Source: Patescibacteria group bacterium | GTDB taxonomy: Bacteria > Patescibacteriota > Minisyncoccia > CAIUEV01 > JAHKAQ01 | Length of the DNA stretch: 64,000 nt | NCBI GenBank assembly: GCA_034716235.1 | Contig: JAYEHH010000019.1 | Span: 16,114 to 80,113 of the forward strand | Direction of reading: 5' to 3' | Shown: one piece after another, positions 1 through 64,000 of the stretch | How positions within the stretch are numbered: position 1 is the first letter of the stretch | Layout: each line of letters opens with the position of its first letter | Notes under the pieces: model-generated | The model's input: the letters and a program-made list of their open reading frames with translations, nothing else | Told to the model about the DNA's origin: nothing | Databases searched by the model: none | Position numbers and translations under genes: made by a program

Positions 1-84
1 TCCTCTCTAGCTTTTTCTCTAATTTCTGTTTTCTTCTTAGAAAGAAGATAGGTATTTTCTCCGTAATAGAAGTAAAGCATTATT

Positions 85-1272
85 TTACTGGACGGGTGTC
101 CATTTTAATTTTTGACCCGGCTCAAGCACTTCAACCCAAATTTGTCCTGGAACAAATTCCAACTCTTGACCATCGTCTTTAATAAATTTAAGTTTAGCAG
201 AATTTACACAAACCAATTCATTGCCAATGACACAATTTCCTTTTTTCTTTTCCCAACGACCGGTAAATTCATGCCCTTCTATGTAAGCAAACATATCACC
301 CTCGCCTTCAATATCTACATCATTATACTGACCTTCAATTTGACGAGAAGTAGCAAAAATGACTACCACATTTTTAGGAGCTATTTTTTCTCCTGAAGTT
401 CTATCGGTATCTGCCCGACCACCCCAATTCCTTAAATATGAATTAGTTTTAGGATCATAAGTATATTCTGCCCTGTATGCTCCCGCAAAACCGGCTACTA
501 GAGTTCCGCCTTTACCTCTTTCGCTTAAAACACTCTCTTGCCGATGAGGATACCCCTCAAAGTGATTCTCTAAACGATATCCTAAAGTTTTAGCAGTATT
601 TAAGAGACCATCATAAGAGGCAAATCCATTGTCCGGAGCTGGAATGCCTGCCTTTCTAAAAAAAGCTCCTCCTTCATTTCTCAGAGCATCCAAATCGGGA
701 ACGGTGTTTTTATTTTTAAGCATATCTAGAGCAAAATGAGAACCTCCCCAGTGAGCTAACATAGCATCTAACCCTTTGGCTAAAGTGATATAGTCATGTC
801 TAACACTTCTAATAGAGCCAATTTCACTAGGAGAATTACAAACAAAAACTGCCATTAAGCGAGTGATGCTGGCGGTAATAACTGGCATTTCAAATACCAT
901 ATCTGCATCTTTTATTCCAGAAAGAGGTCTTACGCTTTTATCAGAAGCAAGCATAACCGCAATTGGCCGACGATCTTTGTTACTCATTGGATCACATTTT
1001 AAGCCTGACAATGGGCTAATTTCTCCCGGATTAAGTGGAGCTTGTTTTTCTCCTAAATTAGGAAATTCCAAGCCATAATTAGTTTTATCTGCTTGGTCGT
1101 CTGTTATTCCATTCTCAGCTGTTCCTCTATTTTTATTATTGGTAACTTTCGCAAACATTATTCCTCCAATAATCACTATCACAAGCAGGGTTATTGAAGC
1201 TACAGTTATTTGAGTTTGACGATTAGTTTTTAGCTTTTCAATGAAAGCTTTAAACGACGAGCTTAATTCCAT
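85..1272 (-). CDS. Membrane-anchored DUF3048-family (YerB-like) protein
   Basis: N-terminal TM segment. The motif 'RPIAVMLASDKSVRPLSGIKDADMVFEMPVITASITRLMAVF' matches the conserved start of the DUF3048 N-domain (RPxAVMIDN...ARPQSGL..AD.VYE). Long uninterrupted ORF. Confidence 0.5.
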   Translation of the reverse strand: MELSSSFKAFIEKLKTNRQTQITVASITLLVIVIIGGIMFAKVTNNKNRGTAENGITDDQADKTNYGLEFPNLGEKQAPLNPGEISPLSGLKCDPMSNKDRRPIAVMLASDKSVRPLSGIKDADMVFEMPVITASITRLMAVFVCNSPSEIGSIRSVRHDYITLAKGLDAMLAHWGGSHFALDMLKNKNTVPDLDALRNEGGAFFRKAGIPAPDNGFASYDGLLNTAKTLGYRLENHFEGYPHRQESVLSERGKGGTLVAGFAGAYRAEYTYDPKTNSYLRNWGGRADTDRTSGEKIAPKNVVVIFATSRQIEGQYNDVDIEGEGDMFAYIEGHEFTGRWEKKKGNCVIGNELVCVNSAKLKFIKDDGQELEFVPGQIWVEVLEPGQKLKWTPVQ

Positions 1273-1382
1273 CTTTTATGTTTTACCTAATTATTATTTA
1301 TTAAATTATTTATTTACTCGATAAAAGTATTCTAGCAGAAAATATAAATAATGCCATTACTTTTAAAGGAGTGGCTTTTTTA

Positions 1383-2255
1383 CTACCGCTGACAGTGAGA
1401 ACAATAAAAAGTACTTCGCTGGCCTTGTTTAATCCTTTTAATTATTTTACCGCATCTATGACATTTTTTACCAGTTTTTTGATAGACTTTAAGCATCTTT
1501 TGAAAATTTCCCTTTTCTCCCGAAAGGCTCCTGTAGTCATTTACAGAGGTTCCCTTAAATTTAATAGCTTTTGTAAGTAGGTTAACCATTGATCGATGCA
1601 ATCTTTTCACCTCATCTTGCTTGATTGTTTCAGCCCGTCGCCGAGGATTTATTTTAGCGTTAAAAAGAATTTCGCTGGCATAGATATTGCCAATTCCCGC
1701 TATTAGAGATTGATCCATTAAAACTATTTTTATGACCCGATTATTTCCATTGAGTATTTCTTGCAGTTTTTGACTTGAGAATTTTTTTAACAGTGGTTCT
1801 TGACCAATTTTAGCCAGTCCATATTTATCAGGATGTTTAAGAATTTCATTTATTTTTGCCTTGATTAGTTTAATTCTTCCAAACTTACGGAGATCAGAAA
1901 AATCTAGTTGCGAACCATCGTTAAAATAGAAAGTAAAATGAATGTAAGCATTGAATTTATCCTTTTCTAGAAATTCTAGTTCTTTGAGGGTAGGATTTTT
2001 AGATTTAAAGAGTAAATGACCGGTCATTTTCAAATGAATCCAAAGAGAATTCCCGTTAGATAATTCCAGTAAAAGATTTTTAGCCCTACGGGAAATTTTA
2101 ACAATGCGCGTATTCTTAATTTCCCTTTCTAGCTGACTAAAACTTAAACCCTTAACCATTTTGGCATGGTCAGTCCAAAGTTTCTTTATCTTTTTTCCTT
2201 TGGCTTTTCTGTTCAGCCCTCTTTTAATGGTTTCAACTTCGGGAAGCTCGGGCAT
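1383..2255 (-). CDS. mutM: Formamidopyrimidine-DNA glycosylase (Fpg/MutM/Nei family)
   Basis: N-terminal 'MPELPEVE' catalytic Pro2/Glu3 signature, an H2TH region, and a C-terminal CxxC...CxxC zinc finger ('CHRCGKII...FYCSHCQ'). Confidence 0.85.
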   Translation of the reverse strand: MPELPEVETIKRGLNRKAKGKKIKKLWTDHAKMVKGLSFSQLEREIKNTRIVKISRRAKNLLLELSNGNSLWIHLKMTGHLLFKSKNPTLKELEFLEKDKFNAYIHFTFYFNDGSQLDFSDLRKFGRIKLIKAKINEILKHPDKYGLAKIGQEPLLKKFSSQKLQEILNGNNRVIKIVLMDQSLIAGIGNIYASEILFNAKINPRRRAETIKQDEVKRLHRSMVNLLTKAIKFKGTSVNDYRSLSGEKGNFQKMLKVYQKTGKKCHRCGKIIKRIKQGQRSTFYCSHCQR

Positions 2256-2283
2256 GGGGATGATAGTTATAAAGTTAAAAGTT

Positions 2284-2325
2284 CATAAAGTGACTATCAG
2301 TAGAAAGTTCATAAAGTTATCAAGT
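2284..2325. repeat. AGTTCATAAAGT-type short direct-repeat block, near-identical to the block at 7113-7158
   Basis: AGTTCATAAAGTGACTATCAGTAGAAAGTTCATAAAGTTAT compared with AGTTCGTAAAGTGACCATTAGTAGAAAGTTCGTAAAGTTAT. Confidence 0.6.
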
Positions 2326-2344
2326 TTAAAGTAGAAAGAAATTT

Positions 2345-2560
2345 TGAGTTATCTTTGTTCCTGTCATTCCCGTCCCGTCATCCGACGGGATAAACTCCAA
2401 CTCGCCTCGCTGTAGCTTTGGCGAAGCGGGCGGGAATCCCGGTACGTCTAGACAAGACTTTGCCAAGTTAATTTTTCCTAAATTTGCTCGGAATTGTCAC
2501 CCAGGGGGTGATCCGCCTTCGGCGAGACAAGTCCGCTAGCCTCGCCGTATCACAAAACTG
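2345..2560. repeat. GC-rich mosaic intergenic repeat element (family member 1)
   Basis: Shares submotifs with 7265-7330, 7740-7870 and 62830-62870, some inverted: 'cctgtcattccCg', 'gggaatcccggtacgtctagacaagactttgccaag', 'aaatttgctcgg', 'gctagcctcgccgt'. G+C is well above the flanking sequence. Confidence 0.55.
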
Positions 2561-2772
2561 TAAAAGATAATCTAGTTAGCAAGTCTAGGCAGGTTTTTGG
2601 TGAAACAATCTCGCCTACCTGCCGGCAGGTAGGTAAATACGGAAACTTTATAACCTTTCTACTTTGTTAATCGTTAGTTGTCAATTGGTTATTGCGAAGC
2701 TTCGCTTCGCTCGCTTTGCTCAAATTTCATTTTTAGGATAAACTAATAATATCTTTTAGTGTTTGCAATTTT

Positions 2773-5700
2773 ATGGCAATTAGTAAAAAAATTTCTGGAA
2801 AACAAAAAGTATATGACGAGTTAGCATTCAAGGACAAGGTAACCAGATTAAAAACAGCTTCTGAAGAAAGCCAGACTTCTTTATTTGCCAAAAAAATAAA
2901 TCTCCCCTATTTAGACCTTAACATTTACCCTATTGGAATTGAGACTCTGCACACCGTCCCTGAAAAATTTGCTCGGGCTGGTAATCTAGTAATAATCGGC
3001 AAAGCAGGTAAGAATTTAAAAGTTGCTATTAGCGATCCTGAAAGAGAAGGAACCAAACAGGCCATTAAACATCTTCAAGAAGATGGATTTGTTTGCCAAT
3101 TATTTTTAGTATCAAAAACAGGTCTTAGTAGAGCTTTTGAAAGATATCAGCTCTTTGACCTCGGTAAAAGCTTAGAGAAAATGAGGATTAATCTCTCTGG
3201 AGAGGATTTAAAACAGTTTGAAAAAGAAGTTAAGGAGCTAATTGATCTCAAGAAAAAAATTCAAAATCTTCCTACCACAGAAATTTTAAAAATTATTATT
3301 GCCGGAGCTGTAAAATTAAAAGCCAGTGATGTTCATTTCGAACCTCAAAAAGAACATGTCCGTCTTCGCTATCGTTTAGATGGGGTGCTTCAAAATGTAA
3401 CTCAAGTTCCCTATAAAACTTACCCTTATGTTCTCTCCAGAATTAAGATGCTAGCCAAATTAAAATTAAACATCAAAGATAAATCTCAAGATGGGCGCTT
3501 TGATATAAAATTAACCGATCCCGACAGAGAGCTAGGAGTAAGAGTTTCAATCCTCCCTGGAAATTTTGGAGAAAATATTGTTATGCGTCTCTTAGACCAA
3601 AATATGGGAGCTCAGAAATTAGAAAAGCTGGGTTTAAGAGGTCGCGCTTTTGAACAACTTTTAAGACAAATTGCCAAGCCCAATGGAATGATTCTTAACA
3701 CAGGACCAACGGGTAGCGGAAAAACTACCACCCTGTATTCTTGCCTTAACCGAGTTAATTCTCCAGAAACAAAAATAATAACCATTGAAGATCCAGTAGA
3801 ATATCAGTTGCCTGGAATTTCCCAAACTCAAATCCATAAAGAAAGAGGTTATGATTTTGCTAGTGGTCTTCGTTCTATCGTAAGGCAAGATCCAGATGTT
3901 ATTTTAGTAGGAGAAATTCGTGATGAAGAAACCGCTGATATTGCCACTCACGCTTCTCTAACTGGGCACCTGGTTTTCTCAACCGTGCATGCTAATTCTG
4001 CTAGTGAAGCTATCCCTCGCCTAATTGATTTAGGAATAAGACCTTCTCTCATAAGTCCAGCTATTAATGCAATTATTGCTCAACGTTTAGTAAGAAAACT
4101 TTGTCCTTACTGTAAAGAAGAATATGTTCCAGCCCCCGAAACACTAGAAACGATTAATGAATTTCTTTCTGTCATCTCACCCAAAGCAAATGTGGAAATA
4201 CCTAAAAATATTAAAACACTTTACCGTGCTAAGGGATGCCCTAAATGCCATAATCTTGGCTATAAAGGCAGAATAGGTATCTTTGAAATTCTTGAGATAG
4301 ATAAAGAAATGGAAACTTTAATCCAAAAAGTAGCGCCGGCTTCTGAATTAACTGCTTCGGCCATAGAAAGTGGAATGATTACTATGCTTCAAGATGGAAT
4401 TTTAAAAGCTGTAACCGGTGAAACCAGTATGGAAGAAGTCCAAAGAGTAACCGGTACTGGAGAATTCTTAAAAGAAATTCATGAGAGAATACTTAAACAA
4501 TTACTTTCTCTTCAGCTAAAAATTAAAACTGATCAAGTTAAAGCCTTGCAGAAGGTGGGTTATAACACCAAAGCACTAGAAGAAACCATTGCCAAGTCTT
4601 CCAGCAAAGAGACTCTGGCCTACATAGTTGGTGGTGGTTTAAATTTTGATGCTGGGGATATTCATTTGGAGCCTGAGAAAGATTCTGTAAAAATTCGTTA
4701 TAGAATTGATGGAATTTTACAAGACATAGGAACCATGGACACTAATGACTATTTGCCTGTTCTCTCTCAAATAAAAACCCTGTCTGGATTTAAGGCCAGT
4801 TCTCATGAGGCTGTACGAGATAGTCGTTTCGGTATTAAACTAGAAGAGTCTTTTCCTAATATAAAAAACACTGAGTTGGATGTCAGAGTTTCAATCATTG
4901 TTGGTGGCTACGGAGAGACTGTTGTGTTGAGACTTTTATATAAATCGGCCAAATCATTAGATATGAAAAAGATAGGCTTAAGAGAGCAGACAACCAATCA
5001 CCTCTTGACTGAAATTGAGAAGCCTAATGGAATTATTCTTAATACTGGACCAACGGGTAGCGGAAAAACTACTACCTTATATTCTCTTTTAAACTTACTG
5101 AACAAACCTCAAGTAAAAATAATAACTGTGGAAGATCCTATTGAATATAGAATGGCTGGTATTTTGCAGACTCAAGTCAATATAGAAGAGGGCTATGATT
5201 TCTCAACCGCTTTAAGAGCTTTACTGCGTCAGAACCCAGATATTTTAATGATTGGAGAAATTCGTGATGAAGAAACTGCTAGAATTGCCATTCAAGCATC
5301 CCTTACTGGCCATTTAGTTCTCTCTACTCTTCATACTAATAATGCCGTTGCTTCTATCCAACGATTAATTAATATGAATATTGATCCTTCCGATATTGCT
5401 TCAGCGACCAATGCTTTAATGGCTCAAAGATTGGTTAGAAAACTTTGCCCTCATTGTAAAAAAGCTGTTAAGTTAGCAGGTAAGACAAAAGATGGAGTGA
5501 TGGAAACCCTAAAAACTATTTCTAAAAAATCAGGCTTAACTCCTCCAGAAAAAGTTGATAAAATTTTTGTTCCTGTTGGTTGTGAAAAATGTAAAAACAC
5601 CGGTTATTCCGGAGTAGTGCCTGTCTCAGAGATTATGACCATCAGTGAAGAGTTGGAAGAATTAATTTCTCGATTTTCCACCACTTCAGCAATTTCTAAA

Positions 5701-5805
5701 CAAGCCATTGAAGAAGGAATGATTACTATGGCTCAAGATGGAATCATGAAGGTTGTAGAAGGTATAACCAGTCTAGATGAAGTAAAAAGAGTAACGGAAG
5801 AATAA
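2773..5805 (+). CDS. Tandem-duplicated type II/IV secretion ATPase (two complete GspE/PilB modules in one polypeptide)
   Basis: Two GspE_N-like regions, two Walker A boxes 'GPTGSGKTTT', two 'GEIRD' Walker B/Asp boxes, two His boxes 'LTGHLV(F/L)ST(V/L)H', and two tetracysteine Zn motifs (CPYC...CPKC; CPHC...CEKC). Confidence 0.85.
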   Translation: MAISKKISGKQKVYDELAFKDKVTRLKTASEESQTSLFAKKINLPYLDLNIYPIGIETLHTVPEKFARAGNLVIIGKAGKNLKVAISDPEREGTKQAIKHLQEDGFVCQLFLVSKTGLSRAFERYQLFDLGKSLEKMRINLSGEDLKQFEKEVKELIDLKKKIQNLPTTEILKIIIAGAVKLKASDVHFEPQKEHVRLRYRLDGVLQNVTQVPYKTYPYVLSRIKMLAKLKLNIKDKSQDGRFDIKLTDPDRELGVRVSILPGNFGENIVMRLLDQNMGAQKLEKLGLRGRAFEQLLRQIAKPNGMILNTGPTGSGKTTTLYSCLNRVNSPETKIITIEDPVEYQLPGISQTQIHKERGYDFASGLRSIVRQDPDVILVGEIRDEETADIATHASLTGHLVFSTVHANSASEAIPRLIDLGIRPSLISPAINAIIAQRLVRKLCPYCKEEYVPAPETLETINEFLSVISPKANVEIPKNIKTLYRAKGCPKCHNLGYKGRIGIFEILEIDKEMETLIQKVAPASELTASAIESGMITMLQDGILKAVTGETSMEEVQRVTGTGEFLKEIHERILKQLLSLQLKIKTDQVKALQKVGYNTKALEETIAKSSSKETLAYIVGGGLNFDAGDIHLEPEKDSVKIRYRIDGILQDIGTMDTNDYLPVLSQIKTLSGFKASSHEAVRDSRFGIKLEESFPNIKNTELDVRVSIIVGGYGETVVLRLLYKSAKSLDMKKIGLREQTTNHLLTEIEKPNGIILNTGPTGSGKTTTLYSLLNLLNKPQVKIITVEDPIEYRMAGILQTQVNIEEGYDFSTALRALLRQNPDILMIGEIRDEETARIAIQASLTGHLVLSTLHTNNAVASIQRLINMNIDPSDIASATNALMAQRLVRKLCPHCKKAVKLAGKTKDGVMETLKTISKKSGLTPPEKVDKIFVPVGCEKCKNTGYSGVVPVSEIMTISEELEELISRFSTTSAISKQAIEEGMITMAQDGIMKVVEGITSLDEVKRVTEE

Positions 5806-6054
5806 AAAAAGTTCCTTTCTTTATTCTGTAGACATATTCTTGCGTTGCGAGGCACAAGGGGAAGGATTAACCCGAGGAACATTCCAGCCGAAACCAGGGT
5901 GCCCTTATTTCTAGGTAAATTTTCTGGACCTAATAGCAAAAGCCCATACATCCACAGAATAAAAAGAGGAACTTAATAAATATATCAAAGTATTTTTAAG
6001 GAAAAATTACGTTAGTCTTAAACCAACAAAAAAGTCTAGCATATCCATTAAATA

Positions 6055-7092
6055 ATGTCAACTACCATGCTTGAATCTTCATTTAGAAATCCCAAAGAAA
6101 ACAAAGATAATCCTAAAGAAAAAGAGTCTGAATTAAGTCTTCGGCCTAAAAAATTAAAAGAATATGTTGGACAAGATAGAATTAGAGAAAATCTAAAAAT
6201 ATTTATTGAAGCAGCTAAAAATAGGAAAGAACCCTTGGAGCATGTTTTAATCTACGGACCAGCCGGATTAGGAAAAACGACCCTTTCTCATATTATCGCT
6301 ACTGAAATGGACTCTAATATAAGACCAACCTCTGGACCGGCCATAGAAAAAATAGGTGACCTGGCTTCTATCTTAACCAATTTAGAAGATGGAGATATTC
6401 TTTTTATTGATGAGATTCATCGAATGAATAAACTGGTTGAAGAGGCTCTCTATCCGGCTATGGAAGATTGTAAACTGGACATCATTATTGGTAAAGGTCC
6501 TTCAGCAAAAACTCTCCAGTTAGATTTGCCACGCTTCACCTTGATTGGAGCAACCACCAGAATGGGTCTCATTTCTTCGCCTCTGAGGAGCCGTTTTGGA
6601 ATGACTTATAAGCTTAATTTCTATTCTCAGGAAGAAATCGCCTCTATTTTAAAACGCTCTGGAGATATTTTATCAATTTCCATGGAAGAAGATGGTTGCT
6701 CTTTAATTTCTCAATGTAGCCGAAAAAATCCCAGAGTAGCCAATCGTTTATTAAAAAGAGTACGAGATGTTGCTGAAGTAAAAGGACGAGGAGTTATTGA
6801 CAAAACCTTGGCTCAACAGGCCCTAGAGATGCTAGAAGTTGACAGTATGGGATTGGACACCGGAGATAGATACATTTTAAACACCTTAATTGATAAGTTT
6901 GACGGAGGACCGGTGGGGATTGGAACCTTGGCAGCTGCTACCAGTGAAGAGCGTGACACCATTGAAGAAATTTACGAACCCTACCTTTTAAAAATTGGTT
7001 TTTTAGATAGAACTCCTCGGGGCAGAATAGCTACTAAAAGAGCTTACAAGCATTTGGGGGCTGATTGGGGAGAAGAAGGGTTGAAGATATAG
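6055..7092 (+). CDS. ruvB: Holliday junction branch-migration helicase RuvB
   Basis: '[13 protein letters not shown]...[20 protein letters not shown]' with AAA+ Walker A and the RuvB C-terminal winged helix. Confidence 0.9.
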
Positions 7093-7104
7093 GGAAAAGT
7101 TAGA

Positions 7105-7185
7105 AAGTTTATAAAGTTCGTAAAGTGACCATTAGTAGAAAGTTCGTAAAGTTATAAAGTTCGTAAAGTTTAGGCAATTGATAAT
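7105..7185. repeat. GTTCGTAAAGT direct-repeat block (same family as 2284-2325 and 47808-47950)
   Basis: gttcgtaaagt appears three times; 41 bp are near-identical to 2284-2325. Confidence 0.6.
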
Positions 7186-7264
7186 TGATAATGGAGAATT
7201 GAGGAATATCTATAATAATTTTCAATTCTCAATTTTCAATTAAGGAATATCTTTATCATGATTC

Positions 7265-7870
7265 ACAATTTTATTTGTCATTCCTGTAAAAACGGGAATC
7301 CCGGGACGTTCTAGACAAAACGTTATTAATTCACAATTTGTCGCCCAGAGGGTGCCCAGCCCGGCACATTTAAGAAAGGTTTAATTTTGTTTGGTTGTAG
7401 AGACGCAAGATTTTGCGTCTCTACGGAAAATAATCACAATCGCAATAAATTTGGACCACAATCTAAAAATTGTCTCACGTCAGGTAGGCACGGAGATAAC
7501 AAATAGAGACGGGTTTTAAACCCGTCTCTACCCTTCATAACCCTATCTCCTTTGCGGGAGATTTTTTATTTTTCTTTAATCTTTTTTTCTGATTTTTTTA
7601 ATGGTTGCTGTGTTATAACAATGGCGTCGGTTACTGAGAAAGGGAGAATGAAACCCGTGCCTTCATTCTCCCTTCTTCCGACCATTAAAATCAGCTTAAA
7701 ATTTCCTTAAAAAATCTCATAACTCACACTTGGCTAGCCTCGCCGTGTCTAGGCGGGCCTCTGGCTGGCTAATTACAAATTTAGAAGAAGCTAACTTGGC
7801 AAAGTCTTGCCTAGACGTACCGGGACCCCCGCTTTCGCGGGGGTGACATACTCTGCGAGGCTAGGTGATC
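7265..7870. repeat. GC-rich mosaic intergenic repeat region (family members 2 and 3) with multiple perfect hairpins
   Basis: 7285-7312 'cgggaatcccgggacgttctagacaa'. 7798-7827 'cttggcaaagtcttgcctagacgtaccggg' is the inverse of 2449-2478. 7838-7851 'cccgctttcgcggg'. Hairpins at 7397-7424 (gtagagacgcaa/ttgcgtctctac) and 7503-7530 (agagacgggttt/aaacccgtctct). Confidence 0.55.
7545..7575 (+). terminator. Putative rho-independent terminator
   Basis: Hairpin atctcc-tttgcg-ggagat followed by tttttatttttc. Confidence 0.35.
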
Positions 7871-8118
7871 CACTAGCTGACCAGTTACAAATTTTAGAAA
7901 ATTTTATAATTTAAATAATTCAACCCAATATTTAGTCCAGCGTTCTAGCCTTGAATTTAATATTCAATCTGAAACTTAATTTAGCGTTTCATTTCAAAAC
8001 TTAGTTTGAGATTGAGGCTAAGATCGATTTGAAATTAGTATAAAATTGATACAAATAGCTATGTCTATACTTACCCTGACAAAAATTAATCTAGTAAAAT
8101 AAATAAATTTTAAACTCT

Positions 8119-10203
8119 TTGTTGATTATGAAATCAATTATAAAAATCAAAAGGAATTTTGGGGAAAATAAAAAAATCCACCAAGAGAGTCGTCAAAAGA
8201 GTTTCAATGGCTGGGGGATTTGGAATATTTGGAGAAATTGGAAAATTTTGCCAACCCTAATTCTATCTTTTATCTTTTGTCTTGTTCTTGAAGTTCCTAT
8301 AAGTTTTGCCAATTCGGATGAAATTAATTCAGGTGAAATAATTATTAGTGAATTTATGGCCAATCCCAAAGCGGTTAGTGATACTGCTGGAGAATGGCTT
8401 GAATTTTACAACGCAAGTCCAGAATCAATTAATTTAAACGGCTGGCTAATAGAAACTCAAAATAATCAGCATTTAATCTCCCAAGATTTTTTAATAGCAC
8501 CCGCTGAACATTTGGTAATTTGTAAAAATGCCGACTTTAATGAAAACGGCAATATCCCCTGCTCTTATCAATATTCAGGAATTACTTTAGTAAATACCGC
8601 TGGACAAATTAGATTAACAAACAATGATCAAATTATTTTTGAATTAGATTATGTAGCAGACATGATTTCCGAGGGAAAATCTACGGAGCTTACAGATCTA
8701 GAAAATATTACCGGAGATAATTACTCTCTATCAGAAAATTGGCACCCCAGTTTTAACAAGCTAGAGTCTTTAGATTTTGGCACTCCCGGAGAAATTAACA
8801 GCTCCTTACCGGAAACTCCCAATGATTCTGAATCAGAAATCCCAGAAATTAATGAAATCTCTGAAATAAATAATCCCACAACTGATGAAAATTCTAATCT
8901 CGTTTCTACAACCCACTCTAACGCCGTCACTACTGCCATTCTTATTACAGAAATATTACCCAATCCGACAGGAGTAGACAGCAAAGACAATGAATTTATA
9001 GAATTTTATAATCCAAATACATATCCCGTTGACCTTTTGGGCTGGAAACTTTCCAATAAAAAAGAACATGAATATGTTTTTGAAAATTCTTTTATAATAA
9101 ATCCGGAAAGTTATAATGTTATTTATCGTAAAGACTTTAGTTTTACTCTCTATAATGAAAATGGTTCTATGACCTTGTCTGACAAAAAAGATGAACCAAT
9201 TGATGTTTTATCTTTTAATGGTTCAGCCAAAACTGGACAATCTTTAAATAAAAATCTGGCTGGAAACATCTTTTGGTCTAGCCTTATTTCTCCAGGGACC
9301 AAAGCCTTAGAGCCTCAAACTGAAAATACCGAGCTTAATCAAGAATCCCAATCGTCAGCATCTTTTACAAAAATAACCCAATTAAATCAGTTTGGATTTT
9401 TAGAAAATCTTTCTCCCGTTTCAATAAAGGGATTGATTGTCTCCCCTCCCGGCATTCCTCAATCGCACAGCTTTTATCTCCAACAGGATGATTGGGGAGT
9501 TCTTGTTAAAGCTCCTGGAAGTTCTCAATATAAACAAGGAGATTACTTAGAAGTAAAAGGAATTCTTCATCAAACACAGAAGTATAATTATATAAAAACA
9601 ACCAGCCTAGATGATCTTAAAAAAATAAAGAGCAAGTCAATTTCCTATTACGATATTAGTAAATGCTTTATGAAGGGAACTTGTTTGAAAAAGCTTGGAT
9701 CAGCGGTTAAATTTACCGGTGAGTTTGTAAAAAAAACTGCTACAGCACTTTATTTCGTGAATAAAGATAGTGGAATAGATAGTGAAATAGCATTATTCTT
9801 GCCAAATAATTTATATTTTGATGTTTCAGTATTAGAAAAAGGAGACCTTTATGAAATCAAAGGAATTCTTGAAAAAACATCCTCTGTTTTTAGAATTTTA
9901 GCCACCAACCAAGATTCCCTTACTTTAATTTCAAAAAAATCAAAAGAGGAAAGCAAGAAAATTGGTTTACAATCAAAACTTCAAACTATTTACCCAAAAA
10001 CAGAAAAGGGGGCTAGAAGCTTTTTTCCTTCTTTATTGAAAAAACCTACTTCACTTGCAAATAAAATAACTATTGCTGAAAATTTATCAGAATCGTTAGG
10101 CAGTCAAGAGGAAGGTAAAAACGAAAATGTGATTTTTTCCTTAAGGAAAAAATCACATAATTATCTGATAATTATTATGAAAACTTTGGCTTCTATGGCT
10201 TAA
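8119..10203 (+). CDS. Secreted or membrane-anchored protein with two lamin-tail domains (LTD) and C-terminal OB-fold-like repeats
   Basis: N-terminal TM/signal. Two LTD signatures: 'IIISEFMANP...GEWLEFYNAS...LNGWLI' and 'ILITEILPNPTGVDSKDNEFIEFYNPN...LLGWKLS'. C-terminal repeated 'Y(L)E(V/I)KGIL' blocks. Confidence 0.6.
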   Translation: MLIMKSIIKIKRNFGENKKIHQESRQKSFNGWGIWNIWRNWKILPTLILSFIFCLVLEVPISFANSDEINSGEIIISEFMANPKAVSDTAGEWLEFYNASPESINLNGWLIETQNNQHLISQDFLIAPAEHLVICKNADFNENGNIPCSYQYSGITLVNTAGQIRLTNNDQIIFELDYVADMISEGKSTELTDLENITGDNYSLSENWHPSFNKLESLDFGTPGEINSSLPETPNDSESEIPEINEISEINNPTTDENSNLVSTTHSNAVTTAILITEILPNPTGVDSKDNEFIEFYNPNTYPVDLLGWKLSNKKEHEYVFENSFIINPESYNVIYRKDFSFTLYNENGSMTLSDKKDEPIDVLSFNGSAKTGQSLNKNLAGNIFWSSLISPGTKALEPQTENTELNQESQSSASFTKITQLNQFGFLENLSPVSIKGLIVSPPGIPQSHSFYLQQDDWGVLVKAPGSSQYKQGDYLEVKGILHQTQKYNYIKTTSLDDLKKIKSKSISYYDISKCFMKGTCLKKLGSAVKFTGEFVKKTATALYFVNKDSGIDSEIALFLPNNLYFDVSVLEKGDLYEIKGILEKTSSVFRILATNQDSLTLISKKSKEESKKIGLQSKLQTIYPKTEKGARSFFPSLLKKPTSLANKITIAENLSESLGSQEEGKNENVIFSLRKKSHNYLIIIMKTLASMA

Positions 10204-10300
10204 GACTACTTTAAGAAAATGAAATTAACATTTTTATTTCTTTATTTTCCACTCTCCCTATTTTCTGATAAAATAAATTTAATAGCATTTATCACTCATT

Positions 10301-10783
10301 ATGATTATTTTAGGAATAGACCCTGGATTTGCCAGAACGGGTTACGGAATTATTAAAAAAGAAAAGGGTAAAATTACCGTTCTTGATTTTGGATGTATTA
10401 TTACCGAAAAAGACCAAGACTTTCCCGATCGTTTAGTTAGGATTAATACTGACCTAGTGTCTTTATTAAAAAAATCCAAGCCTGATTCTTGTGCTATAGA
10501 AGATTTGTTTTTTTTCAAAAACTCTAAAACGGTTTTAGCTGTTGCGGCTGCCAGAGGCGTTTTAATGTTTACCGTAAAGAAAAAACATATTCCCATTTCT
10601 GAATATACGCCCTTGCAAGTAAAACAAGCAGTTACCGGCTACGGCAGGGCCGATAAAGCTCAAATTATGTCTATGGTTAAACATATTTTAAAAATAAAAA
10701 CATCTATTAAGCTAGACGACACTTCTGATGCACTAGCCATCGCTCTTTGTCATGCCAACTCCTTAAAAAAGGGACTCTATTAA
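10301..10783 (+). CDS. ruvC: Holliday junction resolvase RuvC
   Basis: 'MIILGIDPGFARTGYGII' RNase-H-fold start, approximately 160 aa. Confidence 0.85.
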   Translation: MIILGIDPGFARTGYGIIKKEKGKITVLDFGCIITEKDQDFPDRLVRINTDLVSLLKKSKPDSCAIEDLFFFKNSKTVLAVAAARGVLMFTVKKKHIPISEYTPLQVKQAVTGYGRADKAQIMSMVKHILKIKTSIKLDDTSDALAIALCHANSLKKGLY

Positions 10784-10891
10784 TGTTAATTTGACTATTA
10801 CCCCTAAATGTTTTAATAAACATTCAAATGCTTGTTTTTTTTAAATTGAAAGTATAAGCTTTATCTAGAAACAATAAGCTATTAATGGCTA

Positions 10892-11593
10892 TTGGATTTT
10901 CTATTCTTATTAAAAATCAATGATATAAAAACCATGGATAGTTTCATTCAGTTCGTAGTGAATCAAGGCGTTCCTCTGGAAACAATTAAGCTCATGTTAA
11001 TGTTTCCTCTAGTGGTAACCATTATGGCTGCTACTCGCCAAGTAATAGGTATTAAAGCTTTTGGTATTTATACTCCATCAATTATCGCCATTGCATTTTT
11101 ATCAACTGGGTTAAAATATGGAATTTTTCTATTTTTAATTATTTTAATAGTAGGTACCGCCTCTCGCTTAATTTTAAAACAATTTAGACTTCTGTATTTA
11201 CCACGAGTCGCCATAATGCTGTCTGTAATCTCAGTAACTATCTTTTTAGTTTTAGCCGTTAGCGGTTATTTTCAAAGAACAGGGTTGGCTGCAGTTTCTA
11301 TTTTTCCTCTTCTAATTATGATTACAATTATGGAGAAATTTATTGTTATTCAAATTGAAAAAGGAGCTAAAACTGCTATTTTTTTATCCCTAGAAACACT
11401 TTTCCTGTCAATAATTGCCTGTCTTGTAGTAAGTATTGCCTCGTTCCAAAATCTTATTTTGGCACACCCTTGGCTTATTCTTATTGTAATCTTACTTAAT
11501 GTTGTCCTTGGCAAATGGACAGGACTAAGATTTTCAGAATATTATCGATTTAAAGAAGTTATAAATGATACTGAACTCCCTGAAAAAAAGTAG
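10892..11593 (+). CDS. 7-TM membrane protein of the 7TM_transglut-like family (partner of RimK-like ligases)
   Basis: About seven hydrophobic helices and a C-terminal 'GKWTGLRFSEYYRF' motif resembling the conserved G(R/K)(Y/W)TGLR(L/F)xE(Y/F)xRF. Its end overlaps the start of the next gene. Confidence 0.5.
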   Translation: MDFLFLLKINDIKTMDSFIQFVVNQGVPLETIKLMLMFPLVVTIMAATRQVIGIKAFGIYTPSIIAIAFLSTGLKYGIFLFLIILIVGTASRLILKQFRLLYLPRVAIMLSVISVTIFLVLAVSGYFQRTGLAAVSIFPLLIMITIMEKFIVIQIEKGAKTAIFLSLETLFLSIIACLVVSIASFQNLILAHPWLILIVILLNVVLGKWTGLRFSEYYRFKEVINDTELPEKK

Positions 11594-12986
11594 CGATGTT
11601 CTCGGGATGAACTCCCGAAATCTGGACTATATTAGACCCTACAATAAACGACGCGCCAGAAAAATCGCTGACAATAAACTCTTAACGAAAAAAATACTAA
11701 GGAGGAATAATATTCGGACTCCCCGGCTTATTAGTCGCGTCTCAAATATTGCCCAACTTAAAACATTTGACTGGGATGGTTTGCCCAATTCTTTTGCCTT
11801 GAAACCCAATCATGGATTGGGAGGAGGAGGAATTATTGTTATTTATGGAAAAAAGAAAAATGGGAATTGGGTAAGAGCCGACCGTCAAGAGGTTTCTGTT
11901 CAAGATCTTAAAAATCATATTGTTAATATCCTTGATGGTAATTATTCTTTAGCCGGAACACCAGATACGGCCTTCTTTGAAGAAAGAGTTAAGATTCTTA
12001 AATTATTTAAACCCTATGGCTTCAGAGGTATTCCCGACATTAGAGTTATTGTGTTTAATAATGTACCAATAATGGCAATGTTGCGTCTTCCTACTGAGGA
12101 ATCGGGGGGAAGAGCTAATCTTCATCTAGGAGGAATTTGTGTTGGAATTGATTTAGCAACTGGCATTACCACAACTGCCATTACTAGAAATTTAGCCACT
12201 CAAAAAGAATTTTTAATTGATTATGTCCCTAATACTCGTCTTTCTTTATCAGGTGTTACTATACCTGGTTGGAAAGAAATTTTAGAAATATCGGTTAAAA
12301 CTCAACAATTGACCAGTATTGGATATTTGGGTGTAGATATTATGATTGATCGCGAAAGAGGTCCTGTTGTTGCTGAACTTAACGCTAGGCCCGGCTTAGG
12401 GATTCAAATAGCTAATCTTGCTCCTTTAAAATCAAGGCTTCAAAAAGTAGCTGGATTAAAAATAAAATCTGTCGCTAGGGGTGTTCGAGTTGGACAAGAT
12501 CTCTTTGGAGGAGAGATTGAAGAAGACATAGAAGATATGACGGGAAAGAAAGTGTTGGGAATTTTTGAGAATGTGATTATTGCAAATCCTCACAGTAATC
12601 TTTCCGAGGAAGTAGAAGCGAAAATAGACACGGGAGCTTACTCTTCCTCTATTTCCAGTGATTTAGCAATAAAATTGGGTTATGAAAAAATTGTCAAAAA
12701 ATTCAATAATGTGGATCATAATAATGGATCAACAAAGAGTGACAGTTTTCATAGCCCATTACTTGCCAGCGTTGTTAGTGTTTATTCTGCTCACGGAAAA
12801 ACAATTAGACCTAAGGTTGTAATAAAACTTACATTGGGGGGCGTTACTTTTGAAACATTAGCTACCATAGCCGAACGGGTAGATTTAAAATATAGGGTAC
12901 TTATAGGAAGAAGAGATTCAAGAAAATTTATTGTTGATCCTAGTAAAATAAAATCAAATACTACATCTATGACTAATAGATTCTAG
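11565..12986 (+). CDS. RimK-like alpha-L-glutamate-ligase-related ATP-grasp enzyme fused to a C-terminal retropepsin-like (PF05618 'Zn-protease'-type) domain
   Basis: N-terminal half has the ATP-grasp 'LKPNHGLGGGGIIVIY' and 'VDIMID...PVVAELNARPG'. C-terminal half has 'AKIDTGAYSSSIS' (retropepsin-like D-T/S-G). Confidence 0.6.
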   Translation: MILNSLKKSSDVLGMNSRNLDYIRPYNKRRARKIADNKLLTKKILRRNNIRTPRLISRVSNIAQLKTFDWDGLPNSFALKPNHGLGGGGIIVIYGKKKNGNWVRADRQEVSVQDLKNHIVNILDGNYSLAGTPDTAFFEERVKILKLFKPYGFRGIPDIRVIVFNNVPIMAMLRLPTEESGGRANLHLGGICVGIDLATGITTTAITRNLATQKEFLIDYVPNTRLSLSGVTIPGWKEILEISVKTQQLTSIGYLGVDIMIDRERGPVVAELNARPGLGIQIANLAPLKSRLQKVAGLKIKSVARGVRVGQDLFGGEIEEDIEDMTGKKVLGIFENVIIANPHSNLSEEVEAKIDTGAYSSSISSDLAIKLGYEKIVKKFNNVDHNNGSTKSDSFHSPLLASVVSVYSAHGKTIRPKVVIKLTLGGVTFETLATIAERVDLKYRVLIGRRDSRKFIVDPSKIKSNTTSMTNRF

Positions 12987-13024
12987 GAAAGACTTTTAAG
13001 AACATCGGGTTTAATAAGTTTTGT

Positions 13025-14449
13025 ATGAAAAATAAAAATATTAAAGAAGTTTTTAAAAAATTTGAAAATCCTATTATCGGAGCTTCTGTTCAAGCCTTTG
13101 GTAGAATAGGTTTAGAAAAAATCTTTCCTAATTTTAACATTGCCTGCTTAAATTATTCGAATGAATTAGAAAAAATGCGGAAAGATAATATTAATGTTTT
13201 TTGTCTTGAAGAATCTCTTGGCAAAAAATCTACAGACAAAAGAAATCCGACAACTGTTATTAAAAATAAGCTTTTCCAAACTTTTTTAAGAGAAAATTCA
13301 TCAAAAAAAGCTCCTATTTTTGTTTTATATAAAAGCAGTCAAGCAATTGAACACCTTGCTAAAAAATTTAATTGGATAATAGCTGCTAATAAATACAAAT
13401 CATATAAAAAGTTTGAGGATAAAGCACTTTTTAAAAATTTACTAAGAAAACTTAACATTAAAGAGATCCCTGGAGAAATAAATATCTTAGAGGATCTTCA
13501 TTATAAAAAGCTTGCCCTGAGATATCCCGAAGGATTTGTAATACAAGAACCAATGGCTGGTGGTGGAAGGGGAACCTTTTTCATCCACACCGAGAAAGAA
13601 TTTAATAATTGCCTCGATGAATTAAAAACTGATTTTGAATTAAAAGCATCTTCCAAGCTTGTTATTACTCAATTTATTAAGGGATATGCCCCTAGTGTTA
13701 CTGCTTGTGTTACTCAATATGGCATTCTTCAGCTACCACCCCAACTTCAACTCATAGATCTTGCAGAACTTCATTCTGACATTAAAGGCAATGGAGTTTT
13801 TTGTGGACACGATTGGTCAGCAGCTAAAGAAATTGAAGAGCGAGCTTCTCGAGAAATGAATCTAATTACTAAAAAAATAGGTGAATTTTTAAAGGGAGAA
13901 GGATTTAGGGGAATTTATGGAATAGATTTTCTGGTAAGTGATATTGATGGATCTGTTTTTCCCGTTGAATTAAACCCTCGTCTTTTGGGAACATTTCCAG
14001 TTTCCACATTAATTCAATTGAAAAACAAGGAGTTACCCCTGATTGCTTTTCATGTTTTGGAATTTGCAAAAGAAGAATATAAAATAGATATAAATCAATT
14101 AAATCAAAGCTTTTCAAAAAATAAGGAGGGAGCTCATTTTTTTATAACCACCCCCTATATTCCCTATAAAGTCAACGGAACATTGAAGGCTGGTGTTTAT
14201 AAAATCAAGGAAGGAAGATTAAAATTTTTAAGACCCGGTTACGAATTAACTGACCTTAAAAATAAACAAGAGTTTCTTTTAGTTGACGGCGTTCCTCACC
14301 AGCCTAGAATTGAAGAAAGTGGATTAAAAAGAATATTAAGAGTGGTTACTGATTGTCAAATTAGTCAGAACAAGGGAAGATCGCTAAATTCTTTTGGAAA
14401 AGAAATTACCAATGCTGTTTACAAAGCTCTTAAGGTGGAGCCACTATAA
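13025..14449 (+). CDS. Second ATP-grasp-fold enzyme (substrate unknown)
   Basis: 'GFVIQEPMAGGGRGTFF' glycine-rich loop and 'GIYGIDFLVSDIDGSVFPVELNPR' ATP-grasp C-domain. Confidence 0.5.
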   Translation: MKNKNIKEVFKKFENPIIGASVQAFGRIGLEKIFPNFNIACLNYSNELEKMRKDNINVFCLEESLGKKSTDKRNPTTVIKNKLFQTFLRENSSKKAPIFVLYKSSQAIEHLAKKFNWIIAANKYKSYKKFEDKALFKNLLRKLNIKEIPGEINILEDLHYKKLALRYPEGFVIQEPMAGGGRGTFFIHTEKEFNNCLDELKTDFELKASSKLVITQFIKGYAPSVTACVTQYGILQLPPQLQLIDLAELHSDIKGNGVFCGHDWSAAKEIEERASREMNLITKKIGEFLKGEGFRGIYGIDFLVSDIDGSVFPVELNPRLLGTFPVSTLIQLKNKELPLIAFHVLEFAKEEYKIDINQLNQSFSKNKEGAHFFITTPYIPYKVNGTLKAGVYKIKEGRLKFLRPGYELTDLKNKQEFLLVDGVPHQPRIEESGLKRILRVVTDCQISQNKGRSLNSFGKEITNAVYKALKVEPL

Positions 14450-14490
14450 ATATATTCATAGTATAGAATCTAGTTTAGTAAGTTTTTAGT

Positions 14491-16779
14491 ATGAGTAGGG
14501 AACAAAAAGGTATAATTCGTGATGTAAATTTACCCCCCAACAAATGGACTCACCCTCTAGCTTCCTTTCTTTTTTTACTAAGAACGCCAGGAAGGAGAAG
14601 AGAGATTGTTTGGGGATTTCTAAAAATATCTCTTTTGGGATTATTTGGGATTATTATTTTGGCGGTTGGTATTTTTGCCTATTATTCAAAAGACCTTCCT
14701 AAATCCAGTCAGATAGCCGAACGTAGAGTGGCTGAATCAACTAAAATCTTTGACAGAACAGGTAAAGTTTTGCTCTATGAAATCCATGGAGAAGAAAGAA
14801 GAACCATCGTCCCCTTTAATGAAATGCCCAGTGGTATTAAAAATGCCACTTTAGTTGCTGAGGATGATCAATTTTATTCTCATCACGGATTAGACTTTAA
14901 AGCCATCCTTAGAGCGGTTTTAGCGGACCTAAAACACGCAAGGTCTCAGGGAGCCTCAACAATAACCCAACAATTCATAAAAAACTCTGTTCTCTCTCCT
15001 GAAAAAACTTACACCAGGAAGCTCAAAGAAGCTCTTCTCTCTATTGAGTTAGAAAGAAGATTTTCTAAGGACGAAATTTTGGAAATGTATCTTAATGAAA
15101 TTCCTTATGGAGTTAATGCTTATGGCATAGAAGCTGCAGCTCAAACTTATTTTGGAAAACAGGCTACAGCCCTGACCTTGGACGAATGTGCATTATTAGC
15201 TGCTTTGCCCAAGGCCCCTACTCACTTTTCTCCATATGGTATTCATGTTGAAGAATTGGTTTGGCGCAAGGAATGGATTATAAAAAGAATGGAAGACCTA
15301 GGATACATTACTTCAGATCAAGCAATTGAGGCCATAGCTATTCAAACACTAGATAAAATAAAACCCTTCACCTCTCAAATCAAAGCTCCTCATTTTGTAA
15401 TGTATATTAAACAACAATTGGTAGAAAAGTATGGAGAAGAATTTATTGAAAGTGGTGGACTAAAAATCAACACAACCCTGAATTGGGATATGCAATTTGC
15501 AGCTGAGGAAATTATTAAAAAATATGTCGCTAAAAATAAGCAAAATTTCAATGCTACTAATGCAGCCATGGTGGTAATTGATCCAAGAACAGGTGAACTA
15601 TTAGCCATGGTTGGCTCTAATGATTATTTTAATAAGGAGGAGGATGGAAATGTTAATGTGGCTATTAGGGAAAGACAGCCGGGATCATCTTTTAAGCCCT
15701 TTGCCTACGCTACTGCTTTTGCAAAAGGGTATTTACCCAAAACCATTCTTTATGATGTTAAAACAGATTTTAAAGACGAGAGCGGGAGAAGTTATACTCC
15801 TCAAAACTATAACGGATCCTTTGCGGGACCAATGTCTATGCGAGAATCATTAGCCATGTCTTTAAATATTCCCGCCGTAAAAACTTTATATTTGGCTGGG
15901 ATTAACGATACCATTGATACGGCCGAAGTAATGGGTATCACTACTCTAAAAAATAGACAGCGCTATGGATTAGCCCTTGTTTTAGGGGGAGGAGAGGTAA
16001 CTCTCTTAGATGAAACAAGTGCTTTTTCTGTGTTTGCTAATGATGGAATTAAAAATACAAAAAAATCAATTTTAAAAATTGAAAATTCCCATGGAAAAAT
16101 TATTAAAGATAACTCTATTGATATTGGCAAACGAGTTTTGGAAGCTCAGGTAGCTAGACAAATAAATGATTGCCTTTCTGATAATTCAGCTAGAGCCCCA
16201 GTGTTTGGAAGCCATAGTCAACTTTATATTTCTGGGAAAAAAATAGCCGCTAAAACCGGAACGACTCAAGAATATAGAGATGCTTGGACAATTGGATATA
16301 CTCCTGAAATTGCAGTCGGGGTTTGGACTGGAAATAATGACAACACCCCCATGAGAAACGGATCTAGCGGGTCTGTGGTGGCTGCTCCAATTTGGCATGA
16401 ATTTATGTCTAGGTTTATTAACCGATATTCTTCAACCGAATTCATTAAACCTAGAGAAATAAAAATTCAAAAACCTATGCTTGGTGGATACATTAAAGAT
16501 AATATCACTCTAAGAATTGATAAAAAATCAGGATACGAGGCTACTGAAAAATGTTCTAAGAAGCACACAAAGGAAGTAACCTTTCAAGAAAGTCATTGTA
16601 TTTTATATTATCTAGACAAGGAAAATCCTTCCGGGGCATATCCTAAAGAACCAAAATCAGATCCTCAATTTAAAAATTGGGAAAAAGCTGTTCAGAAATG
16701 GGCTGACCATAATGATGTTGAGAGTACACCTCCAGATAAGAAGGGGTGTAAGGGTAAAGAAGAAGATGATGATGATTAA
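14491..16779 (+). CDS. Class A penicillin-binding protein (bifunctional transglycosylase/transpeptidase, PBP1A-like)
   Basis: N-terminal TM, GT51 motifs 'EDDQFYSHHGLD' and 'QGASTITQQFIKN', a transpeptidase module, and an acidic tail 'EEDDDD'. Confidence 0.85.
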   Translation: MSREQKGIIRDVNLPPNKWTHPLASFLFLLRTPGRRREIVWGFLKISLLGLFGIIILAVGIFAYYSKDLPKSSQIAERRVAESTKIFDRTGKVLLYEIHGEERRTIVPFNEMPSGIKNATLVAEDDQFYSHHGLDFKAILRAVLADLKHARSQGASTITQQFIKNSVLSPEKTYTRKLKEALLSIELERRFSKDEILEMYLNEIPYGVNAYGIEAAAQTYFGKQATALTLDECALLAALPKAPTHFSPYGIHVEELVWRKEWIIKRMEDLGYITSDQAIEAIAIQTLDKIKPFTSQIKAPHFVMYIKQQLVEKYGEEFIESGGLKINTTLNWDMQFAAEEIIKKYVAKNKQNFNATNAAMVVIDPRTGELLAMVGSNDYFNKEEDGNVNVAIRERQPGSSFKPFAYATAFAKGYLPKTILYDVKTDFKDESGRSYTPQNYNGSFAGPMSMRESLAMSLNIPAVKTLYLAGINDTIDTAEVMGITTLKNRQRYGLALVLGGGEVTLLDETSAFSVFANDGIKNTKKSILKIENSHGKIIKDNSIDIGKRVLEAQVARQINDCLSDNSARAPVFGSHSQLYISGKKIAAKTGTTQEYRDAWTIGYTPEIAVGVWTGNNDNTPMRNGSSGSVVAAPIWHEFMSRFINRYSSTEFIKPREIKIQKPMLGGYIKDNITLRIDKKSGYEATEKCSKKHTKEVTFQESHCILYYLDKENPSGAYPKEPKSDPQFKNWEKAVQKWADHNDVESTPPDKKGCKGKEEDDDD

Positions 16780-16797
16780 ATAAATATTAATTATTTA

Positions 16798-17100
16798 CTA
16801 AATCAATCTGTAACGTATTTTTTCAACACATTTTCTTCCGGCTTTAGTGTTTATTTTATCAATAATTAAATCACTTTCGGTTCTTATTTTATTTCCCATA
16901 AGAACACTGTGTAATTCTATTTCTAGAGTTTGAGTTTGTTTAAGATATTTAATAACTTTCGGTTTATAATTCTCACCCTTGCAAAAATTAGAGAGAATTT
17001 TCTGACCATATCTACAAACACTAAAGGCTTCAAATTCTTCTGCCACCCCCATTCTGCTTATAATTTTTTCTAATTCTCTTTTAATTCCAAAAGCTGACAT
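16798..17100 (-). CDS. DUF721/DciA-like small protein downstream of dnaN
   Basis: 100 aa, in the position typical of DciA (after dnaA-dnaN). Pattern 'FSVCRYGQKI...KVIKYLKQTQTLEIELHSVLMGNKI' resembles the DUF721 core. Confidence 0.4.
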   Translation of the reverse strand: MSAFGIKRELEKIISRMGVAEEFEAFSVCRYGQKILSNFCKGENYKPKVIKYLKQTQTLEIELHSVLMGNKIRTESDLIIDKINTKAGRKCVEKIRYRLI

Positions 17101-17101
17101 C

Positions 17102-18226
17102 TTATTGTTTGTTTATTGGAGAAATTATACATAGAAAGTTTTTTCCTCTTTCTTTATTGGGTTCTATTAATATTGGAGAATCGTTTTGATTTATTAAAAT
17201 TCGCAATTCATCTTCCTTAATACTATTAATACTATCTGTTAAATACTTATAATTTAAAACAATTTTTACTTTTTTACCACTTGCCTTAATCTTAACCTTC
17301 TTTAATGTCTTACCAGTGTCTTTAGATTGAGCAGAGACGTTCATTATCCTATTGGATGGTTGGATATCCAATAAAATATCATTTGAATCAGCCTGAGAGA
17401 AAAGAGCAGCTAATTTAACAGCACCAAGAAGTTCATTTTTATCTAAAATAATTTCTGTTTTATACTCTTTGGGAATTATTTGTGTGTAATCTGGATAATT
17501 TCCATCAATAACTCTTGAAACTAAATAAATATTTTCACACTTAACAGCTATTTGATTCTCTTCAACCAATAAAGATACTACTTCTTCTCTTTGATTAAAA
17601 ATATGAATAATCTCAACCGCTGTTTTACCAGGAATGATTAAGGCATTACTTATTTTTTTCTTTGATTTTTTAATTATTTTCTGCTTTATAGTTCTTTCAC
17701 TTAAACGAAAACCATCCGTAGCGACGACTTTTACTTCGCCCTTTTTCCTTAAAATATAAACTCCAGCTAAGTCAGGCCTCATATTAGAAATAGCTATTGA
17801 AGGAATAACCTGCTCAATTGCCCTAGCTAAATCCTTCCCTTTCATTTTAAGAAAAATATTCTTTCCAACTTGAGGAATTAATGGGAAATCCTTACTTTCA
17901 ACCCCCTTAATTTCATTATTACAAGTCCCTGTACTTATTTTAATATTATTTCCACTTTTCTTAATAGTAATCTTCTTTTCACTGATTCCCTCCATTACAT
18001 TACTTAATATTTTAGCTGGTACAGCTATTTTACCTGTTTTTTTTACAGAAGCTCTAATATTAAGAATAACACCCATCTCCAGGTTTGTTGCTTTTAAAAC
18101 TAATCCACCTTTTCTGGCTTCAAGATAAACACTAGATAAAATAGGAAGGGTTGTATTATAACCAGTAATTCTAGTTAATAAGTGAAGTTGGTTAATTAAA
18201 TGTTCTTTTAAAAATGTAAGTTCCAT
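17102..18226 (-). CDS. dnaN: DNA polymerase III beta sliding clamp
   Basis: 374 aa immediately downstream of dnaA, with three-domain clamp architecture; starts 'MELTFLKEHL'. Confidence 0.85.
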   Translation of the reverse strand: MELTFLKEHLINQLHLLTRITGYNTTLPILSSVYLEARKGGLVLKATNLEMGVILNIRASVKKTGKIAVPAKILSNVMEGISEKKITIKKSGNNIKISTGTCNNEIKGVESKDFPLIPQVGKNIFLKMKGKDLARAIEQVIPSIAISNMRPDLAGVYILRKKGEVKVVATDGFRLSERTIKQKIIKKSKKKISNALIIPGKTAVEIIHIFNQREEVVSLLVEENQIAVKCENIYLVSRVIDGNYPDYTQIIPKEYKTEIILDKNELLGAVKLAALFSQADSNDILLDIQPSNRIMNVSAQSKDTGKTLKKVKIKASGKKVKIVLNYKYLTDSINSIKEDELRILINQNDSPILIEPNKERGKNFLCIISPINKQ

Positions 18227-18423
18227 AGTATATAGTTTATTTATTATATATAATTAGTTATTACTATTAGATGGTGGAAAACCGGAATATGGACTAGAAA
18301 AACTTTATAGACGGCGAGTTAAGACATTAAATGTTGTGGCAAATGTTGTGGATATTTTTAGTAAAATAGTGACCTAGTAAGTGTTCACAAATAATCAACA
18401 AAGAAAAACACAAGTTAAACACA

Positions 18424-18469
18424 GGGAACAGTATTTATATTAAATATATTTAATATAAATACTGTTCCC
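18424..18469. repeat. 46-bp perfect palindrome overlapping the dnaA stop codon
   Basis: GGGAACAGTATTTATATTAAATATATTTAATATAAATACTGTTCCC equals its own reverse complement. Confidence 0.9.
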
Positions 18470-19805
18470 TAATTGTTGAAATTTCCTGCTTTAAAGCAAG
18501 ATTATTTTTTATCTTGGACTTTACCTTATTATAAGCATGAATAATGGTTGCATGATCTCTACCCCCTAATTCTTTTCCTATACATGGGTAAGAAAGTTTT
18601 AATTCCTCCCTCATAAAATAAATTACTATCTGACGAGGCTTAATAATATTACTTTTTCTACTTTTACCCGTAATTTCACTGGGTTTTATATTATAAAAAG
18701 TAGCCACAGATTCAATTATCTTATTGGGTGTAGTGGTTTTTACAATTATTTTAGAAAAAGAATCTCCAAGAATTTCTTGAGCATTCTTTAAAGAAAAAGT
18801 AAGCTTTTTTAATTGACAAACGGCGATATATTTATTTAAAGCTCCTTCTAATTCTCTAATATTATCAGGGACATTGCGTGCAATGTATTCTAATACATTA
18901 CGGGGTATATTGTGGGAATCTAGGTTTTTTATTTTTTGCATTAAAATAGCAATTCTTGTCTCAATATCTGGTTTTGAAATGTCTACAATCATTCCACCCT
19001 CAAAACGTGAACGAAGCCTTTCTTCTAATGTTGCTATTGATTTTGGAGGGCGATCAGAACAAATAACAATCTGTTTGTCTTCCTGATAAAGAGTATTAAA
19101 TATATGAAAGAACTCTTCCTGTGTTTTCTCTTTCCCGCCGATAAATTGAATATCATCAATTAATAAAATGTCAATATTTTTATAATCATCTTTAAATTTA
19201 TCAACTCGTTGTCCTTTAATAGAATCAATAAATTCTGTAGTAAATTTTTCTGAAGTTACATAACGAACCTTCAATCCCCTTTTATTATCACTGGTATTAT
19301 TTCCAATAGCTTGTAAAAGATGAGTTTTACCAAGACCAACACCTCCGTAAATAAAAAGAGGATTGTATCTCTCTCCGGGACTTTCCGTGATTGATTCACA
19401 AGCAGCTTTAGCTAATTCATTATGAGATCCAGTTACCAGATTTTCAAAGGTATAGCGACCATTAAGGTTTTGCTTATTAATACCGGTGCTATTTGTGGTA
19501 GAGTTGTTTATCTTGGTGTTTTTAGGAACTGGAGTTAAGGATTGTAGGGAAGGTTTTTGAACGGGTGTTATTTGATACTCAATTGATTTAACATCCTTGT
19601 AATGATTAAGAATAGACTCCTTAATAAATTTACCATATTTATTTTCTAACCACTCCTTACTAAATCCATTTGGAACAGCTATTATTACCTCACCATTTTT
19701 AATACTAGAAATATAAGTATTATTAAACCAAGTAACAAAGTTACCCTTACTTATTGTTACCTCAATTTCACCTAGAACGGCTTGCCAAATGTATTTTTTA
19801 TCCAT
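18450..19805 (-). CDS. dnaA: Chromosomal replication initiator DnaA
   Basis: AAA+ 'GGVGLGKTHLLQAIGN' and a C-terminal DnaA-box-binding domain. Confidence 0.9.
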   Translation of the reverse strand: MDKKYIWQAVLGEIEVTISKGNFVTWFNNTYISSIKNGEVIIAVPNGFSKEWLENKYGKFIKESILNHYKDVKSIEYQITPVQKPSLQSLTPVPKNTKINNSTTNSTGINKQNLNGRYTFENLVTGSHNELAKAACESITESPGERYNPLFIYGGVGLGKTHLLQAIGNNTSDNKRGLKVRYVTSEKFTTEFIDSIKGQRVDKFKDDYKNIDILLIDDIQFIGGKEKTQEEFFHIFNTLYQEDKQIVICSDRPPKSIATLEERLRSRFEGGMIVDISKPDIETRIAILMQKIKNLDSHNIPRNVLEYIARNVPDNIRELEGALNKYIAVCQLKKLTFSLKNAQEILGDSFSKIIVKTTTPNKIIESVATFYNIKPSEITGKSRKSNIIKPRQIVIYFMREELKLSYPCIGKELGGRDHATIIHAYNKVKSKIKNNLALKQEISTIREQYLY

Positions 19806-20055
19806 TCTTTTCTAAGAAAGACACATTAAAGATAATAGATTTTTATCCTAACATAAAAAAACAAATGAATAAAGGCAATAAGGGAATATTTTCTGTGCAA
19901 AAGCTGTGTAAAAGAATTAACGCCCAATAAAAGAACAACTCACCCCTTGTGTTATTAGGTTAGGATTAGACCTTAAGAAAACTATAATTATTTGACATTT
20001 CACTCTAACAACCCTAACTTAGTATTAAGATGTTTATTAAGTAACTAAAGTTTTT

Positions 20056-20199
20056 ATGTCAACCAAAAGAACCTATCATCCTAAAAATAGAAAAAGGAAG
20101 AAATCTTGTGGTTTTAGAATAAGGCAGAAAACCAAGGGAGGAAAGAAGGTTTTAGCTAGAAGAAGAAAGAAAAAGCGCCAAAGGGTTGTGGTTGCTTAA
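20056..20199 (+). CDS. rpmH: 50S ribosomal protein L34
   Basis: Translation '[47 protein letters not shown]'. Too short for the supplied ORF track. It occupies the classic rpmH-rnpA-yidC position. Confidence 0.8.
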
Positions 20200-20212
20200 T
20201 TTTAGGATTAAA

Positions 20213-20569
20213 ATGTTTAAAAGTAATCATTTAAGTAGAATAGAAATAAAGAAAACGCTTAAGAATGGGGAGCGTTTTTCTGTTAAGGGAGTAACAGCTA
20301 TCTTTTTACCAAGTAATGAAAAATTAGGAATAGTGGTTATTGTTTCTAAGAAAGTTTCTCCCAGTAGTGTTAATAGAAACAAGATTAAGCGGAAATTTAG
20401 AGAAGCCTTTAGGTTAATTATTAAAGATAAAGAAAATATAAAGGGTAATCTTATTTTAATTTGTCACCTTCCTAAATATTCATTTAGAGAAAGTGTTTGG
20501 TGTTTAAGAAAAATAATTAGTTTTATTTCTAAGAAAAAAAATGGACATTTTCATAAACCTCTTTCATGA
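20213..20569 (+). CDS. rnpA: RNase P protein component
   Basis: Follows and overlaps rpmH. Basic protein containing 'NRNKIKRKFREAFR' (the RNR motif region). ATG at 20213 is preferred over the track's TTG start at 20186. Confidence 0.7.
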   Translation: MFKSNHLSRIEIKKTLKNGERFSVKGVTAIFLPSNEKLGIVVIVSKKVSPSSVNRNKIKRKFREAFRLIIKDKENIKGNLILICHLPKYSFRESVWCLRKIISFISKKKNGHFHKPLS

Positions 20570-21341
20570 AATTTTATACCGCCCCTTCTTTAATGGGTTA
20601 GTGTTTTTCTATAAAGCGACCGGCGACCTGGGAGTAGCGATTATTATAGTTACGACTTTGATTAAGCTTTTACTATTTCCTCTTTCCAAGAAGCAGTTAA
20701 ATTCCCAACAAGAAATAAAAAAGATTCAACCCAAAATTAATGCGATAAAAGAAAAAAACAAAGGAAACAGAGAGGCTCAGAGTCGAGAAATGATGGAGCT
20801 ATATAAAAAAGAAAAAATAAATCCAGCGTCAGGATGTTTACCTCTTTTAATTCAATTACCCATATTAATTGCTCTTTATAGGGTTTTTATTCCAGGTAAA
20901 TCTTTATTTATTGACGGAGATCATCTTAGAGTTGCCATGGAAGTACTTTATTCTTTCCCCTACCTACAAAGTGTTACCGAAATTAAGAACACCTTTTTGG
21001 GTATTGTTGATTTAACCCAAAGAAGCATTCCCATTGCTCTTATAAGTAGTGCTTTACAGTTTATTCAAACTAAAGCGCTGATTCCTAAGAAAAAAACAGA
21101 AAAGAAGAAAAAGGATGACGATAAACAGCCAGCCTTCCAGGATGTTTTCAGTGGTCAAATGGTCTATATGATGCCCGCTATTACTTTCTTTTTTGGGATT
21201 AGTTTTCCCGCCGCCTTGCCTCTTTATTGGAGTGTTAGTACCGCCATTACCATAGCCCAACAGCGATTTTTAAAAGGACAATTAAAAAAAGATTCTTCTG
21301 AAACTAAAACTCTATCCACTAAAAAATCCACTAAAAACTAA
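20541..21341 (+). CDS. yidC: Membrane protein insertase YidC (short Oxa1-like form)
   Basis: 'KKQLNSQQEIKKIQPKINAIKEK...SREMMELYKKEKINPASGCLPLLIQLPILIALY', multi-TM. Confidence 0.8.
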   Translation: MDIFINLFHEILYRPFFNGLVFFYKATGDLGVAIIIVTTLIKLLLFPLSKKQLNSQQEIKKIQPKINAIKEKNKGNREAQSREMMELYKKEKINPASGCLPLLIQLPILIALYRVFIPGKSLFIDGDHLRVAMEVLYSFPYLQSVTEIKNTFLGIVDLTQRSIPIALISSALQFIQTKALIPKKKTEKKKKDDDKQPAFQDVFSGQMVYMMPAITFFFGISFPAALPLYWSVSTAITIAQQRFLKGQLKKDSSETKTLSTKKSTKN

Positions 21342-21375
21342 ATATCGGTGGATAACTTGTGTTTTTTTAAAAAAT

Positions 21376-22797
21376 ATGTCAATTCCTCGCAAAATAGCCT
21401 TTAACACTATCTTTTCTTCTTCTACTAAGATAAGTTGGACATTTGTTTCCATAATAGCCCTTGGTTTAATAACCAGATATTTAGGGGCAGACGGCTTTGG
21501 TGAATATACAACCGTTCTGGCTTTTTTCTTTATGTTCTCTGCTATTAGTGATCTTGGCCTTAGTCAGATTGTTTTAAGAGAAATTTCCTACAAAAAAAGA
21601 GATACCAAAGAGAAACAAATTATTTCAACAGCTTTTACGCTAAGACTAACAGTTTCTCTTATTATAATTCTGGCATCTTTTGTTTTGGTTAGGTTTCTTC
21701 CCTATTCAGATAATATTAAAAATGGAATAATCCTTTCATCTTTTGGTTTATTGTTTTCCTCTGGCTATCAAATATTGGTAACAGTTTTTCAGAAGAGATT
21801 ACTTGTGTATCAAGTTTCTATAGCAGAATTAGTGGGAAGGGTTGCTAACTTAGCATGGGTGTTTACTTGTGTTCATTTTCAATTGGGACTTCTTTGGATT
21901 TTAGGAGGAATGCTTATTTCCTGGGCAAGCACTTTTTTGATTGTATTTATATTAGCTAGGATAAAAGTTAAATTTCATTTAGGGTTTAACTATCTAGGAA
22001 TAAAAAAACTTTTAAAAAATGCACTACCATTGGGAATTTCAGCGATTATTACCTTTATTTATTTTAGAGTAGATACAATCATGCTCTCTATAATGAAAGG
22101 TATTGGTGATGTAGGTATTTACGGAGCAGCCTATAAAATCATTGAGAATGTTGCCTATTTCCCAGCCATGTTTATGGGGTTAATTATGCCACTCTATGCT
22201 CGGTATATGTTTACTAACAAGAAAAAATTTAAACGAGTAGCGTATCGAGCTTTTGACACCATTTCTTTTATCGCTATAGGAATTTCTTTTGGAATATTTG
22301 CCCTAGCACCTAAAATAATTACTCTTATTGCAGGAGAAGGTTTTGAAGAATCTATTTTGGTTTTAAGAATTTTAGCCATTTCAATTTTAGGACTTTTTTA
22401 TGCCCAATACTTTAATACTATTCTTATTACAGCTAATCTACAGAAAAAATTGCTATTAATTTTTAGTATTTGCGCGGTTTTAAATATTTCTGCCAATATC
22501 ATCTTTATTCCTCAATATTCATACTTAGCTGCTGGAACAATTTCATCACTTACAGAGCTTCTTGTGCCAATGTTAGCAGCTATTATGGTTATTAAGCACT
22601 GTCATTATTTTCCTAAAGTTTACGCTCTTTTAAAAATAATATTGGCCGGAATTTTAATGCTAGGATTCTTATTTATCTCTAAAAATTGGCCAATTTATCT
22701 ACAGATTCCACTGGGAGGCGGAATTTATCTAATGGCGACCTTTGCCCTAAAAGCTTTTTCTATAAGGGATTTTAAAAAAATAATTAAAGCAAATTGA
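21376..22797 (+). CDS. Polysaccharide/oligosaccharide flippase (MOP/Wzx-like)
   Basis: 473 aa with roughly 12-14 TM helices, located upstream of a GT2 and an O-antigen-ligase-like gene. Confidence 0.55.
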   Translation: MSIPRKIAFNTIFSSSTKISWTFVSIIALGLITRYLGADGFGEYTTVLAFFFMFSAISDLGLSQIVLREISYKKRDTKEKQIISTAFTLRLTVSLIIILASFVLVRFLPYSDNIKNGIILSSFGLLFSSGYQILVTVFQKRLLVYQVSIAELVGRVANLAWVFTCVHFQLGLLWILGGMLISWASTFLIVFILARIKVKFHLGFNYLGIKKLLKNALPLGISAIITFIYFRVDTIMLSIMKGIGDVGIYGAAYKIIENVAYFPAMFMGLIMPLYARYMFTNKKKFKRVAYRAFDTISFIAIGISFGIFALAPKIITLIAGEGFEESILVLRILAISILGLFYAQYFNTILITANLQKKLLLIFSICAVLNISANIIFIPQYSYLAAGTISSLTELLVPMLAAIMVIKHCHYFPKVYALLKIILAGILMLGFLFISKNWPIYLQIPLGGGIYLMATFALKAFSIRDFKKIIKAN

Positions 22798-23612
22798 ATT
22801 TAGCGATTATTATTGTTAATTTTAACACAGCCAAGCATCTAAAAAGGACGCTTTTAAGTATTTTAAGCAATAGAGAGTTTAGAAATGAAGAAATTATTGT
22901 TGTGGATAATGGTGAATTTTACGACAATAAACGAATTTCTTTAAGAAAGCTACTTGCTGATTTACCACAGAAAACATTTAAGCTTTTAATCAATCATACC
23001 AACAAGGGTTTTGGTTATGCCTGCAATCAGGCAGTAAAGGAAACAGATAAGCAAAATATTCTTTTTTTAAATCCAGATTGTTTAATCACCAGTAAGAATG
23101 TTAAAAAATTAATTACAACCCTAAATTCATCAAAAAAAGTTGGTATGGTAGCTCCACGGCTTCTTAAGGAAAATAATAAAGACCAGCGCTGGAGTTTTGC
23201 TAATGAGCCTGATGTTTGGTCAAGGCTTTTTAATCCATTCAAAGAGATAACCGATCAATATTTATTGGCTCCGAATATTGCTAGCGTTGAATGGGTTAGT
23301 GGAGCTTGTTTAATAATAAAAAAAGAGGTATTTTTGGAAGTTAATGGGTTTGATGCTAATTTCTTTTTATATTTTGAAGATAGAGATTTATGTTTAAGGG
23401 CAAAAAATGCTGGATATCAGATCTTACGTAATCAAAAAGCCGAAGCAACTCACCTAGAAAGTCAAAGTTTTATTGGATGGAGTGATAGAAAAAAATATTA
23501 TTATCGCTCTCAGGATTATTTTTTTAAGAAGCATTATGGTTCACTGGCAACCAACTTAATGAAAATTCTTAGAGTTCCCTATTATGTTAAAAATATCTAT
23601 TTTTCTAAATAA
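22794..23612 (+). CDS. Family 2 glycosyltransferase
   Basis: 'AIIIVNFNTAKHLKRTL...IIVVDNG' and 'YFEDRD' (DxD region). Confidence 0.75.
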   Translation: MNLAIIIVNFNTAKHLKRTLLSILSNREFRNEEIIVVDNGEFYDNKRISLRKLLADLPQKTFKLLINHTNKGFGYACNQAVKETDKQNILFLNPDCLITSKNVKKLITTLNSSKKVGMVAPRLLKENNKDQRWSFANEPDVWSRLFNPFKEITDQYLLAPNIASVEWVSGACLIIKKEVFLEVNGFDANFFLYFEDRDLCLRAKNAGYQILRNQKAEATHLESQSFIGWSDRKKYYYRSQDYFFKKHYGSLATNLMKILRVPYYVKNIYFSK

Positions 23613-25062
23613 ATTTTTCTTATTAGCCATTCTGTTGGCTGGTGGTGTAGGAGCAGGTATCGGTTTATATCCTGTTGAAACACTTATTCTAATTACACTT
23701 CTCTTAATTGGCTTATTAATCTTCTTTTTTCCAAGAACATCTTTAGTTTGGCTTGCTTTCCTTTTTCCATTCTTGCCCGCCTTAAATTTAGGCGCAGGTG
23801 TTGATTTGGCCAGTGGCCGAGTGTTGATCTTGCTTTTATTTTTCAGTTGGTTAGCACATTCCTTGGCGAACAAATGTTTTAAAGTCCCTCTTAAGATTAT
23901 GGGCTTATTGGTAATTTTGTTTTTAGTTTGGGTGGCAGGGTCTTATATTTATTCTCCAATCACCGAAAGAACTTTTCGTAAGTTATTGGTTTTTTATAGT
24001 ATTTTCCCTTTATTCTTTATTGGCTATGGGATGTTTATGGAATATGGAAAAAAGTTAGTCTTATCAGTTTTTAAGGCCGTTGCGGTAGGATCGATAGGAA
24101 TTATTTTAATAGGAATAATACAATTTCTATCCCAATTTTTTTGGGGAGGTCAAACTGTTGCCGGTATTTATTCTAATTATATAGCTCCTTTTCTTTGGGG
24201 GAAAACGGTAGCAGTAACGGTAGCCAGTAATCCTAGTTGGTTTTTTGATGCTGGTTCTATTGATTTATTAAGAGCTTTTGCAACCTTTCCCGATCCCCAC
24301 ATGCTGAGTTACTTTCTAGCTTTTGCCATACCTCTCTTAGTGGGGATCGGCCTTTTCCAGAAAAAGAAAAAGCTAAAGATTTTATACCTAACCTCAGCCT
24401 TTATGGGATTAGTGGTTGAGTTACTAACTTTTTCCAGAGGAGGATATTTAGGATTTTTCTCAGCTCTTACTTTTATTTTGACGATTTTATTCTTTAGCTC
24501 TTCAAATAAAAAATTATTAGTAGAAATTGTAGGAGGAATAGGCGCTGGACTATTAGTGTTAGGAATAATTTTTCCAGTTAATCCCATTTTTCAAAGAGTT
24601 GGTTCTATTTTTAATACTTACGAGGGTTCCAATCAAGGAAGATTGGAAATTTGGGGAGAAGCTTTTAATCTTTTCAAAGATAGGCCATTGTTGGGAGTAG
24701 GTCTGGGAGCCTATTCTTACGAAGTAAGGCCAGCTGCCAATTATCGAGATCCAATTTATGCTCATAATCTATATTTAGAATTTTTAGCAGAAATTGGAAT
24801 CCCAGGATTCATATTTTGGCTAGGAATCATTGTTTCAGCTATCTGGATTTTCACTAAAAACTATTTAAAAAACAAAAAAAGCGAAATGGGGATAATTTCT
24901 TTCGCTTTAGGATCTTCTTTGGTTTGGTTTTCTGTCCATTCTCTTTTTGAAATGCCGGTTTATTCTCCAATTATACTCCCCTTGCTTGTCCTTACACTAG
25001 CTTTAGCTAGTTATCTGGAGGATAATCTATCTGGTGGGTCGGCCACCTCTAGAAGCTTGTAG
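23584..25062 (+). CDS. O-antigen ligase/polymerase-like (Wzy_C) membrane protein
   Basis: Polytopic, with the 'YAHNLYLEFLAEIGIPGFIFW' Wzy_C motif. Confidence 0.6.
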   Translation: MLKISIFLNKFFLLAILLAGGVGAGIGLYPVETLILITLLLIGLLIFFFPRTSLVWLAFLFPFLPALNLGAGVDLASGRVLILLLFFSWLAHSLANKCFKVPLKIMGLLVILFLVWVAGSYIYSPITERTFRKLLVFYSIFPLFFIGYGMFMEYGKKLVLSVFKAVAVGSIGIILIGIIQFLSQFFWGGQTVAGIYSNYIAPFLWGKTVAVTVASNPSWFFDAGSIDLLRAFATFPDPHMLSYFLAFAIPLLVGIGLFQKKKKLKILYLTSAFMGLVVELLTFSRGGYLGFFSALTFILTILFFSSSNKKLLVEIVGGIGAGLLVLGIIFPVNPIFQRVGSIFNTYEGSNQGRLEIWGEAFNLFKDRPLLGVGLGAYSYEVRPAANYRDPIYAHNLYLEFLAEIGIPGFIFWLGIIVSAIWIFTKNYLKNKKSEMGIISFALGSSLVWFSVHSLFEMPVYSPIILPLLVLTLALASYLEDNLSGGSATSRSL

Positions 25063-26865
25063 CTCCTTTTTAGCTTTAGCAATTTCTATTAACTGGGCTG
25101 GATCAGACGTGATGATTTGGTCTTCCGTATAAGAAGCAACCACTCTTATGGCAGCGTGTTTTAATCCAGCAAAGAAAATTCCTTCTCCTACCTTACTTTC
25201 TAGAAGCATAAATTTTTCCTGTTCAGTTAAATAAAACGTTTCACTTATCAGGTCTATAGATGCCGGAGATTGTCTTAATAAAAGCTGGATGGATGAGTTA
25301 GTAATAATAGGCTTGCCGTAGGGGGAGTTTATAAAATCTGAAATATCTTGAGTAATAGTGGTTAAACCAGTGAAATATTTACGGCAACGCTTGGCAATGC
25401 GAAACATAAAATTGCCAGCATCTTCATGGGCCATCATTATCCATGCCTCATCAACAAACAAGAGGCGCTTTCTAAGATTGGAACGAATTTGATTCCAAAC
25501 ATATTGCAAAACTAGATACATAGCCACCGGTCTTAGGATTTCTTCCATGTCGCGAATATTAAAAACTATCAATTGAGTATCCACTCTTACATTAGTAGTT
25601 TTATTTAGAAAGCCTGCAAAGGTTCCTTCAGTGTATTTTTCAAGACGAATAGCTAAGTCTTCTCCTCCGCTCATATTCCTTAAAACATCATATAAAAGAG
25701 ACATGGTGGGAGGATTTTGAGAAGTCGTTTTAAAATTAGGAGAATCAGCGGTAATATCTTTTACGGCATAAGTTTCTCTAATGGCTCTATCTAGAATGGA
25801 ATCTTCTTCGGGGGTAATATTCCCCATAACAATCCTCATAAGCCCCAGAATATTTACAATTCCACTTCTTAAAATTTCTTCAGGGTCATCGTCGTCTTGC
25901 ATTAAGGGTAAATCAAAGGGGTTAATATGATTAGGAGAAGTTAAAGATATTTTTACAAATGAGCCTCCAACCGCATTACAGAGATGCTTGTATTCATTTT
26001 CTGGGTCTATAATAATTACCTGAGTTCCAAACATTAAAGAGCGTAAAATTTCTAACTTAGCGGTGTATGATTTCCCAGCACCTGATTTAGCAAAAACTAC
26101 CATATTGGCATTTTCCATCTTAAAACGATCAAAAAGAACCAAGCTGTTATTGTGACGGTTTATTCCGTATAAAATACCATCATTAGAGCTTAAATTTGAA
26201 GAAGTAAACGGAAAAGAGGTTGACAGCGGAGAGGTGTTTAGGTTTGTTGAAGCATCTAACTCATCATTGGCTAGAGGTACAGTAGAAGCAAAACCTTGTT
26301 CCATTCTAAATACTGCCGGTTTTAAATAAACTAAGCGAGCCTCTAAAATAGATTCAATAGAATTACAAAGATCATTTAATTCTTTTTCTGTTTTTCCATA
26401 GGCTGTAATATAAACTCCAAAGCGAAAGAAGCGTTCTACTCCTTGTTGAAGTCTGTCGCGTAAATCCTCAATATCCCGTAAAGAAGTTTCCAGAACAGGG
26501 TCTCTAATTTTTCCGGCTTGGGTTTCCAATGTCATTCTGGATTGTACCTGAGTAGCTGTTTTTCGAAGAGACTTTAAAATTACCCCAGTATCAACAGGAT
26601 GAGTAAACATAGAAATGTCAAACATTCTATCCAGATTAATAATGGGAGAAAACCAGCCCGTTTGAAGGTAACGAGGATAAGCTATAATAAATAAAGTTTT
26701 AACAAATCTATTTCCCACTCTCAGCATAGATGGAGAAACATTAAAAGATGCTGGAGCAATTAGGTCCTTAATAGTGGCTAGTCCTTGCAAGTAAGTCTTT
26801 TCAGCACTTAACTGCCCAGGAGCTGTCTTTGCTTTAGGCTTGTTGAAAGAAAAAAGTTTATTCAT
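25027..26865 (-). CDS. VirB4/TrbE/CagE-family type IV secretion ATPase
   Basis: N-terminal 'GNRFVKTLFIIAYPRYLQTGWF', Walker A 'FAKSGAGKSYTAK', Walker B 'LLFVDEAW'. Confidence 0.7.
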   Translation of the reverse strand: MNKLFSFNKPKAKTAPGQLSAEKTYLQGLATIKDLIAPASFNVSPSMLRVGNRFVKTLFIIAYPRYLQTGWFSPIINLDRMFDISMFTHPVDTGVILKSLRKTATQVQSRMTLETQAGKIRDPVLETSLRDIEDLRDRLQQGVERFFRFGVYITAYGKTEKELNDLCNSIESILEARLVYLKPAVFRMEQGFASTVPLANDELDASTNLNTSPLSTSFPFTSSNLSSNDGILYGINRHNNSLVLFDRFKMENANMVVFAKSGAGKSYTAKLEILRSLMFGTQVIIIDPENEYKHLCNAVGGSFVKISLTSPNHINPFDLPLMQDDDDPEEILRSGIVNILGLMRIVMGNITPEEDSILDRAIRETYAVKDITADSPNFKTTSQNPPTMSLLYDVLRNMSGGEDLAIRLEKYTEGTFAGFLNKTTNVRVDTQLIVFNIRDMEEILRPVAMYLVLQYVWNQIRSNLRKRLLFVDEAWIMMAHEDAGNFMFRIAKRCRKYFTGLTTITQDISDFINSPYGKPIITNSSIQLLLRQSPASIDLISETFYLTEQEKFMLLESKVGEGIFFAGLKHAAIRVVASYTEDQIITSDPAQLIEIAKAKKELQASRGGRPTR

Positions 26866-26885
26866 AGAGAATTAAAAATAAATAC

Positions 26886-27596
26886 TTAAGCATACAGTGA
26901 AGTGTTTACAGCCATTCCTTCGATAGGAGCCAATTCTAATCTTTCAATAGGTCCAGGATTATAAGTAGAATAATATAACTCGATTAATTCTTGGGTGTTT
27001 AAAATAGCCAATCTCAAGCCTGTTCCCGTTAATCCATTTTGAACAAGGTCCACTCGTTGCCACAGTTGGTCTTTGTAAACCTCCAAGCTTGCTAATCCTT
27101 TCTTTTTAGTAGCTTTATTAGGAGAGAATATCTCAAAGAAACGGTCTTTTAGTTTACCTTTCTGGTTCTCAACGGGTGAGAAAGGAACAACAATGTAAAA
27201 ACTTTTATTTACAACATTAATAGTAACCGCCATGTTGGCAATATATTGAATATAATCTTCCATTTGCAAATGAAGTAGCTCGTTGGTTTGCTCTCGAGAT
27301 AATTTCTTTAGAGTATCAACATAATGCTTTAAGTTTATTTTACGAGAACTAATAAAAATCTGCAGAGGAAAATCTAAGGAGTTTAAAAAACTTTGATAGT
27401 GAGTAATAATAGCATCCTGTTCGTCGGTAGATTTGAGATCAAAATTTATAGAAGACACCATTAATACAGCCCTTAAGGCTCCATTTTTTAAAATTACCAC
27501 TCCATCTTTTATCTGATCAATATCTAAAAACTGCTGAGTACTACCGGTAGCTTGTTTTTGTTTAATTAATTTTTTTGCATGCAGAGATTGACTCAT
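26886..27596 (-). CDS. Hypothetical protein within the T4SS-like cluster
   Basis: Lies between the PrgI/VirB3-like and VirB4 genes on the same strand; no recognisable motif. Confidence 0.3.
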   Translation of the reverse strand: MSQSLHAKKLIKQKQATGSTQQFLDIDQIKDGVVILKNGALRAVLMVSSINFDLKSTDEQDAIITHYQSFLNSLDFPLQIFISSRKINLKHYVDTLKKLSREQTNELLHLQMEDYIQYIANMAVTINVVNKSFYIVVPFSPVENQKGKLKDRFFEIFSPNKATKKKGLASLEVYKDQLWQRVDLVQNGLTGTGLRLAILNTQELIELYYSTYNPGPIERLELAPIEGMAVNTSLYA

Positions 27597-27654
27597 TTAA
27601 ATATCTTTTGTATTTATTTTTAGGGATTGTAAATATGCCGACGAGATTCTTTTT

Positions 27655-28272
27655 CTAATTACTCTCTCGATCTTTCTCTCTTTTCAGTTGTTGGTTGCGT
27701 TCTTTATTTCTTAAGCGTGCTCCTTTTGTGTTAGCTGTCTCTTCTTTAATAACATTTTTTGATTGGACCATCAAATTTTTAGAAGAAGACTTTTTGTTTT
27801 GAGTGGCTGAATTAAAAAATTGTTGATCAGACATTTCTTGCTTACCATCAGCATCTAAAATATTGGCAATGTGTTCTACTTTTTGATGAGGAAACTCTTT
27901 TTTGGTAATAATAATTTCCATTTCTTCTTCCTTGTTTTTGTTTTTTGGATTGAATTGCTTTTTTCCTCTTTTCCAAATATAGCGTTTACCCTTGGTGCCA
28001 TAAATAAGAATATGTCCTAAAAAAGAAACCAGACTTTGATTATAAGGACGGAAAAAAGCAAAAGCAGAAACTATTCCCATTACAAGTATAGCTATAACAA
28101 TAAATAATGAAAGGTCAAAAATATGATACAGAATAAGGAGTGAAACACCCCCTCCTAAAAGCCATAAAAATTGCTTCCCAGTTAAGGGACCGACAATGGT
28201 ATCTTCTATATCTATATCTTTTGGAATCTTAGATCTCATGGGTTGATTAATTAAATAATATAATTCCTTCAT
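27655..28272 (-). CDS. PrgI/VirB3-like two-TM membrane protein
   Basis: Two adjacent TM helices near the N-terminus followed by a charged tail, positioned upstream of VirB4. Confidence 0.35.
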   Translation of the reverse strand: MKELYYLINQPMRSKIPKDIDIEDTIVGPLTGKQFLWLLGGGVSLLILYHIFDLSLFIVIAILVMGIVSAFAFFRPYNQSLVSFLGHILIYGTKGKRYIWKRGKKQFNPKNKNKEEEMEIIITKKEFPHQKVEHIANILDADGKQEMSDQQFFNSATQNKKSSSKNLMVQSKNVIKEETANTKGARLRNKERNQQLKREKDRESN

Positions 28273-29710
28273 TTTTAGTGATAGCGAGAGGAGTGTCTTT
28301 GTCGTGAGAGGTAATGATAGTTTCTAATCGATGGCGTTCTTCTGTACTTAGATTCCTAGCATTAATTGACTTAAATAGAAACTCTTGTCGCTCATCCTCG
28401 GTATTTCCAGTTGCTCCAAATTGACTGCGGTAATCAAAAAGCCAGTTTTGAACAGTAGGAGAAACCTTTGTATCTCGTCCTAAAAGTGAAATTGGAGCTG
28501 AAGTTATGGGTTGATCAGCAACACGAGGATTAGTTTGAAGTGCTTGTTTGATTGTTTTTTGAATTGTTGAGCCATCTGATGGTTTTTTTAAAGGAACGGG
28601 TTGTAATCGTTTAGGAAAATTAACGCCTTGAGCTTCTGGTTTTGGAAGTGAAGAAGTTGACGGAACCGATGAGGTTGTTTGAGCTGATGCTGGCATCTGT
28701 CTTAACGGTTGTTGAGTGGGAGCCGGTGGTTGTTGAAATTTCTGTTGTTGCAGGACAGCTGACTGACTAACTGACTGGGCTGTTACTGGTTTAGAAGCTG
28801 TTGGCTGGAATGTTTGTTGAGGTATTTGCTGCGGAGTGGCTTGTTGATTAACTGATTTGGATGTAGCTTGCTGGGACAATGTTTGTTGAGATGGTTGCTG
28901 ACGAGGTGGTGTAGTTTTCTGCTGAGTTGCGGCTTGTTGCCGAGGTGTTTGTTGAAATTGTTGCTGAGTTGCGACTTGTTGGCTAGATGCTTGTTGTTGA
29001 GGTAAAACGTTTTGTTGTGAAATACTCCCTGTTTGTTTAGCGGTTTTTGTTTCTTGAGCAACAACTTTGGCTAATTGTTTTTCTTGTTTATCTATTTTTT
29101 CTACCTCATCCATAATTTGTTTTATAGAAAATATTTTAGTTGATTCAAAAAGCAAAAGCAGTTCTTCTAAGATTTTTTTATCTGGCAAAGAAAGAGACTG
29201 GGCATTGATTGAATCGGTCATATATTTTCTAACGGCCATTTCGTTTTGTTTGTCCATGCCATATATCTGAACATAGTCTTTAAGCCAGTTGCCAATGGTT
29301 GGTCTAGCTTTAGGATTATCTCCTATGGAAATAGATTGAGACCCCAATAGCTCTTCATTCTTAAGCATAGCATTAAGTATCCGAGGGACCGATTCATTCC
29401 ACATAATAGTGGGTGAGGCAAGATATTTTATCCGAAAAGCTTTTTTAAGACTAAATCCTTTACTATGAATTGGAATAAGAATGTTTTTAGTTAAAAGTTC
29501 TAGCTGATCTTTTTCAATTAAGGCAGGGAAAGCTACCCACTGCATTCTAATTTTTAACTCTTTGAGCCATTTTTCACTGAGACCTTCAGTTCCGGATTTA
29601 CTGCTAAGTTTATTTAAAACATCAAGAGCAATTTCTGTTTCTTGATTTTCCCAAGCTATTAAACTAGAGTCTAATAATTTTTTTGTTTCGGGACTAAGAT
29701 TGTTAGGCAT
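28247..29710 (-). CDS. Q/P/T-rich low-complexity protein with duplicated terminal ~50-aa domains
   Basis: 'TIGNWLKDYVQIYGMDKQNEMAVRKYMTDSINAQSLS' near the N-terminus resembles 'TVQNWLFDYRSQFGATGNTEDERQEFLFKSINARNLS' near the C-terminus. The central region is Gln/Pro/Thr repeats. Confidence 0.3.
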   Translation of the reverse strand: MPNNLSPETKKLLDSSLIAWENQETEIALDVLNKLSSKSGTEGLSEKWLKELKIRMQWVAFPALIEKDQLELLTKNILIPIHSKGFSLKKAFRIKYLASPTIMWNESVPRILNAMLKNEELLGSQSISIGDNPKARPTIGNWLKDYVQIYGMDKQNEMAVRKYMTDSINAQSLSLPDKKILEELLLLFESTKIFSIKQIMDEVEKIDKQEKQLAKVVAQETKTAKQTGSISQQNVLPQQQASSQQVATQQQFQQTPRQQAATQQKTTPPRQQPSQQTLSQQATSKSVNQQATPQQIPQQTFQPTASKPVTAQSVSQSAVLQQQKFQQPPAPTQQPLRQMPASAQTTSSVPSTSSLPKPEAQGVNFPKRLQPVPLKKPSDGSTIQKTIKQALQTNPRVADQPITSAPISLLGRDTKVSPTVQNWLFDYRSQFGATGNTEDERQEFLFKSINARNLSTEERHRLETIITSHDKDTPLAITKNEGIILFN

Positions 29711-29742
29711 AATTAATATATTCTTGTTTATAAATGAGTAAA

Positions 29743-32331
29743 TTAAACATTGTCTTCGTCTCCCATCATTCCAACCATACCTTCTGCCTGTCGCGCTGAG
29801 ACATTTATCACTTCGTTAATTTTACGTTTTTCTTCCGTGCTAAGTTGGTTAGTAACTTCAGTGTTTTTAACAAGCTTTTTAAGCTCTTTGATATCTTTGG
29901 ATGGAATAACCTTAAACCTTTGTTGAGTTTCTACAAAATTGTTATCCATATTTTTGATGGTTACATGAGCTGTATCAGCAAGTTTTTTTGTGCCGTCAGG
30001 TAAGGTTTTAACAATTAAATTGGCTTTAAAAGTCCTGGCGTAGTTTCTAGAACTTAAATTAGAGAGCATCTCATCAATGTTGTGGACTCTTTCTTCACTG
30101 GTTGCTGAACGCATTTGTTTAGTTTTAGAATCCATTATTGTTGTTCCGGCTTCGTTATAATGTTTATTTTCTCTGGCTATATTGTCTAAATCAACCCTAA
30201 GAAGATCTCCTGGTCTTTTACTGTTACCTTTAAATTTTTCGTCAATAAAATCATTTAAAGTAGCGTTGGAATCTATAAAACCTGCACCTTGTAATTCATT
30301 CGTTATGTTCATTCCCTTTTTTGCCATTAAACGCAACCCAGCTTCTATGTCTGCAGGGCTTGTACCGTTTCCAACTCTTGTGATCAACTGACTTGGAGTT
30401 TTTGTTTCTTGTGTCATTCGCTCAGTAGCCGTAGCCACTTTTTGTTGATGTACTCTGTCGTCATGGAAAAAGGATCGATATTTTTCACCATAGACTTCTC
30501 TTTTAGCTGCTTTTCTATATTCAGCATCAAAATTTTCAGCAAGATTGTTTGTAGTCCATTCAGTTTCTAGGGTGCCCCTCTGTTCCTGTAGTTTTTGTCT
30601 ACGATTAGCTATTTCATTTTTTCGATCTGCTATTTCAGCCATCCTTTCTTCTGAGAACGGAGTCCCTCGTCTTTGGTTTTCTTCATCAATAAGAGATTGG
30701 TTTTCTGCTCCTAGCTCTGTATCTTCTTCGTCAATATCATTTTTTCCTTTTTCATTTTTTGCTCTAGCGGCTGCTCTTTTTTTGTCTTCTGCGTCACCAG
30801 CTATTTGTGTTTTCGGTGTCATACCTATTAATCTACGTGACTGATTAGTCATAGCTAGCCAAGTAAGGCTTCCAAGTTGACTCAAAGATTCAGTGTCTTC
30901 TTTCCCTTGAGCATCCATTGTTTTCTTGTAAGCGCCATAAAGACCACGACCAAGAGTTACAGGCTCAAGCATAGCCATTGTTTTAGCAGCCCCACTAGCT
31001 CCAACAAGCCCCTTGCCCATTCCGGGGGCCATTTTTCTAGCTCTAGCTTTTGTTCTTTCCCATAAACCTGCATTATCTCTCAATGCTTCTGGTGGTGTTA
31101 CCTGCTTTAATCGTTCGCCAGCTCCTTTAAGAATAGTTTTAGTTCCATGAAGCCCTATTTTATGAAGTGCCATTGATCCACCAACTACCGCAATCTGAGC
31201 CATTCTAGTTACTTTGCTTGCTCCAGCAATGCTTAGTGAAGCGGCGGCAATAATAGAGCCCCATAATAAAATAGATGAAAACATTAAATACATATAGATA
31301 TTGTGGCTAGCGACAATAGGCTCCACATACTTTTTATCACCAAGTGTTTTACCATTACCTAAGTCCATATCTGTTAAATCATTTTTGGGATTGCTAACAA
31401 CTAATTCCCCGCTTATTAAATTCATCGTATTGGCAGAGAACCAAAGAAAAAAGAAAAGGATTGGTCCTGCCATAGCATACTTCAAAAAACTGCCCCACCA
31501 TTTCTTAGCCGTTCCCTCAGTATCGGGTAAAACTAATCCAATATAAGCAATAGGTGACAAAACCAATAATACCCAAAGAGCTACCGTTCTAATAATTAAA
31601 AATATACCTACGCTTAAAACAACAATAGCGGTCATAGCTATAAAAATAAGTGGTGCTACGGCTCCTGCCGTAATAGCTGCAATAGTTGCCAAATCTGGAG
31701 CATCAAGGATATGCTTAATAGTGTCCCATCTTCTCATAGAAGGACCCCATAAAAGACCTTTTATTGCTTTTTCAACTTCTTCTAAAGGATGTCCAAAAAT
31801 CCCATTAAACATTAAAACATGAAAGAAGTCTAAAATCAGTCCGGCAAAAACTAAACTAAAATTGGTAAGTAAGGCAACCACAACTAATTTTACAAGCAGT
31901 TTCTTGTAATTATATTTTTCAATTCTAAATAAGGTTCCTACTCCAATGAAAAGTAAAACTATAATGTAGAACATATTGCAAATGGAAGCGACCACCTTCC
32001 ATCCATTACGTACCATTGGATTTATAGCAAAACCTTTTAAGATGTCTCGATAATATATTGGGTCAAATAAGTCATGAACCAATTTAACAACTAATTCAAA
32101 AATCATCCAAACAAAAAGTTCTATTGCCCAGGCCCCAATTGCTATAATAAGGGCAGGGATTTTTATTAACAGATTAGCAAGTTCATCAAGAGCCCCTCCG
32201 GATAAAAGTTTTCTTACTGCTTCCATGAATGTTATTGCTTGAACTGTTTCTGTGGACATAATAAAAAAGAACAAAGAAACGGACATTACAAGCCCAGTAG
32301 ATAATAAAATTCGTTTTAAATTAAACTTCAT
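29743..32331 (-). CDS. VirB6/ConG-like large polytopic membrane protein
   Basis: About 400 N-terminal residues carry 10 or more TM helices, followed by a ~450-aa charged/coiled C-terminal half. It lies in an operon-like arrangement with VirB4. Confidence 0.45.
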   Translation of the reverse strand: MKFNLKRILLSTGLVMSVSLFFFIMSTETVQAITFMEAVRKLLSGGALDELANLLIKIPALIIAIGAWAIELFVWMIFELVVKLVHDLFDPIYYRDILKGFAINPMVRNGWKVVASICNMFYIIVLLFIGVGTLFRIEKYNYKKLLVKLVVVALLTNFSLVFAGLILDFFHVLMFNGIFGHPLEEVEKAIKGLLWGPSMRRWDTIKHILDAPDLATIAAITAGAVAPLIFIAMTAIVVLSVGIFLIIRTVALWVLLVLSPIAYIGLVLPDTEGTAKKWWGSFLKYAMAGPILFFFLWFSANTMNLISGELVVSNPKNDLTDMDLGNGKTLGDKKYVEPIVASHNIYMYLMFSSILLWGSIIAAASLSIAGASKVTRMAQIAVVGGSMALHKIGLHGTKTILKGAGERLKQVTPPEALRDNAGLWERTKARARKMAPGMGKGLVGASGAAKTMAMLEPVTLGRGLYGAYKKTMDAQGKEDTESLSQLGSLTWLAMTNQSRRLIGMTPKTQIAGDAEDKKRAAARAKNEKGKNDIDEEDTELGAENQSLIDEENQRRGTPFSEERMAEIADRKNEIANRRQKLQEQRGTLETEWTTNNLAENFDAEYRKAAKREVYGEKYRSFFHDDRVHQQKVATATERMTQETKTPSQLITRVGNGTSPADIEAGLRLMAKKGMNITNELQGAGFIDSNATLNDFIDEKFKGNSKRPGDLLRVDLDNIARENKHYNEAGTTIMDSKTKQMRSATSEERVHNIDEMLSNLSSRNYARTFKANLIVKTLPDGTKKLADTAHVTIKNMDNNFVETQQRFKVIPSKDIKELKKLVKNTEVTNQLSTEEKRKINEVINVSARQAEGMVGMMGDEDNV

Positions 32332-32434
32332 TTTTATATTTTGCTATTAGCTTGATCTATAAATATTATAAAGCAAAAATCCTTTTTTGGAAAACTTGAT
32401 ATCTTATTGCTCTTTATTTTTACTTAAATGCTTT

Positions 32435-33859
32435 TTAGGGGGTAGAATTATTAACCTTATTCCAAATTGTTCCGTTGCTTGATTTTGCTTTATAAATAAC
32501 CCAACCAGCTCCATCATAGCCTGCATACCACATTAAAAATGGAGGACCGGATTCTCCACAAAGACCAAGAAAAGTATCGGAGATAACTGTAGGACCAGCT
32601 ATATGAATATTGTCTCCTTTATCACCAGGTCCTAGATTAAGCACCGGATTTTTTTCTTTCTGCCAATGAATACCGTCCATTGAAGTGGCATGAAAAATTC
32701 TCCAACCAATTGGTTCGCAAGAACTATTATCAGGATCACCTCCATAGCCAGCATACCACATATGATATGTTCTGGATTCTTCAACACAAGTTAATCCACA
32801 ACAAGCTGGTGTATATTTTTTTTCTAGCACAACGGTTGGTTCAGAAACATGTATATTATCACAATCACCTTCATCTCCTACATCAAGGACAACTCCATGT
32901 TTTTGCCAGGGGACTTCACCATCCATTGAAGTGGCATAAAAAATACGCCAAGTACTTCCATCATAACCGCTATACCACATATGATACATTCTATTACCCT
33001 CGCAACAACAAGGTGGTTCGGGAGGGCAAGAACAACAATATTTATTTATGTCTAAAACCACTGTAGGGTTATGAACATGAATGTTTGCTTTACTATTGGG
33101 ATTTGTATTAATTACTGCTTGATCTGAATATTTATTCCAAGTTAATCCATTGCTTATTGAAAAAACATTGAAAATACGCCAAGTTGAATTTTCTTCGTCG
33201 TAGCCACCATACCAGGCGTGATAATCTGCTTTTCCATACATAGCTCCAGGGACTTCTCCAATACATTCCACTACTCTTTCTTGTAAAACTGTAGGATTGG
33301 CTACATGAACATTGTCCCGACTTCCTTTAGGTGAAAGCGGAATCCTTCCATCTGTCCCGTATTCACCACCACCTCCACCTTTACCATAGATACTTCCTAT
33401 TCCTTCAGGAGGAACCTTATTGTTTTTCTTTCGCCAAGCATTACTGTCTGTTGAGTTGGCATGGTAAACTCTCCAAGCACTTCCTTCATAGCCAGCATAC
33501 CACATACGGTAGCGGTCATTGGGATTATGAATTTCCTTGATAACTGAAGGACCGGCCACATAAATATTATCTCCTATTTTATCAGTATCAGTGCCTAGAA
33601 AAATCCTACCACCCGAACAAGTATGATTCGATCTAGTCATATAAGACGTATAGTTATAACTAGGATTACTATTGCTAGGTGTTGTGCTGGTAATGTTATT
33701 AGGCTTAACACCTTTCAATGTCCCGGAACAACCAGCTATGAAAAATATACTAACAACTAAAATACTAAAACTTATTAGCGGAATCTTTTTTCTATTTGTC
33801 TGCCAATTTTGACTTTTTGTCAGTAGGAATGACTGCAGTATTTTTTTTAATTTTTTCAT
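32435..33859 (-). CDS. Lipoprotein with a five-fold beta-propeller repeat (GH43/GH32-like fold) and cysteine-rich inserts
   Basis: Lipobox 'FFIAGCSG'. Five repeats of 'DN(I/V)H(V)..PTV(V/L)...Y(H)MWYAGYDGS.WRIF(H/Y)A.S.DG..W'. Cys clusters 'CCSCPPEPPCCCEG' and 'ACCGLTCVEE'. Confidence 0.5.
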   Translation of the reverse strand: MKKLKKILQSFLLTKSQNWQTNRKKIPLISFSILVVSIFFIAGCSGTLKGVKPNNITSTTPSNSNPSYNYTSYMTRSNHTCSGGRIFLGTDTDKIGDNIYVAGPSVIKEIHNPNDRYRMWYAGYEGSAWRVYHANSTDSNAWRKKNNKVPPEGIGSIYGKGGGGGEYGTDGRIPLSPKGSRDNVHVANPTVLQERVVECIGEVPGAMYGKADYHAWYGGYDEENSTWRIFNVFSISNGLTWNKYSDQAVINTNPNSKANIHVHNPTVVLDINKYCCSCPPEPPCCCEGNRMYHMWYSGYDGSTWRIFYATSMDGEVPWQKHGVVLDVGDEGDCDNIHVSEPTVVLEKKYTPACCGLTCVEESRTYHMWYAGYGGDPDNSSCEPIGWRIFHATSMDGIHWQKEKNPVLNLGPGDKGDNIHIAGPTVISDTFLGLCGESGPPFLMWYAGYDGAGWVIYKAKSSNGTIWNKVNNSTP

Positions 33860-33923
33860 AGCTTTGTTTTTATTTAAGTTAAAGAAAAAAATATAAAATT
33901 TGGAAAACCAAAAAATAGAAACT

Positions 33924-34349
33924 TTAAGCTTCCGCCCCCGCCTCTACCTCATCTGCTCTTTTTTTGGCAGTATGCCAAGCCCAAAGCACCATCAAGGTTG
34001 TTATCGGAGTAACCATATCAACGAAGGGTATTAAACCAAATAAAGAATCAAGAGCAACAATGGCTGCTACCTGAATCACTACCTTAACCAATTGTCTTTT
34101 CCATCCTAGTTGGGTGATTATAAGATAGGCGACAATTCCTTTTGGTAGAATGGCTATTAAAAAGTCCAAAAAAGGAACGGGAATCATATCGCAACCATCA
34201 GCCACAAGAGCTAAGGGAAGCGCTAACATAAAAATAAATGAGTTATATTCGCCTCCTTCTATCTTCCTGGTTGCCTCACCTGCTTTTTTCTTTAAAGAAT
34301 TTTTAGAGAAATTTTTGGTACCTTGGGTTATTTTTTGAGCTAAAGACAT
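33924..34349 (-). CDS. Small polytopic membrane protein (possible VirB2/pilin-like T4SS component)
   Basis: 141 aa with three hydrophobic helices, at the head of the minus-strand T4SS-like cluster. Confidence 0.25.
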   Translation of the reverse strand: MSLAQKITQGTKNFSKNSLKKKAGEATRKIEGGEYNSFIFMLALPLALVADGCDMIPVPFLDFLIAILPKGIVAYLIITQLGWKRQLVKVVIQVAAIVALDSLFGLIPFVDMVTPITTLMVLWAWHTAKKRADEVEAGAEA

Positions 34350-34432
34350 TTTATTTTTAACGCTTATTTTTTGCTTTTTCTATTATAAGACAAATGAGTT
34401 GTTTTTCCAATGTTTTCGAGCTTCTTAATTCT

Positions 34433-35317
34433 TCAAGCTCTTACTACTTTTAATTCCCTTAATTTCTGATTAAGCTTCTGCCATTCTTTTAGGGTTAATT
34501 CTTGAGCTCGTACCTCTTTTTTCTTGCTCAGTTCCATAATGATTCTTTCTAGCTCAACTTTATCTAGACTAAAACCATTAATTAAATTGTTTAAAAGGGT
34601 TTTTCTGGGAGAAGCAAAGCCAATTTTAATTAATTGAAGAAGATTTTTTATGCCTGCCTGCTGAAAATTTAACTTCTGGTTAATATTCTTTAAGGTAATT
34701 ACTGCCGAATCAACTTTTGGCTTAGGGTAAAAGCAATCCCCTTTTATTATAAAAGCAATTTTTGGGGTAGCTACCAATTTAATTGTAAGGGCTAGAGCAT
34801 TCATTTTTGGAGGTTTAGCACAGATTCTTTCAGCCACCTCTTTTTGAAGTAAAAGTGTCATCTGGCTGGGCCGATGCTCAATTTCTAGAAATAAATGAAT
34901 AATTTTAGAAGCTATATTGTAAGGAAGATTAGCAACAACTTGATATTCTGGAATCTCTGGCTGTGAATCATTATCCACAAACCGTTTTCTCAAAAGTTTT
35001 AGAATATTAATTGTTAAAATATCTCCTTGGGTAATCTGTAATTGTTGATCAAGCTCGGTGTTAAATTTTTTTCTGAGGTAGGAGCAGTATTTAGCATCCT
35101 TTTCAACGGCAATAACTTTATTTTGATTAACTAAAAGTTTTTGAGTTAAAATACCCAACCCCGGTCCTATTTCTAAAACATTACTTTTTTCTTGTAAGTC
35201 AGCTACTAGTACTATTTTACTTAAAGCTTCTTTGCAAATTAAAAAATTTTGTCCCAGCTTTTTTAAAGGGGCAGCTTGCAACGACTTTAGAGTAGAAATA
35301 ATTTCCAATTTATCCAT
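34433..35317 (-). CDS. rsmA: 16S rRNA (adenine1518/1519-N6)-dimethyltransferase
   Basis: 'LGQNFLICKEALSKIV...VLEIGPGLGILTQKL' SAM-binding motif. Confidence 0.85.
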   Translation of the reverse strand: MDKLEIISTLKSLQAAPLKKLGQNFLICKEALSKIVLVADLQEKSNVLEIGPGLGILTQKLLVNQNKVIAVEKDAKYCSYLRKKFNTELDQQLQITQGDILTINILKLLRKRFVDNDSQPEIPEYQVVANLPYNIASKIIHLFLEIEHRPSQMTLLLQKEVAERICAKPPKMNALALTIKLVATPKIAFIIKGDCFYPKPKVDSAVITLKNINQKLNFQQAGIKNLLQLIKIGFASPRKTLLNNLINGFSLDKVELERIIMELSKKKEVRAQELTLKEWQKLNQKLRELKVVRA

Positions 35318-35337
35318 AAGGAGATTGAAATATCGGG

Positions 35338-35411
35338 AGCGAGAGACGGGACTCGAACCCGCGACCTTCTCCTTGGCAAGGAGATGTTCTAGCCAACTGA
35401 ACTACTCTCGC
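35338..35411 (-). tRNA. tRNA-Gly (anticodon GCC), no encoded CCA
   Basis: Reverse complement GCGAGAGTAGTTCAGTTGGCTAGAACATCTCCTTGCCAAGGAGAAGGTCGCGGGTTCGAGTCCCGTCTCTCGCT folds as a cloverleaf with anticodon loop TTGCCAA. Confidence 0.8.
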
Positions 35412-35482
35412 GACAATAAGAGTATGCTTTATTTAAGAATTCAAGGCAAGGGAACCGAACATTATCTAAAAGACTGATAAAA

Positions 35483-36991
35483 CTATTTTACCCAGTGTTT
35501 CTTTTTTAAAACACGATCTTCTTCAATTTTCTTAACTTCAATTTTCTCTTTGGCTTGTTTTTTTAATAATACTAAATCTTTTTTATTTAGCTCTTTTGCT
35601 TTGTTTGTTAAATATTTAGTCTGGTTTTTCTTTAAATCTCCCAAGACTTCTCCCAAAAGAATATTAAGAATAATGCCCATCTTGGGACCAGGGGGCACTC
35701 CGGCTTCTGCTTTTAACTGTTCTCCATTTATCTTAAGCATCTTAACAGAGATAGGATCCCTAGAGACCTTTTCAATGAGATACTCCAAGTGTCTTAATTT
35801 ATAGGGCTTAGCCTTAGGACAATTACTACCTAAACGATCAGCAACTCTTAAATCAATTAAGTCATGTATATTTTCTGGCTTAACTTTTCGAAGTAATCTG
35901 CGAACACTAGCAGGAGTCACCGTTTCCACCTCATAATAAAACATATGATTTTCAATAAGTAGAGAAACTTTCTCAATTATTTTTTGAGAAAAGCGAAGTC
36001 TGGTAAGAGCTCGGTGGGCAACTCTAGCTCCAATAAAGTCATGATTATAAAAAGTGCTTTCAAGACCATTCCCTCGTTTTGTCTGTGGTTTGGCGACATC
36101 ATGCAACAAGGCAGCCAGCCTTACAGATAGTTTTTTGCTAGGGCAGTATTTTAAAGAAAGAAGAAGGTGTTCATAAACTGTGTAAATGTGATGACGATTC
36201 TGGCTAACACCCACCCCCTTTTCTACTTCGGGTAAAATATAGGTTAAAAGCCCTGTTTTTCTTAGTATAGTTATCCCTTCAGCGGGTCTTTCTGATTTAA
36301 TTATCTTTGTTAATTCATCTCTAAGCCTTTCTTGAGAGATATTAGCTAAAAGTTTAGAATTCTCTTGAATAGCTTTTAGGGTTTCTTCCTCAATTTTAAA
36401 ATTTAACTGAGCAGAGAATCTAACAGCTCGCATTAATCTTAAAGCATCCTCACTAAAACGATTAATCGGTGAACCGACCGTTCTAATAATCTTTTTTTGG
36501 ATATCTAGCTGGCCACCATAAGGATCAATAAATTTTATGGGCAAATCTTCAATTGAAGATAAATTAATAGCAATAGCATTAATAGTAAAATCTCTACGCC
36601 GAAGATCATCTTCAATGTTTTTTGCAAAAGACACCTTGTCTGGATGACGATGATTCTCATATTCACCCTCAGTTCTGTAAGTGGTAACTTCAACCACTCC
36701 AAGGCTATCATCTTCTGTTTTTATTCCTACAGTTCCAAAATCATTTTCGTAAAAACTATCCTTGAATAATTTTTGTATCTCCTCGGGACTAGCGCTAGTA
36801 GCAATGTCCCAATCGGAAGGTATTTTTTGAGAAATTAAATCCCTAACACAACCTCCAACCAAGAAAGCTTCATGTCCAGCATTGTCTAATACCTCTCCAA
36901 TCTTTTTAATAGGAGATGGTATTTTTGCTATTTGCATAACATTAAAATTACTTATCACTGGTATTTTAACAGTTTTTTTAAAATTTGACAT
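35483..36991 (-). CDS. cca: CCA-adding tRNA nucleotidyltransferase with HD domain
   Basis: 'FLVGGCVRDLISQKIPSDWDIATSASPEEI' (pol-beta NTase head) and HD 'LAALLHDVAKP'. Confidence 0.8.
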   Translation of the reverse strand: MSNFKKTVKIPVISNFNVMQIAKIPSPIKKIGEVLDNAGHEAFLVGGCVRDLISQKIPSDWDIATSASPEEIQKLFKDSFYENDFGTVGIKTEDDSLGVVEVTTYRTEGEYENHRHPDKVSFAKNIEDDLRRRDFTINAIAINLSSIEDLPIKFIDPYGGQLDIQKKIIRTVGSPINRFSEDALRLMRAVRFSAQLNFKIEEETLKAIQENSKLLANISQERLRDELTKIIKSERPAEGITILRKTGLLTYILPEVEKGVGVSQNRHHIYTVYEHLLLSLKYCPSKKLSVRLAALLHDVAKPQTKRGNGLESTFYNHDFIGARVAHRALTRLRFSQKIIEKVSLLIENHMFYYEVETVTPASVRRLLRKVKPENIHDLIDLRVADRLGSNCPKAKPYKLRHLEYLIEKVSRDPISVKMLKINGEQLKAEAGVPPGPKMGIILNILLGEVLGDLKKNQTKYLTNKAKELNKKDLVLLKKQAKEKIEVKKIEEDRVLKKKHWVK

Positions 36992-37032
36992 CTTTGCTTT
37001 AAGATTAGGTCAAGGTCGGGTGTTGGCTTTTA

Positions 37033-37410
37033 TTAAAAAGCATATTTAATATGTTTTATTTTTGTTTTATTTTTGCCAATAATTATTGAGATAACATCGC
37101 AACGGTATTCTTCGTCGGGAGAAAGTTTCTTTTCTTTTATAAAGGCTGTGGCCGTTTTCCTTATTTTTGCAATTTTAGAATTGGAAATTGTAGATTCGGG
37201 AGGTTCCAATAGCTCGTCTTCTTGCTTAATAAATCTAGACTTAACCTCAATAAATATAACAACAGAGTCTTTTTTGGCAACAATGTCAATCTCCCCTTCT
37301 CGTTTTAAGTAATTACGTTCAATAACATGATATCCATTACTTGTCAAATAACGAACTGCAAGATCTTCCCCCTTATTTCCTCTCTTTTTTCTATTTCCTA
37401 AATTAATCAT
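37033..37410 (-). CDS. yraN: YraN/UPF0102 family endonuclease
   Basis: 'KGEDLAVRYLTSNGYHVIERNYLKREGEIDIVAKKDSVVIFIEVKSR'. Confidence 0.7.
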   Translation of the reverse strand: MINLGNRKKRGNKGEDLAVRYLTSNGYHVIERNYLKREGEIDIVAKKDSVVIFIEVKSRFIKQEDELLEPPESTISNSKIAKIRKTATAFIKEKKLSPDEEYRCDVISIIIGKNKTKIKHIKYAF

Positions 37411-37625
37411 AAAGATTTCTTAAGTTAATTAAAGCTATATGCTAGAAAGTGGTATCAAATCCTAAAGAAAGTAACATTAAATCTCAAATAAGTAAATACG
37501 GAATAACATTTCACCAGAAGTGTTATGAAAAGATACCAGTATTTATAGAAAGTTAGAGGACACGATTGTTTTGAAATACCTTAAAACGTATTTAGATATT
37601 TGTCAAATGATGCAAGTAAGGCTAG

Positions 37626-37938
37626 ATCAAATTGTTCCACGTGGAACAATTTGACACTGAACCATGTTTAGGAATGTTCCACGTGGAACAATTTGATCGT
37701 TATTGTAACAATTAAATTAGAAATAATTAAAAATCATAAATCATTTTTTCGCTATCTGTATTTTAGAGAATAGTTTTTTCGCATCTTTTAGGAATGTTCC
37801 ACGTGGAACATTCTGCCGATTATTACCACCGTTGAGCCAAAAAAGTTGTGGAACATGGATATTATTTTTAGAACATCTATTTTTCCGAGTTGTTTTTTAA
37901 GCTATTTTTCAATTGTTCCACGTGGAACAATTTGATCG
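37626..37938. repeat. Array of four perfect CACGTG-centred palindromes (TTGTTCCACGTGGAACAA / GAATGTTCCACGTGGAACATTC types)
   Basis: Copies at 37626-37655, 37672-37697, 37792-37813 (22-bp perfect) and 37912-37933 (22-bp perfect). The last overlaps the 3' end of ORF 37902-39380. Confidence 0.85.
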
Positions 37939-39380
37939 TTATTGTTTTTAATAAACTTGCTACTAGAAATAATAATGATTAAAAATATAGCTAAGATTGC
38001 ATTGCCCTGACTAAGCGTGTAAAGATAATGATCGACAATCCCAGATATTAATAGCAAGAGAAAGCCAGTTAGTATTATTTTATTATGAAAACTTGGTCCG
38101 GATATTTTTTTATTTAAAAATAGGAAATTTATTAGGAAAAACAAAAGGAAGGATGTTAAAATAATCCCCAATTCACTCATGGTTATTAAGCACATATTAT
38201 GCACAGGTTGAAGCTCCCAAGGGCTTAAATTAAAGGAATTGTGCGATTCAGTAAAAAGAATAAAAGTGCCTGCCCCAGCGCCTAGTAAGGGATTCTGTGT
38301 AATTATTTGCTGGGAAGATGCTAAATAGATTTCTCTTAAAGTGGTATCTTCCTTTTTAAAGGATCCTTTCTCATTCCACCTGTTTTTAACTAATGGTAAA
38401 AAAATTAACAATAAAACGAACAGACTTCCTAAAGAAATTATTACTACTCTGTTTAAATATTGTTTTCTACAAAAAAATATTCCAACAAGAAAAAGCAATA
38501 AAAGAAAGATAGAAATTCTAGAGAAAGTAAAAAAAAGTGCTACAGAGTTTATTAAAATAATTAAAGAAAGTAGCTTGATTTTATTCTTAGATACAAATTT
38601 AAATAATGCTTTAATTGGTTTTTTAATATGCAATATCAAATTGTTCCACGTGGAACAATTTGATATTGAACCATGTTTAGGAATGTTCCACGTGGAACAT
38701 TCGGTCGCTATTCCCTTTAAATAAGCCAAATAAAAAAAAGAAAATGAAATACTTGCCAGTAAAAACCCTCCCAGAATATTTGGATGAGGCTCTGTCCCGT
38801 AGGCTCTAATCATCTTTCCCAAAGAAGAATCAATCTTGGCAACGCCTAAAATATCTGAAGCCAGTAGGCTTTCTCCCAATAATTCTAACCCTAAAGATCT
38901 TTGAATAATAAATTGACCGATAGCAATCAATGCCTGTAAAAAGGATGCGATAATAATTAATTGAATGGTGGTGAATAATCTTTTTGAATTTGAGATAAAA
39001 GATACCCCAAAAAATACAAGCAATGACCAAATTAAAAGATGAAATAATTTATGGATTGAAAGCAATACATTTATTGAGTTGAATACATTTAGCAATGCAA
39101 GAACTGCAATTGCTAGAAAGATTAGTAAATATCTATAGCTTGACAATTTCTTAATAAGATTGCTTAATATAAACTTACCATTGATTAAGAATAGTAATAT
39201 AATGAGTATCTCAGGAAAAGAAATATAAAGACTATTGTATTCAATAAAATGATTCTCAATAAAGGAAAAAGAATTAGAAAAAAAGAATCTTTTTTGAAAA
39301 GGGATTAAAAATATTATGGAATAAAAAAGGAAAGCTGTTAGCTGTTTTCTTACTTGGATAATATTTAATCTTTGTAGCAT
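37902..39380 (-). CDS. O-antigen-ligase-like (Wzy_C) polytopic membrane protein carrying an in-frame palindromic-repeat insertion
   Basis: 'FTESHNSFNLSPWELQPVHNMCLITMSELGIILTSFLLF' Wzy_C-like motif. Residues 'IATECSTWNIPKHGSISNCSTWNNLIL' are encoded by the repeat at 38633-38701. Confidence 0.5.
   Translation of the reverse strand: MLQRLNIIQVRKQLTAFLFYSIIFLIPFQKRFFFSNSFSFIENHFIEYNSLYISFPEILIILLFLINGKFILSNLIKKLSSYRYLLIFLAIAVLALLNVFNSINVLLSIHKLFHLLIWSLLVFFGVSFISNSKRLFTTIQLIIIASFLQALIAIGQFIIQRSLGLELLGESLLASDILGVAKIDSSLGKMIRAYGTEPHPNILGGFLLASISFSFFYLAYLKGIATECSTWNIPKHGSISNCSTWNNLILHIKKPIKALFKFVSKNKIKLLSLIILINSVALFFTFSRISIFLLLLFLVGIFFCRKQYLNRVVIISLGSLFVLLLIFLPLVKNRWNEKGSFKKEDTTLREIYLASSQQIITQNPLLGAGAGTFILFTESHNSFNLSPWELQPVHNMCLITMSELGIILTSFLLFFLINFLFLNKKISGPSFHNKIILTGFLLLLISGIVDHYLYTLSQGNAILAIFLIIIISSSKFIKNNNDQIVPRGTIEK
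38633..38701. repeat. Composite palindromic element (34-bp perfect palindrome + 14-bp spacer + 22-bp perfect palindrome) lying inside a CDS
   Basis: ATATCAAATTGTTCCACGTGGAACAATTTGATAT ... GAATGTTCCACGTGGAACATTC; near-identical to 37626-37697. Confidence 0.85.
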
Positions 39381-39509
39381 TTTGAAATATTATTTTAATA
39401 GGTAACATTAACAGAAATATTTTTTTTGTCACTTTTTTAGATAGAATATTTCATAGGAGTTGTTTATTGCCTCATTAATACTAGGAAATTGACATACTGA
39501 CAAAAGGCT

Positions 39510-39545
39510 GTTTGATTTTTTGCTATAAGAATGGTATAATATAAA
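39510..39545 (+). promoter_or_regulatory. Candidate sigma70-type promoter (TTGATT-N17-TATAAT) with no downstream CDS
   Basis: tttgattttttgctataagaatggtataat. Confidence 0.3.
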
Positions 39546-39954
39546 AGTTGAGTAAAGAACCTTAACAAATGAATTGTTAGCTTCAAATTTAGCAGAAGTT
39601 TTCTGGCTGTAATGTTTTGGTTTGTGAATAAATTATAGTTAGTAATCTTCTGCTGAATAAATCCTAATTATTGTTTTGTTTTTTAAAATAAAAATAAAAA
39701 TAAAAATTATTATAAACAAAAATAAAAAATTGAAAATCTTAAACGCTGTCTAAAAAAAACGAAACAATAAAAAATTATTTGGTAGAAGAAAAGGAGCTTA
39801 ACAGTTCCACATCTCGTCACAAAGAATATCCAGACGAAACAATAAAAAATAAAAAAGTTTCGTTTAGCGTTTTATCACCCTTTCGCTTATGGATTGGTTC
39901 TTTTTACCCTTTATGACGAGCTCGAGCGGGTGACAGTTCTCCAAAAGTAATATA

Positions 39955-39982
39955 ATAGGGGAATCTGTCCCCGCTTTTTAAT
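39955..39982 (+). terminator. Putative rho-independent terminator (GGGGA-atctg-TCCCC + T-run)
   Basis: ggggaatctgtccccgcttttta, with no plus-strand ORF upstream. Confidence 0.35.
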
Positions 39983-40095
39983 TTTTGATCAACTGATTTG
40001 TCATTTTAGAATATTCTTGATAAAATTTAAACTACTAAAGTGAAATTATTAATTTACTATTTAAGTTTAAAATATTAAGTAATAAAAAATAAATT

Positions 40096-40473
40096 ATGTT
40101 AAGCCAAGAAGATATTAAAGAATTTGAAGAGCAATTATTAAAACAAAAAATGGACTTTGAGGAACAGTTAAATAAAATAGCCAAAAAAGACAAAAAGATA
40201 AAAGATAATTATAGAACATCCTTCCCAAATTACGGGAGAGAGGATCAGGACAACGCCGAAGAGGTAGAAGTCTATGACAGTACTCTTTCTCTGGAAGGCC
40301 AATTAGAATTAGAGCTCAGAAAGGTTAACATTGCTCTAGATAAAATAGAACAGGATAAGGGATATGGTTTGTGTGAGAATTGTGGGAAAGAAATTGGGAT
40401 AAAAAGATTAAAGGCGTATCCCTGGGCCGGTAAGTGCATAACCTGTGCCAAGCAAAAAAATCATTCCACCTAA
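40096..40473 (+). CDS. DksA/TraR-family C4 zinc-finger protein
   Basis: Coiled-coil N-terminus plus 'CENCGKEI...CITCAK' C4 finger. Confidence 0.7.
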   Translation: MLSQEDIKEFEEQLLKQKMDFEEQLNKIAKKDKKIKDNYRTSFPNYGREDQDNAEEVEVYDSTLSLEGQLELELRKVNIALDKIEQDKGYGLCENCGKEIGIKRLKAYPWAGKCITCAKQKNHST

Positions 40474-40591
40474 GGTGTATTTAAAAACTAGAGAAGAAAA
40501 CAATTTTCAAGTTTATTAAAACCTCTTGCTGGAGGTTTTAATTTTAGTAACTAAACTTTATTTAAATAAAAATAGGTTAAATTTGTAGAAG

Positions 40592-41041
40592 ATGAAAACA
40601 AGAGAAAATACAAAGAGTAAAATTAAGTTATTCTACTGGCTTTTTGTGCCTCTTGTTTTGGATCAGTTGCTAAAAACTATTCTAGTAAAACAAGATTTTT
40701 TTTCATTAAAATTTCAGATAGACTATTCTTGGCTTGTTTATGTTTGCAATAAGGGGATTGCTTTTGGAATTGAGTTTAATAAGTTTTTAATTATTTTTAT
40801 AAACTTTTTTATAATCACCTTGCTATTATATGGCACAGAGAGAGTGGGGATTAGAAAAGGAAGTAAAATAGCCAGCTATTTGATAATTGGAGCAGCCATT
40901 TCTAATCTTCTGGATCGTTTAATTTATGGATGTGTGGTGGATTATATTGATTTTCAAATTTGGCCAGTTTTTAACTTGGCTGATCTTACGATAACTCTTT
41001 CGGTTTTTTACTTGTTGTTTCATTTTAAAAAAAGAAAATAA
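40592..41041 (+). CDS. lspA: Lipoprotein signal peptidase (signal peptidase II)
   Basis: Four TM helices and 'FNLADLTITLSVFY' (NxxDxxI catalytic region). Confidence 0.8.
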   Translation: MKTRENTKSKIKLFYWLFVPLVLDQLLKTILVKQDFFSLKFQIDYSWLVYVCNKGIAFGIEFNKFLIIFINFFIITLLLYGTERVGIRKGSKIASYLIIGAAISNLLDRLIYGCVVDYIDFQIWPVFNLADLTITLSVFYLLFHFKKRK

Positions 41042-41187
41042 CAAGCTCTCTAAAAAGCAACTCAAATTATTGATACGGACTGGTAATCTAGGATGAAATG
41101 GTGCAAAAGAGAATCTAAAAATAATTTTAGTTAAGATAGCTCTGACCAAAAAATAATTTAAATCAGTCCTAGTTTAAGAATAAAACT

Positions 41188-42723
41188 ATGTTTTCTCAGG
41201 TAAAATCTTTTGTCTTGGATGGTCTTGACTGCAAAGAAGTAGAAATAGAGACAGATAGGTCGGGGGGATTACACAACTTTACCTTAGTAGGCCTCCCAGA
41301 TACAGCCATTAGAGAATCTAGAGACAGGGTAGGGGCAGCAATAAAAAATAGTGGCTTTAAGCCCCCTTATCATTTTGGAAGGATTACTGTTTCTTTGGCT
41401 CCTTCTTATTTAAAGAAAACAGGGTGTGGTTTAGATCTTGCGATTGCAATTTCTATTTTAGAAGCCACTAACCAAATTTCTCCCTTGAAAGAAAAGGTTG
41501 CGTATTTAGGAGAGCTATCATTGGATGGCGAGCTAAGAGAAACACAGGGAATTTTGTCAATTGTTATAGCCTCTCGACAGGCTGGGTATAAAAAATTTTT
41601 TATACCAACCGCAAATGCTAAGGAGGCGAATTTAATAGATGGCATAGAAATTATTCCATTAAGGTCCTTGGGAGAGTATATTTCTTACTTAAAAGGAGAG
41701 CTTAACTTAAAAACCAATGCTTTTAAATTGGATTTGCCCACTCTTCAAAAAGAAAAAGAATCTTTTGAGATAGATATCGCTGATATAAAAGGTCAAGAAA
41801 AAGCCAAAAGAGCATTATTAATTATAGCTGCTGGAGGCCATAATCTACTTTTTTCTGGTTCTCCCGGAACTGGCAAAACATTTTTAGCGAGAGCGCTTCC
41901 CTCAATATTGCCCAGCCCATCACTAGAAGAACAACTAGAGGCGACTAAAATATATTCCGTTGCTGGATTGCTTCCCATGGATATTCCCTTAATTATGACA
42001 AGACCATTTAGATCTCCTCATCATACCGCATCAGATGTTGCTTTAGTTGGTGGAGGGTCAAAAATAAATCCTGGAGAAATTACTCTAGCTCACAGAGGAG
42101 TACTTTTTCTAGATGAAATTCTTGAATTTTCAAAAAAGACATTAGATAGCTTAAGGCAGCCACTGGAAGATGGAACAATTAATATTTCTAGAGCTTCCGG
42201 TTCAGTTACTTTTCCAGCTAAGTTTATTTTAGTAGGGGCAATGAATCCTTGCCCCTGTGGCTACTTAAATGATCCAGATAGAGCATGCACCTGTACCCCG
42301 TCTGCCATTAATAGATACAGACAGCGATTGTCCGGACCAATAATTGATAGAATTGATCTTTTTGTTGAAATTAGGAGGGTAAAATACAAAAAAATAAAAG
42401 AAGGTTTAGTCGGCCAAACATCTAAAGAGGCTAGAGGATTAGTAGAAGTTGCCAGAAAAATTCAACTTAAAAGATTTAAAGGAAAAAATATTTTAACCAA
42501 TTCAGAAATGAGCTCTAAGGATGTTGAGAAATATTGTTCTTTAGATTCTCAAGGCGAGTCTTTTATTAAGAAAGCCACAGAAACTTATTGTTTTTCTACG
42601 AGATCCTATTATCGCATATTAAAAATCGCTAGAACCATAGCGGATCTAGCGATTAAAGATAAAATTCAGAGCGAGCACATTGCTGAAGCTCTACAGTATC
42701 AATTAAAAGAAGTAGGAAGTTAA
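41188..42723 (+). CDS. comM: YifB/ComM Mg-chelatase-like AAA+ ATPase
   Basis: N-terminal Lon-protease-like domain 'GLDCKEVEIETDRSGGLHNFTLVGL', Walker A 'GSPGTGKT', and a C-terminal Mg_chelatase_C helix. Confidence 0.8.
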   Translation: MFSQVKSFVLDGLDCKEVEIETDRSGGLHNFTLVGLPDTAIRESRDRVGAAIKNSGFKPPYHFGRITVSLAPSYLKKTGCGLDLAIAISILEATNQISPLKEKVAYLGELSLDGELRETQGILSIVIASRQAGYKKFFIPTANAKEANLIDGIEIIPLRSLGEYISYLKGELNLKTNAFKLDLPTLQKEKESFEIDIADIKGQEKAKRALLIIAAGGHNLLFSGSPGTGKTFLARALPSILPSPSLEEQLEATKIYSVAGLLPMDIPLIMTRPFRSPHHTASDVALVGGGSKINPGEITLAHRGVLFLDEILEFSKKTLDSLRQPLEDGTINISRASGSVTFPAKFILVGAMNPCPCGYLNDPDRACTCTPSAINRYRQRLSGPIIDRIDLFVEIRRVKYKKIKEGLVGQTSKEARGLVEVARKIQLKRFKGKNILTNSEMSSKDVEKYCSLDSQGESFIKKATETYCFSTRSYYRILKIARTIADLAIKDKIQSEHIAEALQYQLKEVGS

Positions 42724-43916
42724 TAAATGTAACCCTTAATTACAGAACTGCTAGCGCTGAGAGTTCTTTGGCTTACTTTACCCCAACCTCTGTAATTCAT
42801 TTCTGAAACTGTTATTTTGCCACCTTTTACTTTCTCTACAACAGCTACGTGACCATAACGACTTTCTCTGGTTACAACAATTGATCCAACTTTAGGAGAT
42901 TTTCCGGTTTTTGCTCCATAGGCTTTAGCATGATAAAGCCATGTTCCCGCATTTCCTCCCCAAGGAACATGTTTTCTTGAGGCAACGTACCAAGTACACC
43001 AACCATAAGGAAAGCGATGAGCTGGATATTTATATCTTTTTTTTGATAGGGTTTCGCTAGCTTGGGTAGAAACAGTGTTTTGAGCTGTCCCTGTGGTACT
43101 AGCATATGTAGTAGCTTGACTATCCGTGTAACGAGGCTTACTTTCTTGCTTTCCATCAGGGATAACAATTTCGTCTCCAATGTTTAAATCTCCATCGGCG
43201 GGAACATCATTAAAGGTTATGATTTTTTTCTCGCTTGTTTTGTATAATTTAGCCAGAGATTTTACCGTATCATGTTTTTTTACTTTGTGCTTTATTCCTG
43301 TTATTGGAAGGATAAAGATCTCATCTCCTGGTTTTATAATAGAGCTTTCTGTTAAATCATTTGCCCAAAGAATAGTATTAACGGTAATGGAATATTTTTG
43401 GGCAATAGAGCCGGCAGTATCTCCATCTTGAACTTTATAGACAAAAACATCTTGACCGGAAACATTAAACTCGTCAGGAGTTGGGTTAGTTACTGGTGCT
43501 AAAGCACTAACCACCGTATTTTTTTCACCTTCTTCTTTAAGATATTGTTCATATTCTGCTAGTTCGTAAGCATCAGCAATAGGAGCCAAAGCTAAAGAGT
43601 TGGATTTCTCTATTTTATTATATATGGGAGTTAAGGTGTTATCTTCTGCAAGAAATGAATTATTACCTAAAACATTTCTATTCTGTGATTTTATATTTAC
43701 GAAAGAAACAAAAATAGCACAGGCTAGAATTCCTGCTCGAGCGGCATTTTTTTTAATAAAGCCAACCAAAATAGAAAATCTCCCTTTTCTTAAAAAAGTT
43801 ACTAATTTCCGCTGATAACGATTTAGACGACCACAAAGCTCTTTACCTTTAGCTATCAGAGGAGAATATTTAGAAGGAAAGTGTTTAGTCTTCTGCTCCC
43901 TCTTTAAACGATTCAA
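42720..43916 (-). CDS. LysM-LysM-CHAP peptidoglycan hydrolase
   Basis: Two LysM repeats ('YKVQDGDTAGSIAQKY', 'HKVKKHDTVKSLAKLY') and a C-terminal CHAP domain 'GWCTWYVA...GHVAVVEKV'. Confidence 0.75.
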   Translation of the reverse strand: MNRLKREQKTKHFPSKYSPLIAKGKELCGRLNRYQRKLVTFLRKGRFSILVGFIKKNAARAGILACAIFVSFVNIKSQNRNVLGNNSFLAEDNTLTPIYNKIEKSNSLALAPIADAYELAEYEQYLKEEGEKNTVVSALAPVTNPTPDEFNVSGQDVFVYKVQDGDTAGSIAQKYSITVNTILWANDLTESSIIKPGDEIFILPITGIKHKVKKHDTVKSLAKLYKTSEKKIITFNDVPADGDLNIGDEIVIPDGKQESKPRYTDSQATTYASTTGTAQNTVSTQASETLSKKRYKYPAHRFPYGWCTWYVASRKHVPWGGNAGTWLYHAKAYGAKTGKSPKVGSIVVTRESRYGHVAVVEKVKGGKITVSEMNYRGWGKVSQRTLSASSSVIKGYIY

Positions 43917-44254
43917 GTCATTCTTTTTAAAGAGGTTTTTAGCAAATTTACTAATAGAGATAAAACTCCATTTCGGAAAAAATTTTATGACTTTTTGCTT
44001 TATTCCAAAGCTTGTCCAGTCCCTGATTGAAAGCCAATCAAAGTTTTTCCTAAAATAATTTAATTCGACACTTAAAAGCTATTTAAATGCTTTATTTGAC
44101 TTCAGTGGATATCCTAGTGGTTTGTTATATAAAGTCAATAGCAGTCTTTCTACCCATCTTGGAATAGTAGAATGGATAAATGTTAGCATAACTTTATTTT
44201 ATAAACATTCGTAAACTGGAATTAAAGAACTTTATAAAATTGTAAATAATAAAG

Positions 44255-44339
44255 TGCCCGGAGCGAGACTCGAACTCGCATGGGAGAATATCCCAAGGGA
44301 TTTTAAGTCCCTCGTGTCTACCAATTCCACCATCCGGGC
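44255..44339 (-). tRNA. tRNA-Leu (anticodon TAA), class II with long variable arm, no encoded CCA
   Basis: Reverse complement GCCCGGATGGTGGAATTGGTAGACACGAGGGACTTAAAATCCCTTGGGATATTCTCCCATGCGAGTTCGAGTCTCGCTCCGGGCA. Confidence 0.8.
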
Positions 44340-44379
44340 AATAAAAATACTAAAATAAAATATCTTGAGAATGCTTATG

Positions 44380-44450
44380 AGGCCAGGAGGGGATTTGAAC
44401 CCCTGTAGAAGGTTTTGCAGACCTTTTCCTAACCACTCGGACACCTGGCC
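44380..44450 (-). tRNA. tRNA-Cys (anticodon GCA), discriminator U, no encoded CCA
   Basis: Reverse complement GGCCAGGTGTCCGAGTGGTTAGGAAAAGGTCTGCAAAACCTTCTACAGGGGTTCAAATCCCCTCCTGGCCT. Confidence 0.8.
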
Positions 44451-44486
44451 TTTTCTATTGAATGCCTTTAAGCAATTTTGTGAAGT

Positions 44487-45272
44487 CTATTTCCAACTTT
44501 CAATATCTATAATGAGTGGTTTAATCTTTAATGATACTTGCTGATCAATAATTAATTGTTTAATCTGCTTAGCTTTATCATTGACTAGATTAATATTTTC
44601 TTGAAACTCTTCATAAAGATTTTCAATTTGTTGATTATAATCAACGGAAGTATCATTTTCCGATTCTTCAGAATTCTCAGTTTCATTCTGATATTCAGAT
44701 AATAGGCTTTGATGAAAATTTTGCAACTCAACTGGAGGGGTGATGGATAATAATTTTTCTCCAACATCTTCTAAAATATTTTGATTTTTTACATCGTCTT
44801 CGATTTCTTGAAATTGATTTATTATTTGATTCAGATCATCAAAATACTCAAGACACTCTAAATACTTTGAATAAGTAGATTCAACGTCCCGATAAAACAT
44901 TAGCGTTTCTTCTTTAATAACCTTAGTTGTTTTAATGGTGGAAAATTGGTTGACCGTATCAAGTTCTTTAATTTGAATCTTTGAGTTTTTTAAAACATTT
45001 TGAATAATTTTAATTTGTTGTTGAGTACCCTCTAGAATTTTAGGGTTACTGGCATCAATAATATCAATCTCTTCTTTAATACTGCTAGCTTCGTTTAAGT
45101 CTTCAACTGTCTGACTAAATCCCTGAGCAGTCTCTTTAATAAAATTCTTTTGTTGTTGCTCTTGATAATTCAAATAAATAAAAAAGGTAATAAGAAAAAT
45201 ACTTACAAGCAATGCAAGAGAAAGCAGAAAAAGATGTTTTTTTAAAATTCCTTTTTTTGGGTTAGATTGCAT
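44487..45272 (-). CDS. Membrane-anchored coiled-coil hypothetical protein
   Basis: Single N-terminal TM followed by a heptad-rich, acidic sequence. Confidence 0.3.
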   Translation of the reverse strand: MQSNPKKGILKKHLFLLSLALLVSIFLITFFIYLNYQEQQQKNFIKETAQGFSQTVEDLNEASSIKEEIDIIDASNPKILEGTQQQIKIIQNVLKNSKIQIKELDTVNQFSTIKTTKVIKEETLMFYRDVESTYSKYLECLEYFDDLNQIINQFQEIEDDVKNQNILEDVGEKLLSITPPVELQNFHQSLLSEYQNETENSEESENDTSVDYNQQIENLYEEFQENINLVNDKAKQIKQLIIDQQVSLKIKPLIIDIESWK

Positions 45273-45426
45273 TGGTTTATTTTATTGCGATTCTATGTTA
45301 ATAATAAATTAGGAATAATACAGCCTATTTAAATAAAAGGATATATTAACTTGTGGAAACAGGCAACAGCTTGAGAGGAATCAAAATAATAAATATAATT
45401 ATAATCAATAAATAACTGGGGCATCA

Positions 45427-45711
45427 ATGATAAATTTAAAAGAAGTTAAAAACATTGCTGAATTGAGCTACATCAATTTTGATGAAGAGGAAATCAAACA
45501 ATATACGCAAGAGCTTTCAAAAATAATGGATTTTTTTACAGTTCTGAAAAAAATAGATACCCAAGATGTTGAACCACTTTTAGGATCTTCTGAGCTTGAA
45601 GATGTAACCTTTGAAGATCGTCCCAAAGCTTGTTTTAATAGTGATAGTATTATTGAAAGAGTTCCCGAGAAACAGGATCGCTATATAAAAACTAGAGCCG
45701 TTTTTAATTAA
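45427..45711 (+). CDS. gatC: Asp/Glu-tRNA amidotransferase subunit C
   Basis: 94 aa starting 'MINLKEVKNIAELSYINFDEEEIKQYTQELSKIMDF', immediately upstream of gatA. Confidence 0.75.
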   Translation: MINLKEVKNIAELSYINFDEEEIKQYTQELSKIMDFFTVLKKIDTQDVEPLLGSSELEDVTFEDRPKACFNSDSIIERVPEKQDRYIKTRAVFN

Positions 45712-45739
45712 TTTTTATATTTTAGAAAATAATAAAATA

Positions 45740-47218
45740 ATGACGATAGTAGAAGTAAAAAAGAAACTTGTAAATGGAGAAATAAGCTGTGAAAAGTTAG
45801 TTGAAGATTATTTAAATAGGATTAAGGAAGTTGATGGTGGCGAAAAAGGGATTAATGCGGTGATTACTCTTAATGAAAAAGATGCTAGGGAAAAAGCCGT
45901 TGTAGTTGATAAAAAAATTAAAAAAGGAGATACGCTAGGATTATTAGAGGGTGTTCCCATAGCTATTAAGGATATAATTTGTACCAACAATTTAAAAACC
46001 ACAGCTGCTTCAAAAATTTTGGATAATTTTGTTCCTACTTATGATGCTACCGCAGTTAAGAATTTGAAAAAAGCTGGAGCAATTATTATTGCTAAAACTA
46101 ATTGTGATGAATTTGCCCATGGAGCTAGTGGTGAAAATTCAGCTTACGGAGTAACTAGAAACCCTTATGATTTAGATAAAGTTCCTGGTGGAAGCTCTTC
46201 TGGGTCGGGAGCGATTGTTGCTTACGGAGGAGCTACAGCTGCTCTAGGTACTGACACTGGAGGCTCTACCAGACTTCCAGCTAGTTTTCTGGGCCTAGTT
46301 GGGTTGAAACCTACTTATGGAAGAGTTTCTCGGCGAGGACTTATTGCTATGTGTTCCTCTATTGATAGTATTGCTCCTATTACTGAGAATGTTAGTGATG
46401 CTGCCATTCTACTTTCCATTATTAGCAACAAAGATCCGCAAGATTCTACTTCTTCTGGTTTTGCTGGAAAAGATTTCACCCGTGATTTTAATAAAGGCAT
46501 TAAAGGGTTAAAAATTGCATATCCGAAAGAGGCTTTATTAGAGGGGCTTGACGAGAAAGTTAAAAAAGTGTTTTTTGAGAATCTGGAGATGTTAAAAGCA
46601 GAAGGTGCCAAGATTTCTCCAATTTCTTTGCCACTTTTTGGTGAACCGGCAGTGGCAGTTTACTATATTATTGTTCCAAGTGAGATTAGTTCTAATTTAG
46701 CTAGATTTGATGGCGTTGGTTACGGTATGCGAGAAAACTTAGCGAAAGACTTGAAGGATTTTTATAGTAAAACCAGAACAAAATATTTAGGGAAAGAAGT
46801 AAAGCGTCGTATAATGTTAGGAAATTTTTCTCTAAGTGCTGGATATTTTGATGCTTATTACAATAAAGCTCAAAAAGTTAGACGGTTGATAAAAGAAGAA
46901 GCTCAAAAAGCCTTTGAAAAGTATGATTTAATTGTTACTCCAACTACCACTACTCCTCCCTTTAAGATTGGAGAAAAAGCTGATCCTCTGGCTATGTATT
47001 TAGTGGATATTTATTCTGCCTATGCGAATTTGGCAGGCATTTGCGCAATTTCAGTAAATGGTGGTTGGGTTGACAATAATTCAAAGGCCGAGTCTATTTT
47101 CCCAGGCAAGAAGAAACTTCCAATTGGTTTTCAATTTATGGCAAAACAATGGGATGAAGAAACATTACTTAGGGTAGCTCATCATTTTGAAAAACTGGTT
47201 TCCAAAAATAATAAATAA
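45740..47218 (+). CDS. gatA: Asp/Glu-tRNA amidotransferase subunit A (amidase)
   Basis: Amidase signature 'GGSSSGSGAIVAYGGATAALGTDTGGSTRLPASF'. Confidence 0.85.
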   Translation: MTIVEVKKKLVNGEISCEKLVEDYLNRIKEVDGGEKGINAVITLNEKDAREKAVVVDKKIKKGDTLGLLEGVPIAIKDIICTNNLKTTAASKILDNFVPTYDATAVKNLKKAGAIIIAKTNCDEFAHGASGENSAYGVTRNPYDLDKVPGGSSSGSGAIVAYGGATAALGTDTGGSTRLPASFLGLVGLKPTYGRVSRRGLIAMCSSIDSIAPITENVSDAAILLSIISNKDPQDSTSSGFAGKDFTRDFNKGIKGLKIAYPKEALLEGLDEKVKKVFFENLEMLKAEGAKISPISLPLFGEPAVAVYYIIVPSEISSNLARFDGVGYGMRENLAKDLKDFYSKTRTKYLGKEVKRRIMLGNFSLSAGYFDAYYNKAQKVRRLIKEEAQKAFEKYDLIVTPTTTTPPFKIGEKADPLAMYLVDIYSAYANLAGICAISVNGGWVDNNSKAESIFPGKKKLPIGFQFMAKQWDEETLLRVAHHFEKLVSKNNK

Positions 47219-47273
47219 ATTAGTAATTAATACCAAAAAAGGGTAAAATAAAAAAACCGTTAATTTTTTAGAG

Positions 47274-47807
47274 ATGACTTTTGCAAATTTGTTTAATTTT
47301 TTTTCTGAACTTTCTTTGAATTTTAGACACTCTTACCAAGGTAAGGTAATTGTCTGGATTCTTCTTATCTATTGTATAATAATGGCAATATGTATTCTAA
47401 AACTTTTTTTAAAGCATTCATCTATGCTAGATTATACGACTCACGGATGTAAAAAGGATAAAAGAATAGAAAAAGAAAAAGAAAAAACGGCCAAACTTCC
47501 TATCGGTACTTGGGAAAAAATAAATACTAAATTGAATTCAGTAAATCCTAATGATTGGAAAATAGCAGTTATTGAGGCAGATAAGACTTTAGACGAATCT
47601 CTTAAAACCGCTGGTATTGCTGGTGGTACAGAAGGAGAAAGATTAAAAAATATTGTTGGAGCAGATATAGGAGATAATTTGAATAATGTTTGGAATGCTC
47701 ATAAGATTAGAAATAGTATTGTTCACGACTCAGCCTTTGAATTGGCCAATGATGTTGCCAGAAAGACAGTGCGGATTTTAGAAGATGCCAGCAAGGCCGT
47801 TCAGTAA
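47274..47807 (+). CDS. Membrane-anchored hypothetical protein with a C-terminal R-x4-H (HEPN/DUF4145-like) motif
   Basis: N-terminal TM; 'NVWNAHKIRNSIVHDS' fits R-x(4-6)-H. Confidence 0.25.
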   Translation: MTFANLFNFFSELSLNFRHSYQGKVIVWILLIYCIIMAICILKLFLKHSSMLDYTTHGCKKDKRIEKEKEKTAKLPIGTWEKINTKLNSVNPNDWKIAVIEADKTLDESLKTAGIAGGTEGERLKNIVGADIGDNLNNVWNAHKIRNSIVHDSAFELANDVARKTVRILEDASKAVQ

Positions 47808-47950
47808 AAAGTTCATAAAGTTCATAAAGTGATTTATCATTTCAGTCTTCGCGGAAATAATAGAGAAATAAGACAATTCATCATTCAAACCTTACAAACT
47901 TTACAAATTTTATAACTTTTCACTTTATAACTTTTCACTTTATAACTTTG
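47808..47950. repeat. MITE-like element with terminal inverted repeats made of GTTCATAAAGT units
   Basis: Left end 'aagttcataaagttcataaagtga'. Right end 'cactttataacttttcactttataactt' (reverse-complement units). Same unit family as 2284-2325 and 7105-7185. Confidence 0.5.
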
Positions 47951-47954
47951 CCAT

Positions 47955-48323
47955 ATGACTCTGCGAACCTATCTCAACTTAATGATAGTGGCAACTCTTT
48001 TTGCAGCCACAGCTTGGTTTTTAGTAGTTTATTATATTGACCCTATGGAGGCGGGAGGCATGGGGCTTGGTTTATTTTATGCAACTTTATTCTTTATGCT
48101 TGTAGGAGTTTTTACCGTAGTTGGTTTTTCTCTAAGAAAATATCTTTTAAACAATGAGCTGCTGTTTACCCTGATTGGACTTTCTTTTCGTCAAGCCGTT
48201 TGGATCGCACTTATAATTGTAGGATTGCTGATAATGCAAGGAGCTAGAATCTTGAATTGGTGGGATGCGACCTTATTAATAATTTCAATTTCTCTCTTAG
48301 AGGCTTATTTCTTAACAGAATAA
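47955..48323 (+). CDS. Small polytopic membrane protein
   Basis: 122 aa with four hydrophobic helices. Confidence 0.3.
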   Translation: MTLRTYLNLMIVATLFAATAWFLVVYYIDPMEAGGMGLGLFYATLFFMLVGVFTVVGFSLRKYLLNNELLFTLIGLSFRQAVWIALIIVGLLIMQGARILNWWDATLLIISISLLEAYFLTE

Positions 48324-48363
48324 AACATTGCTTTTTATTCTTTTTTGAGCGATAATGAAATAA

Positions 48364-50409
<2,046 letters not shown>

Positions 50410-50417
50410 ACTTAAAT

Positions 50418-51428
50418 TTATCTTTTCACCAACTGCCGAACTTTACTATAAAGAGAATACTTATTTTCTTGAATTGGTATTTCGTAAGTTGGATGAAACT
50501 CCGCGATGTTTCCTCCAAAACCCATTTTAAATCTGGTTACTCCGGGCCATTTTTTTTCGTCTATTCCCCAAAAATCATAATAATCAAAGCCTTGCTTTTT
50601 AGCGTCAAGGATAGCTTGCCATTGAAGAAGATGGGGAGCCATTAAATTTCGGTGCTGATTTGAAGATGCTCCATGAAGATAGGTGGCAACGCCCTGATTG
50701 AAGATTATTAAATTTGAAGCCAAGGGTTCCCCTTGATAAAAGGCAGTATAAATTTTTAGAAAACCACTTTTCTGCAGGCTAGCTATCATTGTTCGATAGT
50801 ATTTTTCAGGGTAAATAACAAATCCATCTCTAACTCCAGTATCTTTAGTTAATTTTAGAAAAGCATCTATTGCCTCTGGAGAATTTGCCTGCTTAATTAA
50901 AATATTCTTCTTGCTCGCTAATCTTATATTATACCTGGTCTTAGCTTTCATATTTGCTAATAATTCTTCGGGATCTTTTTTGAGAGATAAATATAAAGTT
51001 TTTTCTGGTTGTTTTGTTTTAGCTTGAGAAAGTTTTAATCCAGCTAATATGCAGAAATGATTTTCTAGTAAAGGTGGATTAAAACGTAAAAAGAAACAAC
51101 CAGACTTCTTGCAAGAATCACCTAATATTTTGAAAATTTGATTTAGCTCATCTGTTTTTAATTTTTTATAGTCCAACTCCGGTCCGAAAGGGCAATAAGC
51201 ATAAGAAAAAAAAGGTAACATTTTTTTTAAAACTAAAGTAGCCCTGCCAATAATTTTTTTATTTTTATCTTTAATAATAAACCTAGTTATTTTGTTGCCG
51301 GTTTTTTTAATGAATTCTCCCCATTCCCAAGATTGGAGAAACTTTCCTTCCATAAAAACAGAGCTGGAAAAATCCAGCTGATTGTAAACTTTTTTTTGAG
51401 TTACTTCTTCAACGGAAAACATAATCAT
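50418..51428 (-). CDS. FemAB-family peptidoglycan interpeptide-bridge aminoacyltransferase
   Basis: 336 aa; 'YLHGASSNQHRNLMAPHLLQWQAILDAKKQGFDYYDFWGI' is typical of the FemABX fold. Confidence 0.65.
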   Translation of the reverse strand: MIMFSVEEVTQKKVYNQLDFSSSVFMEGKFLQSWEWGEFIKKTGNKITRFIIKDKNKKIIGRATLVLKKMLPFFSYAYCPFGPELDYKKLKTDELNQIFKILGDSCKKSGCFFLRFNPPLLENHFCILAGLKLSQAKTKQPEKTLYLSLKKDPEELLANMKAKTRYNIRLASKKNILIKQANSPEAIDAFLKLTKDTGVRDGFVIYPEKYYRTMIASLQKSGFLKIYTAFYQGEPLASNLIIFNQGVATYLHGASSNQHRNLMAPHLLQWQAILDAKKQGFDYYDFWGIDEKKWPGVTRFKMGFGGNIAEFHPTYEIPIQENKYSLYSKVRQLVKR

Positions 51429-51443
51429 TATTAATAAAACCTG

Positions 51444-51905
51444 TTAAGAAAATAATTTAAAAATTTGAATAAAGATAAGAGATCCGATAATACCCAATAC
51501 TGCTCCTGAAATAGCCTCACTGATAGTGTGTCCTACTCGCTCTTTTAAGCGAGGATAATCCTTTTTGCCGTAATCTTTGACAAGACGGTTGATGGCTTTA
51601 CCATAAGTGCCAATGTAGGCTCGTAATTTAATAGCATCATAAACTATAAGCGTTCCCATGGTAAAAGCTATGGCAAAGATTGGGGAATCAATTCCTTGAT
51701 AATAACCAGCCGTGAATATCATAGCGGTTACACAGGCAGTATGAGAACTTGGCATGTGACCATACTCAAAAAGATATTTCCAATCAAGACCGTGTCTAAA
51801 AGAATGAACAACAAACTTAATAATTTGAGCTGAGATCCAAAGAAAAAATGGAATAGCCACCATGGCCCATTTTTCAGGATTAGAAAAGATTGTTTCACTA
51901 ATCAT
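51444..51905 (-). CDS. Divergent PAP2 (DUF212) acid-phosphatase-like membrane protein
   Basis: 'GHMPSSHTACVTAMIF' and 'YDAIKLR' motifs. Confidence 0.6.
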   Translation of the reverse strand: MISETIFSNPEKWAMVAIPFFLWISAQIIKFVVHSFRHGLDWKYLFEYGHMPSSHTACVTAMIFTAGYYQGIDSPIFAIAFTMGTLIVYDAIKLRAYIGTYGKAINRLVKDYGKKDYPRLKERVGHTISEAISGAVLGIIGSLIFIQIFKLFS

Positions 51906-52107
51906 GTAACTTACTTAGTTATTATTTTAGAAACTTTATTGATGGCATTTAATAGTTTACTAGAAAATACGAAAAACGGAAAGGGTAAATTATATAAATA
52001 TTATTTTAGGAATAAGTTCTGGTCTAAAGATTTGCCTTGAATTTTTATTAATGTATAATAAAAAAAGATATCGGTTAGTTATTCTTGCTAATTTTTAATA
52101 TTAAAAT

Positions 52108-52659
52108 ATGACCTTAAGTATAATACTGGTCCTAGTGCTTGTCATAGGAGGTTTTCTTGTCGGTATTTATAATGGATTAGTTAAACTTAAAAATAAAGTA
52201 GAGGAAGCTTGGTCCGATATTGATGTCCAGTTAAAGAGAAGATATAATTTAATTCCTAATCTTCTAGAGACAGTTAAGGGGTATGCTACCCATGAGAAAT
52301 CTGTTTTCAAGGAAGTTACCGAGGCTAGATCCCAAGCCATGCAAGCTTCTACTCCAGCCGATAGAGCTAAAGCAGAAAATGGTTTACAGGGAGCTTTGAA
52401 ATCTCTTTTTGCTGTAGCAGAAAGTTATCCAGAACTTAAAGCCAATGAAAACTTTCTTGATTTGCAGAAACAATTAGCAGAAACAGAGGACAAAATTCAA
52501 AACTCTAGGAGGTATTACAACGGCAATGTTAGAGATTTCAACACTAAGATTCAGATATTTCCCAATAACCTTGTATCTCCAATGTTTGGTTTTAAAAAAT
52601 ATGATTTCTTTGAAATAGCCAATGCTAAAGAAAGAGAAAATGTTAAAGTTAAATTTTAG
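52108..52659 (+). CDS. LemA-family protein
   Basis: N-terminal TM; 'YNGLVKLKNKVEEAWSDIDVQLKRRYNLIPNLLETVKGYATHEK'. Confidence 0.8.
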   Translation: MTLSIILVLVLVIGGFLVGIYNGLVKLKNKVEEAWSDIDVQLKRRYNLIPNLLETVKGYATHEKSVFKEVTEARSQAMQASTPADRAKAENGLQGALKSLFAVAESYPELKANENFLDLQKQLAETEDKIQNSRRYYNGNVRDFNTKIQIFPNNLVSPMFGFKKYDFFEIANAKERENVKVKF

Positions 52660-52694
52660 ATGTTAAATTTAAATAAATTAATAAATAAACTAAT

Positions 52695-53096
52695 ATGAAC
52701 GAAGCAAACAATACAGGTAGTCAGCAAGCTGGACAACAATCACCAGGGAAAGTTCCTTCACCAGGGAAAGCTCCTGCGGGAGGTCCAACAAGTGGCGGCA
52801 AGAATGATATTGAAGAGAACAAACTCTTCGGAGTTCTTGGTTACCTAGGAATTCTTTTCTTGATTCCTCTGTTGGCCAAAAAGGAAAGTCCCTTTGCTCA
52901 ATTTCACGCAAAACAGGGAATGGTGCTTTTCATTGTTGGGTTTGTGGGTAGTTTTATTATTTGGATTCCACTGGTTGGTTGGGCGATAGGAATTTTCTTG
53001 TTAGTTTTGATGATTATGGGGATTGTTAATGCTTTGAATGGTAAAACAAAAGAACTTCCATTGATTGGAGGCTTTGCCAAAAAGATCAATTTTTAA
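52695..53096 (+). CDS. Small membrane protein (DUF4870-like) with a Pro/Gly-rich N-terminus
   Basis: 'FAQFHAKQGMVLFIVGFVGSFIIWIPLVGW'. Confidence 0.35.
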   Translation: MNEANNTGSQQAGQQSPGKVPSPGKAPAGGPTSGGKNDIEENKLFGVLGYLGILFLIPLLAKKESPFAQFHAKQGMVLFIVGFVGSFIIWIPLVGWAIGIFLLVLMIMGIVNALNGKTKELPLIGGFAKKINF

Positions 53097-53113
53097 TTAT
53101 TTCTTTTATAAAA

Positions 53114-53145
53114 ACTCCTGTTAAAACAGGGGTTTTTTGTTTTTA
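53114..53145 (+). terminator. Rho-independent terminator
   Basis: ctcctgtt-aa-aacagggg followed by ttttttgttttt. Confidence 0.55.
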
Positions 53146-53233
53146 GAAAAAAGGAGTATAATAAAACTAACTAAAATTATTAAAGTCATTAAGGTGGTTT
53201 TTGAATCTATATTTTATTTTTGAATTTGATTAA

Positions 53234-54601
53234 GTGCAAACAAAAATTGTCTGTACCATAGGTCCAGCATCTAAAAGTAAAACAAAATTAAAGAAAATAA
53301 TTGAAGCCGGAATGACCGTAGCTAGAGTTAATTTTTCTCATGGAAGTCAGAAAAGTAATGGTAAATTGATTGATAATATTCGTTTGGCTGTCAGTGCAAA
53401 TAAAAAGAATGTAGGAATAATGGCAGATCTTCAAGGGCCGAGAATTAGAATTTTAAATGTAAAACAATCTGTTTCGATTAAAGAAGGTGGAATTATATTC
53501 CTACGAGAGGGCTATGCAGGAGAGCCAGAAAAGAAAAATAAATTGAATATTGGAATTGATAAAACTGGTTTGCTGAAATATTTAAAGAAGAAAGATTCCA
53601 TCTATATTGACAATGGAATGATGGAGTTATTAGTAATTTCCAGAGGAAAAGGATGGGCTAAATGTAAAGTTTTAGTGGGTGGAGAAATAAAATCCAGAAA
53701 GGGAGTAAATATTCCTAGAATTTCTTCAAAATTAGGAGCACTTACCGTTAATGATAAAAAAAATCTTAAATTTGCTCTTGGGAAAAATGTGGATTTTATA
53801 GCTATGTCTTTTGTTAAGACTTCTCGGGATATTATTAGACTGGCTAAAATTATAAAAAAGATGTTGCCGGGAATTGATTCTCGTCGGTTTCCAATGATTA
53901 TAGCTAAAATAGAGACTCAAGCGGCGATTGCTAATTTCGATAGTATTTTAAAGGTTGTGGATGGTGTTATGATCGCTCGAGGAGATTTAGCGATAGAACT
54001 ACCATTAGAACAAATTCCCGTTCTTCAAAAGGAGATGATTGGAAAGTGTTTACATAATGCTAAGCCAGTTATTGTAGCTACTCAGATGCTAGAATCTATG
54101 ATGGAGAATCCTCGTCCAACGAGAGCAGAAATTACTGATGTTGCTAACGCGGTTATTGATCATACCGATGCCTTAATGCTCTCTGGTGAAACTGCTATGG
54201 GTAAATATCCAGTTAAAACGGTACGAATCATGTCTAAAATTATTCGTTATACTGAAGCTGGTCCCTACGATGACATGGATTATAATAAAATTTTCATTAG
54301 AGAGTTGATACCGATGGCTTTTATTGCTCAAACGGCAGTAGCCTTGGCTGGTCAAACGAATATGAATAATATTATTGTTCGCAACGCTCCTTTGGCAGTA
54401 GTTTATAAAGTCTCTCGTTTTCGACCAGAAATTAATATTTGGTATCTTACTAAAAGTAAATATATTGCCAGAAAAGTTAGTTTAGTGTGGGGAGTTCAAG
54501 CCATTAGTAGCTTGAAAAATATTAAAGGGGGTTATATTTTAATTAATGGAGTCCCTGCAGAGAACGGAAAGATAGAGTACAATATAGAAGAGGGGAAGTA
54601 G
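53234..54601 (+). CDS. pyk: Pyruvate kinase
   Basis: 'MQTKIVCTIGPASKSKTKLKKIIEAGMTVARVNFSHG' and 'MIARGDLAIE'. Confidence 0.85.
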   Translation: MQTKIVCTIGPASKSKTKLKKIIEAGMTVARVNFSHGSQKSNGKLIDNIRLAVSANKKNVGIMADLQGPRIRILNVKQSVSIKEGGIIFLREGYAGEPEKKNKLNIGIDKTGLLKYLKKKDSIYIDNGMMELLVISRGKGWAKCKVLVGGEIKSRKGVNIPRISSKLGALTVNDKKNLKFALGKNVDFIAMSFVKTSRDIIRLAKIIKKMLPGIDSRRFPMIIAKIETQAAIANFDSILKVVDGVMIARGDLAIELPLEQIPVLQKEMIGKCLHNAKPVIVATQMLESMMENPRPTRAEITDVANAVIDHTDALMLSGETAMGKYPVKTVRIMSKIIRYTEAGPYDDMDYNKIFIRELIPMAFIAQTAVALAGQTNMNNIIVRNAPLAVVYKVSRFRPEINIWYLTKSKYIARKVSLVWGVQAISSLKNIKGGYILINGVPAENGKIEYNIEEGK

Positions 54602-54701
54602 TGCATCGCATTCGGAAAACTCGGAATTAAGCTGGGATTACAGTCGCTCAAAGATTGCGTGTCACCATTAGACCATATCCCGTAGATTTAAATTTAATAG
54701 A

Positions 54702-55214
54702 TTAAATCTTAGTAGCATCAAAGGAAACCGTTAATTGTGATTTTCTACTTCTCATTTGCCGAGTTTTAATGCCGGCTTTTTTAAATAGGAGCTTAGAAGC
54801 TTTAACAATATCTGTATTTGCATATTTATCAGATAAATAAATTACTTCTTTAATCCCTGATTGAATAATAGCTTTGGCGCATTCATTGCAGGGATGCAAA
54901 GGTACATAAATTTTACAATTTTCTAAATTACGACCAACACTATTTAAAATGGCATTCAGTTCTGCATGAGCAACATAAGGATATTTAGTTTCTAGAAATT
55001 TTCCTTTTCTGGCCCAAGGAAAATCATCATCGGAACAACCTTTTGGCATGCCGTTATAACCAATCCCTACAATTTTATTGTGTTTATTAGCGATGCAAGC
55101 GCCTAATTGCGTGTTAGGATCTTTACTCCTAAAGGCGGAAAACAAGGCAATCCCCATAAAATATTCATCCCAAGAAATATAACCCTTGCGTTTTGTGGTT
55201 TTTGGCATTGTCAT
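54702..55214 (-). CDS. dCMP deaminase (ComEB/cytidine-deaminase fold)
   Basis: 'HAELNAI' and 'PCNECAKAIIQSGIKEVIY' zinc-ligand motifs. Confidence 0.8.
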   Translation of the reverse strand: MTMPKTTKRKGYISWDEYFMGIALFSAFRSKDPNTQLGACIANKHNKIVGIGYNGMPKGCSDDDFPWARKGKFLETKYPYVAHAELNAILNSVGRNLENCKIYVPLHPCNECAKAIIQSGIKEVIYLSDKYANTDIVKASKLLFKKAGIKTRQMRSRKSQLTVSFDATKI

Positions 55215-55269
55215 TTAAAGTTAAACTGTTTAAATATATTTTTTAGATAATTTAAATATCAGACACAGA

Positions 55270-56655
55270 TTATTTTTTTACAATATCTTGCTCTCCTCGG
55301 CGGATATCAAAACGGTTTGGCTCATCATCTTGGTGAATTACTATTCCAAATTTACCAAATCTATTTTTTATATCTTTAATGATTTTGAGAATCTGAGCTA
55401 CCAATGTTGGGTGAACAAATCGGGTAGAGCGAAGTTCCATTATGTAGGTCAAGGCTTTTAGGTCTCCAACTATTCGGCAAGGAACTCGATACCCCATGGC
55501 AGTGTAATACTGTTTGATTTCATCACTGGCTTTTAGGTTGTTTATTGCTGTTTCCTGTTTAGCGATAAACAACTTGGCTTTTTCTCGTAAATCTTTTGGA
55601 AGAGAATTTAAATACCATTTTTCAAAACCATGCCGACGAGTTAGTAATGGCATCCTTTGGGCTACTGCTCGGTGGCGTTGAATATCACGGAATGAACCAA
55701 AATCTAGTAAAAATTCGTAACTCATTGTCCCACATTCTGAGATAGCTGGTGGTAAATCTGTTTTTTCTGGTCGCTTTTGTAAGATTTCTTTATAATTCTT
55801 TAATTTTTTCCTATCTATTCCATCAAAAATAAGTTTAAAGCCTCTAGCTTGAGGATTGATATAATAATTTTTTTGCATTATAAATTTATTGTAGCTTTCG
55901 GTTTTGGGAAATCTTTCATGGCCAAACGAACTGGAAAACATTTCCCTTAGAGCTTTTTCGGTTTTCTCTGCGATTTCCCTTACTTCATCCAGAGGGTGGT
56001 GGCGAAGCAACATTAACTCATCGGCAAATTGACGGAAATTCATTCGCCAAGCAGCGTTGGTTGAGGCTCCAGCCGGTAAAAATGCGCGAGTAATATCAAA
56101 AGCCCTAGCTACGATAGCTTTCTTGTAGAGTTCTTGATTTTCATTTTTTGCTCGCGGGAATTTTTTCTTTAAGTGTTCTCGTACTGGTTCTTGAGCTGTT
56201 AAATAAAATTCCCGCCAGTTTTCTAATATTTTTTCTCCCCGCTTAGTCTTTAAAGGATTCAAAAATTTTTGTTTGGAAAAATCTATATAACGAGTTGAAG
56301 ATTCTTGTCCGGAATAAAGTCGCCAATCCTGGATAGCCTTGATGGCTAGCATAGAAAGTCCTTCTATGAAAACGGTTGCATTCCCACAGTCTCCAATTGA
56401 TTTATGTCCATAACCGACATAAAACTGCTCCATAAAGTTTTCTGCTCCTTTTTCTTTTAATATCTCGAGATGATGTTTAATGCCTCCAATTGATCGTGAG
56501 TGCAAAGCTTGTAACATTGCTTCCGCTTCTCCATTAATCTTAGCCTCAGTATTCAAAACTAGAATAAAACTTCCTTGAGATAATTTTTTGACAATGTGTT
56601 TCTTTAAAATATTTGGTGAAGCCTCTTTTGTAGTAACAGACTGCTCATTCTTCAT
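55270..56655 (-). CDS. Long-form flavin-dependent thymidylate synthase-like protein (ThyX-like, internally duplicated)
   Basis: 'WRLYSGQESSTRYIDF' resembles the ThyX RHRxxSxxxxSxRY motif; a second 'IQRHRAVAQRMP' follows. Immediately downstream of dCMP deaminase. Confidence 0.4.
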   Translation of the reverse strand: MKNEQSVTTKEASPNILKKHIVKKLSQGSFILVLNTEAKINGEAEAMLQALHSRSIGGIKHHLEILKEKGAENFMEQFYVGYGHKSIGDCGNATVFIEGLSMLAIKAIQDWRLYSGQESSTRYIDFSKQKFLNPLKTKRGEKILENWREFYLTAQEPVREHLKKKFPRAKNENQELYKKAIVARAFDITRAFLPAGASTNAAWRMNFRQFADELMLLRHHPLDEVREIAEKTEKALREMFSSSFGHERFPKTESYNKFIMQKNYYINPQARGFKLIFDGIDRKKLKNYKEILQKRPEKTDLPPAISECGTMSYEFLLDFGSFRDIQRHRAVAQRMPLLTRRHGFEKWYLNSLPKDLREKAKLFIAKQETAINNLKASDEIKQYYTAMGYRVPCRIVGDLKALTYIMELRSTRFVHPTLVAQILKIIKDIKNRFGKFGIVIHQDDEPNRFDIRRGEQDIVKK

Positions 56656-56801
56656 TTTATTGAAATTTCTTAATTAATCCTACTTAACTTTTGTAAGTTG
56701 AACTTTCTAAACTTAATAAATGAGGGGTTTTTAACACTAGCTTGGAGTTGACCGACGGTATTCTCTCACGAGAATCCGCTTACCGTTTTATAAGTGTCGA
56801 T

Positions 56802-56897
56802 AATGTCGGCGAACCTCTACAATCTTTTTACCCCTAATTGATTTTGGGCTAATTGATAATTCTAGGAGAAGAATATTTTTAGTATAGTATAAATTTT
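56802..56897. repeat. Direct repeat copy A (about 90% identical to 59840-59962)
   Basis: 'tgtcggcgaacctctacaatctttttaccc...aattgattttgggctaattgataattctaggagaagaatatttttagtatagtataaatttt'. Confidence 0.7.
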
Positions 56898-56926
56898 GTG
56901 AAAATAAAACAAAAAACGAGGAACTT

Positions 56927-57754
56927 TTATTTTTTTCTTGAAAATATATTTTTAAAATAGGATCTGCGTTCAATAATATGGAAAAGGCTAATAATAAACA
57001 TGGCTATTCCTGTTTCAACATGCCATAGCAAAAGACTAAATGGCCAAGGAATTACGATATTCGTATTAAGTTTTACAATCAATAACATTCCCGACACACC
57101 TGAAATTAAAAACGTGATTAATAAAAAAATATTCCAGATTTTTTTATGGGTGGCAAGACTAATGATTTTTTTCTTTAATAATATAAAGCTGATGGAATAT
57201 AAAACAATCAAGAATAACGTTATTGGTAAAGCATGATAGGTTCTTTCAGATTTTTTATTATTTGTTTGAGAATTTATTTCAGACACATTGACTAATGTCT
57301 GAGTTTTTATCCCTACAGCAATATCTTTTGCTACACTTGGTTCTAAATCATATTCATCATGTAGAAATTGAAACGAATGAGTTGTTGTTAGCTTTACTTT
57401 TAGAAGTTCTGCTAATTTTTTTGCAAATTCTTTAGGATCGATTTGATAAATTTCAGCTATTTCGCTAACCGTTTTTGTTTTTAATTCTTTACCAGATATT
57501 AAATCGTGAATATCCTCGGTTTCTGTTGAGGCGACTGAAGTAACCTCGGAATTTACTGCGAGGCTGTTTTTATTCGGAGGTTCTGGTTGTGAATAATCGC
57601 ATATATTATCATTATTTGTATCTGTGTATCTACTGCATTCTCCTGGGGAAGGACAGTCTGTTTCATTATATGGGCAATTATTCCAGGCTAAAGATATTCC
57701 TGGAATAAAAAACAATAAACAAAATAATGCTAAGGTTTTGCTGATTCTATCCAT
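56927..57754 (-). CDS. Membrane protein with a Cys-rich extracytoplasmic N-domain and a four-TM C-domain
   Basis: Signal peptide, 'CPYNETDCPSPGECSRY...NICDY', and C-terminal TM helices. Confidence 0.3.
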   Translation of the reverse strand: MDRISKTLALFCLLFFIPGISLAWNNCPYNETDCPSPGECSRYTDTNNDNICDYSQPEPPNKNSLAVNSEVTSVASTETEDIHDLISGKELKTKTVSEIAEIYQIDPKEFAKKLAELLKVKLTTTHSFQFLHDEYDLEPSVAKDIAVGIKTQTLVNVSEINSQTNNKKSERTYHALPITLFLIVLYSISFILLKKKIISLATHKKIWNIFLLITFLISGVSGMLLIVKLNTNIVIPWPFSLLLWHVETGIAMFIISLFHIIERRSYFKNIFSRKK

Positions 57755-57894
57755 GAGCTATATCTTTGATTGGTTACATTTTATAAGGTAGTCATTATAG
57801 AGGAGAGCGCTCTCCTCTATGTGACCATAAGATTTATTCTTAATTATTGGCCCAATTTTTATTGCCTGATCTGCGGAAAAAACTGGTTCTGATG

Positions 57895-58335
57895 TTATTC
57901 GTTATCAGTGTTATTCATTCTTCCATACCCCTGTCCATTTCCTTTATTTCCGTCTTGTCTGTCCTGTCCCTTTCCATAACCAGCTCCAACTTGTTTGCCA
58001 TCACGCATTCTAAGTCCAAGCTCTTTTCGAATTTGGTCTGCTTCGTCTAGGTTGCCCTCTCTTGCTAGTTTATTAGCTTCGGCAAACTTAGAAAAATTTT
58101 CTGCGTTGATGACTTGAGTAACTCTTCCGCGTCCAGCCATAGATTCTTTCCATGTTTCATAATCGTTATTAGCCATCGCTTCAGTCATGGTGGCGTGTCT
58201 TTCTGGCGAATAGTTAGGGCCTTGTTTAGAATAATCGCCTTGATAAGCCATTACTGAGGAAGCAGTTAGGGCGCCCATCACTGCCACCACTAAACTTCCG
58301 ACTAAAACCTTGTTTGATTTTTTCATTTTCTTCAC
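57895..58335 (-). CDS. Small secreted Gly/Gln-rich hypothetical protein (locally GC-rich)
   Basis: Signal peptide 'LVGSLVVAVMGALTASSVMA'; low-complexity 'GAGYGKGQDRQDGNKGNGQGYG'. Confidence 0.3.
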   Translation of the reverse strand: MKKMKKSNKVLVGSLVVAVMGALTASSVMAYQGDYSKQGPNYSPERHATMTEAMANNDYETWKESMAGRGRVTQVINAENFSKFAEANKLAREGNLDEADQIRKELGLRMRDGKQVGAGYGKGQDRQDGNKGNGQGYGRMNNTDNE

Positions 58336-58430
58336 CCCCTTTCAATTAAGTTTAATAAAGTGGGAAAACTACTTCGACCTTTTCACTTCTTAATACTTCA
58401 AAAGGGGAGGATTTCTTTCATTGCTATATT

Positions 58431-59171
58431 TTACCGAGAACGCATTCCTCGTCTTTCCCAGGGGTGAATTCTATGAGCAATAAAGATTTTTCCTTGAATC
58501 ATTCTGCCAATCATTTTTACTTTTTCTGCTGGTTTTAGGGATGATCTTGGATGAAGTACTGCATTTTGAACATTAACGCTCCATTTTTCTCCTGAAAAAT
58601 CTTTTAATAAAATTACGTTATCATCTTGTTTCTCTAAAATTGTTCCGGCTAAAAATCCATTTTCTGGATTAGACCATCTTGAAATTTTATGTTCCTCAAT
58701 ACTAGCGTAAGAAGTTATTTTTTTGGCAAAAATATTATCAATTTTTTGGGCTCCGCCACTATAGAAAAATAAAAGCCCTAGTAAAATACTGATTAAGATG
58801 TTAGCTGTTATAACTAATTGAGCGGTATAACGATAGCCGGTTTTAGTGTGTTTAACACCAAAAATAGAGATTATAGAAAATAGGATTAAGAGTATAATCC
58901 ATAAGAATGGCAAAGAGGCGATGAAAAATTTAATACGAGAATTTAATGATTCCGCCAGAGTGTTGAAATCACTTTCCAAAACCGCATAAAGAATAATTGA
59001 AAAAACAATACCACCAAAAATTGCAAATATAAAAAACAAACTCCAAAAGAGATAATTTCTTAAGACATAATGCCAACAGGGATTGGGTTTAATGTTTTCC
59101 GTGGTGATTGTTTTTAGCAATTCTTGTGATTTTTTAGTTAGTTTTTTCATAATAATATTATTATAAATCAA
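58431..59171 (-). CDS. Putative membrane anti-sigma factor
   Basis: Its start overlaps the ECF sigma gene stop by 4 nt. Four TM helices with cytoplasmic and extracytoplasmic segments. Confidence 0.35.
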   Translation of the reverse strand: MIYNNIIMKKLTKKSQELLKTITTENIKPNPCWHYVLRNYLFWSLFFIFAIFGGIVFSIILYAVLESDFNTLAESLNSRIKFFIASLPFLWIILLILFSIISIFGVKHTKTGYRYTAQLVITANILISILLGLLFFYSGGAQKIDNIFAKKITSYASIEEHKISRWSNPENGFLAGTILEKQDDNVILLKDFSGEKWSVNVQNAVLHPRSSLKPAEKVKMIGRMIQGKIFIAHRIHPWERRGMRSR

Positions 59172-59755
59172 AAAGAAATATTCTTGGATGTAAATTTTTT
59201 GCGAAATGCTTTCTTTGCGCGATGGATAAGGGTTGCAATTGTACCAGACGGTTTTTTCAAGATATCAGAAATCTCACGATAGTTTTTATCTTCTAAAAAT
59301 TTTAGAATTAAAACTTCACTGTACTTTTTAGGAAGATCATCAAGAATCTTTCTAATTTCCATGGAACTAAATTTTTTATGCACCTGTTCAGCAAGGTTTA
59401 GCTCGGATGGCAAATTATTAAAAGCATCCTCATCAATTTTGATTTGCTTTTCTTTCCCCCGCGATTTAGTTTTCTTCCACTCTGATATAGTAGTGTTGCG
59501 AACAATTCGATAAGCCCAACTGGAAAATTTTAAACTACTGTCAAATTTATTTAAATTTTTCCAAATTTTTATAAAAGCTTCTTGTAAAACATCTTCGGCT
59601 CCTTCTCGGGGGAAATAAGAAATACGTAAAATATAATGTAGAAGTTTTTGTTCATAACGTTCAAACAAACAAGCAAAATACTTAATATTTTCTAATGATT
59701 TACGAACTAAATCTTCATCGCTTAATTTTTGACACTCTTTTTTTGGAATTTGCAT
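59168..59755 (-). CDS. ECF-type sigma-70 family RNA polymerase sigma factor
   Basis: Region 2 'DVLQEAFIKIWKNLNKFD' and region 4 'YSEVLILKFLEDKNYREISDILKKPSGTIATLIHRAKKAFRK'. Confidence 0.75.
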   Translation of the reverse strand: MQIPKKECQKLSDEDLVRKSLENIKYFACLFERYEQKLLHYILRISYFPREGAEDVLQEAFIKIWKNLNKFDSSLKFSSWAYRIVRNTTISEWKKTKSRGKEKQIKIDEDAFNNLPSELNLAEQVHKKFSSMEIRKILDDLPKKYSEVLILKFLEDKNYREISDILKKPSGTIATLIHRAKKAFRKKFTSKNISF

Positions 59756-59839
59756 ATATTATTTATCTTGGAAATACTTTCACAAATCTGCTGGCAGACT
59801 TTGTCCATTATGGATTAGCACAGATGAAAGCTAGCCCCG

Positions 59840-59962
59840 TTGTCGGCGAGCTTCTACAATCTTCTTACCCTTTTTAGTCTTAGCCATTGTATTTAATTAA
59901 TTGATTTTGGGGCTAATTGATGATTCTAGAAGAAGAGTATTTTCAGTATAGTCTAAATTTTA
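59840..59962. repeat. Direct repeat copy B (with a 26-bp insertion relative to copy A)
   Basis: 'tgtcggcgagcttctacaatcttcttaccc...aattgattttggggctaattgatgattctagaagaagagtattttcagtatagtctaaatttt'. Confidence 0.7.
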
Positions 59963-60047
59963 TTATTTTTACAGAGAGAAAAAGGAATTATCTTATAAGA
60001 ACTAAAAATATGAATTTTGACCAAGGCAGAAGGAAAGGTGAAGCTAC

Positions 60048-60110
60048 TTGTTGACTTTCGATATACTTTCGATATACTGATAATATACTCGAAAATAAAT
60101 CGAAAGTTAG
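60048..60110 (+). promoter_or_regulatory. Promoter/operator of the LexA-MTase gene: TTGACT-N16-TATACT with three ATATACT iterons at 11-bp phasing, flanked by inverted ACTTTCGA/TCGAAAGT
   Basis: ttgactttcgatatactttcgatatactgataatatactcgaaaataaatcgaaagt. Confidence 0.4.
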
Positions 60111-60124
60111 TTAATTCAAGCACT

Positions 60125-61666
60125 ATGATTACTAAAAGACAAAAAGAAATTCTAAATTTTATTAAATCTTATAAAGAAAGAGAGAATCAGGCACCTTCTT
60201 TGGAGGAAATTAAAAAATATTTAAACCTTTCTGCTGTTTCTACTGTTCATTATCACATAAAAAAGCTTAAAGATGCAGGATTATTGCAAAAAAGAAAAAA
60301 TCAGCCACGTTCTATTGTGACTGTCAAAGAACGGGAAATGATTAGAGTGCCAATCAAAGGAATAATTGCAGCTGGGCAACCAATTGAAGCAGTAGAAACT
60401 TCTGGTGAGTCAGTTTCAGTGGAAAAAAATGATTATAATTCAAGGGATGTATATTATGCTTTGCGTGTGAGAGGAAATAGTATGATTAATGATGGTATTT
60501 TTAACAACGATCTTGTCATAATTAAAAAACAAGCTAGCGCAGAAAATGGGCAAACAGTTGTTGCCATCATTGATGACAATGAAGCAACGCTCAAGAAACT
60601 ATACAAGCTTGATCATATGTTTAAATTAGAACCAGCCAATCAGAACATGCTTCCTTTATATAGAAAGGAAGTTGAGGTTCGTGGAGTTGTGGTGAATATT
60701 ATTCGTAGTCTCGAATTGCGAGAAAAATTACGCACGCTTGATTTATTTGCAGGAATTGGAGGGATAAGGCTTGGCTTTGAAAAAGCTAACTTTAAAACTG
60801 TATTCGCAAATGATTTTGAGAAACAATGCAAAGCGACATATGACGCAAATTTCAATGTATGTAAATTGATTGTTGAGGACATTACCAGAATAGAACCTGA
60901 AGATTTACCAGAATTTGATTTTCTTCTTGGTGGCTTTCCGTGTCAACCATTTTCTGTTGCAGGATATCGAGAAGGTTTTAAGGATAAAAAAGGTCGTGGC
61001 AATTTATTTTTTTATATTGCACAAATTATAGAAAAAAGACGACCAATGGGATTCTTGCTTGAGAATGTTAAGAATTTAAAGAGCCATGACCATGGTCGCA
61101 CTTTTAAAATTATAGAAAAAACATTAAAAGATTTAGGCTATCATATTAAATCAAAGATTTTAAATAGCATGGAATATGGAAATGTTCCTCAAAATAGAGA
61201 AAGAATTTATATTGTTGGGTTCAAAGATAAAAAACATGCAGATAATTTTATTTTTCCAAGAAAGAAGAAATTAATCACAAGAGTAACTGATTTATTAGAA
61301 AAAAATGTTGATAAAAAATATTATTACAATGGCAAACCATTGTATGAAAAAATAAAAAATGATGTAAAAGAGAGAGGAAAGGTATATCAATGGCGTAGAA
61401 AATATGTTCGTGAAAATAAAAGCGGAGTTTGTCCAACCCTAACTGCAAACATGGGAACTGGCGGACACAATGTCCCGATTATAAAAGACAGAAAAGGGAT
61501 CAGAAAACTAACACCCTTAGAATGCGCACGCTTGCAAGGTTTTCCTATGGATTATAAATTACCAAATTTAGCAGATTCTACATTATATAAACAACTTGGA
61601 AATTCTGTGACAGTTACAGTTGTTGAAGCGGTAGCAAGAGAAATTAAAAAGGTTGTTGAGGATTAA
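60125..61666 (+). CDS. LexA-like repressor (wHTH + S24 autopeptidase) fused in-frame to a Dcm-type DNA (cytosine-5) methyltransferase
   Basis: LexA part: 'GIIAAGQPIEA' (Ala-Gly cleavage loop), 'RVRGNSMINDG' (catalytic Ser), 'EATLKKLYK' (catalytic Lys), 'VEVRGVVVNIIRS'. MTase part: motif I 'LFAGIGGIRLGF', IV 'GGFPCQPFSVAG', VI 'FLLENVKNL', VIII 'QNRERIYIVGF', X 'LGNSVTV'. ATG at 60125 is preferred over the track's TTG at 60017. Confidence 0.8.
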   Translation: MITKRQKEILNFIKSYKERENQAPSLEEIKKYLNLSAVSTVHYHIKKLKDAGLLQKRKNQPRSIVTVKEREMIRVPIKGIIAAGQPIEAVETSGESVSVEKNDYNSRDVYYALRVRGNSMINDGIFNNDLVIIKKQASAENGQTVVAIIDDNEATLKKLYKLDHMFKLEPANQNMLPLYRKEVEVRGVVVNIIRSLELREKLRTLDLFAGIGGIRLGFEKANFKTVFANDFEKQCKATYDANFNVCKLIVEDITRIEPEDLPEFDFLLGGFPCQPFSVAGYREGFKDKKGRGNLFFYIAQIIEKRRPMGFLLENVKNLKSHDHGRTFKIIEKTLKDLGYHIKSKILNSMEYGNVPQNRERIYIVGFKDKKHADNFIFPRKKKLITRVTDLLEKNVDKKYYYNGKPLYEKIKNDVKERGKVYQWRRKYVRENKSGVCPTLTANMGTGGHNVPIIKDRKGIRKLTPLECARLQGFPMDYKLPNLADSTLYKQLGNSVTVTVVEAVAREIKKVVED

Positions 61667-61669
61667 AAA

Positions 61670-62233
61670 TTATTCCCAAACCCTTACATTTGTTGCCAGT
61701 GGCTTTATTTTATTTTCTTGTATAATTTCTTGAATACTCATTCTTGGTCTTCGTTTTTCGGTTTGTTGTTGCCTTAATATTTGGTTTTTATTAACCTGCT
61801 TTTCATAAATCAAATTATTCGGTATTAAATAAACATCAAACGAACCATCTAGATCGCCATTTCTATAAAAATTCATAAAATATAAATCATCCCACTCGGT
61901 TTTAGGTCCAAAAGATGTTAAATCTTTTGCGATGCTTGTTGCTTTAATTTGCTCTTTGCGATTGGATTTAAGATTTATAGTATCGAAAGATACCGTTCCA
62001 GCACCTCTTATTTTTCTTTGGAATCTAACAGAACCAGAAAACACACAAAACATTCCTTCAGAAAGTACTTCCGGTATATTTACCTTTCTACCATATTTAG
62101 ATAACCCAACATTTAATCTTTTCCATAAATCAAATAATCGTTTGAAAGCTTTTGCATCCGTTTGACTCATAATAGCAATCTCAATAGCTAGCTCATGGTT
62201 ATCTATAACAACTTTTTGTTTTTGTAATTTCAT
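61670..62233 (-). CDS. Putative type II restriction endonuclease, tail-to-tail with the MTase
   Basis: 187-aa ORF whose stop lies 3 bp from the MTase stop on the opposite strand. Possible PD-(D/E)xK elements 'FDVYLIPNNLIYEKQ'. No confident family assignment. Confidence 0.35.
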   Translation of the reverse strand: MKLQKQKVVIDNHELAIEIAIMSQTDAKAFKRLFDLWKRLNVGLSKYGRKVNIPEVLSEGMFCVFSGSVRFQRKIRGAGTVSFDTINLKSNRKEQIKATSIAKDLTSFGPKTEWDDLYFMNFYRNGDLDGSFDVYLIPNNLIYEKQVNKNQILRQQQTEKRRPRMSIQEIIQENKIKPLATNVRVWE

Positions 62234-62360
62234 AAAATTATTGAATTAAATTTTAGACTAGAATTTATAGTTTTATTTAAATTTAATAAAACATGAGAAT
62301 ATAAGAAATTACTTGTGGTTGGTTCCAGTCACTTTCGTAAATCTGTTGGCGGGCGAAGGC

Positions 62361-62502
62361 GGAGAGGGAGGGATTTGCCCCGCATGCGCGGGGCACCACG
62401 TCGGATGACGTGGTGAACCCTCTATTTCTGCGGAGAGGGAGGGATTTGCCCCGCATGCGCGGGGCACCACGTCGGATGACGTGGTGAACCCTCTATTTCT
62501 GC
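62361..62502. repeat. Two tandem 71-bp units, each a tRNA-Ser 3'-end fragment (ggagagggagggattt...gaaccctc) interrupted by a 38-bp GC-rich double-hairpin insert
   Basis: Units at 62361-62431 and 62432-62502. Hairpins gccccgcATGCgcggggc and caccacgtcGGATgacgtggtg. The array abuts the genuine tRNA 3' end at 62502/62503. Confidence 0.85.
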
Positions 62503-62588
62503 GGAGAGGGAGGGATTTGAACCCTCGGTACCAATAAAGGTACACCTGCACTCCAAGCAGGCCCATTCGGCCACTTTGGTACCTCTCC
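62502..62588 (-). tRNA. tRNA-Ser (anticodon GGA), class II, no encoded CCA
   Basis: Reverse complement GGAGAGGTACCAAAGTGGCCGAATGGGCCTGCTTGGAGTGCAGGTGTACCTTTATTGGTACCGAGGGTTCAAATCCCTCCCTCTCCG, with anticodon loop TTGGAGT and a long variable arm. Confidence 0.75.
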
Positions 62589-62726
62589 TTGTACACAACT
62601 AACAACCTCTAACAACTAACAATTAACTTGATAGCTTTATAAACTTGATAACACATAAACGTAAAACATAAAATGGTAAGTATTACTTAAGATTGGATTC
62701 GCCCCGCATGCGCCAGATTACACTTT

Positions 62727-62802
62727 CCTACCTCACCTACCTCACCTACCTCACGGCAGGCAGGCGGCAGGCAGGCGGCAGGCAGGCGGCAGGCAGGCGT
62801 GG
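62727..62802. repeat. Adjacent microsatellites (cctacctca)x3 and (ggcaggcaggcg)x~4
   Basis: Visible directly at cctacctcacctacctcacctacctcac ggcaggcaggcggcaggcaggcggcaggcaggcggcaggcaggcg. Confidence 0.85.
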
Positions 62803-62829
62803 AGATGACATGTTATGTTAGCTTCTTCT

Positions 62830-62870
62830 AAATTTGCTCGGGATTCCCGCTTTCGCGGGAATGACAGGTC
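62830..62870. repeat. GC-rich mosaic intergenic repeat (family member 4, inverted submotifs)
   Basis: 'aaatttgctcgggattcccgctttcgcgggaatgacagg' combines submotifs seen at 2480, 7838 and (inverted) 2355. Confidence 0.55.
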
Positions 62871-62957
62871 TTTTTCTAAACTAGCGTGTTAAAATTCCCA
62901 ATTTCTAGATTGTAGTATATAATTTAACTGAAAGTTAATTAATCTACAACCTCTACC

Positions 62958-64000
62958 ATGAATGATGTCGAAGAAATAAAATCTCGTTTGAATATTGTGG
63001 ATATTATTGGTAGCTACGTTAAGCTTACGCAAGCTGGAACAAATTACAAGGCTCTTTGCCCATTCCATAACGAGAAAACACCTTCCTTTGTGGTGAATGA
63101 AGAGCGTCAGGTTTTTCATTGCTTCGGTTGTGGAAAAGGTGGGGATATATTTACCTTCATTCAGGAGACTGACGGAGTGGACTTTAGAGAGGCTTTAAAA
63201 ATACTGGCTGATCGAGCAGGAGTACAGCTTAAAGGCTATGACGGGCAACAGAGTCAAGAGAAAAGTCAAAGTCGTAACATTATGAAAGAAGCCGTAAGTA
63301 TTTTTCAAGAAAATTTAGAATCTTCAGCGGGAAAACAAGCTGACAAATACCTCAAAGAGAGGGGCGTACCTGTTGCCATGATAGAAAAATTCGCTCTAGG
63401 CTTTGCTCTTAATGGTTGGCAGGGGCTTTTTGATAAGCTTATTCGTTCAAAATTTAAACCAGAGGAGATAAAGAAGGCTGGTCTGGCCGTAGAAAGTGAA
63501 AGAAGACCGGGTAGTTTCTATGACCGTTTTCGTAATAGAATTATGTTTCCTATTTATAGCTCATTTGGAGAGCCATTAGGATTTTCAGCTCGTATTCTTC
63601 CAGGAGATGATTCTGAAATGGGGAAATATATTAACACCCCTCAAACCGAGATTTATGACAAAAGTCAAGCACTCTATGGTATAAATTTAGCTAAAAATGC
63701 CATTAAACAAAAAGATCTTTGTATTTTATTAGAAGGGAACTTAGATGTTATAATGAGCCATGTGGCTGGAGTAGAAAATGTAGTAGCTACTTGTGGAACA
63801 GCAGTCACAGAGGGACAGTTAAAGACAATTCAACGATATTCTAATAATATCGCTTTTGCTTTTGATGTCGATGAAGCGGGAATTAAGGCCTCTAAAAAGG
63901 GAATTGATTTAGCTTTATCGGTGGGAGCCAATGTAAAAGCTATAAATTTAGGTATCGCTGGAAAAGACAACAAAGATGTGGCAGATATTGTTCAAAAATC
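62958..64000 (+). CDS. dnaG: DNA primase DnaG (5' part; continues beyond the window)
   Basis: CHC2 zinc finger 'CPFHNEKTPSFVVNEERQVFHCFGCGKGGD' and TOPRIM 'LLEGNLDVIMSH'. No stop before the window end. Confidence 0.85.
   Translation, partial: MNDVEEIKSRLNIVDIIGSYVKLTQAGTNYKALCPFHNEKTPSFVVNEERQVFHCFGCGKGGDIFTFIQETDGVDFREALKILADRAGVQLKGYDGQQSQEKSQSRNIMKEAVSIFQENLESSAGKQADKYLKERGVPVAMIEKFALGFALNGWQGLFDKLIRSKFKPEEIKKAGLAVESERRPGSFYDRFRNRIMFPIYSSFGEPLGFSARILPGDDSEMGKYINTPQTEIYDKSQALYGINLAKNAIKQKDLCILLEGNLDVIMSHVAGVENVVATCGTAVTEGQLKTIQRYSNNIAFAFDVDEAGIKASKKGIDLALSVGANVKAINLGIAGKDNKDVADIVQK

Follow-up and report, generated by a model that had tools for sequence, protein, structure and literature searches.

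A probable type IV secretion system, inherited vertically on the chromosome beside dnaA, in Candidatus Moraniibacteriota

The seven co-directional genes at 25027-34349 most probably form a type IV secretion system (T4SS) that is part of the chromosome and passed on vertically in an ultra-small bacterium of Candidatus Moraniibacteriota (Patescibacteria/CPR), known from a metagenome-assembled genome. The system probably belongs to the Patescibacteria lineage of MPF-FATA, a monoderm class. Relaxase-less, dnaA-proximal T4SS of this kind have already been described (Wang 2023, PMC10633639; Quinonero-Coronel 2025, PMC12102498), and the locus adds a member that brings a few uncharacterised accessory genes. 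The module order is common to 83 related loci, drawn from separate species-representative genomes (labelled L001, L002 etc.). Comparison with these loci adds a conserved 141-aa protein, a conserved Q/P-rich protein, a clade-specific lipoprotein, a displaced LysM-CHAP hydrolase and the lack of a pilin gene in the window (the whole 64-kb stretch analysed).

Gene cluster and VirB4 motor

All seven genes of the original prediction are present on the minus strand at the positions it gave, with intact open reading frames (ORFs) separated by 20-103 nt, except that the first 26 nt of prgI are shared with the end of the gene before it (QP487). In order of transcription, the confirmed ORFs are:

33924-34349, minus strand, 141-aa membrane protein gene
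32435-33859, minus strand, beta-propeller lipoprotein gene, 474 aa
29743-32331, minus strand, virB6-like gene, 862 aa
28247-29710, minus strand, Q/P-rich protein gene (QP487), 487 aa
27655-28272, minus strand, PrgI/VirB3-like gene, 205 aa
26886-27596, minus strand, TrsD-like gene, 236 aa
25027-26865, minus strand, virB4 ATPase gene, 612 aa

The 612-aa ATPase matches the NCBIfam CD1110-family VirB4 model well above its cutoff (E 2e-109; 367 bits, cutoff 325), and the predicted Walker motifs A (AKSGAGKS, seen in the translated sequence) and B (LLFVDE) are both in place. Its best match in the PDB is the VirB4 C-terminal domain (4AG5, E 5e-47; TrwK, 2e-7), and its Pfam matches comprise P-loop_TraG, AAA_10 and DUF87 (HerA central domain, E 2e-9). 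The last of these would suit a reading in which the ATPase is an FtsK/HerA-type DNA translocase among unrelated membrane proteins, with no secretion system at all. This reading, which was accorded next to no probability, is refuted by the 4AG5 match and by the NCBIfam scores, with HerA reaching 15 bits (cutoff 970) against the 367 bits of VirB4; the ATPase is moreover co-encoded with TrsD in 82, PrgI in 73 and a VirB6-like protein in 46 of the 83 loci. The Ced models score 42 bits (CedB, cutoff 700) and 27 bits (CedD). More than 8000 VirB4 homologues were found, of which the best 120 (65-100% identical) are all from Patescibacteria where the source is named; the top plasmid-borne match, from Bacillota and annotated as CD1110 family, is 35% identical.

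The alignment of VirB4 covers positions 174-728 of the 752 in the CD1110 model, leaving out the extreme N-terminal domain. The 236-aa protein, listed as unknown in the original prediction, is homologous to this domain and to TrsD: it matches VirB4_plasma at positions 92-233 (E 3e-8), the TrsD/TraD family (E 2e-7) and CD1110 at positions 3-119 (E 4e-6), all three scores lying under the curated cutoffs, and its homologues in L001 and L002 carry the TraC-like domain PF26593. Its gene lies immediately upstream of virB4 in the 82 loci noted above. The 236-aa gene encodes a TrsD-like protein, the VirB4 N-terminal domain, and VirB4 is split over two genes.

Membrane, surface and lineage-specific components

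The 205-aa protein bears out its prediction as a PrgI/VirB3-like protein with two transmembrane (TM) segments, matching Pfam PrgI (PF12666, E 1e-9; 39 bits, cutoff 27), with both segments within residues 36-74 and an extended charged C-terminal tail. The 862-aa protein had been described as VirB6-like, with more than 10 TM helices and a long charged tail. Its identity and tail hold, while the helix count is better put at roughly 9-10, following a signal-peptide-like N-terminus, from hydrophobic blocks at 7-28, 50-86, 111-138, 144-179, 214-270, 282-300 and 347-370. The hydrophilic C-terminal tail (~460 aa, 32% charged) showed no sequence similarity to any solved protein. Pfam TrbL_4 is matched at exactly the cutoff (27.0 bits, cutoff 27; E 4e-6) and TrbL/VirB6 at E 0.0025, and the L002 homologue carries TrbL_3; the VirB6-like homologues counted above occupy the same position in their loci. 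Assignment as an extended VirB6/TrbL-like channel protein is borderline by score, with supportive position and topology. A VirB8-like bitopic protein was not matched by Pfam or NCBIfam in any of the seven cluster genes, and QP487, the one unassigned gene product with a predicted structure, has no TM segment and no match to solved structures. VirB8 is described as seldom detectable in Patescibacteria (PMC12102498).

Of the accessory components that the original prediction had called unusual, the 141-aa and Q/P-rich proteins belong to the conserved module of this lineage and are not peculiar to this locus. The 141-aa protein has the three strong hydrophobic segments foreseen for a small 3-TM protein, plus a weaker one, so that the layout is closer to two hairpins, with D-x-IP turn motifs, following a charged N-terminus. 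It belongs to no Pfam or NCBIfam family and aligns with the VirB2-like pilin, PrgI and VirB6 families at hhalign probabilities below 10%. An iterative HMM search found exactly one match per locus in 71 of the 83 loci; the gene starts directly after the virB4 stop in 68 of these 71, whereas in L001, L006 and L007, as in the window, it is the first, 5'-most gene of the cluster. The protein is a conserved T4SS-associated component that has been relocated in this clade.

QP487 is likewise a conserved component, soluble and T4SS-associated: 56 of the 83 loci have a homologue in the interval from virB6 to prgI. The Q/P-rich character noted earlier resides in a disordered Q/P/T/S-rich linker (~225-378) between a helical N-domain (1-225) and a C-domain (379-487). 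Each domain holds one copy of a conserved ~57-aa unit with an NWLxDY motif (internal repeat E 8e-10), and the AF2 model has a pLDDT of ~90 in both domains and below 50 in the linker. TM segment and signal peptide are both absent, the family yields no Pfam match among 46 + 32 members, and searches with QP487 found no PDB sequence match and no Foldseek match below E 0.2. In a representative protein library, a threshold of E<=1e-3 gives 1755 matching clusters and one of E<=1e-10 gives 903; most of the matches are to the C-domain.

The 474-aa protein, predicted to be a beta-propeller lipoprotein, indeed has a lipobox (IAGC, Cys at residue 44) and five copies of a WY[AGS]GY...WRI...S.DG..W motif, which also form a five-copy repeat at the DNA level. 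Family matches agree with one another, though each is weak (GH130, E 5e-5; GH32N; beta-1,2-mannobiose phosphorylase, E 7e-6). Together with a profile search of the PDB (GH117, 1.8e-4, plus GH130 and GH32), they point to a surface lipoprotein with a five-bladed propeller of the GH32/43/117/130 glycosidase-like superfamily; an AF2 model from the single sequence was of low confidence (pLDDT 34). Homologues occur solely in L001, L006 and L007 among the 83 loci, making the protein an accessory specific to this clade, and the L001 copy has a Laminin_G_3 domain (concanavalin A-like lectin) in addition.

None of the seven cluster genes encodes a cell-wall hydrolase. One such gene lies elsewhere in the window, and two promoter-like sites fall within intergenic regions of the cluster and its border:

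42720-43916, minus strand, LysM + CHAP peptidoglycan hydrolase, 398 aa (Pfam LysM E 4e-20, CHAP E 1e-18; PcsB-like CHAP match)
34382-34410, minus strand, promoter-like site between ksgA and the 141-aa gene, TTGGAA-17-TATAAT, 10/12 consensus matches
32365-32393, minus strand, promoter-like site between the lipoprotein gene and virB6, TTTCCA-17-TATAAT, 10/12, a consensus match alone

Promoter-like sites in the ksgA/141-aa-gene intergenic region are no more numerous than in shuffled controls, the listed site being a consensus match alone. The LysM-CHAP gene is ~10 kb from virB6 here, but 20 of the 24 loci with both genes have the orthologue 77-230 bp upstream of virB6, and VirB1 homologues associated with virB4 have been reported in Paceibacteria. 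The protein may open the cell wall in the manner of VirB1, from a gene displaced from virB6; a general role in cell division is equally possible. An HMM built from 64 VirB2-like pilins matched no ORF of the window at E<=1, and tblastn gave chance-level matches only (best E 0.21). A pilin gene directly follows virB4 in the sister genomes L001, L006 and L007 and is absent in L004 and L005; in Patescibacteria-clade T4SS such genes lie near virB4 frequently, not universally (PMC12102498).

Chromosomal context, proposed function and rival readings

The window represents the dnaA-dnaN-rnpA-yidC region of the chromosome, where 5.2 kb separate dnaA from virB4 and 83 nt separate ksgA from the first gene of the cluster. 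Housekeeping genes surround the cluster (dnaA, dnaN, rnpA, yidC, ksgA, tRNA-Gly, cca, gyrB, dnaG), including the ksgA, tRNA-Gly and cca of the original prediction, and its failure to see a relaxase, VirD4/T4CP, VirB11 or recombinase/integrase is matched by Pfam scans of the 64-kb window, which covered every other ORF from 100 aa upwards and the truncated dnaG at the right edge. The sole T2SSE-type ATPase in the window is PilB (TIGR02538, 891 bits; VirB11 model, 103 bits, cutoff 250). VirD4 homologues occur in most Patescibacteria genomes, mostly distant from virB4 (PMC12102498). VirB4 is better conserved than DnaA among relatives: global identities to L005, L006 and L001 are 87, 80 and 77% for VirB4, 83, 68 and 67% for the TrsD-like protein, 76, 56 and 59% for DnaA and 66, 43 and 53% for DnaN. 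The gene order in the 83 loci, the VirB4 and TrsD identities and the distance of the plasmid-borne VirB4 together argue for vertical inheritance under strong constraint.

These observations bear on the possibility that an integrated conjugative element, intact or decaying, contributed the cluster as its mating-pair-formation module, with relaxase, coupling protein and integrase beyond the window. The CD1110 family is typical of Bacillota conjugative elements, a tRNA-Gly gene is 1 kb distant and the source contig (84,339 bp) extends past the window. Yet core housekeeping genes stand on both sides with synteny kept in relatives whose VirB4 is 77-90% identical, the tRNA end is not repeated and no att-like direct repeats occur in the window, cluster GC (0.34-0.38) resembles that of the remaining window without compositional deviation, and the ORFs are undamaged. 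Relaxases are almost absent in Patescibacteria, being found in only 103 of 3,035 genomes (PMC12102498). Such an origin is very improbable, and the earlier view of a chromosomal, non-conjugative T4SS-like apparatus, as in ultra-small epibionts, is supported by context, synteny, composition and the literature.

In the proposed T4SS, the TrsD-like N-domain protein and the 612-aa VirB4 ATPase make up a split motor. By established T4SS biology, PrgI and TrsD may dock VirB4 hexamers at the membrane beside VirB6, ATP hydrolysis would power assembly and the passage of macromolecular substrates through the single membrane, and the LysM-CHAP hydrolase may open the wall. Judged from the literature, the machine would serve a host-dependent lifestyle through protein export, a host-directed contact structure or the import of host material, rather than conjugative DNA mobilization; the preferred reading is translocation at the interface with the host that needs neither relaxase nor T4CP. 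Southlakia epibionticum, a member of another class (Saccharimonadia), requires its T4SS for growth as an epibiont, and that system has no recognizable coupling or relaxase proteins (PMC10633639; PMC12857230).

A more specific proposal, unlikely though compatible with the structural assignment as a functional sub-hypothesis, is that the system imports DNA, nucleotides or other host material in the manner of Helicobacter pylori ComB or archaeal Ced, feeding a bacterium unable to make nucleotides. Such a role has been put forward in a PNAS perspective (PMC11665869) and would agree with a window devoid of relaxase and T4CP and with the weak CedB match; that match is, however, far under its cutoff, the top family is of the conjugative CD1110 type, ComB- or Ced-specific partners are absent and the direction of transport is not readable from sequence. 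In Southlakia, ComEC-mediated competence is dispensable but the T4SS essential (PMC12857230), which neither proves nor excludes import.

A tentative and rather doubtful extension holds that the 141-aa and NWLxDY-unit proteins are obligatory Parcubacteria-specific T4SS subunits taking VirB8 or coupling-protein roles (e.g. a cytoplasmic substrate/VirB4 adaptor with a long flexible linker), combined in this clade with loss of the adjacent pilin gene and gain of the glycosidase-like surface lipoprotein. If true, this loss and gain would suggest pilus-independent engagement of the host envelope in this clade.

Comparison with known systems

The Trs systems of pGO1/pSK41 (TrsC, TrsD, TrsE), a subclass of MPF-FATA, resemble the locus in that a separate TrsD gene, homologous to the VirB4 N-terminus, precedes virB4 and itself follows a VirB3-like gene, but are plasmid-borne and conjugative, with a T4CP and a relaxase. 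The T4CP of the Trs system is TrsK. The locus has a VirB6/TrbL-like protein, whereas the pGO1 subclass has no recognizable VirB6 profile match (PMC12102498). Extended VirB6 proteins, such as those of Rickettsiales (PMC12857230), share with the locus protein a polytopic N-terminal region of at least five helices and a large C-proximal hydrophilic domain, a likeness of general architecture only.

The top non-CPR VirB4 match (CD1110 family, 35% identity, 621 aa) is encoded on the 898-kb replicon of Pontibacillus sp. ALD_SL1 (NZ_CP062975.1), is N-terminally short like that of the locus and is likewise preceded by TrsD-like (E 5e-32) and PrgI-like (E 6e-9) genes, with no relaxase or T4CP annotated within 10 kb. 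A peptidoglycan hydrolase follows virB4 and two PF18895-type pilins lie upstream. Unlike the locus, the replicon has no homologues of the 141-aa or NWLxDY-unit proteins, the HMM of the locus VirB6 misses the Pontibacillus VirB6, and virB4 has flagellar and chemotaxis genes for neighbours, on a large secondary replicon and not at the chromosomal origin region.

The closest counterparts are Patescibacteria-clade T4SS, including SEML1_0006-0019 of Southlakia. Several features set the locus apart: Southlakia has an essential six-gene pilin array, whereas no VirB2-like pilin gene was found in the 64 kb; the hydrolase is a LysM-CHAP protein ~10 kb away, where the published systems have a peptidase and a lysozyme just behind virB4; and the GH-like propeller lipoprotein, 141-aa and NWLxDY-unit proteins are not among the components named in the cited sections of PMC12102498 and PMC10633639. 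Most VirB4 proteins of Patescibacteria fall into a single clade nested in MPF-FATA (PMC12102498), and the locus shares with the published systems a virB4 with adjoining TrsD, PrgI/VirB3 and VirB6 genes, the monoderm type without VirB7, VirB9 and VirB10, a cluster without relaxase or T4CP, a position beside dnaA, dnaN, rnpA and ksgA, as reported for Paceibacteria (PMC12102498), and strong conservation within the phylum.

Cluster layout and core components

The type IV secretion-like (T4SS-like) cluster has a defined component set and gene order, is conserved among related genomes and lies in a non-mobile context. The seven minus-strand ORFs of the original prediction were confirmed in place, encoding proteins of 141, 474, 862, 487, 205, 236 and 612 aa from first gene to last. 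They are tightly packed, with intergenic gaps of 20-103 nt and a 26-nt overlap between the genes for the Q/P-rich protein (487 aa) and PrgI. Only two intergenic promoter-like sites (consensus matches) occur in the cluster, 5' of the first gene and 5' of virB6; these are predicted sites and leads only, and promoter and terminator scans of the region gave counts no higher than shuffled controls.

Features of the cluster and its surroundings (window coordinates)
25027-34349, minus strand: seven-gene T4SS-like cluster
25027-26865, minus strand: virB4 (612 aa), last gene of the cluster
32435-33859, minus strand: lipoprotein gene (474 aa)
17.1-19.8 kb: dnaN and dnaA (dnaA 18450-19805)
42720-43916, same strand as the cluster: LysM-CHAP hydrolase orthologue, about 10 kb upstream

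The 612-aa protein matches the NCBIfam CD1110-family VirB4 model at 367 bits (cutoff 325; model positions 174-728 of 752), with the TraC, VirB4_CagE and TrbE models scoring lower, and carries Walker A (AKSGAGKS, seen in the translation) and Walker B (LLFVDE) motifs. Among solved structures, the Thermoanaerobacter VirB4 ATPase domain 4AG5 matches it best (E 5e-47), and R388 TrwK comes second. Identity as HerA was rejected, the HerA model reaching a mere 15 bits against 367. The 236-aa protein, which the original prediction left unassigned, can now be called TrsD-like: its hits are to the TrsD/TraD family and to the first ~120-230 positions of VirB4 models (E 3e-8 to 2e-7), and its orthologues in the related loci L001 and L002 contain the TraC-like domain PF26593. 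VirB4 is thus divided between two genes, as it likewise is in the Trs subclass of pGO1. The 205-aa protein is PrgI/VirB3-like (PF12666, 39 bits; cutoff 27) and has two transmembrane helices. The 862-aa protein matches TrbL_4 at exactly the cutoff (27.0 bits), as well as TrbL/VirB6; it combines a signal-peptide-like start and hydrophobic blocks compatible with about 9-10 helices with a hydrophilic tail of 460 aa, 32% of it charged, an architecture of the 'extended VirB6' type. Sequence searches of the PDB with TrsD, PrgI and VirB6 returned no significant match.

Chromosomal setting and conservation

The window is an origin-proximal part of the chromosome, in which dnaN and dnaA are followed by rnpA, yidC, three polysaccharide genes, the cluster, ksgA, tRNA-Gly and cca, and later by gyrB and dnaG. 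Short Logan contigs place holA and rpsT beyond the left end and add nothing at the right; a DnaA-box scan for oriC gave box counts not exceeding chance. No relaxase, coupling protein (T4CP), integrase or VirB11 was matched among window ORFs of at least 100 aa, and for ORFs of this size the predicted lack of VirD4, relaxase, VirB11 and recombinase holds. At 0.34-0.38, GC content in the cluster resembles that of the rest of the window, and no att-like direct repeats were found around the cluster or the tRNA. The window's sole T2SSE ATPase, a 1010-aa PilB-type pilus ATPase (2773-5805, plus strand) with two tandem T2SSE stretches, stands alone beside ruvB and was rejected as VirB11 (TIGR02538 891 bits; VirB11 model 103, cutoff 250).

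Relatives of VirB4 number more than 8000; the 120 best are 65-100% identical and about 605 aa long, and the named ones among them all come from Moranbacteria, Parcubacteria or Patescibacteria metagenome-assembled genomes. Among related genomes, VirB4 is more conserved than DnaA, DnaN and YidC, and the lowest identities (29-56%) include those of VirB6, PrgI and the Q/P-rich protein. By these comparisons, the VirB4 motor belongs with the most strongly constrained proteins in this neighbourhood, and the membrane and envelope parts evolve fast. A conserved motor combined with fast-evolving membrane and envelope parts is not what a decaying mobile element would show.

Global identity (%) of window proteins to their counterparts in loci L005 / L006 / L001
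VirB4 (25027-26865): 87 / 80 / 77
TrsD: 83 / 68 / 67
DnaA (18450-19805): 76 / 56 / 59
DnaN: 66 / 43 / 53
YidC: 81 / 52 / -
VirB6: 42 / 30 / 29
Q/P-rich protein: 48 / 33 / 34
PrgI: 56 / 33 / 32

Elsewhere in the window, a 549-aa protein consists of a complete LexA (DNA-binding domain and S24 self-cleaving peptidase; TIGR00498 157 bits, cutoff 111) and, fused to it, a C5 cytosine DNA methyltransferase (339 bits); with the convergent endonuclease gene, a pair also present on Logan contig L085, it looks like a restriction-modification system bearing an SOS-repressor module on its methylase. The three-gene run at 10892-14449 may constitute a module for peptide or amino-acid ligation.

Further genes of the window
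8119-10203, plus strand: 694-aa protein with two lamin-tail (LTD) domains
10892-14449, plus strand: 7TM_transglut membrane protein, sugar-transfer-associated ATP-grasp/Zn_protease-like fusion and second ATP-grasp protein
55270-56655, minus strand: Thy1 (ThyX)-domain protein of 461 aa, against a domain model of 191 positions
60017-61666, plus strand: LexA-methyltransferase fusion
61670-62233, minus strand: Bsp6I-family restriction endonuclease

Accessory parts of the Moraniibacteriota module

A scan with one genome per species gave 80 loci, mostly titled Candidatus Moraniibacteriota, and 83 loci were compared in all. The TrsD-VirB4 pair is present in 82 of the 83, PrgI in 73 and VirB6 in 46, and the Q/P-rich protein occurs in 56, each time between virB6 and prgI. 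The 141-aa family is found in 71/83 loci, with one copy each, and lies directly 3' of virB4 in 68 of these 71; in the window's small clade (L001, L006, L007) its gene is shifted to the 5' end of the cluster, beside the lipoprotein gene. Of the 24 loci with both virB6 and a LysM-CHAP hydrolase gene, 20 have the hydrolase gene 77-230 bp upstream of virB6. Genes for PF18895 VirB2-like pilins stand 3' of virB4 in L001, L006 and L007, and none was found in L004, L005 or anywhere in the 64-kb window.

Several loci vary this arrangement. In many Moraniibacteriota ('type B' loci; L016-L057 group, e.g. L036 and L057), the module is split over two sites, one with pilin arrays, PrgI, TrsD, VirB4 and the 141-aa family gene, the other with a LysM-CHAP and VirB6 pair about 10 kb downstream, past Mg-chelatase-like and ksgA genes. 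In L051 (11785-14928) and L071 (11786-14647), virB4 is directly followed by an ORF of about 950-1050 aa with the 141-aa family domain at its N-terminus; a fusion to a large extracellular protein is one possible explanation, an ORF-calling artefact another. Small Bro-N and GIY-YIG genes inserted just 5' of virB6 in L002 (5075-5837) may represent a homing-endonuclease-type insertion in the T4SS neighbourhood.

Two proteins lacking annotation, the Q/P-rich and 141-aa proteins, emerge from the comparison as conserved parts of the Moraniibacteriota module, which is new. The Q/P-rich protein, identical to NCBI U9Q72_01805 (Patescibacteria group bacterium), has no detected transmembrane segment or signal peptide. 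An AF2 model from a seven-sequence alignment has two domains predicted with confidence (residues 1-225 and 379-487; pLDDT about 90) joined by a disordered linker (26% Q, 12% P), and each domain holds one copy of a ~57-residue unit with the motif PT.xNWLxDY (E 8e-10). A word-index search for homologues returned one match and then seven, low-complexity words having probably swamped the candidates; a library of 1.84 billion representatives contains 1755 clusters of the family under a threshold of E<=1e-3, or 903 under E<=1e-10, and almost all of these match in the C-domain. No Pfam family was matched in 78 members, no PDB entry by sequence and no Foldseek structure below E 0.2. The 141-aa family has no match in Pfam or NCBIfam; its assignment as a VirB2-like pilin or VirB3 was rejected (hhalign probabilities 0.6% and 9.8%; nothing in Pfam), and profile-profile comparison did not support a relationship to VirB6.

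Also new are a clade-specific, glycosidase-like lipoprotein and the lack of an adjacent pilin in the window. The lipoprotein (lipobox IAGC, Cys44) has five blade repeats, visible too as a five-copy DNA repeat, and weak yet mutually consistent matches to the five-bladed glycosidase/phosphorylase families GH130, GH32 and GH117; outside the window it occurs only in L001, L006 and L007 among the 83 loci. The L001 orthologue carries an extra concanavalin-like lectin domain. A single-sequence AF2 model reached a pLDDT of only 34. The protein contains 15 cysteines, with clusters including CCSCPPEPPCCC and CC...C (residues 275-286, 353-358), and an alignment of four orthologues has invariant C215, C225, C294 and C298 (alignment numbering); these clusters and invariant positions suggest disulfide or metal sites, atypical of the fold.

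The comparison thus provides a parts list for the lineage. It comprises two components that are conserved but lack annotation, including a domain family of at least 903 sequence clusters without Pfam, PDB or fold match, as well as a motor whose conservation exceeds that of DnaA, membrane and surface parts that evolve fast, and pilin and glycosidase-like genes of variable presence. Once Parcubacteria-group organisms become manipulable, these parts could serve as targets for structural and genetic studies.

Relation to known secretion systems

The cluster is real and belongs to an already published kind of system. As reported by Quinonero-Coronel et al. (2025; PMC12102498), 2,417 of 3,035 Patescibacteria genomes encode VirB4, most of these proteins forming one clade nested in MPF-FATA; TrsD is the partner detected most often, with PrgI/VirB3 and VirB6 next and VirB8 seldom detectable. 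The same survey associates VirB1 homologues with virB4 chiefly in Paceibacteria, records no more than 103 genomes with relaxases, finds most T4CP genes distant from virB4, and places the T4SS of Paceibacteria and Microgenomatia near dnaA, dnaN, rnpA, ksgA and rpmH. In Southlakia epibionticum, the T4SS genes SEML1_0006-0019 are described as essential for epibiotic growth, and recognizable coupling and relaxase proteins as absent (Wang et al. 2023; PMC10633639). Given this agreement, the proposal of a chromosomal, non-conjugative T4SS-like apparatus was right, and the phenomenon was already in the literature; the locus leaves the general picture of Patescibacteria T4SS unchanged and adds a Moraniibacteriota example.

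General T4SS knowledge suggests how the parts might act. PrgI and the TrsD domain would anchor hexamers of VirB4 at the membrane next to VirB6, ATP hydrolysis would drive assembly and substrate passage, and the wall hydrolase would make room in the peptidoglycan; the literature points to a role in host dependence and not conjugation. The Patescibacteria T4SS is the first reported to be essential for the survival of its carrier bacterium. Its function is 'completely unknown' according to a 2025 review and a 2024 perspective, which name effector delivery, a pilus conduit and uptake of host molecules as possibilities (PMC12857230; PMC11665869). What this essential T4SS transports is therefore a key question for ultra-small host-dependent bacteria.

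The closest cluster outside the CPR lies on an 898-kb replicon of Pontibacillus sp., typed non-mobilizable (NZ_CP062975.1 346325-368088), whose 621-aa VirB4, annotated as CD1110 family, is the best plasmid-borne relative at 35% identity. The surroundings of this cluster, on a secondary replicon of Bacillota, are flagellar and chemotaxis genes, and no relaxase or T4CP is annotated within 10 kb. It shares the core of the window cluster but lacks homologues of the 141-aa and NWLxDY-unit (Q/P-rich) proteins, and comprises, in order, two PF18895 pilins, a large membrane protein, PrgI-like and TrsD-like (E 5e-32) proteins, VirB4 and a peptidoglycan hydrolase. Since Pontibacillus has both PF18895 pilins and a split VirB4, neither feature is confined to Patescibacteria.

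Follow-up and report, generated by a model that had tools for sequence, protein, structure and literature searches.

A probable origin-proximal parS cluster within and beside a Wzy_C/WaaL-like gene of a Patescibacteria chromosome

Several perfect palindromes centred on CACGTG are crowded into and next to a gene for a membrane protein in a 64 kb stretch of a Patescibacteria (CPR) genome (the window, the whole stretch of DNA analyzed here), and some of them are translated as part of that protein. The question raised by the locus is what such palindromes are. The initial annotation had considered an element of the Rickettsia palindromic element (RPE) type or, alternatively, an array of operators. 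The six recurring palindromes that it noticed are real: the exact 16-mer TGTTCCACGTGGAACA is present six times, accompanied by one conserved half-site, all within positions 37633-38699, and the six exact cores GTTCCACGTGGAAC compare with none in 100 shuffles. Neither CCACGTGG nor CACGTG occurs in the 64 kb outside these six sites. All six match the chromosomal parS consensus TGTTNCACGTGNAACA at 16 of 16 positions. From this perfect-palindrome identity, together with the clustering, the proximity to dnaA and the conservation described below, it follows that the palindromes are very probably canonical chromosomal parS sites clustered near the origin, that is, the centromere of this chromosome.

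The arrangement of the sites (Table 1) differs in some respects from that first described. The longest perfect palindrome, given as 34 bp, has in fact 38 bp. Three copies, not four, are located in the AT-rich spacer, the fourth being the C-terminal site of the ORF, and since this ORF is on the minus strand the spacer copies are downstream of the gene and not upstream, between the Wzy-like stop codon and the YraN/UPF0102 start. The count of six holds for the full sites, but a seventh element had been missed, the half-site GTGGAACA, whose surrounding block, reading CATGTTCCACAACTTTTTTGGCT on the gene strand, is conserved at the orthologous locus. Sites 1 and 2, separated by 42 bp start to start, form composite module A, and sites 5 and 6 form composite module B. 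The composite unit, made of palindrome, 26-nt spacer and palindrome, is found twice as a direct repeat with 94% identity.

Table 1. Positions of the parS sites and of the surrounding features in the window
Feature	Position	Strand or location	Start of core GTTCCACGTGGAAC	Description
Replication-origin gene set	17102..21341	dnaN, dnaA minus; rnpA, yidC plus		
YraN/UPF0102 gene	37033-37410			Borders the AT-rich spacer
AT-rich spacer	37411..37901	Wzy-like stop codon to YraN/UPF0102 start		Holds sites 1-3 and the half-site
Composite module A	37621-37704			Sites 1 and 2
Direct repeat, first copy	37621-37690			Palindrome, 26-nt spacer, palindrome
parS site 1 (TGTTCCACGTGGAACA)	37633..37648	Intergenic	37634	28 bp perfect palindrome 37627-37654; kept in L001
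parS site 2	37675..37690	Intergenic	37676	16 bp perfect palindrome 37675-37690; kept in L001
parS site 3	37795..37810	Intergenic	37796	22 bp perfect palindrome 37792-37813; kept in L001
Half-parS site GTGGAACA	37848..37855	+ strand reading		Within block conserved in orthologous locus
Wzy_C/WaaL-like gene (predicted O-antigen ligase family)	37902..39380	-		492-aa polytopic membrane protein; carries parS sites 4-6
parS site 4	37914..37929	Last 11 codons of Wzy-like ORF, read VPRGT	37915	22 bp perfect palindrome 37911-37932
Composite module B	38630-38713			Sites 5 and 6
Direct repeat, second copy	38630-38699			Palindrome, 26-nt spacer, palindrome
parS site 5	38642..38657	In ORF, CSTWN = aa 242-246	38643	Centre of 38 bp perfect palindrome 38631-38668
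parS site 6	38684..38699	In ORF, CSTWN = aa 228-232	38685	22 bp perfect palindrome 38681-38702

The sequence TGTTCCACGTGGAACA is that of parS2 and parS3 of P. aeruginosa, the highest-affinity ParB sites of a species in which nine of ten parS are in coding sequence and four are clustered less than 16 kb from oriC (PMC4368675); the consensus TGTTNCACGTGNAACA is tabulated in PMC7022226. A scan for paired perfect sites, carried out on DNA only, returned 120 loci from many phyla (Acidobacteriota, Bacteroidota, Bacillota, Pseudomonadota, Verrucomicrobiota, Planctomycetota, Actinomycetota and Patescibacteria). In about 35 of these 120, the same 8 kb also encodes an ORF bearing the ParB GERRxRA box, and further loci adjoin gidA or recF. 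Close pairing, or the 42-bp spacing, was considered as a CPR-specific trait and rejected, pairs being found in many phyla at start-to-start distances of ~27 to 55 bp. One property does not fit. On each side of the 16 bp, palindromy continues for a mean of 4.4 further complementary positions, where local base composition predicts 0.42 and the parS of other phyla have 1.5; this extension has no explanation from a 16-bp ParB site and counts against the parS reading.

The genomic context is that of a replication origin. The genes dnaA and dnaN (17.1-19.8 kb of the window) and rnpA and yidC (20.2-21.3 kb) lie on one side of the cluster, dnaA at about 18 kb from it, and gyrB and dnaG are found at 48.4 kb and 62.9 kb. 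The oriC itself was not pinpointed, DnaA-box matches being at chance level (24 versus 17.7 expected) and the GC skew ambiguous; with the sites identified as parS, the window can be assigned to the origin region of a CPR chromosome. Neither ParB nor ParA was detected in the 64 kb by Pfam searches on ~50 ORFs and motif regular expressions (the ORF running off the end is dnaG), nor within 10 kb of the gene in the related Patescibacteria loci (11 loci searched), and it is for this reason that binding of ParB to these sites in this organism is something we infer. Both proteins do occur in the phylum, since Southlakia epibionticum has adjacent ParA-like and ParB/Spo0J genes that were essential or growth-defective in Tn-seq (PMC10633639 supplements).

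Comparison with relatives showed that the sites themselves are maintained. In a syntenic orthologous locus (L001), 75% identical, the six sites are at orthologous positions and all 96 parS bases are identical, while identity is 75% in the other columns and 68.5% in the intergenic columns outside parS. The parS sites are therefore under strong purifying selection. What different lineages have in common is just the 16-mer with 2-3 flanking bases, the spacers diverging freely and the arms differing too, and no compensatory changes, in which pairing would be kept with an altered sequence, were seen in the 16-mers.

Three of the sites reside in the gene of a protein that is predicted to be a polytopic membrane protein of the O-antigen-ligase family (Wzy_C/WaaL-like). 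The prediction is based on a match to Pfam PF04932 (Wzy_C; E=2.3e-12, 47.4 bits versus a cut-off of 31.7) and on an AlphaFold model of mean pLDDT 89.2, whose only significant PDB match was WaaL (7TPG, probability 1.00, TM 0.51/0.61). A look-up for the exact protein returned no record. With a dN/dS of 0.18 versus the orthologue, the gene is still under purifying selection. How such a gene accommodates three sites can be understood from two properties: all six frames of parS are free of stop codons, giving the peptides CSTWN, FHVEH and VPRGT, and the protein tolerates additional residues at its C-terminus and in a loop that is disordered and rich in K/R. The composite copy is read in frame without a stop, as ...IATECSTWNIPKHGSISNCSTWNNLIL..., and another copy supplies the last 11 codons, ...DQIVPRGTIEK followed by the stop codon, both as initially described. 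That the composite is an insertion in a loop was borne out by homologues, in which the segment between conserved anchors has a median of 37 aa when free of parS, compared with 78 aa here. Two intragenic sites add about 41 residues to this loop, the third constituting the C-terminal tail, and loop length follows the number of parS, from 37 aa with none to 63 aa with one and 82 aa with two. The peptides are located in hydrophilic stretches, and in the otherwise confident model the parS-coded segments have pLDDT <50, the C-terminal tail being also of low pLDDT.

The association of parS with this gene extends beyond the window. In a set comprising the window and ten related Patescibacteria loci (234 kb in total), sites were present in nine of the ten; 54 of the 64 parS fall in the Wzy-like ORF, ten within 700 bp of it and none elsewhere. 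Up to 12 were counted per gene, and the relatives have 9-12 within the ORF and none in promoters. The neighbourhood varies by lineage (dksA/YraN versus S1/gyrA) and the parS-in-gene arrangement persists, so that, whatever the cause, parS arrays are confined to the Wzy-like gene in several lineages with differing surroundings. The association is not obligatory, because an orthologue-like locus (L006) has no parS. A first census of homologues found parS peptides in 63 of 120, but the word-indexed search had biased it toward proteins with 5-mers in common with the query; repeating it without a word index, and starting from a query free of parS, gave these peptides in 10 of 150. Searches of the literature on parS and ParB in Patescibacteria/CPR, on parS in Wzy/WaaL genes and on the CSTWN, FHVEH and VPRGT peptides found no report of the arrangement; what was relevant there was limited to papers on parS in general and to the gene table of Southlakia. 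The unusual part is the organization of the sites, placed in frame in the loops of one gene here and in relatives.

The number of sites changes between genomes. Two relatives (L002 and L008) differ by a 66-bp tandem duplication, an instance of the local duplication through which parS number changes. Gene conversion between palindrome-spacer-palindrome cassettes contributes as well, and it accounts for the 94% likeness of the two composites of the window, whose spacers match at 24 of 26 positions, compared with 20 of 26 and 16 of 27 in orthologous comparisons. In another relative (L129) a parS-34 nt-parS cassette with a nearly identical 34-nt spacer is present in three different loops of one gene. 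As such cassettes get copied or homogenized locally, a short-range copying behaviour is real, and this much speaks in favour of a mobile nature. Among homologues the parS peptides are at differing positions, and protein length rises by about 17 aa per site.

These observations bear directly on the first proposal, a selfish RPE-like or MITE-like palindrome that inserts both within genes and between them and persists in ORFs by virtue of being translatable. The two 70-bp cassettes 1 kb apart, the three loops of L129, the shifting peptide positions and the growth of the protein with each site could all be expected from it, and an in-frame insertion adding a peptide, disordered in the model, is what was found in the loop. 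Nevertheless, dispersal is absent: the copies of the 64 kb window are all contained in 1.1 kb, and over the 234 kb each of the 64 is found in the Wzy-like gene or at most 700 bp away, uniqueness to the locus being the outcome named beforehand as refuting a mobile element. Moreover, the six sites are orthologously placed in L001, the 16-mer with its few flanking bases is conserved between genomes rather than the whole element, the core is identical to pan-bacterial parS, neither a transposase gene nor a target-site duplication was seen, and local duplication with gene conversion accounts for the copies. A mobile palindrome is consequently highly improbable.

Control of the Wzy-like, YraN or surface-polysaccharide genes by a local CACGTG-recognizing transcription factor, the other initial proposal, agrees with the clustering and locus specificity of the sites and with the presence of three of them in the spacer that immediately precedes the YraN gene; besides, spreading of ParB-type proteins affects nearby transcription in some species. 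A locus-specific protein-binding array was indeed the right class, but the regulator is not plausible, because the 16-mer is the pan-bacterial parS, whose paired sites recur in many phyla beside ParB-like ORFs, gidA and recF. The ORF contains three of the six sites, one of them at its end, those of relatives avoid promoters, and the neighbouring genes are exchanged between lineages while parS stays in the gene, which leaves an operator array even less credible than a mobile element. The least probable of the alternatives is a role at the RNA level, as transcription terminators or mRNA-stabilizing hairpins. The transcribed palindromes do fold strongly (-35.8 and -42.5 kcal/mol, z-scores -6 and -10) and three are downstream of the Wzy-like ORF, but any perfect palindrome folds so, none was called terminator-like or has a T-tract tail in the terminator scan, several are inside ORFs, and conservation tracks the exact 16-mer and not mere pairing ability. 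An Rfam scan of the window gave only four tRNAs and no match at the palindromes, and a promoter scan gave promoter-like matches at shuffle level.

With the palindromes read as parS, their mode of action would be that established for ParABS systems. Dimers of ParB would recognize each 16-bp palindrome, load as a CTP-dependent sliding clamp and spread over the neighbouring few kb; the partition complex so built would be segregated by ParA and would commonly be a loading place for SMC. A bolder possibility, which we regard as rather unlikely, is that the Wzy_C/WaaL-like gene is a dedicated 'centromere gene' in many Patescibacteria, its array being kept by selection and not only by history, and its cassettes being spread between loops by parS-templated copying beyond ordinary duplication. 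Two reasons for such a choice of gene can be imagined. Co-transcriptional, co-translational membrane insertion might anchor the complex of ParB and origin at the membrane of these tiny cells, or occupancy by ParB might make the envelope enzyme's expression dependent on the cell cycle. If the association with the gene is functional, it bears on chromosome segregation in ultra-small cells.

The parS identification turns the palindromes into what is very likely an ordinary bacterial centromere, thereby removing the mobile-element and operator readings, and for fragmented CPR metagenome bins it supplies a simple marker of where the centromere and origin lie. It also explains why the peptides CSTWN, FHVEH and VPRGT keep appearing in CPR proteins annotated as 'O-antigen ligase', and cautions that word-based protein searches are drawn toward parS-encoded peptides. 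The locus is a natural case of a DNA-level signal written through protein loops.

Known palindromic systems resemble this one in part. RPEs are roughly 100-150 bp long and dispersed in many unrelated genes and intergenic regions, and no binding protein is known for them. They share with the present sites the location of palindromic DNA in frame within ORFs, where it adds a tolerated peptide segment, whereas the sites described here are of 16-38 bp, belong to one locus, are orthologously conserved and are identical to a known protein-binding site. The REP/BIME and RAYT-mobilized REPIN sequences are likewise short palindromes, often paired with a short spacer, but they form hundreds of dispersed, lineage-specific intergenic copies per genome, in contrast to a single locus with a pan-bacterial sequence. 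The closest likeness is to the chromosomal parS sites of ParB (Spo0J), with the same 16-bp perfect palindrome in several copies clustered near the origin, strongly conserved and often in coding sequence. The differences from the usual chromosomal parS are that the window and related Patescibacteria have their sites concentrated in one Wzy_C/WaaL-like gene, as loop-coding insertions of ~17-22 codons each and up to 12 in one ORF, that the ParB gene is not adjacent here and that palindromy reaches 20-38 bp. The sopC centromere of the F plasmid, which nucleates a partition complex of the ParB family, is built of a 43-bp unit repeated 12 times in tandem, and SopB binds the 16-bp inverted repeat present in each unit. 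Multiple 16-bp inverted repeats spaced by about 41-50 bp are common to both systems, the spacing of parS being 42 bp in the window and commonly 41 and 50 bp among relatives; unlike sopC, however, the array described here is on the chromosome and not strictly tandem, and codons for the transmembrane helices of a functional gene are interspersed in it.

The six palindromes recorded in the initial annotation were confirmed as exact 16-mers. The core GTTCCACGTGGAAC occurs six times in the window, with 0 expected in shuffles, always as part of the full 16-mer TGTTCCACGTGGAACA, and the 64 kb contain no CCACGTGG and no CACGTG besides these copies. The perfect palindromes extend over 28, 16, 22, 22, 38 and 22 bp, and a cassette of palindrome, 26-nt spacer and palindrome is present twice as a direct repeat (94% identical). 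A full-text literature search with the palindrome core led to papers on chromosome segregation: TGTTCCACGTGGAACA is a perfect-palindrome chromosomal parS, the same as parS2 and parS3 of P. aeruginosa, which are the ParB sites of highest affinity (PMC4368675), and the B. subtilis consensus is tabulated as TGTTNCACGTGAAACA (PMC7022226). The window is an origin region, placed by the gene set dnaN, dnaA, rnpA, yidC, gyrB and dnaG, and about 18 kb separate the parS cluster from dnaA. The cumulative GC skew reaches its lowest point near 38 kb. An AT-rich, gene-free stretch of ~700 bp, which may be relevant to the replication start site, separates the Wzy-like gene from the dksA-like one where gene orientation flips from minus to plus; it holds a terminator-like hairpin, GGGGAATCTGTCCCC, callable on both strands. 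A type-IV-secretion-like set (TraG/VirB4-like P-loop ATPase, PrgI-family protein, TrbL-like 862-aa protein) adjoins the origin region, alongside a 1010-aa T2SSE ATPase with two matched stretches, and the same PrgI-containing block comes after the parS gene in the related locus L004. Elsewhere in the window, ~1 kb between ruvB and a Lamin-tail-domain protein gene has 67 aa as its longest ORF (none of at least 100 aa) and no Rfam match, and an unusual fusion of 549 aa joins LexA DNA-binding, Peptidase_S24 (LexA autocleavage) and a complete C-5 cytosine DNA methylase (E=3.5e-94).

Features of the window and their coordinates
Feature	Position	Strand	Remark
Secretion-like set and T2SSE ATPase, part	2773-5805	plus	
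ORF-poor stretch	7093-8118		
dnaN	17102-18226	minus	
dnaA	18450-19805	minus	
rnpA and yidC	from 20186		diverging
Second Wzy_C paralogue	23584-25062	plus	492 aa
Secretion-like set and T2SSE ATPase, part	25027-32331	minus	
YraN/UPF0102 gene	37033-37410	minus	downstream of spacer copies
Cassettes	37621-37690; 38630-38699		
GTTCCACGTGGAAC copies (starts)	37634, 37676, 37796, 37915, 38643, 38685		
Half-parS site GTGGAACA	37848-37855		inside cluster, between parS sites 3 and 4; block about 37835-37860
Wzy-like ORF	37902-39380	minus	492 aa, Wzy_C (O-antigen ligase) domain
AT-rich stretch	39381-40095		
Hairpin	39958-39972		
gyrB	48418		
LexA-methylase fusion ORF	60017-61666	plus	
dnaG			running off window end

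The spacer copies had been placed upstream of the Wzy-like gene; they lie downstream of it and upstream of the YraN/UPF0102 gene. Translation bore out both the in-frame copy within the ORF, where the cassette reads ...TECSTWNIPKHGSISNCSTWNNLIL..., and the copy in the final 11 codons (site at 37914, ...IVPRGTIEK*). Read as CSTWN, VPRGT or FHVEH, the 16-mer is stop-free in every frame, all six of them, since both strands of a palindrome are the same. Between the conserved anchors L207 and F286, the members of a 90-sequence alignment have a median of 37 aa without parS, 63 aa when one site is present and 82 aa when two are; the window protein has 78 aa there, so that the insertion amounts to about 41 residues. 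Alignment to homologues hence confirms the proposed insertion in a loop, at a size larger than the 23 residues first assigned to it. The AlphaFold model (mean pLDDT 89.2, pTM 0.90), whose sole significant match in the PDB is the WaaL O-antigen ligase 7TPG, is confident except at residues 231-251, at 338-342 and in the C-terminal tail, of which 231-251 and the tail are parS-coded and 338-342 is not. In homologues the parS peptides fall in hydrophilic stretches; hydrophobic cores hold 0.3% of them and 15.8% of residues overall. Together these results are evidence that the residues coded by parS form an insertion in a tolerant loop, probably cytoplasmic by the positive-inside rule, since it carries 8 K/R against 1 D/E.

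The closest homologue (P0001, 75% identity) is encoded on contig L001, which keeps the gene order of the window (dksA-like, Wzy-like, YraN, CCA-adding enzyme) and has six parS in positions that match those of the window. Along the 1.2 kb alignment all 96 of 96 parS bases are identical, compared with 75% of the other columns and 68.5% of intergenic non-parS columns, which is evidence that the sites are selected as DNA; the host gene still functions as a gene, with a dN/dS of 0.18 between the orthologues. The block around the half-site, CATGTTCCACAACTTTTTTGGCT on the gene strand, is nearly unchanged in L001, the spacer around it being only about 68% identical. Beyond the 16-bp core, palindromy in the window and L001-L008 continues for a mean of 4.4 complementary positions per side (maximum 11), against 0.42 expected from base composition and a mean of 1.5 at parS of other phyla. 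The arm sequences vary by site, except for a preferred (G/A)A(A/T) right beside the core (AAT|ATT, GAA|TTC, AAA|TTT). The 38-bp palindrome is entirely conserved between window and L001, which is more than selection for the 16-bp ParB site by itself explains.

The arrangement recurs among relatives. Syntenic loci carry parS within the gene or just past it (3 in L002/L003, 2 in L008, 8 in L004, 2 in L005). More distant Wzy-like genes, which have S1 protein, cmk, tilS and ftsH at one flank and gyrA at the other, hold every site within the ORF, with all three frames in use (5 in L007, 12 in L129, 11 in L130, 9 in L131). Over the window and ten loci (234 kb), 54 parS lie inside the Wzy-like ORF, 10 within 700 bp of it and 0 in the remaining 201.6 kb. 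A Candidatus Moranbacteria MAG (L006, GCA_014729445.1) has 0 parS across 17 kb; in its homologue (36% identity) a long loop occupies the same place, the neighbouring genes are rearranged (one flank with RuvC, 7TM and ATP-grasp genes, the other with GatC and GatA), and the MAG looks like a lineage whose centromere sites were lost or moved. The second Wzy_C paralogue of the window, about 4 kb from dnaA and barely similar to the parS-bearing protein (best BLASTP E=0.015), also has 0 parS. A first census found parS peptides in 63 of 120 homologues, a figure inflated by the preference of the word-indexed search for shared 5-mers; repeated with the parS-free part of the protein as query and no word index, it gave 10 of 150 representatives, far above the ~0.06 expected by chance.

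A DNA-only scan (one genome per species, two perfect sites 10-40 nt apart) returned at least 120 loci, those listed belonging to Acidobacteriota, Bacteroidota, Bacillota, Pseudomonadota, Verrucomicrobiota, Planctomycetota, Actinomycetota and Patescibacteria. About 35 of the 8-kb stretches listed contain a ParB GERRxRA box in a ~300-aa ORF, others adjoin gidA or recF, and clusters reach 11 sites in 1.7 kb; neither paired sites nor dense clusters are therefore special to the window. Such a distribution is how a canonical centromere behaves. The two Patescibacteria loci among the matches listed, L021 and L023, have 6 and 8 sites inside Wzy_C ORFs, a result independent of the protein search. In L065, a contig of GC 0.34 labelled 'uncultured Bdellovibrionales', a 513-aa ORF of the Wzy-like family (724-2262, minus; hhalign probability 99.9%) contains 7 parS; a wrong bin label would explain this, as would an arrangement that reaches beyond Patescibacteria.

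The initial annotation favoured an inserted element like the Rickettsia palindromic elements, and the intuition of copying was partly right. L002 (10679-10760), compared with L008 (10679-10694), has an exact 66-bp tandem duplication of 22 codons (AECSTWNILDL...) with one parS; the protein P0002 has it, and P0003, otherwise near-identical, does not. One Wzy-like gene of L129 (10660-11499) holds, in different loops, three copies of a three-parS module (spacings 41 and 50 bp), the second spacer (34 nt, parS-34 nt-parS) being nearly identical in all three and the first differing. The two cassette spacers of the window match at 24/26, against 20/26 and 16/27 in orthologous comparisons with L001 and 17/26 within L001, which indicates an old duplication followed by recent gene conversion in the window lineage. 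Each parS goes with about 17 aa more of protein length (r = 0.69 in the word-indexed sample, which is biased). The copying so seen is local, and no genome-wide mobile element is indicated. The alternative of an operator cluster for the polysaccharide gene is made implausible by the identity of the 16-mer with canonical parS and its recurrence across phyla. Hence the palindromes are, with little doubt, a canonical origin-proximal parS centromere cluster, neither an element like those of Rickettsia nor a polysaccharide operator. For its place in this gene, history and local amplification are favoured over a possible functional coupling between array and WaaL-like gene.

No ParB or ParA gene was found in the 64 kb window, nor within 10 kb in any related locus. 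The system exists in the phylum: in Southlakia epibionticum, a cultivated Saccharibacterium, SEML1_0183 is ParA/Soj-like (K03496), the adjoining SEML1_0184 is ParB/RepB/Spo0J (PF02195 and PF17762), and both were scored essential or growth-defective in Tn-seq tables (PMC10633639 supplements). For neither CPR genomes nor Wzy/WaaL genes did the literature yield a description of parS. The element itself is already known; what is undescribed, within the literature searched, is the variant seen across Patescibacteria, with a whole parS array packed in frame into a single WaaL-like membrane-protein gene. In P. aeruginosa, nine of ten parS lie inside coding sequences, and four are clustered within 16 kb of oriC (PMC4368675).

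What the first reader, a model, noticed from the sequence alone, without database searches (positions are those of the whole stretch)
60048..62233. LexA (HTH + S24 autoprotease) fused in-frame to a C5-cytosine DNA methyltransferase, paired with a convergent restriction-endonuclease-like ORF
Seen in the sequence:
- Residues ~1-200 of the 60125-61666 product align block-for-block with LexA: an N-terminal winged HTH, the Ala-Gly cleavage loop 'IAAGQP', the Ser nucleophile in 'GNSM', and the general-base Lys in 'LKKLYK'.
- This continues without a stop into a complete Dcm-type MTase carrying motifs I, IV (PCQ), VI (ENV), VIII (QxRxR) and X (GN).
- A 187-aa ORF ends 3 bp away on the opposite strand, the usual position of a Type II restriction-endonuclease partner.
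- Upstream is a sigma70-like promoter whose -10 is embedded in three ATATACT iterons phased at 11 bp, between inverted ACTTTCGA/TCGAAAGT arms. This is a plausible operator for the fused HTH.

Established knowledge: LexA self-cleaves at Ala-Gly when bound to RecA*-ssDNA. Several m5C MTases (M.EcoRII, M.MspI, M.SsoII) carry N-terminal HTH regions for autoregulation. To my knowledge none carries an S24 autoprotease.

Inference: this is a DNA-damage-responsive restriction-modification module. An SOS signal would sever the operator-binding domain from the methylase. That could derepress the locus or shift the balance between methylation and restriction, which would be a suicide/abortive-infection logic.

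The locus abuts a tRNA-Ser carrying att-like partial duplications, consistent with horizontally acquired DNA.
Basis: partly seen in the sequence, partly recalled or inferred. Interest (0 to 1): 0.85.

Follow-up and report, generated by a model that had tools for sequence, protein, structure and literature searches.

The report
LexA repressor fused to restriction-modification methylase
A complete, apparently cleavage-competent SOS repressor (LexA) is fused in one protein to the DNA methylase of a small mobile restriction-modification system; such LexA-methylase fusions are widespread in Patescibacteria, apparently undescribed, and suggest that DNA damage directly controls how much protective methylase the cell makes.

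Summary
The gene at 60125-61666 encodes a 513-aa protein with a full LexA (winged HTH, Ala83-Gly84 site, Ser119/Lys157 dyad) joined by about 8 residues to a complete HhaI-like C5-cytosine methylase. The convergent 187-aa gene 3 bp away is a Bsp6I-family (GCNGC) Type II endonuclease.

It is not an assembly artefact. More than 120 sequence clusters and at least 65 species-level genomes, nearly all Patescibacteria, carry the same fusion with all catalytic residues invariant.

New findings:
- The closest relatives of this LexA module are LexA fusions to every class of DNA methylase (N6/N4, Dam-like, gamma, C5).
- The methylase pairs tail-to-tail with at least 8 unrelated partner families, in variable flanks.
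- The promoter carries an 11-bp-phased direct repeat (TTTCGAT here, TTTCGGT in most relatives) between -35 and -10.
- The half-site of that repeat covaries with recognition-helix residue 43.
- Three stand-alone lexA genes have the same promoter layout.

Best reading: a self-repressed methylase gene that RecA-triggered self-cleavage derepresses, boosting methylation when DNA is damaged or self-restricted. Cleavage, binding and the biological purpose are inferred, not shown. I found no published description. It is a new variant of a known kind.

The parts
60051..60078 (+). Sigma-70-type promoter of the fusion gene: -35 TTGACT (60051-60056), 16-nt spacer, -10 TATACT (60073-60078).
   Evidence: It is the best + strand consensus match in 59700-62700 (10 of 12 positions). 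In about 60 related loci a TATAAT-like hexamer follows the direct repeat by 0-2 bp in the same way.
60056..60073 (+). Operator O1: direct repeat TTTCGAT-ATAC-TTTCGAT with an 11-bp period. It fills the spacer between the -35 and -10 hexamers.
   Evidence: - The repeat is present at this position.
- A repeat sits at the same position in 44 or more relatives as TTTCGGT-N4-TTTCGGT, and as TTTCTA or TTTCGA variants in others.
- The half-site covaries with HTH residue 43.
60089..60107 (-). Operator O2: the same direct repeat in inverted orientation (ACTTTCGATTTATTTTCGA on the minus strand). It lies just downstream of the -10 hexamer, over the expected transcription start and 5' leader.
   Evidence: - It forms a 19-nt inverted repeat with O1.
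- An inverted second copy is conserved in the window's own sub-clade (L001, L088, L090) and in L007, L011, L061 and L087.
60125..61666 (+). CDS of the LexA-methylase fusion (513 aa plus stop).
   Evidence: More than 120 full-length homologue clusters have the same three domains.
60128..60310 (+). LexA winged-HTH DNA-binding domain (residues 2-62). The recognition helix is around S39-L48 (STVHYHIKKL).
   Evidence: It matches PF01726 (E 4.7e-12) and aligns to solved LexA structures. Residue Y43 aligns with E. coli LexA Glu45.
60371..60376 (+). Codons of Ala83-Gly84, the predicted self-cleavage bond.
   Evidence: The bond aligns to E. coli LexA Ala84-Gly85. Ala is present in 120 of 121 and Gly in 121 of 121 family members. 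Both are invariant in 53 fusions to other methylase classes.
60359..60694 (+). S24 autopeptidase / dimerisation domain (residues 79-190). Ser119 is encoded at 60479-60481 and Lys157 at 60593-60595.
   Evidence: It matches PF00717 (E 1.4e-24). Ser119 is present in 121 of 121 and Lys157 in 120 of 121 family members. Both are invariant in the 53 other-class fusions.
60731..61651 (+). C5-cytosine DNA methyltransferase domain (residues 203-509). The catalytic Cys273 is encoded at 60941-60943.
   Evidence: - It matches PF00145 (E 2.9e-94), TIGR00675 (339 bits) and PADLOC MTase_II (403 bits).
- The closest solved structure is M.HhaI, matched over its full length (E 3e-57).
- All motifs are invariant.
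61670..62233 (-). Convergent Type II restriction endonuclease gene of the Bsp6I family (187 aa).
   Evidence: - It matches PF09504 RE_Bsp6I at residues 9-172, covering profile positions 9-170 of 179 (E 2.3e-12), and PADLOC REase_II (E 5.5e-27).
- The same family occupies the same tail-to-tail position in 26 related loci.
62359..62588 (-). tRNA-Ser(GGA) (62501-62588) followed by two perfect 71-nt tandem units (62359-62500). Each unit is headed by a copy of the tRNA's 3' 19 nt. This marks the boundary of the cassette's neighbourhood and is not shown to be part of the system.
   Evidence: The tRNA and the repeats were found. There is no further copy elsewhere in the window.

Best explanation
This is a mobile two-gene Type II restriction-modification cassette. 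It pairs a GCNGC-type m5C methylase with a Bsp6I-family endonuclease. The methylase carries a complete LexA repressor as its own N-terminal regulator.

**Proposed cycle.**
1. After entry into a cell, the promoter is free and the methylase accumulates.
2. LexA-methylase dimers then bind the 11-bp-phased direct repeats. O1 sits between the -35 and -10 hexamers, and O2 sits over the transcription start. Binding shuts the gene down to a low set-point.
3. DNA damage produces RecA-coated single-stranded DNA. The damage can include double-strand breaks made by the cassette's own endonuclease at under-methylated sites, or unmethylated tracts laid down by repair synthesis.
4. The S24 domain then cuts the Ala83-Gly84 bond. 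The 83-residue HTH falls away from the S24-methylase body, the operators clear, and methylase synthesis bursts.
5. The two genes abut tail-to-tail with no room for a terminator. Stronger methylase transcription may therefore also dampen endonuclease expression by convergent interference.
6. The net effect is a damage-gated 'restriction alleviation' loop that keeps the host chromosome protected.

**Shown here.**
- The domain architecture and its conservation.
- Intact catalytic residues in both halves.
- The restriction-modification context and the mobility of the cassette.
- The position, uniqueness and covariation of the operator.

**Inferred.**
- DNA binding and repression.
- RecA-stimulated cleavage.
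- Retained activity of the S24-methylase fragment.
- Transcriptional interference with the endonuclease gene.
- The selective purpose.
For: **The fusion is real and under selection.**
- More than 120 clusters (at 90% identity) are 65-100% identical to it. All are about 513 aa and have the same three Pfam domains.
- At least 65 GTDB species representatives carry it.
- Ala83, Gly84, Ser119, Lys157, Cys273 and the ENV, QxRxR and GN motifs are invariant or present in 120 of 121 members.
- The S24 and methylase parts are more conserved than the hinge and the linker.

**The LexA-methylase link is specific.**
- I scanned 53 LexA-N-terminal proteins drawn from the closest relatives of the LexA module among 1.84 billion representatives.
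- All 53 have LexA_DNA_bind plus S24.
- Their C-terminal parts are DNA methylases of every class: N6_N4 in 31, Eco57I in 7, D12 in 5, N6_Mtase in 5, C5 in 3.
- The cleavage site and the catalytic dyad are invariant in all 53.

**The context is restriction-modification.**
- The partner gene matches RE_Bsp6I and PADLOC REase_II.
- In every fusion locus with downstream sequence there is a tail-to-tail partner gene. It belongs to one of at least 8 families, including Bsp6I-like, NgoFVII-like and PD-(D/E)XK.
- Vsr lies next to the fusion gene in 8 of the fusion loci and next to the stand-alone methylase in 3 others.
- GCNGC is the most depleted of the comparable motifs in the window, at observed/expected 0.61.

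**The repeats behave as an autoregulatory operator.**
- The direct repeat abuts or overlaps the -10 hexamer in 44 or more loci.
- A weight-matrix scan finds it essentially only at fusion promoters in 848 kb of loci plus the 64-kb window.
- Helix residue 43 covaries with the half-site. E/Q goes with TTCGG in 48 of 51 cases. Y/H/F goes with TTC(G/T)A in 15 of 15 cases. The pattern holds across methylase classes.
- This residue aligns with E. coli LexA Glu45, a base-contacting residue (alignment; the contact is from my knowledge of PDB 3JSO).
- LexA proteins that bind direct repeats are established, including in Patescibacteria (PMC7739468).

**Other support.**
- An unfused lexA-like gene followed by a separate methylase gene exists in L061.
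- Relatives 78-81% identical sit in unrelated flanks with different endonucleases.
- None of the 80 best IMG/VR hits includes the LexA part. The fusion is therefore cellular rather than phage-borne.
Against: - No experiment or expression data exist. Cleavage competence is inferred from residues alone.
- recA was not found in the window or in any fetched locus. The required co-protease is therefore assumed to be present in the genome.
- The endonuclease promoter carries no operator. Any effect on restriction is therefore indirect and speculative.
- Three stand-alone lexA genes have the same promoter layout and box. A resident LexA could therefore control this promoter, and the fused LexA could bind host SOS boxes. 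In that case the circuit would not be private.
- The covariation is not phylogenetically independent.
- The window's own promoter lacks the DnaA-box element that most relatives have. Its regulation may therefore differ in detail.
Confidence: 0.55

Rival explanations
1. The fusion protein is the cell's bona fide, and possibly only, LexA. A chromosomal lexA gene with its native promoter captured a methylase, and the protein runs whatever SOS regulon these reduced genomes have. The restriction-modification function rides along, or makes the cassette hard to lose.
For: - The LexA part scores above the NCBIfam lexA equivalog cut-off, and PGAP names these proteins LexA.
- The promoter layout (DnaA box, -35, TTTCGGT-N4-TTTCGGT, -10) is the same as at three stand-alone lexA genes.
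- No second lexA lies in the 64-kb window or in about 650 kb of flanks of the fusion loci.
- In the LexA tree, fusions outnumber the stand-alone proteins with which they are interleaved.
Against: - The cassette sits in unrelated genomic contexts even among relatives 78-81% identical. It swaps endonuclease partners and has a patchy distribution.
- Operator and helix specificity differ among close relatives (TTCGG, TTCGA, TTCTA). That is hard to reconcile with a regulator constrained by many target sites.
- No further boxes were found in 848 kb of flanking DNA, which is roughly one genome-equivalent in total.
- LexA modules are attached to many different methylases. That looks like a portable regulator rather than a housekeeping gene.
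Confidence: 0.2
2. Suicide or abortive-infection logic. Damage-triggered cleavage inactivates or destabilises the methylase, for example by exposing degrons as in E. coli LexA fragments. The endonuclease then cuts newly made unmethylated host and phage DNA.
For: - E. coli LexA cleavage fragments are degraded by ClpXP and Lon (established knowledge).
- The N-terminal fragment would end in ...IAA, which resembles a ClpX tag (sequence; the inference is mine).
- The endonuclease gene has its own promoter without an operator.
Against: - Cleavage at Ala83-Gly84 leaves residues 84-513, the whole methylase, intact.
- Cleavage also derepresses synthesis of new methylase, which works against suicide.
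- Nothing in the data bears on fragment stability.
- The fusion is absent from viral contigs, and no abortive-infection-type partner genes are present.
Confidence: 0.1
3. The LexA module serves only as a DNA-binding and dimerising autorepressor, functionally like the N-terminal HTH of M.SsoII or M.EcoRII. It does not respond physiologically to damage, and the catalytic residues are retained for structural reasons or by recent descent.
For: - Autoregulation by methylase-borne HTH regions is established for SsoII, EcoRII and MspI (knowledge).
- The operator evidence supports binding, not cleavage.
Against: - Ala-Gly, Ser and Lys are invariant across 121 C5 fusions spanning 65-100% identity.
- They are also invariant across 53 fusions to other methylase classes whose LexA modules are 40-58% identical to the window's.
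- That is hard to explain without selection for cleavage.
- The S24 core is among the most conserved stretches of the protein.
Confidence: 0.12
4. Assembly or sequencing artefact: two adjacent genes, lexA and a methylase gene, are joined by a lost stop codon or a frameshift.
For: An unfused arrangement does exist in one distant relative, L061.
Against: More than 120 independent clusters from NCBI, JGI, ENA and Logan assemblies show the same uninterrupted frame of about 513 aa and the same short linker.
Confidence: 0.01

Closest known systems
LexA repressor (S24 family; E. coli LexA PDB 1JHH/3JSO, Thermotoga LexA 3K2Z)
   Same: - It has a full-length match: winged HTH, hinge with Ala-Gly, and the Ser/Lys dyad. 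It scores above the TIGR00498 cut-off.
- An operator sits in its own promoter.
- It uses a direct-repeat box, as reported for some LexA lineages including Patescibacteria (PMC7739468).
   Different: - It is not a stand-alone protein of about 200 aa. Its C-terminus continues after about 8 residues into a 310-aa DNA methylase.
- It lies in a mobile restriction-modification cassette.
- No SOS regulon was detected around it.
Self-regulating C5 methylases with N-terminal HTH regions (M.SsoII/M.Ecl18kI, M.EcoRII, M.MspI)
   Same: A C5 methylase carries its own N-terminal DNA-binding region, which is predicted to repress the methylase promoter.
   Different: - Those N-terminal regions are short HTH segments without a protease.
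- Here the regulator is a complete LexA with an autopeptidase, so repression can be relieved irreversibly by a damage signal.
- The genes here are convergent rather than divergent, so one operator cannot control both promoters.
Bsp6I / Fnu4HI-type (GCNGC) and NgoFVII-type (GCSGC) Type II restriction-modification systems
   Same: - The endonuclease belongs to Pfam RE_Bsp6I.
- Sister cassettes use an NgoFVII-like endonuclease.
- The methylase is a compact, monospecific, HhaI-like enzyme.
   Different: The specificity was not determined here. No described member of these systems has a LexA-fused methylase, as far as the literature searches show.
C-protein (controller) regulated restriction-modification systems
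   Same: A dedicated DNA-binding regulator with its own operator times and limits expression of a mobile restriction-modification cassette. Operator-specificity variants resemble the 'immunity groups' of C-boxes.
   Different: - There is no separate C gene.
- The regulator is fused to the methylase and acts on the methylase gene, not the endonuclease gene.
- It carries a damage-sensing protease.
Damage-responsive regulators of defence and mobile elements (lambda CI and SetR-type S24 repressors; CapH/CapP of CBASS)
   Same: An element-encoded repressor is inactivated by a DNA-damage signal and so induces element or defence genes.
   Different: Those regulators are separate proteins. Here the sensor-repressor is covalently part of the enzyme it regulates.

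Membership tests
LexA (TIGR00498 / PF01726 + PF00717) | N-terminal LexA-type winged HTH | tested here: met
   PF01726 matches residues 2-62 (E 4.7e-12). The region aligns to solved LexA structures from residue 2.
LexA (TIGR00498 / PF01726 + PF00717) | Ala-Gly cleavage site plus the Ser/Lys catalytic dyad of the S24 domain | tested here: met
   Ala83-Gly84, Ser119 and Lys157 align to E. coli Ala84-Gly85, Ser119 and Lys156. They are invariant or present in 120 of 121 homologues.
LexA (TIGR00498 / PF01726 + PF00717) | Whole-protein score above the curated equivalog cut-off | tested here: met
   The score is 156.6 bits against a cut-off of 110.95, over residues 2-196.
LexA (TIGR00498 / PF01726 + PF00717) | Stand-alone repressor of about 200 aa | tested here: not met
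   The protein is 513 aa, and a methylase domain follows at residues 203-509.
LexA (TIGR00498 / PF01726 + PF00717) | Binding sites in its own promoter (autoregulation) | tested here: inconclusive
   Conserved, covarying direct repeats overlap the promoter. Binding itself was not tested.
LexA (TIGR00498 / PF01726 + PF00717) | RecA*-stimulated self-cleavage | not testable with these tools
   This needs biochemistry. recA was not found in the window or the loci.
LexA (TIGR00498 / PF01726 + PF00717) | Control of a DNA-damage (SOS) regulon (recA, uvr genes, translesion polymerases) | tested here: inconclusive
   No further boxes were found in the 64-kb window or in 848 kb of related loci. Whole genomes could not be searched.
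C5-cytosine DNA methyltransferase (PF00145 / TIGR00675) | Motifs I (FxGxG), IV (PCQ with catalytic Cys), VI (ENV), VIII (QxRxR) and X (GN) in the canonical order | tested here: met
   PF00145 matches profile positions 2-324 of 324 (E 2.9e-94). The motifs are invariant in 121 sequences. M.HhaI matches over its full length.
Type II restriction-modification system | Adjacent methylase and endonuclease genes of recognised families | tested here: met
   The matches are PF09504 RE_Bsp6I, PADLOC REase_II and PADLOC MTase_II. The pairing recurs in 26 loci.
Type II restriction-modification system | Matching sequence specificity of methylation and cleavage | not testable with these tools
   There are only indirect hints. 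The Bsp6I and NgoFVII partner families both target GCNGC-type sites, and GCNGC is depleted in the window (observed/expected 0.61).
SsoII-type self-regulating methylases | Short N-terminal HTH region homologous to that of M.SsoII/M.EcoRII, acting on a divergent M/R intergenic region | tested here: not met
   The N-terminal region here is a full LexA. The genes are convergent. The resemblance is functional only.
C-protein controlled restriction-modification systems | Separate small controller gene with a C-box upstream | tested here: not met
   There is no such ORF between 59755 and 62233.

The most novel reading that the evidence does not exclude
LexA-methylase fusions are not a curiosity of one cassette. 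They may be the main form, in many lineages the only form, in which Patescibacteria carry LexA. On this reading the DNA-damage sensor of these reduced genomes is wired primarily to restriction-modification.

A stronger version goes beyond switching transcription. The S24 domain would dock the methylase onto RecA filaments, so that repair-synthesised, unmethylated DNA is methylated before the endonuclease can cut it. The conserved DnaA box next to the operator would add a replication-status input to the same promoter.
Probability: 0.2. Interest if true: 0.85.

Novelty: new variant of a known kind. Interest (0 to 1): 0.7.

Why it matters
Restriction-modification systems must balance killing foreign DNA against cutting their own chromosome. 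The known control devices (C-proteins, methylase-borne HTH regions, antisense RNAs) sense only the system's own products.

A methylase fused to a cleavable LexA would be the first restriction-modification regulator that reads DNA damage directly. Damage is the very consequence of self-restriction. Such a regulator would provide a built-in restriction-alleviation loop for Type II systems.

The same LexA module is attached to all classes of DNA methylase. It comes with a recognisable promoter-operator cassette whose specificity covaries with one helix residue. That makes it:
- a natural, portable, damage-inducible expression module;
- a clean system for studying how LexA specificity and direct-repeat binding evolve.

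It also bears on genome annotation. These proteins are currently named either 'LexA' or 'cytosine methyltransferase'. Counts of SOS regulators and of orphan methylases in Patescibacteria are therefore both distorted.

Tried and rejected
- **Artefact hypothesis.** Rejected on the homologue evidence.
- **Degenerate LexA hypothesis.** Rejected at the sequence level.
- **Second lexA or recA.** I searched the window and all loci and found none. The rest of the genome could not be reached, and the window's own protein is not indexed for contig look-up.
- **Operator elsewhere.** I searched for the operator upstream of the endonuclease gene and elsewhere, by regex and by weight matrix. There were no convincing extra sites, only three marginal hits. 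A single half-site-like ACTTTCGTA lies at 62331-62339, about 100 bp upstream of the endonuclease start, and I judge it to be chance.
- **att sites.** I tested whether the tRNA-Ser repeats bracket the cassette. They do not.
- **Phage origin.** I tested for one. None of the 80 best IMG/VR hits has the LexA part.
- **Stand-alone relative P0170.** A homologue search was meant to show that it is patescibacterial. Instead, its named relatives are Planctomycetes (Phycisphaerae) and Omnitrophica LexA. I therefore do not claim that the LexA clade is exclusive to Patescibacteria.
- **Literature.** Eight full-text searches found no description of a LexA-methylase fusion. The key paper on the Patescibacteria SOS network (Sanchez-Osuna et al. 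2017, Environ Microbiol) is not held, so I cannot exclude that it mentions these fusions.
- **Rfam and composition.** Rfam found only the tRNA in 59-64 kb. The cassette's G+C content does not stand out from its neighbours.
- **Structure prediction.** Not run. The profile and PDB sequence matches already settle the folds, and the tool does not report inter-domain geometry.
- **First covariation script.** It used a faulty regular expression and was replaced.

Full report
**What is in the sequence**

The ORF at 60125-61666 (+) encodes 513 aa. The mechanical ORF begins at a TTG at 60017, but every homologue starts at the MxTK(R/K)QK encoded from the ATG at 60125.

Pfam finds three domains: LexA_DNA_bind (residues 2-62), Peptidase_S24 (79-190) and the C5 DNA_methylase domain (203-509, whole profile).

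NCBIfam gives the lexA equivalog TIGR00498 156.6 bits over residues 2-196, against a cut-off of 110.95. It gives dcm TIGR00675 339.5 bits.

Against solved structures, the first 196 residues align end to end with Thermotoga and E. coli LexA. IAAG|QP falls on VAAG|EP, GNSM on GMSM and LKKL on VKRL. This gives Ala83-Gly84, Ser119 and Lys157.

The rest of the protein aligns over its full length with M.HhaI (E 3e-57). About 8 poorly conserved residues join the last strand of the S24 domain to methylase motif I.

The convergent 187-aa ORF (61670-62233, minus strand) ends 3 bp from the methylase stop. It matches Pfam RE_Bsp6I over its whole length (E 2.3e-12) and a PADLOC Type II endonuclease model (E 5.5e-27). 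The methylase matches PADLOC MTase_II.

Upstream, TTGACT-16 nt-TATACT (60051-60078) is the best plus-strand promoter match. ATATACT recurs at 60061, 60072 and 60083. A 19-nt inverted repeat joins 60054-60072 to 60089-60107.

**Not an artefact, and not rare**

A search of 5.8 billion proteins returned more than 120 clusters at 65-100% identity. All are about 513 aa with the same three domains, and they come from NCBI, JGI, ENA and Logan assemblies. Sources name them either 'transcriptional repressor LexA [Patescibacteria group bacterium]' or 'DNA (cytosine-5)-methyltransferase 1'.

A scan of one genome per GTDB species found 571 relatives. Of the best 80, about 65 are full-length fusions, in Paceibacteria, Moran-, Uhr-, Nomura-, Giovannoni-, Shapiro- and Zambryskiibacteria and in Saccharimonadales. 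A few carry other automated labels. The rest are stand-alone methylases 63-70% identical to the methylase half, from DPANN archaea, Gracilibacteria and Nanosyncoccus.

In 121 aligned family members:
- Ala83 is present in 120, Gly84 in 121, Ser119 in 121 and Lys157 in 120.
- The methylase motifs PCQ, ENV, QxRxR and GN are present in all 121.
- The S24 and methylase parts are more conserved than the hinge and the linker.

**A general LexA-methylase family**

I searched the LexA part alone (residues 1-198) with phmmer against 1.84 billion representative proteins. The closest hits are almost all proteins of 430-890 aa with LexA at residues 1-197, while ordinary LexA proteins of about 200 aa follow at lower scores.

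I scanned 53 of these long proteins with Pfam:
- All 53 have LexA_DNA_bind plus S24.
- The C-terminal part is a DNA methylase of one class or another: N6_N4_Mtase in 31, Eco57I-type in 7, D12 (Dam-like) in 5, N6_Mtase in 5, C5 in 3. The remainder are fragments.
- Ala83, Gly84, Ser119 and Lys157 are invariant in all 53.

In a rough neighbour-joining tree, the fusions occupy one half, interleaved with a few stand-alone LexA proteins.

Three loci of other classes show the same layout. Each has a LexA-methylase gene, sometimes a second methylase gene, and then a tail-to-tail gene of unknown family where the endonuclease would be. They are L083 (D12), L086 (N6_N4) and L087 (gamma).

None of the 80 best matches in IMG/VR includes the LexA part.

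**A mobile cassette with interchangeable endonucleases**

I clustered the ORFs of 80 loci. In every fusion locus that extends far enough, the gene immediately downstream is convergent. It belongs to one of at least eight unrelated families:
- Bsp6I-like (26 loci);
- a family with the NgoFVII B3-like DNA-binding domain (15 loci);
- a PD-(D/E)XK family (7 loci);
- five families without Pfam matches.

Bsp6I cuts GCNGC and NgoFVII cuts GCSGC (my knowledge of these enzymes). This fits a single methylase specificity across the family, whose target-recognition region is nearly invariant.

A Vsr mismatch endonuclease gene lies next to the fusion gene in 8 of the fusion loci and next to the stand-alone methylase in 3 others, as is usual for m5C methylases. 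The other flanks differ from locus to locus. Serine recombinase genes recur among them, in 7 fusion loci and 2 stand-alone-methylase loci.

Even the closest relatives of the window's protein sit in unrelated neighbourhoods with different partners:
- P0010 is 79% identical and pairs with a 285-aa ORF of unknown family.
- P0017 is 78% identical and pairs with a PD-(D/E)XK protein.

The stop codons of the two genes overlap or lie within 3 bp of each other in the window, L087, L088 and L090. This leaves no room for a terminator.

In the window, GCNGC is the most depleted of twelve comparable motifs (58 observed, 94 expected). GGCC, GCGC and CCNGG are also depleted, so this is weak support.

**The operator**

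Aligning the 130 bp upstream of about 60 fusion genes shows little conservation except a fixed architecture. Most have TTTCGGT-N4-TTTCGGT, a direct repeat with an 11-bp period, followed within 0-2 bp by a TATAAT-like hexamer.

The window has the variant TTTCGAT-ATAC-TTTCGAT (O1, 60056-60073). A second copy lies in inverted orientation just downstream of the -10 hexamer (O2, 60089-60107). The same two-operator layout is kept in its nearest relatives L001, L088 and L090, which mix TTTCGA and TTTCTA half-sites, and in L007, L011, L061 and L087.

The unit under selection is therefore the TTTC(G/T)(G/A)T half-site.

A weight matrix built from 44 sites finds 48 of its 52 hits at fusion promoters across 848 kb of loci plus the window. 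One of the other four is the window's own O2, which also lies in the fusion promoter. The remaining three are marginal. In the window, the pattern occurs only at O1 and O2.

The half-site covaries with the recognition helix:
- Proteins with H-(E/Q)-H at residues 42-44 have TTCGG repeats in 48 of 51 cases. The other three have no repeat called.
- Proteins with Tyr, His or Phe at residue 43 or 44 have TTC(G/T)A repeats in 15 of 15 cases.
- The pattern includes fusions to N6_N4 and gamma-class methylases.

Residue 43 aligns with E. coli LexA Glu45, which contacts bases in the LexA-operator structure (my recollection of PDB 3JSO). The sequences are related, so this is not a formal statistical test. 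Still, the pattern is what a self-operator predicts.

LexA proteins that bind direct repeats are established for several lineages, and a review of this point cites Patescibacteria among them (PMC7739468). The primary paper is not held.

**Relation to ordinary lexA genes**

Three stand-alone lexA genes fall among or near the fusions in the tree: L081, L084 and L085. They carry the same promoter layout, with TTTCGGT-N4-TTTCGGT (TTTCGGC-N4-TTTACGGT in L084) just upstream of the -10 hexamer.

The fusion gene therefore looks like a whole lexA gene, promoter included, joined to a methylase. An unfused version also exists: in L061 a 219-aa LexA-like gene is followed after 24 bp by a separate methylase gene.

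This cuts two ways:
- It supports the view that the repeats are a LexA box.
- It means a resident LexA could cross-regulate the cassette, and it keeps alive the possibility that the fusion is the cell's own LexA.

I could not settle this. No second lexA and no recA lie in the window or in any locus, and whole genomes are out of reach of these tools.

The named relatives of one stand-alone protein (P0170) are from Planctomycetes and Omnitrophica. I therefore do not claim the LexA clade is confined to Patescibacteria.

**Mechanism**

The best-supported reading is a self-repressed methylase gene whose repressor is disabled by DNA damage.

Shown:
- The architecture.
- Conserved catalytic residues in both halves.
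- The operator's position over the -35/-10 spacer and the transcription start, and its uniqueness and covariation.
- The restriction-modification context.

Inferred from established LexA biology:
- Dimers bind the operator and repress transcription.
- RecA-coated single-stranded DNA triggers cleavage of Ala83-Gly84.
- Cleavage detaches the 83-residue HTH from the S24-methylase body, which keeps the complete methylase domain, and the promoter fires.

Inferred purpose: raise methylation capacity when the chromosome is being broken or resynthesised. This includes breaks made by the cassette's own endonuclease, and it is a Type II analogue of restriction alleviation. Low steady-state methylase also avoids protecting incoming phage DNA.

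Convergent transcription into the endonuclease gene might lower restriction at the same time. This is speculation based only on the tail-to-tail packing.

A pure non-cleaving autorepressor is hard to square with invariant Ala-Gly, Ser and Lys across distantly related fusions.

**Comparison with known systems and novelty**

The system works like the self-regulating methylases M.SsoII, M.EcoRII and M.MspI, and like C-protein-controlled systems, in that a cassette-encoded DNA-binding module limits expression. It works like LexA, lambda CI and SetR in how repression would be lifted.

It is a member of the LexA sequence family by every sequence criterion except the stand-alone architecture. It is also a member of the C5 methylase and Type II restriction-modification families. 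It is not homologous to the SsoII-type N-terminal region, and it has no C gene.

Eight full-text literature searches found no description of a LexA-methylase fusion. Public annotation calls these proteins either LexA or a methyltransferase. The library lacks most subscription journals, so prior mention cannot be excluded.

I rate it a new variant of a known kind. Two well-understood modules are combined in a way that implies a new control input for restriction-modification systems, and the combination recurs across all methylase classes.

**Context of the cassette in the window**

Upstream lie a sigma-70-family gene (59168-59755, minus strand) and membrane-protein genes. These identities rest on my reading of the translations, not on a family search.

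Downstream lie tRNA-Ser(GGA), then dnaG running off the window. The tRNA's 3' 19 nt are repeated twice at 71-nt spacing, but no copy lies on the far side of the cassette. The G+C content of the cassette does not differ from its surroundings.

The repeats may mark an integration hot spot. They do not delimit this element.

Noticed in passing
Related loci, about 85 bp upstream of the fusion start codon (e.g. L013, L015, L034, L083, L085, L086); absent from the window's promoter at 59950-60124: A perfect DnaA-box 9-mer (TGTGGATAA, the reverse complement of TTATCCACA) sits 19-24 bp (mode 22) upstream of the LexA direct repeat. It is exact in 34 of 62 fusion promoters, and present with at most one mismatch in 47 of 62. 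Only 52 exact copies occur in all 848 kb of loci. It is also present at stand-alone lexA L085 (in the opposite orientation) and at the D12- and N6_N4-class fusions. This suggests a DnaA (replication-status) input at these lexA-type promoters.
   Followed up: partly
window 62359-62588, and 62700-62714: The 3' 19 nt of tRNA-Ser(GGA) recur twice, heading two perfect 71-nt tandem units. Each unit holds two G+C-rich hairpins (TGCCCCGCATGCGCGGGGCA and CACCACGTCGGATGACGTGGTG). A fragment of the first hairpin also lies on the other side of the tRNA. The units do not bracket the restriction-modification cassette. Their origin is unknown; repeated integration and excision, or terminator duplication, are possibilities.
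   Followed up: partly
L061 6001-7692: An unfused version of the system. A 219-aa LexA-like gene has Cys-Gly where the family has Ala-Gly. It is followed after 24 bp by a separate 335-aa methylase gene. Its upstream region carries TTTCTA/TTTCGA repeats.
   Followed up: partly
L066-L080 (e.g. L068, L071, L074-L079): Stand-alone methylases 63-70% identical to the methylase half occur in DPANN archaea, Gracilibacteria and Nanosyncoccus. They are often followed co-directionally, not convergently, by the NgoFVII-like partner. The change of gene order goes with absence of the LexA module.
   Followed up: no
window 62727-62799: Short perfect tandem repeats lie between tRNA-Ser and dnaG: CCTACCTCA x3, then CGGCAGGCAGG x4. 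Their function is unknown.
   Followed up: no
window 60368-60372: The only GCNGC site inside the cassette (GCAGC at 60368) lies on the Ala82-Ala83 codons at the cleavage site. Any Ala-Ala pair creates GCNGC, so this is probably a coincidence.
   Followed up: no
window 62331-62339 (about 100 bp upstream of the endonuclease start): A single half-site-like ACTTTCGTA differs by two adjacent bases from the operator half-site ACTTTCGAT. It has no 11-bp partner and is probably chance.
   Followed up: partly
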